Counted from the stretch's first letter, positions 1-47,773 are shown. The stretch: 47,773 nt of DNA from Desulfovibrio sp. (GCA_020060185.1 JAGVAS010000147.1:1-47773), one strand, 5' to 3'. The notes: generated by a model not told the origin, from the letters alone. Numbers and translations are program-made.

Positions 1-34
1 GGGGTAGGCTTTCCCAGGGCCTGCCCCGCTTTTT
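1..34 (+). terminator. Rho-independent terminator of an upstream gene
   Basis: GGGGTAGGC (1-9) pairs with GCCTGCCCC (19-27), followed by GCTTTTT. Confidence 0.65.
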
Positions 35-207
35 AAATGGAAAAACCGGGCTGTGGAAGTGTAAGGAGTTTATTTCCCGGGAAATTAACCTGCTTCTGTT
101 TATGATCAGATCTTTTAATTGTATCTCTCTTTAATTTATAATAGGATATAAATAATAATAATAATGTAGTATTTTTTGGAAGGGAGACATTAAGGAGGAG
201 GCCAGAA

Positions 208-549
208 ATGTCCAGAGGGTGGTTGCTGAGGTGGTTCCTTAATATTGCGGGTATTATCCTGGCGGCATACGTTATCAAAGGCTTTGAAGTAACTTTGTTA
301 GGTGCGATTTTCGGGTCTATTACTCTCGGTATTATTAATGCCATAATCAGGCCGGTTGTTATACTGTTAACGCTGCCTATTAATATTGTGACATTGGGGT
401 TATTTACTTTGATCGTAAACGGCCTGATGTTATGGTTGACCAGTACGGTGGTACTGGGTTTTGCCATACAGGGCTTCGGGACGGCTGTTATTTCTGCCCT
501 GGTCTTATCAATTTTTAGTTTTATAATCAGCCTTTTTGTAAAAGACTAG
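208..549 (+). CDS. YvlD/DUF360 (phage holin family 4) membrane protein
   Basis: 113 aa, hydrophobic, NAIIRPV..LLTLPINIVTLGLFTLIVNG motif; SD AGGAGGAGG. Confidence 0.85.
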   Translation: MSRGWLLRWFLNIAGIILAAYVIKGFEVTLLGAIFGSITLGIINAIIRPVVILLTLPINIVTLGLFTLIVNGLMLWLTSTVVLGFAIQGFGTAVISALVLSIFSFIISLFVKD

Positions 550-571
550 CCTTGTAAAATTCGGCAGGGAT

Positions 572-1303
572 GTGGGATATTTGCAATACGATAATGGAAT
601 GTGCCAGTCAAAAGAACAACGGGTACAGCAAATATTTGACAACATTTATAAAAAGTATGACGTGATGAATTCATTAATCAGTTTTAGATTACATAAAGCC
701 TGGCGCAGGGATATCATAAATAATCTGAAAGTCGAAGAAGGAGCGAAAATACTGGATCTTTGTTGTGGAACAGCGGAATGTACTATCGCCCTGGCCAGGA
801 AAACCGGCCCTGGCGGAAAAGTGTACGGCCTGGATTTCAACGAAAACATGTTAGAGGTTGCCCTGGAGAAAATAGGAAAACAAAAGTTGCAGAACATTGA
901 GCTTCTTTGTGGTAATGCCATGGAGCTGCCTTTTGAAGATAACCAGTTTGATTATGCCACCATCGCTTTTGGTTTACGCAATGTAGCTGATTATATGCAG
1001 GTCTTAAGGGAGATGTATAGAGTTATTAGGCCTGGTGGAAAAGCCGTTTGCCTGGAAACTTCAAGGCCGTCTTTACCTGTTTTTAGACAAGTATCCTATT
1101 TTTATATCCACATGATTGTGCCCCTGCTGGGAAAAATTTTCGCCCGGAATTGTTACAGAGAATATGCCTGGTTAGAAGATTCGACGGCGGTATTTCCGGA
1201 TAGGAAAGAGCTTGCTGAAATGTTTGCTGAAGCAGGGTTTAAGCATGTTCAAGTAAAAGCGTACTGTGGAGGGGTTGCCGTAATGCATCTTGGATATAAG
1301 TAG
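572..1303 (+). CDS. menG: Demethylmenaquinone methyltransferase (MenG/UbiE)
   Basis: YDVMNSLISF, LDLCCGT SAM motif, IAFGLRNV, RVIRPGG; true start may be ATG 599. Confidence 0.9.
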   Translation: MGYLQYDNGMCQSKEQRVQQIFDNIYKKYDVMNSLISFRLHKAWRRDIINNLKVEEGAKILDLCCGTAECTIALARKTGPGGKVYGLDFNENMLEVALEKIGKQKLQNIELLCGNAMELPFEDNQFDYATIAFGLRNVADYMQVLREMYRVIRPGGKAVCLETSRPSLPVFRQVSYFYIHMIVPLLGKIFARNCYREYAWLEDSTAVFPDRKELAEMFAEAGFKHVQVKAYCGGVAVMHLGYK

Positions 1304-1498
1304 GAAAGGCAATAAACAACCTGTTGCGTTTATTTAAATAACACGGATTAAGCAAACACCCCAGAGCTCGTCCGCAGCTTTAACGGCTGCTATTTTTTAT
1401 CCCTTTTTCTTTGGAAAGTTTTCTTAAAAAATGCCTGATGGATGAATATATAGATATTTTTGTAATATTAATTGTACTTAAAAGAGGAGGTAATTCCC

Positions 1499-1912
1499 GT
1501 GAAACCAGAAAAGATGATTAAATATCTTGTTTATGCTCTGGTCTTATTCGGTTTTCTCCTGTCATCCCAGCATGTTATAAAAGAGTTTCGAAGGATGGCC
1601 AGTATAACATATAATACTTATCCATTTATTTATGTTTCTATTTTTAGCTCCATCCTTATGGGGGTGTTAATCGGGCTGGAAGTACTTTTAAAGGAAGCCG
1701 GAAAGGGGGGCAGATGGAAGATTGATGCAGAAAAATTGCTTTTTCTGGGGCTTCCATCCCTGTATTTTACCTTTAAAAGTTTTATTCCGCTGCCGGTTTT
1801 TTCGCGTGCCTTACCTCTTCCCTTTTTGCCGCATGTAAATCCGGAAACAATATCTATTGTCGCAATAATATTGGGTTATGCTCTCGTTACAAGTTTTTAT
1901 AAAAAGGAATAG
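1499..1912 (+). CDS. Hypothetical four-TM membrane protein
   Basis: Hydrophobic ORF; GTG at 1499 follows SD AGAGGAGG. Confidence 0.7.
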   Translation: MKPEKMIKYLVYALVLFGFLLSSQHVIKEFRRMASITYNTYPFIYVSIFSSILMGVLIGLEVLLKEAGKGGRWKIDAEKLLFLGLPSLYFTFKSFIPLPVFSRALPLPFLPHVNPETISIVAIILGYALVTSFYKKE

Positions 1913-2224
1913 AAGATTTAAGTTTTGCCGAAAATTAACCCCCGGCAAAGTAAATCCGAAATTTAGCCTTTATATTTTTTCCATAATGGCAGACCTTATA
2001 CTTACCGGTACCGCCTGAATCCATTTTCTTCTGCTGCGGAAGGGTTTTTCCTCCCGGCGGTTCACCCTTTAAAGCTTTGTATTATAAGCATTAGCCCTGC
2101 AAGCCTTTTCAGCGCTTTACCCCGCTCTTCACCCTTCTTACTTAATAAAAAGGAAGGGTTTCCTTGTTATCCTAAAGAGGGAATTGAGCTTTTATAGAGA
2201 ACATTTATTAAAAAGGGGGTAAGT

Positions 2225-3007
2225 TTGGGCTTAATGAACATTGAGTATCTTGTTAAGCTATTGGAAGATTATAAAAATAACATAAAACCGCTGGATAATG
2301 TTCTTAAAGAATTAAAAAAACTACCCTATGAAGACCTGGAATTTGCCAAAGTCGATCACCACCGGGCACTGAGGCAGGGTTTTCCGGAAGTAATATTTTG
2401 CCAGGGTAAAACCATTGAACAAGTAGTAAAAATATTCCAAAACTTAGCTTCGTGCAATTACAATATCCTGGGAACCAGGGCCTCCCGGGATGCTTTTGAA
2501 GCTATACGGCCTTTGTATCCAGCGGCAAAATTTCACGAAATGGCCAGGATCATCAGCCTTATTACTAAAGAGGTCAAAAAGACTTCCCGCAAAATCCTGG
2601 TAATTTCAGCCGGGACTGCCGATATCCCGGTAGCGGAAGAGGCTGCTGTAACAGCCGAAGTTATGGGCCATAATGTGGAAAGGATTTATGATGCCGGGGT
2701 TGCGGGAATACACAGGCTTCTGGCCCACTACGAAAACCTGCATTCCGCAGCGGTAATTATTGTTGTGGCAGGGATGGAAGGGGCCTTGCCCGGCGTAGTG
2801 GGGGGGCTTGTGGATGTGCCGGTTATCGCCGTGCCTACCAGTATAGGGTACGGTGCTAACTTTAACGGGTTATCGGCCTTGCTGACCATGTTGAACAGCT
2901 GTGCCAGCGGAATCGGAGTTGTTAATATTGACAACGGATTTGGTGCGGCTGCCCTGGCAGATGCTATTATCCGCAGCGGTTTAAGAGAAAAGGAGGCAGG
3001 CAGTTGA
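2225..3007 (+). CDS. larB: Nickel-pincer cofactor carboxylase/hydrolase LarB (PurE-like)
   Basis: DHHRALRQGFPEVIFCQGKT, AGTADIPVAEEA, AGMEGALP, PTSIGYGA, VVNIDNGFGAA. Confidence 0.92.
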   Translation: MGLMNIEYLVKLLEDYKNNIKPLDNVLKELKKLPYEDLEFAKVDHHRALRQGFPEVIFCQGKTIEQVVKIFQNLASCNYNILGTRASRDAFEAIRPLYPAAKFHEMARIISLITKEVKKTSRKILVISAGTADIPVAEEAAVTAEVMGHNVERIYDAGVAGIHRLLAHYENLHSAAVIIVVAGMEGALPGVVGGLVDVPVIAVPTSIGYGANFNGLSALLTMLNSCASGIGVVNIDNGFGAAALADAIIRSGLREKEAGS

Positions 3008-3825
3008 CGGACAGAAAGGAGAAAATGTTAAAACTCAGGGAATTACTGGCCGGTTGCGGAGGAGCTGTGATCGCTTACTCCGGTGGAGTAGACAGTACTT
3101 TTTTGGCCAGGGTGGCCCATGAAGTGCTGGGAGAACGGGTTCTGGCGGTAACGGCATTTTCAGAAACCTACCCGGACCATGAACAAAAAGCAGCCCTGGA
3201 GACGGCCCAACAGCTGGGGCTGCCACACCTGACCATTTATACGGATGAACTGGCAAATGAACAATTTGCAGCCAACCCGCCTGAACGTTGTTATTTTTGC
3301 AAGAAAGAATTATTCGGCAAGCTCCTGGATATTGCAAGGAAACATGGGCTTGCCTGTGTACTGGATGGGGCGAATTATGATGATCAATTCGATTTCCGCC
3401 CTGGTATGCAGGCTGCCCGGGAACTGGGGATAAGGAGCCCTTTAAAAGAAGCCGGGCTTACCAAAGAAGATATCCGGGAACTTTCCAGGGAAATGGGCCT
3501 TCCTACGTGGGATAAACCTTCTTTGGCCTGCCTGTCCTCTCGTTTTCCCTACGGGGAGCGTATAACCAGGGAAAAGTTAAGCAGGGTAAGAGAGGCGGAG
3601 GATTACCTTCGCTCCACTGGTATAAATGTATTAAGGGTAAGACACCACGGAAATATAGCCCGCATTGAGGTAACTTATGATGATTTTCCCAGGATAATAG
3701 GCGCAGCTGGTAAAATTGTAGAACAGCTGAAAGCATTTGGTTATAACTATGTAACCCTGGATCTCCAGGGTTTCCGTTCAGGAAGTATGAATGAGGTTTT
3801 AGATGTAACTTCAGCAGAATCGTGA
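3004..3825 (+). CDS. larE: ATP-dependent sulfur insertase LarE
   Basis: PP-loop SGGVDS, CYFCK, RPGMQAA, WDKPSLACLSSRFPYG, RVRHHG; overlaps larB stop. Confidence 0.92.
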   Translation: MTDRKEKMLKLRELLAGCGGAVIAYSGGVDSTFLARVAHEVLGERVLAVTAFSETYPDHEQKAALETAQQLGLPHLTIYTDELANEQFAANPPERCYFCKKELFGKLLDIARKHGLACVLDGANYDDQFDFRPGMQAARELGIRSPLKEAGLTKEDIRELSREMGLPTWDKPSLACLSSRFPYGERITREKLSRVREAEDYLRSTGINVLRVRHHGNIARIEVTYDDFPRIIGAAGKIVEQLKAFGYNYVTLDLQGFRSGSMNEVLDVTSAES

Positions 3826-3951
3826 TAAAAATACAACATAAATAGACCATAAATATCCCCGGTGGGAAATGGAAAATTTGTTCTTTATTTGTTAACTATT
3901 ATAGGATAGACAACTGGATCGCTTTTTAATGCTGTTAATCGCCAGAAGCTA

Positions 3952-3980
3952 TTGACAAGTCTTTAAAAGTACGGTAAAAA
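3952..3980 (+). promoter_or_regulatory. Putative sigmaA promoter of the first trp leader
   Basis: TTGACA-N17-TAAAAA, about 40 nt before the T-box stem I. Confidence 0.5.
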
Positions 3981-4017
3981 GTAAATATAATTTTTTGTAG
4001 TTCAAGTATGGTTAATA

Positions 4018-4305
4018 ACAGTGAACGAGACTAGTAGCCCTCAAGCGGAGGTCCAGAGAGCCGGGGGAGGTGGAAGCCCGGTCCTAGCGCAGGTGGTGAA
4101 TGGACTCGAGAGTTGCAAAGACGAAAGGTGAAACCTGAGTAGTTTTTGCCGGAGTGAGCACCGTTAGCAGAGCTCAGGGTATCGTCCTCGGAAAGCCTGG
4201 GCCGTACCTGAAGGAGATGCCGGTGACTTTTGTTTTGCCGGCAATTAAGGTGGCACCGCGGAAGCAAGCCTCTCGCCCTTATTTGGGCAAGAGGCTTTTT
4301 AATTT
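4018..4305 (+). ncRNA. T-box riboswitch, Trp-specific
   Basis: AGTA and AGAGA motifs; specifier GAA-TGG (TGG 4101-4103); T-box AAGGTGGCACCGCG 4247-4260; terminator AAGCCTCTCGCCC/GGGCAAGAGGCTT plus T run. Confidence 0.93.
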
Positions 4306-4322
4306 TAAAAGGAGGAATTGTT

Positions 4323-4439
4323 ATGTTTTTACTTCTTAATCAATGGGCCTGGCCCGTAAGGGCCTGTGAAAAAAATTGTTTTACCGTAAATCGCAGAGAT
4401 TTTAGAATAAACCTGAACCCCAAAGAAGGGAGAATGTAG
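4323..4439 (+). CDS. Putative 38-aa Trp-containing leader peptide (MFLLLNQWAWPVR...)
   Basis: SD AGGAGG 4310-4315, ATG 4323, W-A-W codons, stop 3 nt before the trpD ATG. Confidence 0.4.
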   Translation: MFLLLNQWAWPVRACEKNCFTVNRRDFRINLNPKEGRM

Positions 4440-4442
4440 ACC

Positions 4443-5477
4443 ATGAAAGACATTTTACAGAAAATATCCAGAGGGCAAGAGCTGGGCCAATCTGAAATAG
4501 ATGACCTGATCTTTGGTATCAAAGAAGATCGTTTTTCCCAAACACAAATAGCAGGATTTCTGATGGCTCTCCTGATGAAAGGCCCTACAACCGGTGAGAT
4601 AGTCGCTATTGCCAGGGCCATGCGGAAAGCCTGTATTCCCATCAGCCCAAGAATTAATGCTGAATTGACCGATACCTGTGGGACAGGTGGCGGGCTTACC
4701 ACTTACAATGTCAGTAGCGCCAATGCACTGCTTTCAGCTGCCGCCGGCGTTAAGATTGCCAAGCACGGTTCTCGTTCTATTTCCGCTTCTTCGGGAAGCG
4801 CTGACGTTTTGGAAGCGCTGGGAATAGAAGTGGAGTTAGAACCCGGCCAGGCGGAAATGCTTATCGAAGAAGTTGGTTTTTCTTTCCTCTATGCCCCTCT
4901 TTTTCATCCGGTGATGATGAAAGTGTTTGCTCCGGAAAATGACCTGGGCATCAAAACCATTTTCTTTACCATCATCGGCCCCCTCATAAACCCTGCCAAT
5001 GCCAAAAGACATGTTCTCGGTGTTTACCAGCCCCAGCTGGTAGAACAGGTGGCCGAGGTAATAGCAGAGCTGGATTTTACCCATGCCATGGTTATTTACG
5101 GCCTTGATGGGGTTGACGAGATTTCACTTCTGGGAGAAACCAAAATAGCGGAAATTAAAGAAGGAAAGATAAAAAATTATACTATTACCCCGGAAGAATT
5201 TGGTATGAACCGCTGTACCATAGATCAGATCCAGGGGGGAAACCCTGAGTCCAACGCCAGGACTATTCTGGATATATTTAACGGGAAAGAGAAGGGCCCC
5301 AAACGGGATATGCTGCTGCTGAATGCGGGGGCTACGCTGGTGGTTGCAGGTAAGGCTTCTTCTCTGCACGAGGGAATAGCACAGGCTCAGGAGACTTTGG
5401 ATTCCGGTCAAGCTATGGCCAAGCTCATGGAGATTCGCAGTAGATCCCGGGAATTAAAGGGGGTAAGCGTGGGTTGA
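4443..5477 (+). CDS. trpD: Divergent anthranilate phosphoribosyltransferase-family enzyme (TrpD-like)
   Basis: DTCGTGG, GSADVLEALG, GPLINPA, GVDEIS retained; KHGS replaces KHGN and APEND replaces PARK. Confidence 0.88.
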   Translation: MKDILQKISRGQELGQSEIDDLIFGIKEDRFSQTQIAGFLMALLMKGPTTGEIVAIARAMRKACIPISPRINAELTDTCGTGGGLTTYNVSSANALLSAAAGVKIAKHGSRSISASSGSADVLEALGIEVELEPGQAEMLIEEVGFSFLYAPLFHPVMMKVFAPENDLGIKTIFFTIIGPLINPANAKRHVLGVYQPQLVEQVAEVIAELDFTHAMVIYGLDGVDEISLLGETKIAEIKEGKIKNYTITPEEFGMNRCTIDQIQGGNPESNARTILDIFNGKEKGPKRDMLLLNAGATLVVAGKASSLHEGIAQAQETLDSGQAMAKLMEIRSRSRELKGVSVG

Positions 5478-6223
5478 ACCTGCCGGAGTCTATAAGGCTT
5501 GCTCGATCCAGGGGGGTAGTCCCCATTGTTGCCGAGATAAAAAGGTTAATTCCCAAACTGGCAGCCGAGTATGGCCGGCCCCGCGATGAGCGGGAGGCCG
5601 GCCAGCTGGCCAGTTTGTACCAAACAGGTGGAGCTGCCGGGATTTCCCTTGTTACGGAACAGCAGCATTTTGGTGGAGAGCCCGAAAAAGACGTTCCTGC
5701 AGTCCTGCAGGCCACCTCTTTGCCCTTGCTTATCAAGGATTTTATCCTGGATTCCGCCAGGGTAGACTTTTATGCAGGGATTCTTGGAGGAATTGACCCC
5801 AGTTTTACCCGGAGGGCAACCTTGCTTCTTCATGCCCATATGCTTGGCGAGCAGCTCCCTGCCATGCTGGGGTACGTTTATTCCTGCGGGATGCACGCTC
5901 TCATTGAAACAAGGGGACCGCAAGATCTCCATTACCTGAGCAGGCTGGGTAGAAGAGCGCTAATGGTTGGCATAAATAACAAAAATATTGACGAGCTGGA
6001 AATGGGGAAAGATCAGGTACGCATAACTCCGGAGATTATCGCCGGCTACCGTGAGATGATAGGAGATGCTGTCATAATAAGCCAGAGCGCCCACCGGAGC
6101 ACGGCGGATATACGGCGTTCAATAGAGGCTGGAGCTGATGCGGTGCTGGTCGGTACCGCCTTAATGCTCTCCCGGGATCCTGCCGGGACGGTTTCCTCTT
6201 TTGTGCGGGCCGGAGGGGGTTAA
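5474..6223 (+). CDS. trpC: Divergent indole-3-glycerol-phosphate synthase-family enzyme (TrpC-like)
   Basis: AEIK, LVTEQQHFGG, KDFI, GINN, AVLVGTALM; lacks the N-terminal helix and the SPS motif. Confidence 0.8.
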   Translation: MNLPESIRLARSRGVVPIVAEIKRLIPKLAAEYGRPRDEREAGQLASLYQTGGAAGISLVTEQQHFGGEPEKDVPAVLQATSLPLLIKDFILDSARVDFYAGILGGIDPSFTRRATLLLHAHMLGEQLPAMLGYVYSCGMHALIETRGPQDLHYLSRLGRRALMVGINNKNIDELEMGKDQVRITPEIIAGYREMIGDAVIISQSAHRSTADIRRSIEAGADAVLVGTALMLSRDPAGTVSSFVRAGGG

Positions 6224-6224
6224 A

Positions 6225-6893
6225 ATGACCAGGGTGATGCTTTGTGGCAGCAGAAATGCTGGAGATATTCGCTTGATGGTGGAGGAGGGGGCCGATGCTA
6301 TCGGATTGATTACTGAGGTGAGGCAGGAAATCTCCTGCCGGCTTTCCCTTAAAGAGGCCCGGCATCTCTGTACCCTTATTCCACCTATGATATCCGGGAT
6401 CCTTATTCTTACCGAGGAACGGGAAGAAGAGGTATACCGAATGGTAAGATACGTTTGTCCCGATGCGGTGCAGCTGCATGGATTCAATACCCCTGAGGAT
6501 GTTGCTTTTCTGAGGAGGAAACTTAATAGCAAGATTATCAAAACCCTTCATTTCCAGGATGGTTGTATGGCAGAAGGAGGCAATCCTGAAGGCGTTGCCC
6601 TGGAGTACTTAAAAGCCGGGGCAGATGCTATCTTGCTGGACACTTACGGTGAAAGCAAATATGGATCGACCGGCAGGACCTTTGACTGGGATACTGCACG
6701 CCGTATAAGGGACGTGCTCTGGCCCAGGCCTCTTATTCTTGCCGGTGGTTTACATGTGGATAATGTGGCAGTGGCGTTGAGAGCAGTGCAGCCGTATGCA
6801 GTTGATGCCTTTAGTGCCGTCACTTCGGAAGGAAAACTGGATAGGGCAAAGGTACGGGATTTTATGGCAGCGGTAAGGCGATGCCAGCGGTAA
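6225..6893 (+). CDS. trpF: Phosphoribosylanthranilate isomerase (divergent copy)
   Basis: [30 protein letters not shown]. Confidence 0.85.
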
Positions 6894-6937
6894 TGGGGAA
6901 GTTTTTTCAAAACAGCAAAAGACAGGAGTGCATGCGC

Positions 6938-8125
6938 ATGGTACCGGATGAACGGGGTTATTTTGGAGAATTTGGCGGACGGTTTGTCCCCGAAGTGTTA
7001 ATTCCCGCCCTGGAAGAACTTACGGAGGCGTACCGGTGGGCCAAAGAAGATCCCGCCTTTCAGGAAGAACTTCACTGCTTATCAAGGTTCTGGTCGGGAC
7101 GCCCCACACCTCTTTATGAGGCGAAGCGCCTTAGCGAACTGCGGGGAGGCGCCCGCATTTACCTGAAACGGGAAGATCTTTTGCATACAGGAGCGCACAA
7201 GATCAACAATGCTTTAGGACAGGGGCTGCTGGCCAAAAAGATAGGGAAAAAACGCCTGGTGGCCGAAACAGGGGCTGGACAGCACGGTGTGGCTGTTGCC
7301 GCAGCCTCTGCCCTGCTGGGACTGCAATGTGTTGTTTATATGGGGGAAGAGGATGTTTACAGGCAGGCTCCCAACGTCAATCGCATGCAGCTTCTGGGGG
7401 CGGAAGTAAAAGCTGTTACCAGCGGAAGCAAAACCCTCAAAGATGCAATTAATGAAGCTATCCGCGACTGGGTGACTAATGTAAAGAGCACTTACTACCT
7501 GTTGGGTTCAGCTGTGGGACCGCATCCCTATCCCTTGATGGTACGGGAGTTCCAGGCAGTTATCGGGAGAGAAGCAAGGGAGCAGGTGCTGGCGTTAAGG
7601 GGCGCTTTGCCCGATTATGTTATAGCCTGTGTAGGCGGAGGTTCCAATGCGATAGGGATATTTTATCCTTTTTTAAACGATGTTCAGGTCAAGCTGGTAG
7701 GTGTGGAGGCGGGTGGCCAGGGGCTTGATAGCGGTAAACACGCTGCTTCCCTGGCGGCAGGAAAAGTTGGGGTGCTGCACGGGGCAAAGTCTTTTGTATT
7801 GCAGAATAAGGCCGGTCAGATTCAAGCCACTCACAGTATTTCCGCCGGACTGGATTACCCCGGCGTAGGCCCGGAACACAGTTATCTGAAAAATACCGGC
7901 CGTGCTCAATACGTGGTTGTGGAGGACAGTCAGGCTCTTCAGGCTTTCATGCTTCTCAGCAACACGGAGGGGATTATACCAGCTCTGGAGCCTGCTCATG
8001 CCATCGCTTATGCCCTTAACCTGGCCGGCTCCCTGGAGCAGGATCAGGCCATTGTCGTTAATCTCTCCGGCCGTGGAGACAAGGATATGGAGATCGTGAG
8101 CAAAATGCTGGAGGTGAAGCAATGA
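6938..8125 (+). CDS. trpB: Tryptophan synthase beta chain
   Basis: [52 protein letters not shown]; start placed after SD CAGGAG. Confidence 0.97.
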
Positions 8126-8910
8126 CGCACATCGCTTCTGTGTTTGCCGGAAAGGAACATGCCGCCCTTATTGCCTTTATTACGGTAGGCTATCCTACCC
8201 TTGAGGCCACGCTGGAGGCGGTACCGTTGCTGGAAAAATGCGGCGTCGATATGGTGGAGCTGGGCATCCCTTTCTCCGACCCGCTAGCTGACGGCATAAC
8301 CATCCAGCAGGCCAGCCAAAAAGCCCTGCAAAATGGAATTACACCGGCTGCCTGCCTGGAGGCTGCCCGCCTCATCAGGCAGAAGACGGATCTGCCCCTG
8401 CTCTTTATGACCTACTATAATCCCGTCCTTTGCTATGGTCCGGATCTTTTCTGCGCTGACTCTTTCCGTGCCGGTATCGACGGGCTAATCGTTCCGGATT
8501 TGCCCCTGGAGGAGGCCGGTCTTTTGGAAGAAATCACCTGCAGGAACAACCTGGATTTAATCTATCTTATTGCTCCTACCAGTCCCGAGGATCGCATCAG
8601 GCAGGCTGCACAGCGTTCGCGGGGATTTATCTACCTGGTCTCGGTCACAGGGGTTACCGGCATGAGGAAAGACCTTCCCGAAGGATCGGCCGGGTTTGCT
8701 GCCAGGGTCAAAAGATTTTCCGACAAGCCGTTATGCATGGGCTTTGGAATATCCACACCGCAGCAGGCGGCACTGGTGGCAGGCAGTGTGGACGGCGTCA
8801 TCGTCGGCAGCAGTATTGTCCATCTAATGGGCAGCCAAAGGGACTGGAAACCAGCCGTTTCCGAATTTGTTTGCTCTCTTAAAAAGGCCATAATGGAGAG
8901 CGGGAAGTAA
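8122..8910 (+). CDS. trpA: Tryptophan synthase alpha chain
   Basis: [33 protein letters not shown]. Confidence 0.97.
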
Positions 8911-8973
8911 TTTAAAAGGGTATTACCGCTTGAAACTGCCGCCCTGTTACAAGCCCTGCAAGATGCTGGATGC

Positions 8974-9810
8974 TCACAAAAATGTTTGCCCGGCAAGGGG
9001 GTAGCTTCCTAGTATTTTTAAGAATAAAACTTTTTCTTTTATCTCCTTCAGTGCACGGGCAACTTTTGTATCTTTCCGGTGCCCTTCAACGTCCAGGAAA
9101 AATTTATATTTTCCCAGGTCGCCACGAACAGGGCGGGATTCTATTTTTGTGAGGTTAAGTTTATAGCGGGCAAAAATGCCAAGGGCCGAATATAAGCTTC
9201 CCGGCCTGTCATGCAACCCAATTAGTAAAGATGTTTTATCATTCCCCGTCCAGGGGGCGTCAGCCAGGGCGAGGAGCAGAAAACGGGTGATATTAGAGGG
9301 CTCATCCTGGATGTTCTCCTGGAGCACCTCCAGGCCGTAAAGCCAGGCAGCACGCCGGGAGGCAATAACGGCCTTTCCTTCGTTCTGGCTCGCCAGCGCA
9401 ACAGCTTCTGCAGTGCTGGCCATACTGATACGGGATGCTTCCGGGATGATTCTATCTAAATAGATACGGCACTGGGCCAGGGCCTGGGGATGGGAATAGA
9501 CCTCCTTGATCTTTGCAATTTCCTGTCCGGGGCGGGCAAGCAGGCAATGCTGTACTCTTAAGAGCAGCTCACCCTTTATCTTCACCGGGCTGTTTTTGGA
9601 TAAAAGGTCAAGGGTCAGGTTTACGGTTCCCTCCAGGGAGTTTTCCACCGGGACCACCCCCTGAACAACCTCTTTTTTTTCCACCGCAGTGAAAATCCGG
9701 TCCATAGTGGGGTAGGGTTTTGGCCGTAAAGATTGGCTGGTGCAATATCTTACCGCTAATTCCTCGCTAAAAGTTCCCGGCGGCCCCAGGTAGCCCAGCA
9801 AGTTTCTCAT
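8974..9810 (-). CDS. pheA: Prephenate dehydratase with ACT domain
   Basis: YLGPPGTFSE, PVENSLEG, SHPQALAQC, NITRF, NLTKIESRP. Confidence 0.95.
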   Translation of the reverse strand: MRNLLGYLGPPGTFSEELAVRYCTSQSLRPKPYPTMDRIFTAVEKKEVVQGVVPVENSLEGTVNLTLDLLSKNSPVKIKGELLLRVQHCLLARPGQEIAKIKEVYSHPQALAQCRIYLDRIIPEASRISMASTAEAVALASQNEGKAVIASRRAAWLYGLEVLQENIQDEPSNITRFLLLALADAPWTGNDKTSLLIGLHDRPGSLYSALGIFARYKLNLTKIESRPVRGDLGKYKFFLDVEGHRKDTKVARALKEIKEKVLFLKILGSYPLAGQTFL

Positions 9811-9855
9811 TCTTGTAACCTCCTTTCCTATGTACTTTTTAGGAAAGAAAAGAAT

Positions 9856-10923
9856 TTAGCTGCATACATGGACGAAGCAATCTGGTAAAGAGCTATTTGC
9901 CTGTTCCTGTAAGGTACGTCCACAGGCTGCTGCGATGCTTTGCAGTGATTTCATTAACAGGCAAAAATCCTTGATAGTTAGAGATTGATCGCCGTCGCAG
10001 TAAGCTTTTTGCGGTTCCGGGTGAACCTCTATTAAAAGGCCGTCGGCACCAGAGGCAATGGCAGCCCTGGAGAGAGCAGGAACCAGCTTGCTGTCTCCGC
10101 TGCTGTGGCTGGGATCCACCATCACGGGAAGGTGGCTCAAACTGTTAACAAGGGGTACGGCGCTGATATCCAGGGTGTTGCGGGTATAATGTTCAAAGGT
10201 GCGAATACCCCTTTCGCAGAGAATAACGTTAAAATTCCCGCCTGCAAGGATATATTCTGCAGACATAAGCCACTCCTCAATGGTTGCCGAAAAACCCCTT
10301 TTTAACAGTACCGGCTGCTTTTGTTTCCCCAGTTTTCTTAACAGGGGATAGTTGTGCATGTTGCGAGCACCTACCTGCAATATGTCAGCGTAAAAAGAAA
10401 CGAGCTCCACATCCTGGGGGGTTATCACCTCGGTAACGACTTTCAGCCCTGTCCTTTTCCTCGCCTCTGCCAGGAGCTTCAGCCCTTCTTCTTCGAGACC
10501 CTGGAAGCTGTAAGGTGATGTCCGGGGTTTAAAGGCTCCACCGCGCAGGATTTTTGCACCGGCTTCAGCAACTTTCTCGGCAATATTAAACAGCATTTCT
10601 TCATTCTCAACAGCGCAGGGGCCGGCCATTACAATGACTTCTTCACCCCCGATGGTTATTCCATTCCCCAGATCGACGATGCTTTTTTCTTTCTTAACTT
10701 CCCTGCTCACCAGTTTATAGGGGGTCTTTAATGGTACTACTTTTTCCACTCCTGGCAGCAGCAACAGGTTGGTTGACCCCTCGTGGTTTTTCCCGCCTGT
10801 GGCGTCGATAAGAATTTTTCCTGCACTTTTGATGATATGGCTGTGGTAACCCATATCTGTTATCTGTTTTTTTACCTTTTCGATTTCTTTCTCGGTAGCT
10901 TCCTGATTCATTACTAGAATCAC
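9856..10923 (-). CDS. aroF: DAHP synthase type I-beta with N-terminal ACT/ferredoxin-like domain (Phe-regulon copy)
   Basis: AGPCAVE, GGAFKPRTSPYSFQG, QVGARNM, LCERGIRTF, DPSH. Confidence 0.95.
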   Translation of the reverse strand: MILVMNQEATEKEIEKVKKQITDMGYHSHIIKSAGKILIDATGGKNHEGSTNLLLLPGVEKVVPLKTPYKLVSREVKKEKSIVDLGNGITIGGEEVIVMAGPCAVENEEMLFNIAEKVAEAGAKILRGGAFKPRTSPYSFQGLEEEGLKLLAEARKRTGLKVVTEVITPQDVELVSFYADILQVGARNMHNYPLLRKLGKQKQPVLLKRGFSATIEEWLMSAEYILAGGNFNVILCERGIRTFEHYTRNTLDISAVPLVNSLSHLPVMVDPSHSSGDSKLVPALSRAAIASGADGLLIEVHPEPQKAYCDGDQSLTIKDFCLLMKSLQSIAAACGRTLQEQANSSLPDCFVHVCS

Positions 10924-10949
10924 GCAACATCACTCCCCGCATAATTTTT

Positions 10950-10996
10950 TAAAAAAATAAGGTTTACACTAACAAAGGGACGAAAGTGTAAACCTT
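10950..10996 (-). terminator. Second terminator-like hairpin between the Phe T-box and aroF
   Basis: 12-bp perfect inverted repeat AAGGTTTACACT (10959-10970 / 10985-10996), followed on the minus strand by ATTTTTTT. Confidence 0.55.
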
Positions 10997-11000
10997 GTAA

Positions 11001-11305
11001 AATAAAAACTTCCTGTCCAGGGACAGGAAGTTGCTTCCGCGGTACCACCCTAGTTGGCTTTTTGCAAAGCCCACTTTTTCAGGAGCGGGACCTCTTTCGA
11101 GATCCGATTCCTGTTTCGTTGCTAACGGGTGAAAAACCCGGCACAGCTTACTTTTCCCGTATCATCGCTGAAGCGCAAACACGAGGTTTCAGCCTGCAGC
11201 TCCGGAGGGAACTTCGACCGGGTGCTTTTCCGGCAGGGCTTTCAGCCGCGGCCCCACCTCTCTGCAGCAAGCAATACCGGCTTACTTTCCTCTTTCAATG
11301 CTTTT
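11001..11305 (-). ncRNA. T-box riboswitch, Phe-specific
   Basis: Minus strand: AGTA and AGAGA motifs; specifier GAAG-TTC (11211-11209); T-box AGGGTGGTACCGCG (11051-11038); terminator AACTTCCTGTCC/GGACAGGAAGTT plus T run. Confidence 0.93.
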
Positions 11306-11328
11306 TGCCTGTTTTTAACTTTCTTGTT

Positions 11329-11357
11329 AGTTTAGCAAAAAAACTCTCCGGTGTCAA
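11329..11357 (-). promoter_or_regulatory. sigmaA promoter of the Phe T-box leader
   Basis: TTGACA-N17-TAAACT with TG extended -10 on the minus strand. Confidence 0.7.
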
Positions 11358-11548
11358 CAACTTTTTTACGGGCCCGGCCGGCCCTCAACCGGCCGCCCCT
11401 CCTGCAGAGGGGGTATTAATTATATCAAGGATGCTTTTCTGCTCTTTTCTTTTCCAGTCTTTCATTCTTGTGATAAAATTAGACCAGATTTCACGAAGCG
11501 ATGATTTTATAACCTTCCAGGAATAGCCATTTATGGGGGTGACAGGTA

Positions 11549-12064
11549 ATGGAAACTGAGAAAAGGCGTCGTGAGCTGTTAAAGCTCTTGCGTAAAGCAT
11601 CCAGGCCGCTTACAGGTGCAGAGCTGGCCAGCCACTTTAATGTAAGCCGGCAGGTTATTGTTCAGGATATTGCCATATTGAGAGCTTCAGGCGAGCAGAT
11701 CTTTGCCTCTCTCCAGGGATATCTGGTCCCTTCACGGCCACAGGAGAGCTGGGTGCGGGCTGTAGCAGCCTGCAGGCACACCCGGGAACAGATTGAAGAC
11801 GAATTGGGTATTGTCGTGGACCTGGGCGGCAGGGTCCTTGACGTGATCGTAGAACACCCTGTGTACGGGGAACTGCGGGGCAATCTGATGGTTGCCAGCC
11901 GTCGTGACTTGAGTTTATTTTTGGAGTCGCTGGATAAAACAGCAGCAAACCCGCTTTTGGCCTTAACGGGGGGCATCCACCTGCATACTCTCGAGGCACC
12001 AGATCAAAAGGTAATGGAAGAAATTACAGCAGCACTGGATAAGGCAGGATATCTTGTAAAATAG
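11549..12064 (+). CDS. niaR: Niacin-responsive repressor NiaR (HTH + 3H domain)
   Basis: VSRQVIVQDIAILRA, H..EDEL, VEHPVYGE, GIHLHT; directly upstream of nadABC. Confidence 0.93.
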   Translation: METEKRRRELLKLLRKASRPLTGAELASHFNVSRQVIVQDIAILRASGEQIFASLQGYLVPSRPQESWVRAVAACRHTREQIEDELGIVVDLGGRVLDVIVEHPVYGELRGNLMVASRRDLSLFLESLDKTAANPLLALTGGIHLHTLEAPDQKVMEEITAALDKAGYLVK

Positions 12065-12082
12065 CTTAAAAGCTGTGACTTT

Positions 12083-12115
12083 ACAATTGACAAGACAGGT
12101 TTGCAATGGCATAAT
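12083..12115 (+). promoter_or_regulatory. nadA sigmaA promoter overlapped by a NiaR-type operator
   Basis: TTGACA (12087)-N17-CATAAT (12110); ACAATTGACAAGACAGGTTT resembles the Firmicute NiaR palindrome ACAnnTGTCnnGACAnnTGT. Confidence 0.7.
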
Positions 12116-12151
12116 TAATTCAAGAAAAGCGGTTAAAGGGGTATCGGGAGG

Positions 12152-13066
12152 ATGGAAGAAGAGAAAAAGGCACTATTCCAAAGAATTCAGGAATTAAAAA
12201 GGAGGCACAACGCTGTTATCCTGGCGCACAACTACCAGAGCGAAGAGGTTCAAGATGCTGCTGACTTTGTCGGTGATTCTTTTGAACTCAGCCGGATAGC
12301 CGCACAGTCGGGGGCAGATGTGATTGTGTTTTGCGGTGTTTATTTCATGGCAGAGGTGGCGGCTATTCTGGCACCGGACAAGATCGTGCTGCTTCCCGAA
12401 ATCCTGGCCGGTTGCCCTCTCGCAGATATGATCACTTCAGAAACGCTCCGGGAAAAAAAGAAACAACACCCGGCTGCAATGGTAGTTACCTATATTAATT
12501 CCCCGGCGGTTGTTAAGGCGGATAGCGATATTTGTGTTACTTCATCCAATGCCGTTAGCGTGGTCAATTCCCTGGAAGCAGAAGAAGTTCTTTTTGTACC
12601 CGACATGAACCTGGGGAGCTTTGTTGCCGGGCAAACGGATAAACGCGTTATTCTATGGGACGGCTACTGTGTGACGCACCACCGTGTAAGGCCGGCTGAC
12701 GTAGCTGCCGCCAGGGCATCACATCCCGATGCCGTTGTAATGGTCCACCCGGAATGCCGTCCGGATGTAGTGAAAACTGCAGATTATGTTTTTTCAACCG
12801 GCGGGATGATAAAGTTTGCCCGGGAAACGGAACATAAAAAAATAATTGTTGGGACAGAGATGGGCTTAATTTACCGCCTGCAAAAAGAAAACCCCGATAA
12901 ACAATTTTATCTCCTTTCTCAGGGTTTAATTTGCCCCAACATGAAGTTTACCAACCTGGAAAAGGTTTATAAAGCACTGGAAACACTGCAGCCACGGATT
13001 ACCGTCCCCCAGCCCATTCGCGACCTTGCCCGCAGACCGCTTGAACTCATGCTGGTTGCAGTTTAA
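12152..13066 (+). CDS. nadA: Quinolinate synthase
   Basis: LAHNYQ, FCGVYFMAE, GCPLAD, YINS, HPEC, CPNMK. Confidence 0.96.
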   Translation: MEEEKKALFQRIQELKRRHNAVILAHNYQSEEVQDAADFVGDSFELSRIAAQSGADVIVFCGVYFMAEVAAILAPDKIVLLPEILAGCPLADMITSETLREKKKQHPAAMVVTYINSPAVVKADSDICVTSSNAVSVVNSLEAEEVLFVPDMNLGSFVAGQTDKRVILWDGYCVTHHRVRPADVAAARASHPDAVVMVHPECRPDVVKTADYVFSTGGMIKFARETEHKKIIVGTEMGLIYRLQKENPDKQFYLLSQGLICPNMKFTNLEKVYKALETLQPRITVPQPIRDLARRPLELMLVAV

Positions 13067-13074
13067 TAAAGGGG

Positions 13075-14685
13075 TTGGAGCGCTTGGTATATTTGAAACG
13101 GGAACATCCCTATGAATACGATGTAATAGTTGTCGGTAGCGGTATGGCAGGCCTGTTTGCTGCCATCAAAGCGGCGCGCTTTGCCCGTGTCTGTCTCTTG
13201 GCCAAGGATGCCCTGTCCAATACCAATACCTGGCTTGCACAGGGCGGCATCGCTGCTGCACTTGGAGATGATGACACTCCCGAGAGTCACCTGGAGGATA
13301 CCGTACAAGCAGGAGCCGGCTTGTGTAACCGCGAGGCCGTTAAAGTGATGGTGGAGGAGGGGCCACACCGCATAAAGGAACTCCTGGAGTTAGGTGTGCC
13401 GTTTGACCGGGTAGAGGGGCAACTGGCCATGACCAGGGAAGGGGCCCACAACAGGAATCGTATCGTTCATGCCGGAGGCGATGCTACCGGGCAGGTTCTT
13501 CATGAAACTTTGCAAAACCATTTGCTTAACAACAGGGCGATTGCTGTCCGGGAATACACTTTTGTTACAGATTTGTTAACCTGTGAAGGACAGGTCACCG
13601 GCCTAAAAACTTTGAGGGGAGAAACCTACCGTGCCGGGGCAGTGATCCTTGCCACGGGAGGGCTGGGCAGGGTTTTTTTCTGCACGACAAACCCGGAGGT
13701 TGCTACGGGAGATGGCGTGGCCATGGCGTTCCGTGCCGGGGCGGAAGTTGTCGATATGGAGTTTATCCAGTTTCATCCCACTGTTTTTCAGAGTCCAAAG
13801 GGAGAAATGATCCTGATTTCAGAGGCAGTGCGTGGTGAAGGGGCGGTGCTCCGGAATTCTCGTGGTAAACGGTTTATGGATAAATACCACGAGATGGCCG
13901 AACTTGGCCCGCGGGATATAGTGGCCCGTGCTATCGTGGATCAAATGAAAAAACAGGGGAGCAGGTGCGTTTACCTTGATGTTACGCTCCGGGATCCCGT
14001 TTTTCTTAAAAGTCGTTTTCCCACAATATATGGTATGGCCTCGAAATACGGTCTGGACCTGGCAAAGGACTGGCTCCCCGTTAGTCCTGCAGCACATTAT
14101 GCTATGGGCGGTGTGCATACAGGCCTGGACGGGGAGACAAATCTGGCCGGTCTTTACGCTTGCGGCGAGGTTGCCTGCAGCGGGGTACATGGAGCCAATC
14201 GTTTGGCCAGCAATTCCCTGTTGGAGGGGCTTGTTTTTGCCGGGCGCGTCGTGGAGCGGATTGAAAAAACCGGGAAAAAACTTCCGGGTACTCTGCAGCA
14301 AAAATATAAAAGTAATTATAGCCCCAAAAAACTTTCCTTAAAATTCGCGCGTGGAAAAAAACTGCAGGATGAACTCCGCAGGTTAATGTTCAGCAAAGCG
14401 GGCATCCTCCGCCACGAGAAAGGTCTTTTAGCAGTACAGCGTTTCCTCAAGCAGCATGCCTGGCTTGTAGATGCGGTACCGGAAGACCGGGCAGCATGGG
14501 AGCTAAAAAACCTGTTTGTTGTGGCCAACCTCATTGTTAACAGTGCATTTATGCGTACTGAAAGCCGCGGCAGCCATTACCGGGTAGATTACCCGCAGCC
14601 TGATGAAGCGTGGCGCTTGCGCCACCTGTCCCGGTCGGCAAAGGGAAAAAAGGAGGAAGATTTGCTTGCACCGCTTAGTTTATAA
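13075..14685 (+). CDS. nadB: L-aspartate oxidase
   Basis: GSGMAG, AQGGIAA, REGAH, QFHPT, SEAVRGEG, HGANRLASNSLLEG. Confidence 0.95.
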   Translation: MERLVYLKREHPYEYDVIVVGSGMAGLFAAIKAARFARVCLLAKDALSNTNTWLAQGGIAAALGDDDTPESHLEDTVQAGAGLCNREAVKVMVEEGPHRIKELLELGVPFDRVEGQLAMTREGAHNRNRIVHAGGDATGQVLHETLQNHLLNNRAIAVREYTFVTDLLTCEGQVTGLKTLRGETYRAGAVILATGGLGRVFFCTTNPEVATGDGVAMAFRAGAEVVDMEFIQFHPTVFQSPKGEMILISEAVRGEGAVLRNSRGKRFMDKYHEMAELGPRDIVARAIVDQMKKQGSRCVYLDVTLRDPVFLKSRFPTIYGMASKYGLDLAKDWLPVSPAAHYAMGGVHTGLDGETNLAGLYACGEVACSGVHGANRLASNSLLEGLVFAGRVVERIEKTGKKLPGTLQQKYKSNYSPKKLSLKFARGKKLQDELRRLMFSKAGILRHEKGLLAVQRFLKQHAWLVDAVPEDRAAWELKNLFVVANLIVNSAFMRTESRGSHYRVDYPQPDEAWRLRHLSRSAKGKKEEDLLAPLSL

Positions 14686-15493
14686 AGATATTGTGGCAAA
14701 TGCTTTAGCCGAAGACCTTGGTTCTGGCGACTGGACCACGAGCAGTATCTTTACCGGGGAAGAGGGAAAAGCTTTTATTGTAGCCAAAGAAGCAGGCGTT
14801 TTGGCCGGGCTGCCTGTGGCGGAAGAAGTGTATGCCCAGGTTGACACGAGGGTACATTTTAGGACGAATTTTCAGGATGGCAGCAAAATAAATGGCGGCG
14901 ATTGTGTTGCTACCCTGGAAGGGCCTGTAGCCGGTATCCTTATGGGCGAGCGCGTGGCTCTTAACTTCCTGCAGAGAATGTCGGGAGTTGCCACGGCGAC
15001 AAGGGCTGCTGTAGAAAGTGTTCACGGCACCAGGGCCAAAATTACCGATACGCGCAAAACAGCTCCCGGATTGCGCCTTCTCGATAAGTACGCGGTGCGC
15101 GTTGGCGGAGGGGTAAACCACCGTTTTAACCTTGCTGATATGGTGTTGATCAAGGATAACCATATCCGGGGAGCCGGCTCTATCCGCGAGGCAGTGGCCC
15201 GGGTCAGGCGGCACTGCGGTTTCCCCGTAAAAATTGAGGTAGAGACAGAAACGCTTGATGAGGTCAGGGAGGCGGTGGCTTGTGGCGTGGAAATCATTAT
15301 GCTGGACAATATGACTACAAGCCGGATGGCTGAAGCAGTTAGCTTGATAGCGGGGCGAGCACTGGTTGAAGCCTCGGGAGGAATCTCCAGGGAACGGCTG
15401 CCTGAAGTGGCTGCTACCGGTGTGGATTTAATTTCCCTTGGTTATTTGACAAACAGCAGTCGTGTACTGGATTTGTCGTTAAAATTAGGTTAG
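14666..15493 (+). CDS. nadC: Quinolinate phosphoribosyltransferase
   Basis: ERVALNFLQRMSG, DTRKTAPG, NHRFNL, IKDNH, MLDNM, EASGG; TTG start after SD AGGAGG. Confidence 0.95.
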   Translation: MHRLVYKDIVANALAEDLGSGDWTTSSIFTGEEGKAFIVAKEAGVLAGLPVAEEVYAQVDTRVHFRTNFQDGSKINGGDCVATLEGPVAGILMGERVALNFLQRMSGVATATRAAVESVHGTRAKITDTRKTAPGLRLLDKYAVRVGGGVNHRFNLADMVLIKDNHIRGAGSIREAVARVRRHCGFPVKIEVETETLDEVREAVACGVEIIMLDNMTTSRMAEAVSLIAGRALVEASGGISRERLPEVAATGVDLISLGYLTNSSRVLDLSLKLG

Positions 15494-15551
15494 AAACTCC
15501 AAGGAAAAGCATCATCGAAACAGCGCATGAGCGGATGGAGAAAAAAATTTC

Positions 15552-15580
15552 TTGACATGAAGCGTTCAGGAGTATAAAAT
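15552..15580 (+). promoter_or_regulatory. sigmaA promoter of the Tyr T-box leader
   Basis: TTGACA-N17-TAAAAT. Confidence 0.75.
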
Positions 15581-15609
15581 ATTTTCTAATCAGTTAAATT
15601 AAACAAAAA

Positions 15610-15900
15610 ATCGATGACGGGGAGAAGTAGGCACGACGATAGGCTGCAGAGAGCCGGGGGATGGTGTGACCCGGTGCCATCAACTGCTGAAATACACCCC
15701 TGAGAAGCAAACCAAAAGCCTTTGCTTTACTTGAGCGGCCAGTAGGCTTTGACGGAAACTCCCACCGTTAAAAGGGAGGGGGTATAATGCTGGAACACAA
15801 CACCAGTCCGTACCCTGAAAAGAGGGGGGCATTTATGTCCAACCAGGGTGGTACCGCGTGAAGATAGAACTTCCGTCCCTATGGGGAGGGAAGTTTTTTT
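15610..15900 (+). ncRNA. T-box riboswitch, Tyr-specific
   Basis: AGTA and AGAGA motifs; specifier GAAA-TAC (15693-15695); T-box AGGGTGGTACCGCG 15845-15858; terminator AACTTCCGTCCCT/GGGAGGGAAGTT plus T run. Confidence 0.93.
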
Positions 15901-15903
15901 AGT

Positions 15904-16162
15904 ATGAAAATGGGGTGACGCAAAGCTGGTGCTCGCTCCAAGTTCAGCTGGAGCCAAGTTCTACAGCTCAGCTCAAGACTCCGATGACTTTCCCAGGAGA
16001 GCTCGCCTCCTACTCGCCTCCTGGCTGCTGGCGTCCATGCCGGCAGGGCCATCTCCAAACTTCGCTTCAACATGAGCTTTTATCTTCGCTGCACAAGTCG
16101 CTCGCTACAACCTTGTGCCACCTGTACGGAACATAGTGCGGATTAGAAGCCATCATTTTCAT
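15904..16162. repeat. Putative REP/MITE-like non-coding insert in the aroF 5' leader
   Basis: Terminal inverted repeats ATGAAAATG / CATTTTCAT; internal repeated CTCGCT/TTCGCT motifs and GGCGTCCATGCC hairpin; no credible ORF. Confidence 0.45.
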
Positions 16163-16223
16163 CCATTGTTGTGGACCGCAGGGCCCTGGCCGTTAGTATT
16201 AAAAATTAAAAGGAGGATGTTTT

Positions 16224-17237
16224 ATGATCGTTGTTATGGATTCCGGTGCCGGTGAAGAGGAAATCGGGGAGGTAGAAAAGAGAATCAAAAGTTTTGGCTA
16301 TGACGTGCACCGTTCCAACGGCGTGAACTGTACTATCCTGGGCGCTATCGGCTACCCCAGGGAAGATGTCAGGGATGCTCTGGAGGTAATGCCTTCCGTG
16401 GAAAAAGTAGTGCTGGTTTCACACCCTTTTATGCTGGTAAGCAGGGAGTTTAAGAAGGATAAGACTGCGTTTAAGGTGGGAGAGGTGGAAATCGGAGGCG
16501 AAAAAATTGTCCTGATGGCCGGGCCGTGTGCAGTAGAAGGAAGGGAATCTTATCTTCAAGCCGCTGAAGCTGTAAAAAAAGGGGGAGCGGATATTTTAAG
16601 AGGAGGGGCATATAAGCCTCGCACTTCTCCTTACAGTTTTCAGGGCCTGGAGGAAGAGGGTTTAAAAATCATGGCAGAGGCCAGGGAAATGACCGGACTT
16701 CCCATCATAACAGAAGTTCTGGACCAGCACTCTATTGAAATTGTGGTCCGCTATGCCGATATCATCCAGGTGGGGACACGCAACATGCAAAACTTTAAAC
16801 TGCTTAGAGAACTGGGACAAATAAATAAGCCCGTTTTGATAAAAAGGGGGATGTCAGCGACGATTGAAGAATGGTTGATGGCAGCAGAGTATCTTCTCAG
16901 CAGCGGAAACTACCAGGTCATCCTCTGTGAAAGGGGAATACGGACGTTTGAAACATATACCCGCTATACCATGGATATCAGTGCTATTCCCATAGTAAAA
17001 GAGTTAAGCCATTTGCCGGTATTTGTAGACCCAAGCCACGGTACCGGGAAGTGGAAATGGGTGCCTTCCATGAGCCTGGCTGCGGTAGCGGCAGGTGCTG
17101 ATGGCCTTCTGGTAGAAGTACACCCCTCCCCCAAGGAGGCGCTTTGTGATGGCCCTCAATCGCTGGTTCCGGAAAAATATTCACAGATGATCGGTTCATT
17201 GAGGGGAGTGGCACAGATAATTGGCCGGACGCTGTAA
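16224..17237 (+). CDS. aroF: DAHP synthase type I-beta (Tyr-regulon copy)
   Basis: AGPCAVE, GGAYKPRTSPYSFQG, LCERGIRTF, DPSHGTG. Confidence 0.95.
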   Translation: MIVVMDSGAGEEEIGEVEKRIKSFGYDVHRSNGVNCTILGAIGYPREDVRDALEVMPSVEKVVLVSHPFMLVSREFKKDKTAFKVGEVEIGGEKIVLMAGPCAVEGRESYLQAAEAVKKGGADILRGGAYKPRTSPYSFQGLEEEGLKIMAEAREMTGLPIITEVLDQHSIEIVVRYADIIQVGTRNMQNFKLLRELGQINKPVLIKRGMSATIEEWLMAAEYLLSSGNYQVILCERGIRTFETYTRYTMDISAIPIVKELSHLPVFVDPSHGTGKWKWVPSMSLAAVAAGADGLLVEVHPSPKEALCDGPQSLVPEKYSQMIGSLRGVAQIIGRTL

Positions 17238-18093
17238 ACCTTTGTTTGCAAAATGCTGTATTATAGGGCTGGGTCTCATCGGGGGGTCGGTGGGCATGGC
17301 CCTGGGAAAGTATAAAGTTGTCGAGGAGCGCTGGGGGTACGATGTTAGTCCCCGGGCCATGGTTGAAGCCAGGGAAAGAGGGGCAGTAGATGAAACAGCA
17401 GTCCTGTCCCAAGCCCTGCAGGATGCCGAGCTGGTCATCCTTTCCATGCCCGTGGGGCAGATCCTCAAAGTACTGGAGGAAATATCTCCCTTTCTTCAAA
17501 AAGGCGCCCTGGTAACCGATGTGGGGAGCACTAAAAAACAGATTGTTAAGGCCATGGAAAGTTTATTGTTCCCAGGGGTAACGGGCATTGGCGGTCATCC
17601 TATAGCCGGGTCAGAACAGGCAGGAATTGCGGCAGCAGATCCCTTGCTGCTGGAGAATGCCATTTATCTATTAACTCCCACGAGGCAAACACCAAAACCG
17701 GCACTGGAAAAGATGGAGAAAGTTATCCGGGCTATCAGGGCGTGCCCTCTCATGTTAGGGCCGGAGGAACATGACAGGCTTGTAGCCCTGGTCAGCCACC
17801 TTCCCCAGCTGGTTGCTGTTGCCCTCGTCAATGCTTTAAGAAGTTGCGGCCATGAGCGGGAACTGCTTCTTACTCTGGCAGGGAGAGGCTTTAAAGACAC
17901 AACCCGCATTGCCATGGGGGAGCCTTCCATGTGGTATGATATCTTTACAACAAATAAAGTTTTTTTAAAGGATTCCCTGAAAATTTTTCTGGAGGAATTG
18001 CATTTGCTGGCCGGCTATCTGGAGCAAGAAAACGAAGGAGAAGCGGTAAGGATCTTAGAAAATGCCGGGTTTTTGCGGCGTGCCCTTCATTAA
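17221..18093 (+). CDS. tyrA: Prephenate dehydrogenase (no C-terminal ACT domain)
   Basis: [47 protein letters not shown]. Confidence 0.93.
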
Positions 18094-18104
18094 CCGGCGG
18101 TGTT

Positions 18105-18247
18105 CAAGCCATAGCGATCATCGTATTGCCATGGCCCTGGCCATTGCTGCCCTTTTTGCCAGGGGCGAAACAGTTATTGAAGGAATCGAACCGGTACAGG
18201 TTTCTTTTCCCGGGTTTTTTGAGCTTTTACAAAGTCTAACCGCTTAG
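18105..18247 (+). pseudogene. aroA: C-terminal remnant of EPSP synthase
   Basis: [16 protein letters not shown]...VSFPGFF matches the AroA C-terminus; only about 46 codons, no start; usual aroA position after tyrA. Confidence 0.88.
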
Positions 18248-18334
18248 CCCTAAATATAATAGAAGGGGGGTAAGGGCAGGGAGACTTGGCGGTGCCATGG
18301 AGATGATACTGCTAAGGTGGCCTGCCTTCTGGAG

Positions 18335-19510
18335 ATGCGTTATTTGACAGCAGGTGAGTCTCACGGCCCCGCGCTCGTGGGTATTATTGAGGGGTTGCCG
18401 GCAGGTCTGGTCATAAAGGAAGATTTTATTAACCGGCAGCTGGCCAGGCGCCAGGGAGGTTACGGCCGGGGAGGGCGCATGTCCATCGAAAAAGACCGCA
18501 TTAAATTCCTCTCAGGCATTCGTTTTGGCAAGACAACAGGCAGCCCCCTGGCCCTGGCCATTGAAAACAGGGATTGGTTAAACTGGCAAAAGGTGATGTC
18601 CCAGGACCCGCGGGATGAAACAGGTGAAAGAAAAGTAACCAGTCCCCGACCGGGGCATGCCGATCTGGCCGGGGGGATAAAATATTTCCACCGCGACCTT
18701 CGTAATGTCCTGGAGCGTGCCAGTGCCAGGGAGACGGCCATGCGCGTAGCCGTTGGCAGCGTAGCTTCTTTATTGCTGGGCCATTTTCAAATCGAGTGCG
18801 CCGCTTTTGTTGTGGCGGTGGGGGGCATCACAGCGTCCCCACGAAGGCCGGAATGGGGCGTAAGTGTTATTAAAGAAAAAACAGCTGCCTCCCTTTTCTA
18901 TTGTCTTGATGAGGAGGCAGAGAAGCTAATGCTGGAAAAGGTTGACCGGGCCAGGGAGATGGGAGATACTCTGGGAGGGGTTTTCGAGGTCCTGGTAGAA
19001 GGGCTTCCTCCGGGACTGGGGAGCCATGTCCACTGGGACAGGCGCCTGGATGGCCGGCTGGCCGGTGCTGTAATGAGCATTCCCGGTATAAAAGGTGTGG
19101 AGATCGGCCTGGGCTTTGCTGCTGCTGAAAGACCCGGATCTCTGGCACACGATGCCATTGTCTTTGATAAGCATAAAAAGATTTTCCGGTCTGCCAACCA
19201 TGCCGGAGGGCTTGAAGGAGGCATAACCAACGGCGAGGCCGTTGTCATAAGAGCGGCCATGAAGCCCATCCCTACCTTAAAGAAGGCCCTGCCCAGCATA
19301 GACCTGGCTGCCGGGGAGATGGGATATGCTGCTGTGGAGCGCTCTGATATTTGTGCCGTTTCTGCCGCTTCAGTAATAGGGGAAGCTGTTGTTGCCTGGG
19401 AGATGGCCAGGGCCTTCCTGGAAAAATTTTCTGGGGACACCATGACAGAAGTGGAGATGGCTTTGCAGAATTACCTGGAGCTGGTTAAACGTTACCTGGG
19501 GGAAATATAG
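18335..19510 (+). CDS. aroC: Chorismate synthase
   Basis: TAGESHG, RRQGGYGRG, PRPGHAD, ERASARETA, GGLEGGITNG, MKPIPT, ERSD. Confidence 0.96.
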   Translation: MRYLTAGESHGPALVGIIEGLPAGLVIKEDFINRQLARRQGGYGRGGRMSIEKDRIKFLSGIRFGKTTGSPLALAIENRDWLNWQKVMSQDPRDETGERKVTSPRPGHADLAGGIKYFHRDLRNVLERASARETAMRVAVGSVASLLLGHFQIECAAFVVAVGGITASPRRPEWGVSVIKEKTAASLFYCLDEEAEKLMLEKVDRAREMGDTLGGVFEVLVEGLPPGLGSHVHWDRRLDGRLAGAVMSIPGIKGVEIGLGFAAAERPGSLAHDAIVFDKHKKIFRSANHAGGLEGGITNGEAVVIRAAMKPIPTLKKALPSIDLAAGEMGYAAVERSDICAVSAASVIGEAVVAWEMARAFLEKFSGDTMTEVEMALQNYLELVKRYLGEI

Positions 19511-20626
19511 ATGTTTAAAATTAAAGTAAGGACCGACAAAAAAAGTTATCCTGTTTACCTGGGCCAGGGTATTATGGAAAGTATTGGTCCCGTGATGTCC
19601 AGATGCCTGCCAGCCCGTCCGGTCCTGGTAGTAAGCGACAGGAATGTTGCGCCTCATTATGCGGAAAAATGCCTTAAGAGCCTGCAGCTTGGAGGGTTTA
19701 AGCCTTTCCTGGAAGTGCTGGAGGGAGGAGAGGAAGATAAATCTTTAATGGCAGCATCAGGCCTTTACGAGCGGTTACTGAAAACAGGCCTGGACCGGCA
19801 CTCAGCTATTGTCGCCCTGGGTGGAGGAGTAATAGGCGACCTGGCAGGATTTGTAGCTGCTACTTATTTAAGGGGCGTTCCCTATGTCCAGGTGCCAACA
19901 ACGCTGCTGGCGATGGTGGATAGCAGTATAGGAGGCAAGGTAGCCGTAAATCACCCCCTGGGGAAAAACCTTATCGGTGCCTTTTACCAGCCCGCACTGG
20001 TTGTCGGCGATGTAGACGCTCTTAAAACTTTGCCCGGGCGGGAGCTTAACGCCGGGTTGGCCGAGCTGGTAAAATATGGGATTATCAGGGATAAAAAGCT
20101 TTTTGAGCAACTGGAGTCTCTAATCCAGAGTGTCCCTCCAGAGGATTGGCTCCTGAAAATTGACAGCCGCCAGCTTTTGAAGTTTATTATCCGGGCTGTT
20201 CTTATTAAGGGGGAAATAGTTTATTTTGATGAAAAAGAAAAAAACCTTCGCCGCATCTTAAATTTCGGGCATACTTTTGGGCATGCTCTGGAATCAGCAA
20301 CCCGCTATGCATATTACCTTCATGGAGAGGCGGTGGCCTGCGGCATGGCCATGGAAGCCAGGTTGGCGGCGCTGCAAGAAATATTAGACCGGGTTTCTCA
20401 ACAGCGGATAATAAGTCTCATTAAACAGCTGGATCTTCCTCGTCCTCCGGCGGGTTTGAGCGTAAATGCTGTTATGAAAGCTTTGTCTTATGATAAAAAG
20501 AAAGAGGGGGAAGAGTTAATTTTTGTTCTTCCTGCCGGTATAGGAAAAGTACTAATGTATAAGGCGCCTTCTTCTAGCCTTGTTGAGAAGGTTGTGGAAG
20601 AATATTTACGAGGGGATCTTTTTTGA
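19511..20626 (+). CDS. aroB: 3-dehydroquinate synthase
   Basis: ALGGGVIGDL, PTTLLAMVDSSIGGK, KNLIGAFYQP, LNFGHTFGHALE, HGEAV. Confidence 0.96.
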   Translation: MFKIKVRTDKKSYPVYLGQGIMESIGPVMSRCLPARPVLVVSDRNVAPHYAEKCLKSLQLGGFKPFLEVLEGGEEDKSLMAASGLYERLLKTGLDRHSAIVALGGGVIGDLAGFVAATYLRGVPYVQVPTTLLAMVDSSIGGKVAVNHPLGKNLIGAFYQPALVVGDVDALKTLPGRELNAGLAELVKYGIIRDKKLFEQLESLIQSVPPEDWLLKIDSRQLLKFIIRAVLIKGEIVYFDEKEKNLRRILNFGHTFGHALESATRYAYYLHGEAVACGMAMEARLAALQEILDRVSQQRIISLIKQLDLPRPPAGLSVNAVMKALSYDKKKEGEELIFVLPAGIGKVLMYKAPSSSLVEKVVEEYLRGDLF

Positions 20627-20674
20627 ATTCTGGATTATATCGGAAAAAGCGACGGGGAAAAAGCGAGTTTGGGA

Positions 20675-20703
20675 TTGACAGGGAAAAAATAATGTGATAA
20701 TAT
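20675..20703 (+). promoter_or_regulatory. sigmaA promoter of the second trp leader
   Basis: TTGACA-N17-TAATAT with TG extension. Confidence 0.7.
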
Positions 20704-20725
20704 TCATTCCAATTAAAGAAGTAAA

Positions 20726-21055
20726 TCCAATGGTGGGGAAGAGTAAGTAAAGGGGATTTTCACAGAGAGCCGGCAGCTGGTGGGAATCCGGTAAAAGGCT
20801 CCTTTACTGAATGGGCCCCTGAGGAAAGGACCGAACGCTGCAGCTAAAGGCATCCAGTAGGCTCCTGCGGAGAGTCTTACCGTTAAAAGAGACAGGGTAT
20901 TGGAGAAAGAAACCTGTGCGGTAGCGGTATCACCGCTCCCGTAAAATAGGGGACTGAAAGTACCTGGAAGGGGAAACCGTAATTAAATTTTTTTACGGTT
21001 TAACTAAGGTGGCACCGCGGAGAAGCCTTCCGTCCTTAAGACGGAAGGCTTTCCT
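20726..21055 (+). ncRNA. T-box riboswitch, Trp-specific
   Basis: AGTA and AGAGA motifs; specifier GAA-TGG (20812-20814); T-box AAGGTGGCACCGCG 21006-21019; terminator AAGCCTTCCGTC/GACGGAAGGCTT. Confidence 0.93.
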
Positions 21056-21102
21056 AATTATATTAGTTATATTGATTATGGTTGGAAAGCGAGGTGTGGC
21101 AG

Positions 21103-22608
21103 GTGATCAGGCCTGACAGGGAAACATTCAGCCGGCTGGGCGAAAATTATAACATCATACCCTTATTCAAAACAGTTCCAGCCGACCTGGAGACGCCTAT
21201 TTCCCTCTATCTCAAGCTGGCTTCCCCTTGTGGGGAGAGCTTTCTGCTGGAAAGCGGGGAACTGGGGGAAAAAGCCAGGTATTCATTTATCGGAAGTGAA
21301 CCATTTTTAACCCTCTATACCCTGGGCAGTGATACTGTGGTTCAGGGAGAAATTGGAAAACGATGGCGCTCGGAGGGCGACCCCTTAAGCGTCTTGGAAA
21401 ATATATTTAAGGGTCTCAATGTTTACCAGCCGGGGGAACTTTCCGCTTTCTGGGGGGGAGCCGTTGGATATCTCTCCTATGATATGGTGAAGCGGTGGGA
21501 AAAAATTCCCGGCATACAGGAAGAAAGCCGCTGGCCCTCGTGCTACTTTTACTTCCCCCGCAAGGTTTTTATTTATGACCACAGGCAGCATCTCTTAACA
21601 GTTATTTACCTGGCTTCCATAAATGGAAAAAGAGATGACCCGGGAAGAGTTTACGAGAAGGCCTCTAAGGAACTGGAAAGTATTTTACTTAATCTTGGCC
21701 GGAGACAGGGGTACAATAGTGTGGCTTTTTCCCCTGCCGGCGATTGTATGGCTTCTCCGGGGGTTAGCCAGTCGTTTACCAGGGATAGCTTTGTTGCAGC
21801 GGTTAACAGGGCCAAGGAATATATCAGGGCAGGAGACATATTCCAGGTCGTGCTCTCCAGGCGAGCGCAGCAGGAAACCAGAGCCCTTCCGTTTAGTATT
21901 TACCGCGCCCTGCGCAGTTTAAACCCTTCGCCTTACCAGTTTTACCTTTCTTTTCCTCATTTTCAGATGGTAGGTTCCTCACCGGAGATGCTGGTGAGGC
22001 TGGAGAAAGGCCTGGCTTATACCAAGCCCATAGCCGGGACCAGGCCGCGAGGTCAGGACGATAAAAGCGACCTTTCCCTGGCTAGGGAGCTCAGCAAAGA
22101 CGAAAAAGAGAGGGCCGAGCATATGATGCTGGTGGACCTGGGAAGAAATGACCTGGGGAAGGTCTGTTGCTACGGCAGCGTAGAGGTAATCAAGCTCCTG
22201 GAGATAGAATATTTTTCCCATGTTATGCACCTTGTTTCCGAAGTCAGGGGGAAAATCCGCCCGGAATGCAACTTTGCCCATCTTTTACGGGCTGCCTTTC
22301 CCGCGGGAACAGTCTCCGGTGCACCCAAGGTCAGAGCTATGGAGATTATTGCTGAACTTGAACCGCGTCCCCGGGGACCCTATGCCGGTGCCGTCGGCTA
22401 TCTGGGTTTTAACGGGGATATGGACACCTGTATAACGATAAGAACAATAATTATGAATCACGGGCAGGCATATGTTCAGGCTGGAGCAGGAATTGTGGCC
22501 GATTCTGACCCCTACAGGGAGTATGAAGAAACAGAACATAAAATGGCCAGCTCTTTCAAGGCCATAAGCTTGGCAGAGGAGTGGGAAAATGATTTTAATT
22601 ATCGATAA
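21103..22608 (+). CDS. trpE: Anthranilate synthase component I
   Basis: LLES, GDIFQVVLS, NPSPY, PIAGTRPRG, AEHMMLVDLGRND, PAGTVSGAPK; GTG start after GAGGTG. Confidence 0.95.
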   Translation: MIRPDRETFSRLGENYNIIPLFKTVPADLETPISLYLKLASPCGESFLLESGELGEKARYSFIGSEPFLTLYTLGSDTVVQGEIGKRWRSEGDPLSVLENIFKGLNVYQPGELSAFWGGAVGYLSYDMVKRWEKIPGIQEESRWPSCYFYFPRKVFIYDHRQHLLTVIYLASINGKRDDPGRVYEKASKELESILLNLGRRQGYNSVAFSPAGDCMASPGVSQSFTRDSFVAAVNRAKEYIRAGDIFQVVLSRRAQQETRALPFSIYRALRSLNPSPYQFYLSFPHFQMVGSSPEMLVRLEKGLAYTKPIAGTRPRGQDDKSDLSLARELSKDEKERAEHMMLVDLGRNDLGKVCCYGSVEVIKLLEIEYFSHVMHLVSEVRGKIRPECNFAHLLRAAFPAGTVSGAPKVRAMEIIAELEPRPRGPYAGAVGYLGFNGDMDTCITIRTIIMNHGQAYVQAGAGIVADSDPYREYEETEHKMASSFKAISLAEEWENDFNYR

Positions 22609-23227
22609 TTATGATTCTTTTACCTTTAACCTGGCTCAAGAGCTGGGTTCCATGGGTCTGGAAGTGGAGGTTCGCAGGAATGATGCCTTTACCCTGGAGG
22701 AGCTGGGACAGATGCCCTTGCAAGCTGTCGTTATCTCGCCGGGCCCGGGAGAGCCCGGTTCCGCCGGGTTGAGCTTGAAAGCGGTAGGTTTTTTAAAAAG
22801 CCGGCTTCCCATTTTGGGCATATGCCTGGGCCACCAGGTTATCGGGGCTTACTTCGGTGCCAGGGTTGTCAGGGCTTCTCGCCTTATGCATGGCAAAACC
22901 TCTTTTATTCACCATAACGGTGACAGCATGTTTAAGGGGGTAGATTCACCCTTCGAAGCCATGCGCTATCATTCTCTTCTAGTGGCCAGAGAATTTTTGC
23001 CTCCCTCCCTGGAAGTTATCGCTGCAACGGAGGAGGGGGAAATTATGGCTATCCGGCATAAATTTTATCGCAACCTGGTAGGGTTACAGTTTCACCCGGA
23101 GTCCCTGTTTACTCCCCCTGGGCGTATGATCCTGGCTAATTTTTGCCAGCTTTCCGGCCTTTTGGCCGCTGGAGAGAACCTGGAGAATAAAATGAAAAAA
23201 CAAGAATTTTTATCTTCTAGGAGGTGA
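22589..23227 (+). CDS. trpG: Anthranilate synthase component II (glutamine amidotransferase)
   Basis: IDNYDSFT, SPGPG, GICLGHQ, RYHSL, QFHPES. Confidence 0.95.
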   Translation: MILIIDNYDSFTFNLAQELGSMGLEVEVRRNDAFTLEELGQMPLQAVVISPGPGEPGSAGLSLKAVGFLKSRLPILGICLGHQVIGAYFGARVVRASRLMHGKTSFIHHNGDSMFKGVDSPFEAMRYHSLLVAREFLPPSLEVIAATEEGEIMAIRHKFYRNLVGLQFHPESLFTPPGRMILANFCQLSGLLAAGENLENKMKKQEFLSSRR

Positions 23228-23254
23228 ATACCCGGGGATATTACCGGGTAATAA

Positions 23255-24304
23255 ATGATCAAAGATATCCTGGAAAAGTTGATCCGTCACGAAGATTTAA
23301 CCTGTGAAGAGGCCTACCAGGTCATGGGAAAGATCATGAGAGGTGAATTTAAAGAGGCCCAGGTTGCCGCTTATCTCGTAGCGCTTCGTTGTAAAGGAGA
23401 GACTGTTGATGAAATAATGGGGAGCTGCCAGGCCATTCGCGAGCACAGCATTAAAATTTCCGTTACAAGAACTCCCGTGGTGGATACCTGCGGTACCGGG
23501 GGAGACGGCAAGGGGAGCTTTAACATTTCTACGGTAAGCGCCTTTGTTTCCGCCGGGGCCGGGATAACGGTTGCCAAGCACGGAAACAGGGCTGTTTCCG
23601 GGCAGTGCGGGAGCGCAGACCTCTGTGAAGCTTTGGGTATAAATATGGAGTTGCCTGCTACGGATCTAGAGCTTTGCCTTAATGAAATTGGCCTGGGATT
23701 TTTATATGCACCGTCATTGCACCCGGCTATGGCCCATGCACTCCCGGCGAGAAAAGCCCTGGGGTTGCGGACCATCTTTAATATCCTGGGTCCCTTGAAT
23801 AACCCGGCAGGAGCAAAAAGGCAGGTGCTGGGGATTTACGAGGCAGCGTTGACGGAGAAAATGGCAGCGGTCTTAGCCTCTCTTGGTTCCGAGCATGCCC
23901 TGGTGGTGGCCGGTAGGGATGGTCTGGACGAAATTACACTTACGGCAGAGACTTTAGTTACCGAGGTGAAAAACGGGATATTGCGAAGCTATCTTATTGC
24001 ACCGGAAGATTTTGGTTTTTCCAGGGTTTCGATGGATTCGCTGCTGGGTGGGGATGCTGTAGCAGGCACCCGTTCCTGTTTAGCGATACTGAAGGGGGAA
24101 AAAGGGCCGCAGCGGGATGTGGTTCTACTGAATGCAGGAGCGGCTTTGTACGTTTCTGGACTGGTACAGAGTATCAGGGAAGGCATTGAGCTGGCCAAAA
24201 CCTCTATTGATTCGGGAGCGGCTTACGAAAAACTTCAGTCCCTGGTACAGTTTTCCCGGTGCCGGAAACTGCCTGCTGCAGAAGGGGGAAGAACTTATGC
24301 TTAA
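23255..24304 (+). CDS. trpD: Anthranilate phosphoribosyltransferase (canonical)
   Basis: DTCGTGGDG, FNIST, KHGNR, HPAM...PARKALGLRTIFN, GLDEIT. Confidence 0.96.
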   Translation: MIKDILEKLIRHEDLTCEEAYQVMGKIMRGEFKEAQVAAYLVALRCKGETVDEIMGSCQAIREHSIKISVTRTPVVDTCGTGGDGKGSFNISTVSAFVSAGAGITVAKHGNRAVSGQCGSADLCEALGINMELPATDLELCLNEIGLGFLYAPSLHPAMAHALPARKALGLRTIFNILGPLNNPAGAKRQVLGIYEAALTEKMAAVLASLGSEHALVVAGRDGLDEITLTAETLVTEVKNGILRSYLIAPEDFGFSRVSMDSLLGGDAVAGTRSCLAILKGEKGPQRDVVLLNAGAALYVSGLVQSIREGIELAKTSIDSGAAYEKLQSLVQFSRCRKLPAAEGGRTYA

Positions 24305-25106
24305 AGAGATCGCCGTCCATAAATGGAGAGAGGTCATCAAGCAGAAAAAAGAATATCCCCTGCAGGAAATAATCAAACAACTGCCTTCGCTCCCTTCTCC
24401 AGGGAACTTTAAGGAGGCGCTTCTCAAGCGTTTTCCGCAGGTTGGTATTATCGCGGAGATTAAAAAAGCCTCCCCCTCTGGCGGGGTGATTGAATCTCAT
24501 TTTACAAGGGATAAAAGCCCGGCGGAAATCGCTCTTTTGTATGAAGAAGGCGGAGCGGTGGCGATATCTGTGCTCACAGAAGCAAGATACTTTGCCGGCT
24601 GCCCCGCAGACCTGCGCAGCGCCAAAAGTGCTGTAAGCATACCTGTTCTCCGCAAGGATTTTATCGTGGATGAGTACCAGATTTATGAATCCAGGGCCAT
24701 GGGGGCAGATGCTGTCCTGCTTATCGCCTCCCTGCTTGCCATTGCGGAGCTGAAAAGATTTTTGCAGCTGCTGGGCGAGCTGGGAATGGCTGCCATAGTG
24801 GAAGCAGGGAAAAAGGAAGATATTCTTAAGGCGGTTCAGGCCGGGGCGGAGGTAATAGGTATCAATAACCGCAACCTCCATACCATGGAAATTGACCTTA
24901 CGAGGACTCTTGAATGGGGTCCTTATGTTCCCCGTGACAGGGTTTTAATTTCGGAGAGCGGCATCTACTGCCGGGAGCAGGTGCAACAGTTAAAAGAGTT
25001 GAGCGGCGTGAATGCTGTCCTTGTTGGTAACAGCCTTATGACCAGCGGCGATCCTGCTGCAAAAATAAGGGAGCTGATGGGCGAAGATGTGCCCTGTGCG
25101 CGTTAA
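24297..25106 (+). CDS. trpC: Indole-3-glycerol-phosphate synthase (canonical)
   Basis: AEIKKASPS, LRKDFI, GADAVLLI, GINNRNL, SESGI. Confidence 0.96.
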   Translation: MLKEIAVHKWREVIKQKKEYPLQEIIKQLPSLPSPGNFKEALLKRFPQVGIIAEIKKASPSGGVIESHFTRDKSPAEIALLYEEGGAVAISVLTEARYFAGCPADLRSAKSAVSIPVLRKDFIVDEYQIYESRAMGADAVLLIASLLAIAELKRFLQLLGELGMAAIVEAGKKEDILKAVQAGAEVIGINNRNLHTMEIDLTRTLEWGPYVPRDRVLISESGIYCREQVQQLKELSGVNAVLVGNSLMTSGDPAAKIRELMGEDVPCAR

Positions 25107-25782
25107 GGTCTGCGGTATCCGCACTCCCCGGGAGGCCCTGGCAGCCGTGGAAGAAGGTGTTCATGCCCTGGGATTTCTCTTTGCCTCCAGCCCGCGCCAG
25201 GTAACCCCCGAAATAGCCGCAGCTATTATTAAGGAACTGCCTCCTTTTATTGGGAAGGTGGGCGTTTTTGTTAACGAAGAAAGCGGGAAGGTAAAGGAGA
25301 TTGCCGCTTATTGCGGGCTGGACACCCTGCAGTTTCACGGCGAGGAGACAGCGGCGTATTGCTGCCAGTTTCCCGCTTATAAGGTTATCAAAGCTTTTCC
25401 TGCCTCTCCCTCTTTATCCATGGAAAGGTGCCGGGAATACCGGGTCAGTGCTATTTTGCTGGATACTAAATATGCAGGTAAGAAGGGCGGAGGAGGCCTG
25501 GCCTTCGATTGGCGGCTGGCCCAACCTTTTTGTCAAGGGCCTTTTCCTCTCGTACTTGCCGGGGGATTAAATGAGGACAACGTTTTTAATGCTCTTGAAG
25601 TGGTAAAACCTTTCGGGGTCGATGTGAGCAGCGGTGTGGAAAGAAATGGCTTTAAAGATCAAAAAAGAATAAGGGCCCTTATGGAACAAATTAAGAGGTG
25701 GGAATACCAGCATTTATTTTGTTATAATAAAAGAGTGACCCGTGTGTCAGGTAGTCTAGAGCCGGAGAAAACTCATTTCTAA
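25087..25782 (+). CDS. trpF: Phosphoribosylanthranilate isomerase (canonical)
   Basis: VKVCGI, SPRQV, VGVFVN, QFHGEE, LLDT, LAGGL, DVSSGVE. Confidence 0.95.
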   Translation: MCPVRVKVCGIRTPREALAAVEEGVHALGFLFASSPRQVTPEIAAAIIKELPPFIGKVGVFVNEESGKVKEIAAYCGLDTLQFHGEETAAYCCQFPAYKVIKAFPASPSLSMERCREYRVSAILLDTKYAGKKGGGGLAFDWRLAQPFCQGPFPLVLAGGLNEDNVFNALEVVKPFGVDVSSGVERNGFKDQKRIRALMEQIKRWEYQHLFCYNKRVTRVSGSLEPEKTHF

Positions 25783-25808
25783 ACGAAGGCAGGGAAACGA
25801 TCAGAAAA

Positions 25809-26699
25809 ATGTCTACCAGCAATTTAATGGCCATTGACGGGGAAACAAAAGTGGTAGGTCTTTTCGGGGATCCGGTGGGGCACTCCCTTTCTCCTGCCAT
25901 GCATAATGCCGCCTTCGGGGAAAGAGGCTTGAATTTCTGTTACCTGCCTTTTCGTGTCCGCAGGGAAGATCTGCCGGCAGCAATCAAAGCTATTGCTTCC
26001 CTGGGGTTGAGGGGCGTAAATGTAACTGCACCCCATAAAGAAAGCGTAGTTTCCTATTTAGATGAACTTTCTCCGGAGGCAGGATTTTTAAAGGCTGTTA
26101 ATACCATTGAGAATAACGGAGGAAAGCTGGCAGGCTGTAACACCGATGTTGACGGTTTCTTTTTTCTGCTGCAAAACAATCTTGGAAAGGCATTTCCAGC
26201 AGAGAAGGCCTGCTTGCTGGGGGCGGGAGGGTCTGCCAGGGCTGTTTCCCTGGCTCTGGCCAGAGCAGGAGTAAGTTCCCTGGTTATAGCCAACCGTACT
26301 GTTGCCAGGGCAGAAGGCCTGGCCTCTCTCTTAATTGAGGGCAAGATTTTTGAGGAAGCAGAGGTACGAGTTGTAAAACTTGATAAAAAGCCTCTTCAGG
26401 AGGAAATTGTAAGCTCAACCTTAATTATAAATACACTGAGCAAAGATCCGGTTGAACTCGGGCTTTTACCGCAGGAAGAGATGCGGAGCTGCCAGGCGGC
26501 AATCGACCTGCGATATAATCCCCCGGAGACCTCATTTATAAAATGGGCGAAAAGATGTGGTGCCCGGGGAATTAACGGCCTGGATATGCTTCTGGGTCAG
26601 GGCTTGAAGGCTTTTGAGATTTTTACCGGAGAAAAGGCTCCTTTGCAAATAATGAGGGAAGCTCTTATCAAAGCCGTAAAAATATATCACCATCCTTAA
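25809..26699 (+). CDS. aroE: Shikimate dehydrogenase
   Basis: HSLSPAMHN, NVTAPHK, AVNT, NTD, GAGGSA, GLDMLLGQG. Confidence 0.95.
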   Translation: MSTSNLMAIDGETKVVGLFGDPVGHSLSPAMHNAAFGERGLNFCYLPFRVRREDLPAAIKAIASLGLRGVNVTAPHKESVVSYLDELSPEAGFLKAVNTIENNGGKLAGCNTDVDGFFFLLQNNLGKAFPAEKACLLGAGGSARAVSLALARAGVSSLVIANRTVARAEGLASLLIEGKIFEEAEVRVVKLDKKPLQEEIVSSTLIINTLSKDPVELGLLPQEEMRSCQAAIDLRYNPPETSFIKWAKRCGARGINGLDMLLGQGLKAFEIFTGEKAPLQIMREALIKAVKIYHHP

Positions 26700-26764
26700 G
26701 TTTTGTGGGGACAAGAAAAATGCCAGCTTGTTATAATAAAGCAAAGAACAGGTCAGGAGATGAT

Positions 26765-27301
26765 ATGTTTTCGTTAAGGCTTAAGAAGAATATCTTCCTT
26801 ACTGGTTTCATGGGGTCTGGGAAAACCAGCGTGGGCAAAATCCTGGCCTGCATGCTAAAAGTTGAATTTTTTGATACCGATGAGCTTATCACCCGGATGC
26901 TGGGAATGAGTACAGGTGAGATCTTTACCCGGTACGGAGAAGATTTTTTCCGAGACAGGGAAACCGAGGTGCTGAAGCTTCTGGGTAAAAAAACACCGGG
27001 AACCTGTGTGGTCTCCACTGGTGGAGGGGCTGTGCTGCGGGCGGAGAATATGGCTGCTTTGCGGGAAAACGGTATCATAGTTTATTTAGATGTTTCTGCT
27101 GAAGAGGCATACCAGAGGTTAAAGGAGGTAAACGATAGGCCTCTATTAAAGGTGGAAAATCCTCTTGAAAAAATAGAGGAACTGCTGCAAAAAAGAAAGC
27201 CTTTCTACCTTCAAGCAGATCTCTCTATTAATTCCACTGGCAAGGGCCTTCAGGAAATCGCTGTACAAATAGTTAATGCTGTTGCAGACCGGAATTTTTA
27301 G
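26765..27301 (+). CDS. aroK: Shikimate kinase
   Basis: GFMGSGKT, DTD, GEDFFRDRE, STGGG, RPLL. Confidence 0.95.
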   Translation: MFSLRLKKNIFLTGFMGSGKTSVGKILACMLKVEFFDTDELITRMLGMSTGEIFTRYGEDFFRDRETEVLKLLGKKTPGTCVVSTGGGAVLRAENMAALRENGIIVYLDVSAEEAYQRLKEVNDRPLLKVENPLEKIEELLQKRKPFYLQADLSINSTGKGLQEIAVQIVNAVADRNF

Positions 27302-27336
27302 TAATAAATACAAATTTTTAAAGAAGGAGTATCAAG

Positions 27337-27792
27337 ATGGACGAAGGAAAAAAATGCTTTCTTGTACTTCATGGTCCAAATCTCAACCTGCTGGGAAACA
27401 GGGAAGTAGAGATTTACGGCAGCTTAAGCCTGGAGGAACTGAATATTTTGCTCTATAAAGAAGCAGATAAACTAAGGGTAAAACTGGAATGTTATCAATC
27501 TAACAGTGAAGGTGATTTACTGGATCAAATTCACGGAGCCCCTGGAAAATATCAGGGAATTATCATTAATCCCGGGGCTTTTACCCATTATAGTATTGCT
27601 CTGCGGGATGCCCTGGCAGGGGTTAACGTTCCTGCCGTAGAGGTCCATCTTTCCAATATCCACGCCAGAGAAGAATTCCGCCGGAACTCCGTTATCGCCC
27701 CTGTTGTGTGGGGCCAGATAAGCGGCTTTGGACCGCAAAGCTACCTTTTGGCCTTAAGAGTCCTTTGTGAAAGAGACGGAAATGGAGTATAG
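27337..27792 (+). CDS. aroQ: Type II 3-dehydroquinate dehydratase
   Basis: [40 protein letters not shown]. Confidence 0.96.
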
Positions 27793-27803
27793 ATACCCGC
27801 TTT
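27765..27803 (+). repeat. Left copy of a 39-bp imperfect direct repeat (3' end of aroQ)
   Basis: TTGTGAAAGAGACGGAAATGGAGTATAGATACCCGCTTT; 35/39 identical to 34671-34709 by manual alignment. Confidence 0.85.
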
Positions 27804-27967
27804 TCCCACACCGAAATGTGCACGCGCTGTTTCCTCTTCGGAGAGCTGGCTACTAGCTGCTCGGTCAGGTTGAGGCGGTAACGGTGATGTTCTTTGAAGG
27901 CCCTCCTGGGAAAAAAGAAAAATATTTTTTTGTCCTGCAGGAAATGTTTACAGGGGTGTAGAACTTA

Positions 27968-27994
27968 ATAGCACGAAAACAAAATTAATAACAC
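27968..27994 (+). promoter_or_regulatory. Putative NikR-type operator upstream of the fmdE-like gene
   Basis: ATAGCAC-N13(AT-rich)-ATAACAC, same geometry as 28771-28797. Confidence 0.45.
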
Positions 27995-28010
27995 CAGGGG
28001 AGGGTAGCAA

Positions 28011-28628
28011 ATGTGCATGGAAAAGACCTTGTGGGAGCAGGTGGTCGGCTTTCACGGCCACAGTTGCATTGGGCTGGCCATGGGCTACCGGGTGGCCGAG
28101 GCCGCCATGCGAGCTCTGGGGAACAGTCGGGACGTTGATGAGGAGATGGTAGCCATCGTGGAGAACGACAGCTGTGCCGTGGATGCCATCCAGGTAGTAA
28201 CGGGATGTACCCTGGGAAAAGGCAACCTTATCTTTCGTGATTACGGGAAGCAGGCCTATACCTTCGTCCTGCGGGAGAAGGGAAAAGCCGTGCGCGTAAC
28301 GGTGAAAAGCCCGGACGAAAAGAGGCACAGGGAAATCATGGCCCTGCGGGAGAAAGCTGCCGCCGGGGAGGCTACGGAAGAAGAAAAGGGCTTGCTGAAG
28401 TCCAAAACTGCGGAAGTAATGAACGAGTGCCTTTCCGCTCCGCTGGAGGAAGTTGTGGAGGTAAAAGAAGTGGACTGTGTTATTCCGGAAAAAGCCCGCA
28501 TCTTTTCTTCCGTGACCTGTTCCTGCTGCGGGGAGAAAGTGATGGAACCCAGGGCCCGGGTAAAAGACGGGCAGGTAACATGCATACCCTGTGCCGAGAA
28601 CTATACACGCGGGTGGGGAGAGAGTTGA
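28011..28628 (+). CDS. FmdE-family protein with C-terminal C4 zinc finger
   Basis: FHGHSCIGLAMGYR, ENDSCAVDAIQVVTGCTLGKGNL, CSCCGE...CIPC. Confidence 0.9.
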   Translation: MCMEKTLWEQVVGFHGHSCIGLAMGYRVAEAAMRALGNSRDVDEEMVAIVENDSCAVDAIQVVTGCTLGKGNLIFRDYGKQAYTFVLREKGKAVRVTVKSPDEKRHREIMALREKAAAGEATEEEKGLLKSKTAEVMNECLSAPLEEVVEVKEVDCVIPEKARIFSSVTCSCCGEKVMEPRARVKDGQVTCIPCAENYTRGWGES

Positions 28629-28770
28629 GAAATCTCAGCAAAAAATTTTTGGCAGCTTTTTTACCTTTAAAATCTGAAAAAAGTTTTAACTTCCTTTTTG
28701 TAAAATGTTTAAGATAAATTTGGAGTAAAATTTGTGGATAGTATTTTATCCCTTATTTTTTGCCCTGCCG

Positions 28771-28797
28771 GTAGCACTATTTTAAATATTGTAATAC
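28771..28797 (+). promoter_or_regulatory. Putative NikR-type operator upstream of the ABC operon
   Basis: GTAGCAC-N13(AT-only)-GTAATAC pseudo-palindrome. Confidence 0.55.
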
Positions 28798-28949
28798 AAA
28801 GCTTTAAAGGCTCCAACCTCCTCATAATGGAGATAAATACATTCTTCCCGGCAGTCTGAAAAGCCTGCCGGGCACCTTCTTTTTTCACTGGCTGCTGCAT
28901 TGTTCAGCCAGTGGTAGCTGAACATAACAAGAGAGGAGAATGAAAAACA

Positions 28950-30563
28950 ATGAAAAAAACCCCTGTATTATCGTTTTTTTTGATAATGCTATTATTTCTG
29001 ATCCTGGCGGGATGCGCTCCGCAAGAGATTGAGCAAAAAGCAGGGCCTGATGCCAAAGATACCAAAGCTGTCGAAACCCGGACAGAAGAAAGAATAGCAA
29101 AGGCAGAACCCGTCGTCGTGAGGCTGGAAGGCGGCGACTGGGGTTACCCCACACCCTTTGCCCACTATTCCCGGGGACCGGGTTCAGCCCTGATGCGCTA
29201 CATTTTTGACTCCCTGCTGGAAAGGGATGAAAAGGGTTACATCCCCTGGCTGGCGGAAAGATGGGAAATATTCGATGAAGGCAAACGATACGTTTTCCAT
29301 ATCCGTCCCGGGGTAAAATGGCAAGACGGACAGCCTTTGACAGCGCGGGATGTGGCTTTTTCCTTTAACTATTACCGGGAACACCCACCCGTATGGAAAG
29401 ACGACCTGGTTCTGGACAAGGACTACTTGCTGGATATAAGTGTACTCTCCGACCGCCAGGTGGAATTCGTGGTATCAGAAGCCAGGGCCACCTTCCTGGA
29501 GGCTGCCGGGCGGGTGAGCATTATCCCCGAACACATCTGGACGAAAGTGGATAAACCGGATGAGTTTTCTGGTCCGGAAGCCGTTATCGGCAGCGGGCCT
29601 TTACGCCTGGTGGATTACAGCAAGGAACACGGCACCTACCGGTACGAGGCCTATGGGGAGTTCTGGGGGCCCCGCGTTCGGGTGGATGTCCTGGAGTTTG
29701 TCCCCGTAAGCGATCCCGTGCTGGCCCTGGAAAAGGGGGAGATTGACCTGGCCTCCATCCCGGCCGACGTGCTGCACCGTTTTAAAGAAAACCCGGCCTA
29801 TACGGTGATGGAAAACCCCGGTTTCTGGGGCTACCGCCTGCGCTTTAACATGCAAAAGCTCCCCGAATTTCAAAACAGGGATCTGCGCCGGGCCTTTGCC
29901 TACACTATTAACAGGGAAGAACTGGTGGAGAAAATTGCCCGCGGGGAGGCCATTCCCGGAAACCCAGGAATCCTCTCGCCTCACCACCGCTGGTATAACC
30001 CCCAGGTGCCACAGTATGAACACAACTCCGAGAAAGCCCGGGAGTTATTAGCCGGTCTGAATGCCAACCTGAAACCTGCCTACGAGCTGCTGGTGGGTGG
30101 AGACCGGGAGGTGCGCATCGGCGAGCTTTTAAAAGAGCAGCTTTCCCAGGCGGGAATCGAGCTACGGGTTACTTCGGTAGATATGAAGACCCGGGACGCC
30201 CGCATCGCCGAAGGCAACTACCAGCTGGTGCTGGTGGGACACGGGGGCTGGGGCCAGGATCCGGATTATCTCAGGACCCGCTTTGTCGGCGCTGAGGGAG
30301 ACTGGTTCAGCGGCACGCCGGGATACGCCAACCCCGAGGTGGACCGCCTGGCGCAGGAGCAATTGAAGGAAACGAACGAAAGCAGGAGAAAGGAGCTGAT
30401 TTTCCGGCTGCAGCAGCTTCTGGCAGAGGATGTCCCGGAAATACCCCTGTTCCTGACTACGGGGCATACAGTCTTCCGGCACGAGAGCTACGACGGCTGG
30501 ATGCACGTCTTCGACCACCACGCCCCTACGCACAACAAGCTTTCTTACCTGGAGAGGGAATAA
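28950..30563 (+). CDS. Family-5 ABC substrate-binding lipoprotein (nickel/peptide type)
   Basis: Lipobox LAGC, IFDSLL, PWLAE.W, WQDGQPLTARDVAFS, GSGP; His-rich C-terminus DHHAPTH. Confidence 0.9.
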   Translation: MKKTPVLSFFLIMLLFLILAGCAPQEIEQKAGPDAKDTKAVETRTEERIAKAEPVVVRLEGGDWGYPTPFAHYSRGPGSALMRYIFDSLLERDEKGYIPWLAERWEIFDEGKRYVFHIRPGVKWQDGQPLTARDVAFSFNYYREHPPVWKDDLVLDKDYLLDISVLSDRQVEFVVSEARATFLEAAGRVSIIPEHIWTKVDKPDEFSGPEAVIGSGPLRLVDYSKEHGTYRYEAYGEFWGPRVRVDVLEFVPVSDPVLALEKGEIDLASIPADVLHRFKENPAYTVMENPGFWGYRLRFNMQKLPEFQNRDLRRAFAYTINREELVEKIARGEAIPGNPGILSPHHRWYNPQVPQYEHNSEKARELLAGLNANLKPAYELLVGGDREVRIGELLKEQLSQAGIELRVTSVDMKTRDARIAEGNYQLVLVGHGGWGQDPDYLRTRFVGAEGDWFSGTPGYANPEVDRLAQEQLKETNESRRKELIFRLQQLLAEDVPEIPLFLTTGHTVFRHESYDGWMHVFDHHAPTHNKLSYLERE

Positions 30564-30725
30564 AGATTGAGTCCAATGCCGTTTACCATTCCATCGCTTA
30601 TCCTGGGGCAGGTACTTGAAAGCAAGGAAATAAGGAAATAGAAAGGTTGATGATTCCGATGGGACAGCAGCAGCAACCGGTAGAGGGGCAGCAGCCGGGC
30701 AACAAGAAGGGATCTCATCAGTACC

Positions 30726-32474
30726 ATGAACAAATTATTAAACGAGAGAAGCAAAAAGAGTGAACCAGCTTCTTCTCTGCTCCGGGTAGAAAACCTTTCT
30801 GTTCTGTACAGGGGGCAGCAGAAAGAGGTTCGGGCTTTGCGCGACGTTTCCTTTACCTTGGAAAAAGGCGAAACCTTGGGGATTATCGGGGAGTCCGGAA
30901 GCGGCAAGACTTCCCTGGCCCTGGCTTTGCTGGGGCTGATCGGGTCCCCGCACGGCGTATCGGCACGGGTGCTTGTAGGCGGGCAGGATATCCTGTCCCT
31001 TCCCGAAGAGGCGAAAAAAAAGCTGCGCTGGCGGCAGGTCGCCCTGGTTTTCCAGAACTCCTTAGAGGTCTTGAACCCCGTCCTTAAAGTGGGGGAGCAG
31101 GTAAGCGAGCCCTTAAAAAGGCACCTGGATCTGGACGGGACAGACCTGGAAAGGGAAATGGAAAAGCTTTTTGCCCTGGTCGGCCTGGAGCCGTACTGGC
31201 AGGAGGCCTATCCCCACCAGCTTTCCGGGGGGATGCGCCAGCGGGTGCTTTTGGCCATGGCCCTTTCCTGCCGCCCGGAGCTCCTGGTGGTCGACGAGCC
31301 CACAACCTCCCTGGACGCCGTCTCCCGGAAGGAAGTGCTGGAAATGCTCAAAGCTCTCCAGGAGCAAATGGGTTTTGGAATGATCGTTATTTCCCACGAC
31401 CTGGCCGCCGTTTCCAGCCTGGCGGAACGGCTGCTCGTTCTTTACAGCGGAGAGGTGCTGGAAAGCGGGAATACCCAGGAAATCCTGGAGGAACCCCGCC
31501 ATCCCTACACACGGGGCTTGATCCATTCCTCCGTAGAGGTTTTTCCCTACCGGGACCTCTGGGGCATCCCCGGGGAGCCTTCCGGGGATGCCGGTTTACC
31601 TGCTTGTTCTTTTGTCCATCGCTGCACCCAGGTCGTCAAAAAATGCCGGGAGAGCAGGCCCTCCCTGGTAGAGGTTTCCCCTGGACGTATGGTGCGCTGC
31701 CACCGCGGCGGTATCGCTACCCTGCTGGAAGCCAGGGGTATCGTCAAGGAATTTTTCCTTAAACAAAGAAAGATCCGGGCCCTTGGAGGGGTTAAGCTGG
31801 AGGTGCGCTGCGGAGAAACCGTTGCCCTGGTGGGTGCGTCGGGATCGGGAAAATCCACCCTGGCCCAGATTCTCGCCGGCTTTTTACCGCCGGACCGGGG
31901 CGAGGTGACCTTCCAGGGTAAAAAGGTGGAGGGTAACTGGGCCTCCCGGCAGGAAGGAGGGATCCAGCTGGTCCTGCAGGACCCCTTCAGTGCGGTCAGC
32001 CACCGCCTTACGGTGGAGGATGCTGTAGCCGAACCCCTGGTGATCAATAAAGTTGCCTCACCGGAAGACCGTCAGAAAAGAGTGAAAGAAGCCCTCCAGG
32101 CCGTGCAGCTTCCTGCCGATGAAGAATTTCTCCAGCGTTATTGTTTCGCCTTGAGCGGCGGGCAGCGCCAGCGCCTGGCCATTGCCCGGGCCCTGGTCAT
32201 GAAACCGGCCCTGCTGCTGGCCGACGAGATTACCGCCATGCTGGATGTCTCCACACAGGCCAACCTGATGCGCCTGCTAAAAGGGCTGCAAAACAGCAGG
32301 GGGTTTGCCATGCTTTACATTACCCACGACCTGTACCTGGCACGCAAGGTGGCCGAGCGCATTATCGTCCTGCACGGGGGAGAGGTCGTGGAGGAGGGCT
32401 CTGTAAAGCGGGTGACGGAACATTCCTGCTGCTGCCATACACAGGAGCTGCTGGAGGCAGGGCTTCATACCTGA
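30726..32474 (+). CDS. Fused double-domain ABC ATPase (DppD/F type)
   Basis: GESGSGKT and GASGSGKS, LSGGMRQR and LSGGQRQR, HPYTRGL, Cys-rich linker. Confidence 0.92.
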   Translation: MNKLLNERSKKSEPASSLLRVENLSVLYRGQQKEVRALRDVSFTLEKGETLGIIGESGSGKTSLALALLGLIGSPHGVSARVLVGGQDILSLPEEAKKKLRWRQVALVFQNSLEVLNPVLKVGEQVSEPLKRHLDLDGTDLEREMEKLFALVGLEPYWQEAYPHQLSGGMRQRVLLAMALSCRPELLVVDEPTTSLDAVSRKEVLEMLKALQEQMGFGMIVISHDLAAVSSLAERLLVLYSGEVLESGNTQEILEEPRHPYTRGLIHSSVEVFPYRDLWGIPGEPSGDAGLPACSFVHRCTQVVKKCRESRPSLVEVSPGRMVRCHRGGIATLLEARGIVKEFFLKQRKIRALGGVKLEVRCGETVALVGASGSGKSTLAQILAGFLPPDRGEVTFQGKKVEGNWASRQEGGIQLVLQDPFSAVSHRLTVEDAVAEPLVINKVASPEDRQKRVKEALQAVQLPADEEFLQRYCFALSGGQRQRLAIARALVMKPALLLADEITAMLDVSTQANLMRLLKGLQNSRGFAMLYITHDLYLARKVAERIIVLHGGEVVEEGSVKRVTEHSCCCHTQELLEAGLHT

Positions 32475-32603
32475 AATGCCCAGCTATCTTGCCAGGATAA
32501 GAACTGAGGCAACAGCACCGCTAAACGCTAAAATAAAAAACAAATAGGGAGTCAGAGCTTGATTTTTTCGTTCCGGCCTCTGGCTAACCTGGAGTTTGTT
32601 GAT

Positions 32604-33638
32604 ATGTCCGTGAAAAAATCTTGGCCAAGAGCTATCGAATATCTCCTGACCTTTCTGGTCATCATTACCCTGAATTTTTCTCTTCCCCGCCTCATGCCCG
32701 GGGATCCTTTTTTGCACCTTTCCGGGGAGGCCGGGGAGATCGTGGAGGCGTACACCGAGGAACAGAGGCGCTACTTCCTGGAATATTACGGCCTGGACCG
32801 GCCCCTGCTGGAACAGTACTGGAACTACCTGGGCGAGCTGGCCCGCGGCAACCTGGGCTTCAGTTACTATTACAAGGAACCCGTAGTCAATCTTATTGCC
32901 CGCCGCCTGCCCTGGACTCTGCTCCTGGTTACTTCTGCTACTTTGTTCAGCCTTCTTTTTGGCGTTTTACTGGGCAGTTTTTCCGCCTGGCGGCGCGGCC
33001 GGTGGCAGGACAGGTTTCTCTACCTGTTCATGGTTGTCTTTGGCGAGATCCCGGCTTTTTTAATTGGGCTTGTCCTGCTCATTTTTCTTGCCGCCGGGCT
33101 GGGGCTTTTCCCCCTGGCTGGGGCCATGACCCATTTCGCCCGGTATGCTTCATTTTGGGAAAAGCTGAAGGACATCCTGCACCACGCTGTCCTGCCGGTG
33201 CTGACCCTTACCCTGGCCCGCACGGGCGGTATCTACCTGCTGGTGCGCAACAGCCTTGGTACCGTCTTAACCAGGGACTTTATGTGCACTGCCCGGGCCA
33301 AGGGGCTGGCTGAGTTTCGTATCCGCTACCGTCACGCCTTGCGCAACGCTCTTTTGCCACTGGTAACCCGGATTGCATTGCAGATGGGAACTATGGTGGG
33401 AGGGGCCGTGCTGGCGGAAAACGTCTTTGCCTATCCCGGTCTGGGGCGGCTTATGCGTGATGCCGTTTTTGTGCGGGATTATCCCCTGTTACAGGGCATT
33501 TTCCTGGTCCTGGCCATGGGGGTCATGGGGGCAAATCTCTGTGTGGATTTGCTCTACAGGCGCCTGGATCCCAGGACAAAAACTGTGAATGTAGGAGATA
33601 TGAAAAACTGGCAAGACTCTGCTGCAGAAGACAGGTAA
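32604..33638 (+). CDS. ABC permease (DppB/NikB type)
   Basis: RLMPGDP, GLDRPL..QY, TARAKGL, HALRNALLP, RDYPLLQG. Confidence 0.92.
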   Translation: MSVKKSWPRAIEYLLTFLVIITLNFSLPRLMPGDPFLHLSGEAGEIVEAYTEEQRRYFLEYYGLDRPLLEQYWNYLGELARGNLGFSYYYKEPVVNLIARRLPWTLLLVTSATLFSLLFGVLLGSFSAWRRGRWQDRFLYLFMVVFGEIPAFLIGLVLLIFLAAGLGLFPLAGAMTHFARYASFWEKLKDILHHAVLPVLTLTLARTGGIYLLVRNSLGTVLTRDFMCTARAKGLAEFRIRYRHALRNALLPLVTRIALQMGTMVGGAVLAENVFAYPGLGRLMRDAVFVRDYPLLQGIFLVLAMGVMGANLCVDLLYRRLDPRTKTVNVGDMKNWQDSAAEDR

Positions 33639-33744
33639 AGTTAAAGCTTTTAGAGCCATAATGAAACCCGTCCTGACTGGAAGGGTTTTGTTCCTGCTTA
33701 AGATTGTCCACTTTTAAATATTCGCCTGAAGAGGAAAAGTTCTT

Positions 33745-34644
33745 ATGCCTATGTATAACAAACTTACAGCTTTCAAGGTTCTGGTTGGAGGTGCTATTAC
33801 CGGCAATATTCGCAACTTCTGGCGGCAACTGAGCGCTTTTGGAAAAGTTTCTCACCTTATCCTGGTGAGCCTGGTTTTTCTGGCCGTTTTTTCACCCTAC
33901 TTGACCTTGTATCCTCATAATGTTTCTTCTGGCCCTCCTCTTGCCCCTCCCGGGGGGAAGCACCTTTTGGGAACGGATGAGCTGGGGGTGGATCTCTGGT
34001 CCATGATCTGCTACGGAGCCAGGGTAAGCCTCATGGTAGGTTTGTTTACCTCCCTCCTGGCCGGGCTTGGCGGGGGAATGGCAGGGGTAATCGCCGCCTA
34101 CCGGGGCGGTTGGCTCGACCGGACCCTCATGCGCATCGCGGACATCATGATCATCCTGCCAGATCTGCCAGTCATGATTGTTTTGGCAGCTTTTTTCGGC
34201 CCCAGCCTGCGCAACATCATTATCGTGCTGGCTCTTTTCTCCTGGTCCATACCGGCGCGCCTTATCCGGTCCCAGGCGCTGGCCTTGAAGGAGCAGCCCT
34301 ACATCAAGATGGCCGCCCATTTCGGAGGAAGTACAGCCTACCTGCTTTTCAAGCATTTTCTCCCGGAGCTTTTCCCCTTACTTCTGGTGAGCATGATCCG
34401 CCTGGCCGGCATGGCCATTGTAACAGAGGCATCCCTTTCTTTCCTGGGCCTGGGCGACCCCACCTCCCGAAGCTGGGGGCTGGTCATCAATCATGCCATG
34501 AACTTTCGCGGCATATATTTTACTCCCTTCTGGAAATGGTGGCTGCTTTATCCCTGGCTGTTTTTAACGCTTCTTGTATCATCCCTTGCCCTACTGGGCC
34601 GGGAACTGGAAAAAATTGCAGATCCGCGCATGATGAAAAGCTGA
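33745..34644 (+). CDS. ABC permease (DppC/NikC type)
   Basis: HLLGTDELG, GARVSL, EASLSFLGLG, SWG; start uncertain. Confidence 0.9.
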   Translation: MPMYNKLTAFKVLVGGAITGNIRNFWRQLSAFGKVSHLILVSLVFLAVFSPYLTLYPHNVSSGPPLAPPGGKHLLGTDELGVDLWSMICYGARVSLMVGLFTSLLAGLGGGMAGVIAAYRGGWLDRTLMRIADIMIILPDLPVMIVLAAFFGPSLRNIIIVLALFSWSIPARLIRSQALALKEQPYIKMAAHFGGSTAYLLFKHFLPELFPLLLVSMIRLAGMAIVTEASLSFLGLGDPTSRSWGLVINHAMNFRGIYFTPFWKWWLLYPWLFLTLLVSSLALLGRELEKIADPRMMKS

Positions 34645-34670
34645 ATTCTAAGTGGAATTAAGCTCGAAAC

Positions 34671-34709
34671 TTGTAAAAGAGACGGAAAGAGAATATAGAT
34701 ACCCGCTTT
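34671..34709 (+). repeat. Right copy of the 39-bp direct repeat
   Basis: TTGTAAAAGAGACGGAAAGAGAATATAGATACCCGCTTT. Confidence 0.85.
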
Positions 34710-34790
34710 AAAAAAAACGATTAAGGGTTGTTAAAGGAGGGGAAATACTATATTATGGTATAAAAAAATTCTTTTTCCCAACGAGGTGGT

Positions 34791-35186
34791 ATGAAGATGC
34801 AGGGTATAAATTTACGGGGCGTTAGAGGTGCTACTGATGTGCCTTCCAATGATGCTCATGAAATTTTGGAGGCAACTAAAGAACTTCTCCAGGAAATGCT
34901 GCAAAAAAATTCCATTAGGAAGGAAGAGATTGCGGCAATTATTTTTACCATGACAGCAGACCTCAATGCTGTTTTTCCTGCAGAAGCTGCCCGCCAGCTG
35001 GGCTGGACCTATGTGCCGCTCTTCTGCCCCAGTGAAATTGATGTGCCCGGAGCCCTGCCGCGTTGTATCCGTATTTTAATGCTAATTAATACAGCAAAGG
35101 CACAGGAAGAAATACACCATGTTTATTTAAGAGGAGCTGCTGTACTAAGACAAGACCTTGTTAAAAAAGAAGAAGGAAATAATTGA
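34791..35186 (+). CDS. aroH: Chorismate mutase, AroH type
   Basis: RGVRGAT, FTMTADLNAVFPAEAAR, EIDVPGALPRCIR, HVYLRGA..LR.DL. Confidence 0.95.
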   Translation: MKMQGINLRGVRGATDVPSNDAHEILEATKELLQEMLQKNSIRKEEIAAIIFTMTADLNAVFPAEAARQLGWTYVPLFCPSEIDVPGALPRCIRILMLINTAKAQEEIHHVYLRGAAVLRQDLVKKEEGNN

Positions 35187-35505
35187 AGAAAAGTGGAGAA
35201 AGCTTCCATATTTTGCTGCGTCTGATTTGGACAGCAGCTTTTTTGATACTGATATCATTCTGAACTGTAGCAGCGTAGGTAAGATTATTTGTTACAAAGT
35301 TGGAGAGGATAAGTAAAGACAATCGCAAAAGTAAAAAGCGAGAGTCTCGTCTTTTAAATTTGAAAAGAAAAATTCGGGAGGTTATTATCTTCGATATATT
35401 CTCTCATGGCCTCTGGCAAGAAAAACAAAGTACCTCCAAAAAGAGGGAATTACTCAAAAATAGCAAAAGTATAAAATATTATACTAACAAAGGATTGATG
35501 CCTGG

Positions 35506-35960
35506 GTGCAAGTATCAAGAGCCCAGTTTATAATCCTTTCTTCTGTTTTCCTCTCTCTGGTTTTGGCCTTTAACTGTATTTATGTTTTGCGGCAGGAACA
35601 ACAAAATATACGGGTTATTATCGAGAGTATAAATGAATATTTATCAGAAAGACCGGGTTATGATAAAGAGAGCGATCATAGTCTATTTAATCAGCTTAGG
35701 GAAATAAAACATTACCTGGAAGAACTTAAGGCACATAACCGCGAGTTAGAGGAAATAGTGTCTCTGCTACAGCAGAACTATGTAATGGCTGTAAGCCTGC
35801 GGGGCGCTGATCTACCCGTTCTTTCCCCCCTTCCGGATTCAGTGCGGGGCCCGAAAAAGTGGCCCGAATGATGGCTCTCATAGCCAGGGCTGCGGTAGAA
35901 GATAGCGAGGTTGAAAGATGGGAAAGAATATTAAAAATCGGCAAAGCGGAAGGCAGATGA
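35506..35960 (+). pseudogene. Membrane-anchored coiled-coil protein, probably a frameshifted and internally deleted glucosaminidase-domain gene
   Basis: TM plus coiled coil to DLPVLSP; after a C6 tract (35825-35830) a second frame reads SGFSAGPEKVARMMALIARAA to stop at 35960; family guess from short motifs only. Confidence 0.35.
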
Positions 35961-35963
35961 AAA

Positions 35964-36335
35964 ATGCTCATTAAATTGCTGTTTTTATTTACCGTAATTC
36001 CCCTGTTGGAACTATGGTTGCTGATAGAGGTTGGAAAAATTATCGGGACATGGTTGACAATAATGATCGTAGCATCAACGGGTTTTCTAGGGGTTTTACT
36101 GGCCCGCTCCCAGGGTTTACTAGTACTTTATAATATGCAGGCAGAGCTCCGTCGGGGAATGCTCCCCACAGATGAGCTTTTAAATGGCGTTTGCATTTTA
36201 GTAGGCGGTGCTTTTCTGTTAACGCCGGGGTTGATAACTGATTTGTTTGGGTTTTCTCTTCTTTTTCCCCTTACAAGGAATCCAATTAAAAAAGTAGCAG
36301 TACGCCTGATAAAAAAGATGTTTAAAGTTATTTAA
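35964..36335 (+). CDS. fxsA: FxsA family membrane protein
   Basis: IPLLELWLLIEVG, ARSQG, GGAFLLTPGLITD..GF.LL.P.TR. Confidence 0.92.
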   Translation: MLIKLLFLFTVIPLLELWLLIEVGKIIGTWLTIMIVASTGFLGVLLARSQGLLVLYNMQAELRRGMLPTDELLNGVCILVGGAFLLTPGLITDLFGFSLLFPLTRNPIKKVAVRLIKKMFKVI

Positions 36336-36402
36336 TTTTCTCAGTTAAACAACAGGGAAAATTACATTTGACTTTACTTCTAATATCTGGCAGCTGAAGT
36401 AC

Positions 36403-36576
36403 ATGGAGGAAAGCAATGCCCGCCAAACAGCCCAACTGCTAAGCAAGGGGCGCTGGACCCATGATTATCCGCTAACCAGTGAAATCCTAAAAGAATTCGG
36501 TTTGAGGATTTCCACGGATATTCCCTGGGAAATATACAGGCTCATGGAACTATACCCCCAGCACCAAAAAACTTAG
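36403..36576 (+). pseudogene. C-terminal remnant of an SDH-family Clp-fold serine proteinase
   Basis: Manual translation MEESNARQTAQLLSKGRWTHDYPLTSEILKEFGLRISTDIPWEIYRLMELYPQHQKT; WTHDYP and LMELYPQ motifs; upstream in-frame sequence is closed. Confidence 0.7.
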
Positions 36577-36589
36577 AAAGAGTGATAAA

Positions 36590-37792
36590 ATGCGACCGGG
36601 AAAAATTGAAGAACAAACAGCAGGCAGATTCCAGAGGGTAAAACCGCGTCTGTGGACTTTAAATTTTATCTTGATCTCCTTATCTTCTCTTACCGTGTTT
36701 CTCTGCTTTCACAGCCTCGTTCCCACTCTTCCGGCTTATATCGAAGGATTCGGTGGGACAACAAAAACCGCAGGGCTGGCCATGGCTTCCCTGACCCTGG
36801 CAGCGGTTATGATCAGGCCGTTTACCGGTTGGGCCCTGGATAAATACGGGCGTAAACTGATCCTTCTGGGTGGTCTTTTTGTCTTTTTAATCCCGTCGAT
36901 TATTTATATCTGGATGATTCCCGCTGTCATGCTAATTATTTTTCGTTTTGTTCAGGGACTGGGCTGGGGGGTTTGTAATACGGCTTCAGGTACAGTTGCA
37001 TCAGATATCGTGCCGGCGGAAAGGCTGGGTGAAGGCATGGGGTTTTTCAGTACAACCCTGAGCATCTCCATGGCTATTGCCCCGGCTGTCGGCCTGTGGT
37101 TAATAAGCCGGTATTCCTTCCAGGCGCTCTTTATAACGTGTTCACTTTTAACTCTGGCCTCTCTTCTTCTGGCTATGCTGATCAAATATCCCAAAGTTGA
37201 AAAGCAAGTCACAGGCCTTAGCCTGGTCTTTATGGAAAAAGCGGCCCTCCGGCCTGCCATGGTCATTCTCTTTGTGTCACTGGCATACAGTTCGTTTCTC
37301 TCATTTCTGGCTCTTTATACCCGGGAACAGGGTATGACATCAACAGGGCTCTTTTTTACTACACTGGCTATAACTGCGTTGATATCTCGCCCCCTGTCAG
37401 GAAGAATTATTGACAGGGCAGGACGGAAAGGTTATGACTTAAGCGTGCTGATAGGAAGTATTACCATTATTATCGCCATGCTTATTATCGCCCGGACTTC
37501 CACGCCGTTTCACCTTATAGCCGGGGGAATTTTTTATGGTATCGGCTTTGGCTTCATTCAACCCGCCATGCTGGCCCTTGCCATCAGCAGCGTGCCTCCA
37601 GGTAAAAGAGGAGCAGCGAATGCTACATACTGGACCGCTTTCGATATCGGTGTGGCTGTTGGTTCCCTGACCTGGGGGCTGGTAGCCTCTGCCCTTGGTT
37701 ACAGTGCTATGTTTAACCTGACCATTATCCCGTCAACAGTCCGGGTCTGGGAAATAAACATAGGCACTAGAATATGGAAGTTATATGTGTAG
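36590..37792 (+). CDS. MFS transporter; native C-terminus displaced by an IS
   Basis: LDKYGRK motif A, RFVQGLG, about 12 TM; last residues are read from the IS left end; native tail at 39310-39396. Confidence 0.9.
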   Translation: MRPGKIEEQTAGRFQRVKPRLWTLNFILISLSSLTVFLCFHSLVPTLPAYIEGFGGTTKTAGLAMASLTLAAVMIRPFTGWALDKYGRKLILLGGLFVFLIPSIIYIWMIPAVMLIIFRFVQGLGWGVCNTASGTVASDIVPAERLGEGMGFFSTTLSISMAIAPAVGLWLISRYSFQALFITCSLLTLASLLLAMLIKYPKVEKQVTGLSLVFMEKAALRPAMVILFVSLAYSSFLSFLALYTREQGMTSTGLFFTTLAITALISRPLSGRIIDRAGRKGYDLSVLIGSITIIIAMLIIARTSTPFHLIAGGIFYGIGFGFIQPAMLALAISSVPPGKRGAANATYWTAFDIGVAVGSLTWGLVASALGYSAMFNLTIIPSTVRVWEINIGTRIWKLYV

Positions 37793-39308
37793 CTGCATAA
37801 TTTTTTTACAATGATTAGATGCAGGATTTTAGCGAAAAAAACTGAAAGAGATCCAGTACGTCATAAAAACAGCCATTAATTGGCTATTAAGGAGGATCTC
37901 TTTCATGGATATTATAACATCAGAAGACAAAAAAAACCAGACCTCTAAGGCTGACTTAGAAGAATTAAGAAACAGTATTCTAAAAGAGATAGAAAAAGTT
38001 TTACGAAGCGCAGAATGTGAAAGAATCCTGCTTTTAATTCACGAGGGTAAAAATCTTTCTGAGAAAGAGACTCATTTAGTAAATCTAAGAACCATTATTT
38101 TGGAAGCGACAACACGGTCCTTATTAACAGAAACCGGTTATCAGGGTTCCAAGCTGCTTTGTGTCTGCGGCTGCAAAGCCAAATTTGTACGCTATGACGA
38201 TAAAAGTTATAATCTGCTTGTCGGTAGAGTTGATCTAAAGCGAGCCTTGTATCAATGTCAGGGTTGCGGGCGGTACTGGCGGCCATTAGATGATAAATGG
38301 GAGTTGCCGGAGGGCCATAACAGTGAAGGAGTAGAACGGGTAACAGCCCTTTTAGGAGCATATATGCCCTTTGAAAGTGCGGAAAAAGTATTACTGGAGA
38401 CATCCGGAGTATCTTTAAGTGACTCCAGCATAAGAGCAATCAGCGAATCTATTGGAGCCGACATAGAATCAATTATAGAGGTGGAGATCGGAAAATCACT
38501 AAATGACGAACTACCCGAACCCGAAGCAGAAATCATGGCGGTATTTTCAGATGGCACCATGGTAAATACCAGAGAAGAACAGTGGAAAGAGGTTAAAGTT
38601 GGAGCGGTAGCAAGCTTTACCCGAACCGGAGAAAAGCAATTAAAGCTTAATCAAACCACCTATACTGCATATTTAGGCGCCGTTGAAGATTTCAAGCCTC
38701 GCCTGTGGGCGGAAGGATATCGCCGTGGCGCAGCGGGTAAAGAAGCGACCCTTTTTCTTGGGGACGGCTCGGTCTGGGTTTGGAATCTAGCCGATGAACT
38801 ATTTCCCCATGCCATTCAAGTATTAGATTACTGGCATTTATGTGAGAATGTATGGAAGGCGTCACATATTATTTTTACAGATGAGGAAGAAAAAAGGAGT
38901 TGGGTCGAAGAAATAACGGAAAATATGTTACGGAAAGGCAAAATACAAGAGGCGATAGATGCCATAAAGAGCGCTTCCACCGGGAAAAAGGACGCCCAGG
39001 AAGCAGTAGAAACCCTCGTTGGTTATATTGTTAACAACAAAGGACGAATAAATTATCCTGTTTTAGAGAGCAAAGGTTATCCCATTGGTAGCGGCATCAT
39101 AGAGAGTGCTTGTAAAAGGATAGTTGGCGCTCGTCATAAGCAATCGGGGATGCGCTGGTCTAAAAGCGGGGTGCAAAAAATGTTAAGCCTGGTTAGCTTT
39201 ATACATAGTAAACGATGGGATGAATACTGGAAATATTTGCGGAAGACAGCATAAGACATATTTTCCATAATTTCCATTTTTTAGTACCTCAAATTTTAAA
39301 GTGCACCC
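37743..39308 (+). mobile_element. ISKra4/UPF0236-like insertion sequence
   Basis: Ends GGGT...ACCC; subterminal inverted repeat AGGCACTAGAATATGGAAGTTAT vs AGGTACTAAAAAATGGAAATTAT (19/23); AACAGT duplicated at 37735 and 39309. Confidence 0.85.
37905..39254 (+). CDS. Transposase (ISKra4/UPF0236 type)
   Basis: CxC...CxxC zinc motif, SDGT, WKEVKVG, GDGSVWVW, LDYWH, PIGSGIIESACK..V..R.K.SGMRW. Confidence 0.9.
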   Translation: MDIITSEDKKNQTSKADLEELRNSILKEIEKVLRSAECERILLLIHEGKNLSEKETHLVNLRTIILEATTRSLLTETGYQGSKLLCVCGCKAKFVRYDDKSYNLLVGRVDLKRALYQCQGCGRYWRPLDDKWELPEGHNSEGVERVTALLGAYMPFESAEKVLLETSGVSLSDSSIRAISESIGADIESIIEVEIGKSLNDELPEPEAEIMAVFSDGTMVNTREEQWKEVKVGAVASFTRTGEKQLKLNQTTYTAYLGAVEDFKPRLWAEGYRRGAAGKEATLFLGDGSVWVWNLADELFPHAIQVLDYWHLCENVWKASHIIFTDEEEKRSWVEEITENMLRKGKIQEAIDAIKSASTGKKDAQEAVETLVGYIVNNKGRINYPVLESKGYPIGSGIIESACKRIVGARHKQSGMRWSKSGVQKMLSLVSFIHSKRWDEYWKYLRKTA

Positions 39309-39349
39309 AACAGTTGCCCTGTTGCTTTATTTTTGGAATAGGTTCCAGA

Positions 39350-39384
39350 AGAGAAGCACGGTAGAGAAGCACAGTAGAGAAGCA
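39350..39384 (+). repeat. 13-bp tandem repeat, about 2.7 copies
   Basis: AGAGAAGCACGGT AGAGAAGCACAGT AGAGAAGCA in the orphaned MFS tail. Confidence 0.7.
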
Positions 39385-39395
39385 ATGAAAACTTG

Positions 39396-39509
39396 AAAAC
39401 CCGGGGTTATTCCTAACAGGTTCTGTTTTGAGGTGCAAAAAAACACTGGCATATAGCTATGTGAACATCCAATTTATCGCGGAACCCTTTGAGTTATTCC
39501 CCGGGTTTT
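39396..39509. repeat. Long intergenic inverted repeat between convergent genes
   Basis: AAAACCCGGGG (39396-39406) / CCCCGGGTTTT (39499-39509), with partial inner pairing. Confidence 0.55.
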
Positions 39510-39518
39510 TTATTGTTG

Positions 39519-40169
39519 TTAGTCCCGGCTGGCCAGGATCCTGATATCCTCAATGTGGATATGCAGCCCGTAGCTTTTTTGTAATAACATATTGACCACT
39601 CCGGTATGGTTAATCGACATCATGCAAAAACCCGGCAGAAAGGTTGCCCGGCACCCGAAGGAGGGCTCCTTGTTTATCCTGCCGGCAATGCCCTCAAAAC
39701 CGATCATGTGGTAAGCAACAATATCCTTGCTTTCATGCTCACGGGAATATTTGGGTCCTACCACCCAGGTGTAGAGCAATCCCGTAACGTTTTCCGCTTT
39801 AATAACCTGTAAAACATGAGGTACGGGGCAGCCGGCTCCCATAGGCCGTCCCAGGACATAGTCCCCTTCTTTTATTTCCATTTTTTCTACCATGTCCCCC
39901 CGGAAGGGGAGGACTATTTTCCGGGCGGAAATTTCTCCCGGCAAAGGTTCAAGGATAAAATCATAGGAGTGCCCCAGAATATCTTTAACAGGATACTCGG
40001 CGGCTGTTATAATGCCGGTTTTTCTACTGGAAAGGGGGTCATTGAAATACGGGCAGTCCGCATAAACTTTTTTAGCTGCATTTACCAGCCGTATAAAACT
40101 TTTGCAGCTCTGTTCACCGCAAAGTCCACAATTTTTTCCAGGAGGCAGCCAGGAATGTTTTACATGCAT
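39519..40169 (-). CDS. (Fe-S)-binding protein of unknown function
   Basis: LPPGKNCGLCGEQSC...CPY Fe-S motif; GRPMGAGCPVPH; ATG 40169 adjoins the upstream stop. Confidence 0.8.
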   Translation of the reverse strand: MHVKHSWLPPGKNCGLCGEQSCKSFIRLVNAAKKVYADCPYFNDPLSSRKTGIITAAEYPVKDILGHSYDFILEPLPGEISARKIVLPFRGDMVEKMEIKEGDYVLGRPMGAGCPVPHVLQVIKAENVTGLLYTWVVGPKYSREHESKDIVAYHMIGFEGIAGRINKEPSFGCRATFLPGFCMMSINHTGVVNMLLQKSYGLHIHIEDIRILASRD

Positions 40170-40170
40170 A

Positions 40171-40881
40171 TTACTCACCCCGGTAAAGATATTCGGCAAT
40201 CTGGCCATCGAGTTTTTGGATGACACCGAAATGATGTTTCCAGCCTATTTCTTTTTTCCCTACGCAAATTGTACAGGTGCCCAGCGGTGGATTCCCTTTT
40301 AGGACAAGGTTATCTTTATTAATATCCGGGGAATTCTGAATCAGGTTATACAAGCGATTTAAAGAATTTCCCTGGAGGGCGTTTGTTTCCATGAGAATGA
40401 TCTTGGTATGTACTTCTCTGATCTTTTGAATAAAAACTTCCCGTTCTGCCTGGCTGACGAGGTCTATTTTGGTAATAATAGCAATATCGGCCAGGCTGAC
40501 CATAGCCCCCATTTTCTCGGGTGCATGAATCCCTGAAATGGAACTGAGGACGATAATCCCCAGGCCCTGGTTTAAATACGGTGAACAGCGTAAACACAAT
40601 CCGGCACTTTCTACAATTAAAAGATCAGCAGAACTTTTTTCCGCCCAGTCAACGGCATCTCCCAGGACCATTACCCCGGCGTGATCCGGGCACAAATCTC
40701 CCGAATAAATTTTTTTGGTAAGGATACCAAATTCTTTTCTTAACTCTATGTCTTCAAAGGCTTTAACCACGTCGATTTTTAAAAAAGCTATGGTTATTTC
40801 ATCTCTAAACCTTTTTACGATCTGCTTGGTAAGAGAAGTTTTGCCGGCCGAGGGGGGTCCGGCAATTATAACAAGTTTCAT
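40171..40881 (-). CDS. G3E-family (HypB/UreG/CobW-like) GTPase
   Basis: GPPSAGKT, LCPDH, VESAGLCLRC, TKID, C-terminal CTIC. Confidence 0.85.
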   Translation of the reverse strand: MKLVIIAGPPSAGKTSLTKQIVKRFRDEITIAFLKIDVVKAFEDIELRKEFGILTKKIYSGDLCPDHAGVMVLGDAVDWAEKSSADLLIVESAGLCLRCSPYLNQGLGIIVLSSISGIHAPEKMGAMVSLADIAIITKIDLVSQAEREVFIQKIREVHTKIILMETNALQGNSLNRLYNLIQNSPDINKDNLVLKGNPPLGTCTICVGKKEIGWKHHFGVIQKLDGQIAEYLYRGE

Positions 40882-40926
40882 AATGATTCACCATCCCGGT
40901 TAATTTGACTATTTAAAGTGTTTTTA

Positions 40927-41706
40927 TTAGGCGAAGTTTACGGCAAGAAAATCAAAAGTAATTGCTTTTCCCGCTCTTAGTTCCTCCCTTACATTACCTA
41001 TTTTCTTATCCAGCTCCAGGAGATTTTGGGCGGCCCTTATTTCCGGTTCATTCTGGTACAATACGTTTTTAACGGCCCCGTTTTCCATAATTATTCTGGT
41101 TTTGGTAAGTAAAGCAATAACGGGGTCATGTGTTACAAAAACGACCATTTTGCCTGCATTTTGGATAAGGCTGACAACTTCCTGTTTAAAAATACCGGCA
41201 TTTTCAATTTCATCGAGTAAAATGATCGGAGCCGCACCTATCAGGATGGCATCGGCTATTAACAGGGACCTGGTCTGCCCTCCGGAAAGCACAGTTACTT
41301 TGGTGTCTTTTTTTATTTTTTCGCCGGTGAAATTGTTGGCCAGTTCAATGGTTTCCAGGATTACTTTCTCATCAGGAATCTTCCGGGCGCGGGCATGGAT
41401 ATGCAGGAATTCTTCTATAGTCAGATCGGCAAAACATTTGGTATTTTGGGTGATCATCACAATGGGTTTCATGGCCGGGTTGTACCTGATCTCATCTGCA
41501 GGTATCTCGCCATTAATAATAACCCGCCGTCTTGTGGAAGTATCTCCCTGGGCCAGCAGTTCAATATCGGTAATAAGCGCTGTTTTTCCGCTTCCTGTCG
41601 GTCCGACTATGGAAATAGTTTCCCCGGCTTTTAAGGTTATGTAAGTAAAATTTTCTTTGCATCCGGTCTTATCAAGACCTGGAAGAATAGTGATTTCTTC
41701 GATCAT
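40927..41706 (-). CDS. Stand-alone ABC-type ATPase
   Basis: GPTGSGKT, LSGGQ, LLDEIENAG, VTHD; no adjacent permease. Confidence 0.85.
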   Translation of the reverse strand: MIEEITILPGLDKTGCKENFTYITLKAGETISIVGPTGSGKTALITDIELLAQGDTSTRRRVIINGEIPADEIRYNPAMKPIVMITQNTKCFADLTIEEFLHIHARARKIPDEKVILETIELANNFTGEKIKKDTKVTVLSGGQTRSLLIADAILIGAAPIILLDEIENAGIFKQEVVSLIQNAGKMVVFVTHDPVIALLTKTRIIMENGAVKNVLYQNEPEIRAAQNLLELDKKIGNVREELRAGKAITFDFLAVNFA

Positions 41707-42035
41707 CGGTTTGTCTCCTCCTATAATTTTTTTTGACAGTGTAAACTATGTTTTATTTAGGGAAATGGTTACCTGACTTAAGGGCTTTAGATAATGAACC
41801 GATGGGGTGATTTCCTGTTTTTCGGTGCTCAAACAGGGTACTTTGATACAATAAACAAAAAATATTTATTTTAGGCTTTAAGCGAATTTCTGCCACTCAG
41901 ACTTTCGGCTGGTAATATGGTCTCAAGTAATGTTTCGGCCCTGCTGCTTAATATCCAAAGTGGTATAATTTGGTAGTATTTTTAATTGAAGAATAAGGCA
42001 AACTAAAATAAAATCTCTTTTTGGGAGGTATCACA

Positions 42036-42242
42036 ATGACAGTAGGAAAACAGTTAAAAACTACTCTTTCCAGTTTAAAAAGTGCCCAGGCAAGTCTGGA
42101 ATCTTTTGCGCTTGAAACCGAAAGCCAGACAGCTAAACAAGTGTTTTCACAGTTTGCCGACCAGACCAAATCTATTGTGGAAGGCATAGAGGCTAGAATA
42201 CAGGAGATAGAAACACAAGAACCCCAATATAAAGCCCGTTAG
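42036..42242 (+). CDS. DUF1657 small sporulation-associated protein
   Basis: MTVG.QLK..L.SLKSAQASLE.FALET...EPQY; SD GGGAGG. Confidence 0.85.
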   Translation: MTVGKQLKTTLSSLKSAQASLESFALETESQTAKQVFSQFADQTKSIVEGIEARIQEIETQEPQYKAR

Positions 42243-42274
42243 AGGGTCATCAACCAAAGCAGAACATAAATATG

Positions 42275-42322
42275 AAAACAAAAAATAGGGTGTACCTGGC
42301 AATAACACCCTATTTTTGTTTT
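42275..42322. terminator. Bidirectional terminator
   Basis: AAAAATAGGGTGT / ACACCCTATTTTT with A and T flanks between convergent genes. Confidence 0.8.
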
Positions 42323-42402
42323 GTTCTTTTTAATTTTATCCTATTTCTTTCTCACAATAATAACTTCTTCTACCCTGAAAATAGCGCTTTACACATGTTT
42401 TA

Positions 42403-43503
42403 TTAAACTCTGGCGCTTGCTTTATTCTTCTGCTTCACAATTTGGTAAATTCCATACGTTAGTAAAGGAATTATATAAACAATGAAAAATGCCCAGGACA
42501 TTGTTCCGTAACCTTTGCCAATTAAACCCACGATACCAACTGTACCAAGGATGACAGCTAAAAGAATACTCCCCACACCGATAACCCCACGTAAAGGTTT
42601 GCTTAAGGTAGTACCTTTAGTTTCTTCTAAGTACGCATCAATCCGTTCGATAACGCCCTGAATAAAACCGGCACCGGTCTCTATAAATGTTCCGAACAAA
42701 CCGATGATGTATATAATTAGGAGCCAAGTCAGACCTAGTTGACCGATTATCCAGTAAACCGGCAGGTCCTGGTTTATTATATCAGGGTAGGTTCCCATAA
42801 AGGTTAAATGGAAAAGAAAAGCAGGAATCATAACAATAAACGGTGCAATAATACCTGCTGTAATAGCTTCACGCCGGGTTTCAATGGCCCTGGTTGAAAA
42901 AAGGATGGCTGGTACAATAGCAAGGTTGTACCAGGAGTATCTGAAGCCACCGAGTGCCCAACCAGGCATGATTTCCCCCTGCCCTAGACCCCCAAACCTG
43001 GAAATGGCAGCAATGAAATAAATGATAAAAATAGCATAAAGGACAAAAGACCAGTACGCTAGTGATTTAGTAATGGTTTCTCTTCCATAAAAGTTTAATA
43101 TACCAACAAGAATAATCATACCGGCCATTCCAACTGCATAGGGGATGTTAAAATAATTCTGCAATATTGTTCCCGCAGCAGATCCTATAACGGCCAGCAC
43201 AAGAATTAGTAACAGGATATAGACAATCTCGTATACGATAAAGCCAGGGCCTAATAGTTTTTTAAAAAATGTTCTGTAATCATAAACCTGAAAAAGACGC
43301 GCAAACTCATAAGTAACAGTAGTAACAACTGCAAAAAATATAATAGCAATGACCATTCCTAAAAGGCCGCCTATAGGGCCATACTGGGTAAAAAATTCCA
43401 CTAACTCTCTCCCGGTTCCATAACCCCCGGCAACAATAACCGACTGTAGAATAATACCCGGCACCAGGTAGACTCTAAAAAAACGCGTGTCCATAAATTT
43501 CAT
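42403..43503 (-). CDS. YkvI-family membrane transporter
   Basis: SVIVAGGYGTGRELVEFF motif, about 10 TM, LIGKGYG; ATG 43503 after SD AGGAGG. Confidence 0.85.
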   Translation of the reverse strand: MKFMDTRFFRVYLVPGIILQSVIVAGGYGTGRELVEFFTQYGPIGGLLGMVIAIIFFAVVTTVTYEFARLFQVYDYRTFFKKLLGPGFIVYEIVYILLLILVLAVIGSAAGTILQNYFNIPYAVGMAGMIILVGILNFYGRETITKSLAYWSFVLYAIFIIYFIAAISRFGGLGQGEIMPGWALGGFRYSWYNLAIVPAILFSTRAIETRREAITAGIIAPFIVMIPAFLFHLTFMGTYPDIINQDLPVYWIIGQLGLTWLLIIYIIGLFGTFIETGAGFIQGVIERIDAYLEETKGTTLSKPLRGVIGVGSILLAVILGTVGIVGLIGKGYGTMSWAFFIVYIIPLLTYGIYQIVKQKNKASARV

Positions 43504-43557
43504 TATTTTTCCCTCCTTGTACAATATAGTTACATCAACCCATGTAATGCTAAACTT

Positions 43558-44634
43558 TCAATCACCACCTTTTTCGATAAAATCAAGAAGCTGCCTGGAG
43601 CTCCAATCCTTAATTCCCAGATTTTCTGTTGTTCGCCCTTCCTTAACATAATCAGCACTATTAATAATTGAAGATAACTTGATTAGTGAGTCACAAACGG
43701 GTGTATCAACTCCTGCAAGTTTTCCCAAAGAAGAATAAAAAACCATTCCATAAGGAACGTCCTCCGTTATGTACCTTTCATTCATAGCTAAGGGACCGCG
43801 CATTTTCTGCCCGGCTTCCAGGGCACCCGGTCCAAATTGATCTTTAAAAACGTCGTTTGTATCTGGATCAAGCTGGTAGTGTGGCTCATCTAAGCCAAAA
43901 GCTTTTCTAACCGCAACCCGCTCCCTATCAGCTGCAACCTGAACCTTACGAACTGACTTTGACATCCCTTCCAAATAAAGATAGAAGTCATCTGCGTACT
44001 CAATTCTGCCCGTATTAAGAATGGTAGGGGCTACATGAATGATTGGATTAGTGTTACTCAAGGCAGCGTCAAGTATGTTCTTACAGGGAGCTGTTTCAGG
44101 GAACAATTTGCGAAAGATCTCTACTACTTCTAAGGTCCTGCTGGTGGGTAATACTCCCATTGGTAAGTTAATTGTTCGTATATGAACTATTACCTTGTTG
44201 TCTCCAGCAGTTCTGGCACCGTAGGGTAGAGTTGAAGTTTCGGCTACAGCAAAACCATTACCACGGTTATGCTCTAACAGTTTTTTGTAAAGGATAAAGC
44301 TTCCAAAACCTCCAGGCACCACAAAAATAATTTGCCCGGGGCGTAAATAACGAGCACAAAGCTCTGCCATGCTTTCGTGAGCAAAAGCAGGAACCACGAT
44401 TATCACATAATCTACACCCTCCATAGCTTCAGATATGTCAGTTGTAGCCATTTTCAATTTAGCTTTACCTTCCCTGGCTGCTCCCACAATCTCAATAGTA
44501 CGGGTTTCTTTTATTTTTTTAAATGATTCTTCAAACTCAGGTACCTGGTAGAGATTAACCTCATGACCAGCAAGAGTAAGATCTGCACTCATAGCAACTC
44601 CGCCATGGCCTGCCCCTAAAACTGCAACCTTCAT
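43558..44634 (-). CDS. NAD/NADP octopine/nopaline (opine) dehydrogenase family protein
   Basis: GAGHGG Rossmann, VVPAFAH, ETSTLPY, N.NPIIH, LN.GRIE, RYITEDVPYG. Confidence 0.9.
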   Translation of the reverse strand: MKVAVLGAGHGGVAMSADLTLAGHEVNLYQVPEFEESFKKIKETRTIEIVGAAREGKAKLKMATTDISEAMEGVDYVIIVVPAFAHESMAELCARYLRPGQIIFVVPGGFGSFILYKKLLEHNRGNGFAVAETSTLPYGARTAGDNKVIVHIRTINLPMGVLPTSRTLEVVEIFRKLFPETAPCKNILDAALSNTNPIIHVAPTILNTGRIEYADDFYLYLEGMSKSVRKVQVAADRERVAVRKAFGLDEPHYQLDPDTNDVFKDQFGPGALEAGQKMRGPLAMNERYITEDVPYGMVFYSSLGKLAGVDTPVCDSLIKLSSIINSADYVKEGRTTENLGIKDWSSRQLLDFIEKGGD

Positions 44635-44827
44635 ACTTTCACTCCCTAATTTTTATTCTTAAGCTTATTAATGCACCCATTGAAGGCCTCTAATTAATCC
44701 CCCGGACAAATAACACAAAACAGGCCCTGTTATACCTAAATCATTGCCTGGTTAGAGGCAAATAAGTTTGTACTTTTATTGCCCCCCTTTTGTTATTAAA
44801 TTTTTAAACATCATATTTACTTTTAAG

Positions 44828-44843
44828 TGCAAAAATTATACCA
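44828..44843 (-). promoter_or_regulatory. sigma54 -24/-12 promoter of the opine dehydrogenase operon
   Basis: Minus strand TGGTATAATTTTTGCA (GG-N10-GC). Confidence 0.8.
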
Positions 44844-44914
44844 AGCTGTAAAATGAATAAAAAACCAACTTTAGTTAAGTATAGCGAATTAAATAGCTTC
44901 TTTTTGATACTTAA

Positions 44915-44933
44915 AGGTATCAAAATGATACCT
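44915..44933. promoter_or_regulatory. Putative enhancer (UAS) for the adjacent sigma54 activator
   Basis: Perfect palindrome AGGTATCA-AAA-TGATACCT about 70-90 bp upstream of the -24 element. Confidence 0.6.
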
Positions 44934-45033
44934 GTTCTCTCTATAAACAAAAGAAAGTCAGGCTTTTATCACTGGGAAAAACCCGGCTTTTTAAATAAAA
45001 TATATTCATTTTTAAACTCAAATTATGATGAAA

Positions 45034-46764
45034 CTAACGAAGAGAGTCCTTTTGAAGCTCCGCTAATTCATATTTTTTAATTTTACGGTATAAGCTGGCA
45101 ATTCCAATCCCAAGTTCCCGGGCTGCATTTTCTTTACCCTTTTTACTCCAGCCATATCTGTTTAAAGCCTGTATAATTGTTATCTTTTCAATATTATCCA
45201 GGTTTATGCCTGTATTTTGACTGTTAAGATCAAATAGATACTCAGGTAAGCTATTTAGAGTTATGAAAGAAGAACTTTCCATAATAATTGCGTGATAGAT
45301 AACACTTTGTAACTCACGAACGTTTCCAGGCCAACTGTAACCTAAGAAGAACTTTTCAGATTCCGGCGTTAAACCTGTAATTCTTTTACCCAATGTTGAA
45401 GAATATTTCTCCAAGAATAGTTTTGCAAGTAAGATTATGTCTTGGGGTCGTTCGCGTAAGGGAGGAATAGTAAGGGAAATTACATTTAAGCGCCAGTATA
45501 AGTCTTCCCGGAAAACTCCCTCAGATACTAATTCTTTTATATTTTGGTTGGTTGCAGCAATAAAACGTACATCTAAAGGAACCAGACGCAGACCGCCAAT
45601 TCTTCTAATTTGCCGTTCTTCCAGGACCCGGAGAATTTTAACCTGTAAACTTAAGGATAAATCAGCAATTTCATCTAGAAAAACAGTACCAGTGTGAGCT
45701 TCTTCCAGTAATCCCGGCTTTCCTTCCGGTTTGCATCCGGTAAAGGCGCCTTTTTCGTATCCAAATAGTTCTGCTTCAAGTAAGTTTTCAGGTATAGCAC
45801 CACAATTTACGGCAATAAAAGGACCTTTATTCCTATAACTGAAATTATGAATTTTACGTGCAAAAAGTTCTTTTCCTGTTCCTGTTTCTCCTAAAAGGAG
45901 AACTGTTGCATCTGTATAAGCAAGCGTTTCAGCCTTTTGCTTCAATTTGAGAATAGCAGGACTTTGCCCGACAATTTCCTTAAACTCACGTTCATTTGTT
46001 TCTGTAACAGTTTTTCCCAGGCTGATTATGACACCTTGGACTTCTTGATCTATTACTACTGGATAAAAACTTCCCTGAAATATTTTCGGGCCAATTTTTT
46101 GCTGGAAAGGTTGGGGTTTGTTTTGTAATGGCTCTTGATAAGAAAAAGTTTGTGTGATTAATTTTTTACTAAATTTTTCCATCATTTTGCCAACCTGCCA
46201 TTTAGCCTTCTCATTGAAAATGATTTTAGATGTAGGAATGTCTAATACTATTAGGCCTTTCGAAGATAAATCCAGTAATTTTTGTAAGTAATTAAAAAAT
46301 ATGTCATTATTAGCACTAAACTGGTTTTGTTGAAAACGAAATTCTAACATCCTGATTAGCTGGTTGGCCATTAGTGACATCGTAGGATAATTTTTCATGA
46401 GTATATCTCTCTGCTGATTATTATAAGCAATAAAAGCCCACAGTCCTTTAACCCGATCCTTGTATTTAATAGGAATTGCAAGGGTTGATTCAATTTTACA
46501 TTCGTTCTTATATTGGCATTTATGGCAGGAAGGACTTGCATTTCGACTTTTCATGAAAAGTTGATGCTTACTCTTGATAATTTGAGAAGTAAGGCTTGGA
46601 AAAGAATAATTATACCCCTGTTCCTTTTGAAAAAGCCCAGTACCGGCAATATTTTCACAATTCTCATCGACAAAACCTATCTCGACTCCTAAAATAGGGG
46701 CTAAAGTAGTAGCAAGGTCTTGTAAATCATTTTTAAGATCCCCGAGTTGCGTCACGTCAATCAC
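45034..46764 (-). CDS. sigma54-dependent enhancer-binding protein (GAF-like + AAA+ + Fis HTH)
   Basis: GETGTGKE, ELFGYEKGAFTG, FLDEI, FREDLYWRL, WPGNVREL, LGIGIASLYRK. Confidence 0.93.
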   Translation of the reverse strand: MIDVTQLGDLKNDLQDLATTLAPILGVEIGFVDENCENIAGTGLFQKEQGYNYSFPSLTSQIIKSKHQLFMKSRNASPSCHKCQYKNECKIESTLAIPIKYKDRVKGLWAFIAYNNQQRDILMKNYPTMSLMANQLIRMLEFRFQQNQFSANNDIFFNYLQKLLDLSSKGLIVLDIPTSKIIFNEKAKWQVGKMMEKFSKKLITQTFSYQEPLQNKPQPFQQKIGPKIFQGSFYPVVIDQEVQGVIISLGKTVTETNEREFKEIVGQSPAILKLKQKAETLAYTDATVLLLGETGTGKELFARKIHNFSYRNKGPFIAVNCGAIPENLLEAELFGYEKGAFTGCKPEGKPGLLEEAHTGTVFLDEIADLSLSLQVKILRVLEERQIRRIGGLRLVPLDVRFIAATNQNIKELVSEGVFREDLYWRLNVISLTIPPLRERPQDIILLAKLFLEKYSSTLGKRITGLTPESEKFFLGYSWPGNVRELQSVIYHAIIMESSSFITLNSLPEYLFDLNSQNTGINLDNIEKITIIQALNRYGWSKKGKENAARELGIGIASLYRKIKKYELAELQKDSLR

Positions 46765-47094
46765 ACCTTACAGTTATTTTATATGAAAAATTCCTTAGTA
46801 AAAGTCTGTTGAGCTGGGTGGTTGTACAACGATTGTCAATTTCTTCTGAAATTCTATCGAAAAAAATCATGTTCTTTTTGCTAAAGAAACTATTAAAAAA
46901 TATGAATAAAAAAACTATTCATTCTCTAGCCAATATATCATATTTTAAGAAAAATTTCACTTGAAAATTGTTCTGCATTCTGCATTCTGTATTTATTATT
47001 TAAAAGCTTTCTCTAAAAAGTGCCCAAATCAGGAATCTTGACAAATTTATACATAATATGATAAAACATTATTATAAAACAAAGAAAATATAAA

Positions 47095-47173
47095 CGATAA
47101 AGGCAAAACTACCGAAAGGTAGTGACGCAAAGCTATGGGGCTAATACGAACCATAAGTGCCAGCCAGCTGCCG
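47095..47173 (+). ncRNA. Cyclic di-GMP-I (GEMM) riboswitch
   Basis: GGCAAA-ACTACC-GAAA-GGTAGT-GACGCAAAGC...CTAA...GCCAGCTGCC; TTGACA at 47038 upstream. Confidence 0.9.
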
Positions 47174-47189
47174 TTGCATAAATAAAAAT

Positions 47190-47228
47190 GCTCACCTTTG
47201 TCCAACGGCAGGTGGGCTTTATTAATTT
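47190..47228 (+). terminator. Expression-platform terminator of the riboswitch
   Basis: GCTCACCT / AGGTGGGC hairpin followed by TTTATTAATTT. Confidence 0.6.
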
Positions 47229-47407
47229 CCAAAAGACTTTATGTTTTCTAAAGTACACTTTGGTGGTAATTGCTATGAGTTACTCTCAAAATTTATTTGT
47301 ATATAATTTTAAAATTAACGAAATATACATGCATTTTGACATAACGAGCTATCTCTTTAATTTTTTTAATAAAAAAATTAAAGAGATACGTGATATTTTA
47401 AAAGAAT

Positions 47408-47423
47408 TGGCACGAAATTTGCT
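47408..47423 (+). promoter_or_regulatory. sigma54 -24/-12 promoter
   Basis: TGGCACGAAATTTGCT, full consensus TGGCACG-N4-TTGCW. Confidence 0.85.
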
Positions 47424-47497
<74 letters not shown>

Positions 47498-47607
47498 ATT
47501 CCTCTAGAAAACTCTACTTTTTGGATATCAAATATTAATATAGTTAAAGAACCTAAAAATTATCCTATTTTTGGGTTTTTATTTTGTAGAAGAAAGGGGG
47601 AAAGAGA

Positions 47608-47773
47608 ATGTACATAAAAAATACCGCCATAAAAGATCTTGTAGATGCAATTTTAAAAATGAGTTTAACAGATGACCAGGTTCTTTTTATCATGCTTGGA
47701 GAAAAAAACAGCTTAAATGTACTACAGCTTATTCAAACATTAAATGAGCTGAACATTAGCTTTTTTGGAGGAA
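47608..47773 (+). CDS. Probable FIST signal-transduction protein, 5' part only (runs off the window)
   Basis: SD AAAGGGGG; MYIKNTAIKDLVDAIL...LFIMLGEK...LIQTLNELNISFFGG resembles FIST N-termini. Confidence 0.55.
   Translation, partial: MYIKNTAIKDLVDAILKMSLTDDQVLFIMLGEKNSLNVLQLIQTLNELNISFFGG

Follow-up and report, generated by a model that had tools for sequence, protein, structure and literature searches.

A divergent TrpD-TrpC-TrpF module beside trpBA that may supply tryptophan synthesis independently of anthranilate synthase

We found that one tryptophan operon of a Desulfovibrio sp. MAG (JAGVAS010000147.1; the whole stretch of 47,773 nucleotides that was analyzed is called the window) encodes, ahead of trpBA, divergent forms of TrpD, TrpC, and TrpF, here TrpD', TrpC', and TrpF' or, jointly, D'C'F'. 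Because the residues that bind the carboxylate of anthranilate are replaced in these enzymes, their sequences indicate that the physiological substrate is probably not anthranilate held in the canonical manner. We see about an even chance that D'C'F' is an arylamine-to-IGP (indole-3-glycerol phosphate) branch that is independent of anthranilate synthase and whose substrate is bound unlike anthranilate.

The operon trpD'C'F'BA and its leader occupy positions 4012-8910; all features given here lie on the plus strand. A T-box leader with a UGG (Trp) specifier (4012..4283; RF00230, 116.2 bits; GAA-UGG-A in the alignment) is followed by trpD' (4443..5477), encoding a TrpD-family phosphoribosyltransferase of a KHGS/Glu165 class (TIGR01245, 366.1 bits against a cut-off of 199.05), trpC' (5474..6223), encoding an IGPS-like (beta-alpha)8 barrel without helix alpha0 (PF00218, 103.6 bits, profile positions 40-250), trpF' (6201..6893), encoding a PRAI-like isomerase with Cys at the Arg36 site and Thr at the Glu184 site (PF00697, 80.7 bits), trpB (6881..8125; TIGR00263, 621 bits), and trpA (8122..8910; TIGR00262, 257 bits). 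A second operon, trpEGDCF, lies with its leader at 20721-25782. Its T-box (20721..21040; UGG specifier, Trp; RF00230, 107.8 bits; GAA-UGG-G) exceeds the gathering score of 93, as does the first, and precedes trpE (21082-22608) and trpG (22589-23227), ORFs for a canonical anthranilate synthase, with a PF00425 match found in the MAG. Canonical trpD (23255..24304; KHGN, Arg, GTGGD; TIGR01245, 408.7 bits), trpC (24132..25106; NF001377, 285.6 bits against a cut-off of 260; PF00218 positions 1-254), and trpF (25087..25782; PF00697, 146.9 bits; aligned to 1lbm, Arg36 and Glu184 kept) complete it. The listed trpC ORF begins within trpD and its Pfam match starts at residue 57, so the true start is near 24297. 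The UGG specifier recurs in seven related leaders, making eight leaders with a UGG T-box in all.

The two sets of paralogues in the window share 45% (D'/D), 31% (C'/C), and 32% (F'/F) identity. In a profile search of the MAG itself, which is 89% complete, TrpD and IGPS each came up twice, and a single trpB exceeded the family cut-off; D, C, and F are hence present in duplicate, but BA only once. The ORFs, the two T-boxes, and this search bear out the preliminary description, which had proposed complementary Trp T-box operons with D, C, and F doubled, and every motif change that it listed for the three proteins is present in the sequence. With trpBA confined to the D' operon and absent from trpEGDCF, both operons can be read as halves of one pathway. 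This favors a strong rival explanation, to which we assign a probability somewhat short of even: D'C'F' may be ordinary anthranilate-to-IGP enzymes of an old divergent lineage, with the residue changes representing another way to bind anthranilate, whether made by TrpEG or imported. D, C, and F would then be redundant in this genome, and genomes without trpEG would be anthranilate-salvaging Trp auxotrophs of the 'A3' type.

TrpD' retains the PRPP/Mg2+ motifs, namely the GTGG loop, KHG, GSAD, and the Asp-Glu pair (for their roles in TrpD see PMC9835598), and carries KHGS, Glu165 within APEND, KTIFFT, and GTGG-G, in which the Asp of GTGGD is lost through deletion of a single residue. In TrpD of M. 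tuberculosis the carboxylate of anthranilate at site 1 is held by N138 and R193 (PMC9835598); in TrpD' these Asn and Arg holders are Ser110 and Glu165. Both residues are invariant in the best 120 TrpD' homologues listed and occur in 40/40 D'-type proteins from the loci described below, against Asn and Arg in 23/23 canonical TrpD. A blind comparison of D'-linked and canonical TrpD gave only nine class-discriminating positions, these two among them, and the D' proteins form one side of a tree branch (40 rows, SH-aLRT 100). The score of TrpD', 366 bits against the curated AnPRT cut-off of 199 (TIGR01245), counts against an arylamine branch and speaks for ordinary anthranilate enzymes. TrpD2/YbiB DNA-binding proteins share the glycosyltransferase family 3 fold with TrpD'. 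We rejected membership of TrpD' in that family, as it reaches 47 bits with the YbiB model compared with 366 with the TrpD model and keeps the PRPP motifs.

The most telling change in TrpF', missed by the preliminary description, is that of Arg36 to Cys. TrpF' has an MLCG motif and retains the catalytic Cys7 and Asp126; at position 184 it has Thr. In a blind class comparison Arg36 was the sole canonical-invariant TrpF residue that is lost: position 36 is Trp in 17/31 and Cys in 14/31 D'-linked TrpF, and Arg in 15/16 canonical proteins. Arg36 forms a salt bridge to the carboxylate of rCdRP (PMC2667513) and screens Glu184 from it (PMC9088769). Cys36 together with the lack of Glu184 was found in 100/119 non-self TrpF' homologues, and all 15 homologues with Arg36 also carry Glu184. 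The F' clade of the window has lost both residues, and its neutral pocket, a point against an arylamine branch, could still accept PRA. TrpF' scores 80.7 bits with PF00697 (cut-off 22.7) and does not reach any NCBIfam equivalog cut-off (its highest score is 136 against 215), and its structure model (pLDDT 89) best matches 1nsj and 1lbm with TM 0.86-0.87. If D'C'F' were ordinary anthranilate enzymes, it would be unexplained why, in two of the enzymes, the class-defining changes coincide exactly with the carboxylate ligands, a charge reversal among them.

TrpC' carries IPK, NNK, and QSA motifs, lacks the N-terminal helix alpha0, and keeps the catalytic Glu51, Lys53, Lys110, Glu159, and Asn180 (S. 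solfataricus numbering). Its PF00218 match (103.6 bits against a cut-off of 27) begins at profile position 40, and C'-family matches in 14/15 related genomes begin at positions 18-77; the C' copy of genome G014 is broken into two pieces. The best NCBIfam equivalog match of TrpC', 128 bits against 284, is below cut-off like all others. The structure model (pLDDT 94) has one short N-terminal helix only and best matches IGPS (TM 0.73-0.80). In the tree, canonical TrpC (25 rows) is separated by a branch of support 99. D'-linked TrpC proteins have Lys or Arg at Ser58 and Ile at Leu184. In the window, Lys170 stands at the site of Arg182, which in IGPS contacts the carboxylate and the phosphate, and Gln204 stands at that of Glu210; most other D'-linked TrpC have Arg and Glu there. 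The E210Q change (QSA) occurs in just 7/15 of the closest relatives, and NNK is limited to this family of relatives and one further locus (L024). QSA and NNK, earlier put forward as class marks of a re-tooled TrpC', are therefore sub-clade traits; because most D'-linked TrpC keep NNR and ESx, TrpC retains the Arg or Lys that contacts carboxylate and phosphate. That Lys53, Lys110, Glu159, Asn180, and Arg182 (Lys in the window) are kept in D'-linked TrpC, so that one carboxylate contact survives, counts against an arylamine branch; the retention of all catalytic residues and of Arg182/Lys fits ordinary anthranilate enzymes.

D'C'F' occur together in 43 loci from several phyla, a sample biased by selection through TrpC' patterns. 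The three genes are contiguous in 14/15 of the closest loci, the 15th beginning inside C', and in 28 further loci from Clostridia, Desulfobacterota, Chloroflexota, and Actinomycetota. In the loci examined D' always adjoins a non-canonical TrpC and TrpF, and in the 42 loci where D' was seen it never directly follows trpEG. The dN/dS values are 0.09 for D', 0.21-0.23 for C', and 0.11-0.19 for F', compared with 0.12 for trpB and 0.13-0.24 for canonical E, G, D, and C. Duplicates drifting toward pseudogenes under relaxed selection might explain why TrpC' and TrpF' miss all NCBIfam equivalog cut-offs. However, the frames are intact, the structure models are confident, dN/dS (0.09-0.23) is not above that of the canonical genes, and the signature is kept in more than 100 homologues of each protein, so that we regard drift as refuted by the conservation data and its probability as negligible. 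Relaxed selection, which the preliminary description had named as telling against its own reading, is likewise excluded by the conserved Ser110/Glu165 (the 120 best homologues listed; 40/40) and by dN/dS as low as in canonical genes. The tree and the loci upheld its expectation of an S110/E165 TrpD clade (support 100) that travels with non-canonical TrpC and TrpF, never right after trpEG; a strict tie to QSA-type TrpC failed, as only 7/15 of the closest TrpC' relatives have it. Its interpretation is partly supported: the re-tooling of carboxylate-binding residues stands for TrpD (Ser/Glu in 40/40) and extends to TrpF through the loss of Arg36, and the amine that it proposed, of an aniline, aminophenol, or diamine type, is a candidate substrate class.

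The neighborhood of the module bears on its product. The module may yield a product different from IGP, for instance some other heterocycle or a cofactor precursor, its place beside trpBA being secondary. The genes occur without trpBA in 20/43 loci, mostly in Desulfobacterota and Actinomycetota, although some of these end at a contig edge, where absence is unproven. We detected no T-box at the D'C'F'-only operon of Pelotomaculum terephthalicicum (L013), which fits another product and also counts against an arylamine branch. The same TrpC and TrpF classes are also found with a third TrpD-like protein, a RibD_C reductase, and a molybdopterin oxidoreductase, in line with a product other than IGP. 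We nevertheless consider such a product improbable, given that trpBA adjoins D'C'F' in 23/43 loci, that eight leaders carry a UGG T-box, that BA and D'C'F' are kept as one block in genomes without anthranilate synthase, and that the IGPS catalytic set is intact. No conserved extra neighbor, for example a transporter or an amine-forming enzyme, was found around the D'C'F' loci, a further point against an arylamine branch.

Genomes with the module often lack anthranilate synthase. The 43 module genomes comprise 24 with a PF00425 enzyme and canonical TrpD, 18 with neither, and one with a fused TrpE(G) only. In a wider sample of 400 genomes of the phylum, at least 90% complete, PF00425 was absent from 5/13 D' genomes compared with 2/218 genomes with canonical TrpD only (Fisher p 5e-6, which overstates the case as related genomes are not independent; the co-occurrence of TrpE and canonical TrpD is also partly forced by their shared operon). 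The five D' genomes without PF00425 are 93-99% complete and all have matches to chorismate synthase and trpB, the latter above the family cut-off in four and in fragments in the fifth (G117). The sample held no genome pairing anthranilate synthase with D' alone, and the canonical D-C-F set stands beside D'C'F' in 32 genomes (24/43 and 8/13). Ordinary anthranilate enzymes would leave unexplained the purifying selection on all three genes beside canonical D-C-F in these 32 genomes, and they fit poorly with the missing synthase-plus-D' combination and with the rarity of synthase loss among canonical-only pathways (2/218). The MAG G011 argues in their favor and against an arylamine branch: it has a fused anthranilate synthase (TIGR01815, 973 bits) and D'C'F'BA without canonical D or C. 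Its relatives G343 and G390 (99% complete) have canonical D-C-F near the fused synthase gene.

Partial pathways without trpEG are a known type, as in the chlamydial trpDCFBA recapture operons. TrpA/B/C/D/F without TrpEG in 38 gut genomes ('A3') were interpreted as anthranilate salvage (PMC9026213), again in line with ordinary anthranilate enzymes. Like the D' operon, these pathways comprise D, C, F, B, and A but neither E nor G, and anthranilate synthase is missing from many D' carriers. The genome studied here, unlike 'A3', has trpEGDCF and falls outside that variant, and in the sampled phylum the synthase-less state tracks the D' class, not the canonical one; neither a separate TrpD/F/C class nor the residues that mark it come up in the parts of PMC9026213 that we draw on.

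According to the reading that we prefer, trpD'C'F' would be an old, self-contained module independent of anthranilate synthase, a view favored by its tie to synthase-less genomes. D' would transfer the phosphoribosyl group of PRPP to an aromatic amine, F' would perform the Amadori isomerization, and C' would close the ring to IGP, feeding the one tryptophan synthase of the genome, whose genes share the Trp-T-box operon with the module; here the module would run parallel to the chorismate route (trpEGDCF), and uncharged tRNA-Trp would turn on both operons. We infer both the product IGP and a substrate other than the canonical one from the changed carboxylate holders of TrpD' (Ser in place of Asn, Glu in place of Arg, and the GTGGD Asp missing), the lost Arg36/Glu184 pair of TrpF', the missing lid helix and new Lys/Arg in loop beta1-alpha1 of TrpC', and the gene neighborhood. 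The simplest candidate substrate would be an aniline-type arylamine that has no carboxylate; C' would then act as an IGP synthase that does not decarboxylate.

The conversion of anthranilate to IGP is found in every textbook account of the pathway, with IGPS counted among the decarboxylases. We know of no plausible natural source of aniline, which counts against an arylamine branch. The arylamine-to-IGP chemistry is feasible and, by analogy with an in vitro route, would need all three enzymes. That route (aniline to phosphoribosylaniline to PAdRP to IGP; PMC7681013) uses the same three reaction types and reaches IGP without decarboxylation: one AnPRT takes aniline, canonical IGPS turns the decarboxylated substrate into IGP about 1000 times more slowly, and PRAI had to give way to a HisA mutant, a need for a non-PRAI isomerase that is consistent with a dedicated F'. 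It represents a weak side activity of canonical enzymes, with no natural pathway described in the parts of PMC7681013 considered here. We hold it rather doubtful that D'C'F' forms a natural anthranilate-free Trp route, widespread in anaerobes, in which TrpD' ribosylates an arylamine lacking the ortho carboxylate (aniline-type or other), TrpF' isomerizes the product, and TrpC' closes the indole through a deprotonation in place of the decarboxylation; the candidate base would be Lys/Arg58 together with the acidic residue that follows it in loop beta1-alpha1. If this were true, Trp could be made with chorismate synthase and no chorismate-binding (MST-type) enzyme, and the amine might be endogenous.

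Canonical TrpD, TrpF, and TrpC and their D'C'F' counterparts share families, folds, PRPP/Mg motifs, PRAI and IGPS catalytic residues, and a place beside trpBA. Unlike them, D' has Ser/Glu for the carboxylate-holding Asn/Arg, F' has Cys or Trp at Arg36, C' is devoid of helix alpha0, with Lys/Arg replacing Ser58 and Ile replacing Leu184, and the module never directly follows trpEG. D'C'F' is thus a conserved three-enzyme set of several phyla without the usual carboxylate-binding residues, and the version present in synthase-less genomes. If its substrate is anthranilate, the set would represent a second structural mode of binding it, and current TrpD/TrpF/TrpC family models would under-call or mis-rank such proteins. 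If it is not, D'C'F' would be a second natural entry into tryptophan synthesis, and the prediction of tryptophan auxotrophy would change for many gut, digester, and subsurface anaerobes.

The window is drawn from contig C11 of an 89% complete MAG (200 contigs, 2.47 Mb). The aromatic amino-acid supercluster in the window includes four T-box leaders, whose specifier codons we took from the Rfam alignments. A leader with the specifier UGG (Trp) at 4012-4283 lies upstream of trpD′ and is followed by five overlapping or abutting ORFs for TrpD′ (4443-5477), TrpC′ (5474-6223), TrpF′ (6201-6893), TrpB (6881-8125) and TrpA (8122-8910). The second Trp leader (UGG, 20721-21040) is found upstream of trpE, G, D, C and F (21082-25782), after which come aroE and aroK. 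The region at 8974-20626 holds two paralogous DAHP synthases, each under a different T-box: a Phe leader (UUC, 11016-11307, minus strand) precedes one of them and pheA, and a Tyr leader (UAC, 15605-15883) precedes the other together with tyrA, aroC and aroB. The Phe, Tyr and two Trp leaders together constitute end-product-specific control of the common pathway. In a search of the whole genome, TrpD and IGPS were each found twice and only one trpB exceeded the family cut-off; the preliminary description was thus correct that the two Trp operons complement each other and that D, C and F are duplicated. A TrpB2-like protein encoded elsewhere in the genome (G000:C97:1324-2352) falls short of the trpB cut-off, with a model score of 142 bits. 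A c-di-GMP-I-GGC riboswitch aptamer is located at 47093-47176 (62.6 bits; gathering score, 59).

The two sets of enzymes have diverged considerably, with identities of 45% (D′/D), 31% (C′/C) and 32% (F′/F), and the motif changes from which a re-tooling for a non-anthranilate amine had been proposed were all found in the sequences. The curated AnPRT model recognizes TrpD′ (366 bits, cut-off 199), which favors the alternative that a divergent lineage converts or salvages anthranilate in the ordinary way; we take this alternative to be a real possibility, though short of an even chance. TrpC′ and TrpF′ score above Pfam's cut-offs and under all NCBIfam equivalog cut-offs (at best 128 against 284 and 136 against 215, respectively). 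The AlphaFold models of C′ (pLDDT 94) and F′ (pLDDT 89) found their best matches among solved structures in IGPS and PRAI, respectively; by target TM-score the best fit to C′ was 2c3z, an N-terminally truncated S. solfataricus variant (0.86). For the D′ class there is no solved structure, the best PDB match (9ucw, 277 bits) having KHGN and Arg.

About 115 relatives of TrpC′, at 43-82% identity, are all approximately 250 residues long and have the same motifs. On contigs from one genome per species we identified 15 loci with the TrpC′ family (at least 48% identity, the next matches reaching at most 37%); D′, C′ and F′ are adjacent in 14 of these and the 15th begins inside C′. The same patterns yielded 28 more loci, from Clostridia, Desulfobacterota, Chloroflexota and Actinomycetota, in which a D′-type TrpD adjoins a non-canonical TrpC and TrpF. 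Isolates with the module include Pelotomaculum terephthalicicum JT, Desulfotomaculum sp. 1211_IL3151 and Desulfatitalea alkaliphila. In this sample of 43 loci, which is biased by the manner of fetching (TrpC′ patterns) and made of MAGs, trpBA is adjacent in 23, in the order D′C′F′BA or BA-D′C′F′, and trpEG never directly precedes D′ where D′ was seen. No T-box was detected at E ≤ 0.01 before an operon of D′C′F′ only, in Pelotomaculum terephthalicicum (L013), so that the evidence for a T-box link comes from operons in which trpBA is present too. That the D′C′F′ product is something other than IGP we consider improbable. Apart from D, C, F, A and B, the neighbor family shared most often is a response regulator (6/43 loci). 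None of the 43 loci has a conserved accessory gene, such as one for a transporter or an amine-forming enzyme, beside the module, and no natural aniline source was found; both points speak for ordinary anthranilate conversion.

Trees resolved the module enzymes as separate groups. In the tree of 70 TrpD-like proteins, a branch with a support of 100 sets the 40 D′ rows apart from the rest, the canonical TrpC (25 rows) is separated from the D′-linked TrpC by a branch with a support of 99, and the window's C′ and F′ each fall into a 15-row clade with a support of 100. Comparing the window with the two nearest loci, we obtained dN/dS values of 0.09 for D′, 0.21-0.23 for C′ and 0.11-0.19 for F′, which are no higher than those of trpB (0.12), trpA (0.14-0.19) or the canonical E, G, D and C (0.13-0.24). 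These low values, and signatures kept in the homologues of D′ and F′, led us to reject relaxed selection or pseudogenes, and decay of D′C′F′ is very hard to credit.

To find class positions without preselection, we looked for sites at which the D′-linked and the canonical class are each uniform but have different residues; the residue roles cited below are carried over from papers on canonical enzymes. Nine such positions separate 40 D′ from 23 canonical TrpD sequences. Two of them, Ser110 in place of Asn and Glu165 in place of Arg (each 40/40 against 23/23), coincide with the residues that, according to a review of AnPRT, hold the anthranilate carboxylate at the catalytic site (N138 and R193 in M. 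tuberculosis; PMC9835598). The others are an inserted Phe174 and Thr176/Asn, Ile178/Leu, His190/Gln, Phe279/Leu, Ala100/Gly and Ile113/Val (D′/canonical); the Asp of GTGGD is deleted in TrpD′. KHGS and Glu are present in 120/120 of the best TrpD′ database homologues listed. Some homologues of the D′ class (P0212, P0214, P0223, P0230 and P0237-P0240; about 448 residues) are fused to an N-terminal Lrp/AsnC-type ligand-binding (RAM) domain, which may act as an allosteric sensor. Their sources are Desulfobacterales, Syntrophales and an endosymbiont of the scaly snail, the last with two D′-class genes.

In TrpF, Arg36 (T. maritima numbering) is the only canonical-invariant residue absent from the D′-linked class: canonical enzymes have Arg in 15/16 sequences, D′-linked ones Trp (17/31) or Cys (14/31). 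Published work shows Arg36 in a salt bridge with the carboxylate of rCdRP, an analogue bound to the enzyme (PMC2667513), and has this residue screening Glu184 from the carboxylate of anthranilate (PMC9088769). Of the 119 TrpF′ homologues compared, self-matches excluded, 100 combine Cys at 36 with the absence of Glu at 184, and the 15 with Arg at 36 all have Glu184 (15/15). Three have Asn at both positions and one has Asp and Lys, these four (P0350, P0356, P0359 and P0358) being further variants of the pair. In the window's F′, Cys46 takes the place of Arg36 and Thr that of Glu184; its pocket is neutral, not negative, a point in favor of ordinary anthranilate conversion. An actinobacterial case, in which the lack of a canonical trpF would make F′ dedicated, was not clean, as a second PRAI-like gene occurs in 4/5 genomes.

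The D′-linked TrpC has lost the N-terminal lid helix and keeps the catalytic set Glu51, Lys53, Lys110, Glu159 and Asn180. Ser58 is replaced by Lys (25/33), Arg (6/33) or Gly (2/33), Leu184 by Ile (33/33), and Leu by Val in the SVLTE strand. Arg182 is kept in most D′-linked sequences, with Lys in the window's family, which again suits ordinary anthranilate conversion. The QSA and NNK motifs were rejected as family hallmarks, as they turned out to be restricted to sub-clades, with QSA in only 7/15 of the closest relatives.

We then considered the link with anthranilate synthase, using the chorismate-binding family PF00425 as marker. A PF00425 enzyme occurs together with a canonical TrpD in 24 of the 43 genomes, and 18 have neither, absence of genes from MAGs being weak evidence on its own. 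The remaining MAG (G011) has a fused TrpE(G) adjoining a DAHP synthase and lacks a canonical D or C, as ordinary anthranilate use would allow. Because this sample is biased and made of MAGs, we made a second count in 400 genomes that belong to the window's phylum and are at least 90% complete, calling D′ at 56% identity or more (other TrpD matches, at most 47%). D′ is present in 13 genomes. Eight of these carry, in addition, another TrpD and a PF00425 enzyme; the other five (93-99% complete) have D′ only and no PF00425 match, with chorismate synthase in 5/5 and trpB above the cut-off in four. In the fifth, G117 (95% complete, 9 contigs), trpB lies in several frames (C1:1111544-1112696), which means either that the gene is broken or that long reads introduced frameshift errors. 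Genomes with only canonical TrpD lack PF00425 in 2/218 cases, both fragmented assemblies with a KHGN TrpD, compared with 5/13 for D′ (Fisher p 5e-6, which overstates the association because related genomes are not independent). No genome in the 400-genome sample pairs an anthranilate synthase with D′ alone.

The fused 'clade 3' type TrpE(G) (731 aa, TIGR01815 973 bits) occurs in Syntrophomonadaceae-like genomes, at L097:763-2958 in G011, directly after the DAHP synthase, and on G343:C7 and G390:C18 of two relatives. We rejected it as a dedicated partner of D′: it exceeds the TIGR01815 cut-off only in G011 among the 43 related genomes and our own, and in G343 and G390 (99% complete) it is near canonical D-C-F, with a separate A-D′-C-F′ block.

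A published catalogue of gut genomes includes incomplete pathways of TrpA/B/C/D/F that lack TrpEG, and reads them as anthranilate salvage (PMC9026213). The full-text literature searched contained no description of the KHGS/Glu TrpD class or the Cys/Trp36 TrpF class. A third module type is present in six loci (L027, L031, L034, L035, L058 and L064; e.g., L034:3465-9413) from Desulfobacterota, NC10, Lentisphaerae and unclassified MAGs. Its order is an IGPS-like protein, a PRAI-like protein with Trp at the Arg36 position, a RibD_C reductase (PF01872), a TrpD-like protein with MHGLD/THGEN in place of KHGN, and a molybdopterin oxidoreductase; its role may be other than tryptophan synthesis.

Our counts point to an old, widespread and functional block, and its residue classes and its association with synthase-less genomes render an ordinary reading less secure. 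Even the 32 genomes with a canonical D, C and F set of their own retain D′C′F′ as a three-gene unit, and the easiest reading is that its intermediates differ from those of the canonical route yet would converge on IGP, to be used by the single TrpBA. There is a partial precedent in a P. aeruginosa IGPS study (PMC7681013), in which aniline is accepted by one AnPRT, a HisA mutant had to stand in for PRAI on the decarboxylated substrate, and IGPS was approximately 1000-fold slower on it, a base then being needed instead of CO2 loss. A route from a decarboxylated substrate would thus need a dedicated D′, F′ and C′, and the new Lys/Arg58 of TrpC′, in the loop over the aromatic ring and often followed by Glu/Asp, is a candidate for such a base. 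We rank first, with about an even chance of being right, the reading that D′C′F′ is a synthase-independent branch from an arylamine to IGP, whose substrate would not be bound like anthranilate.
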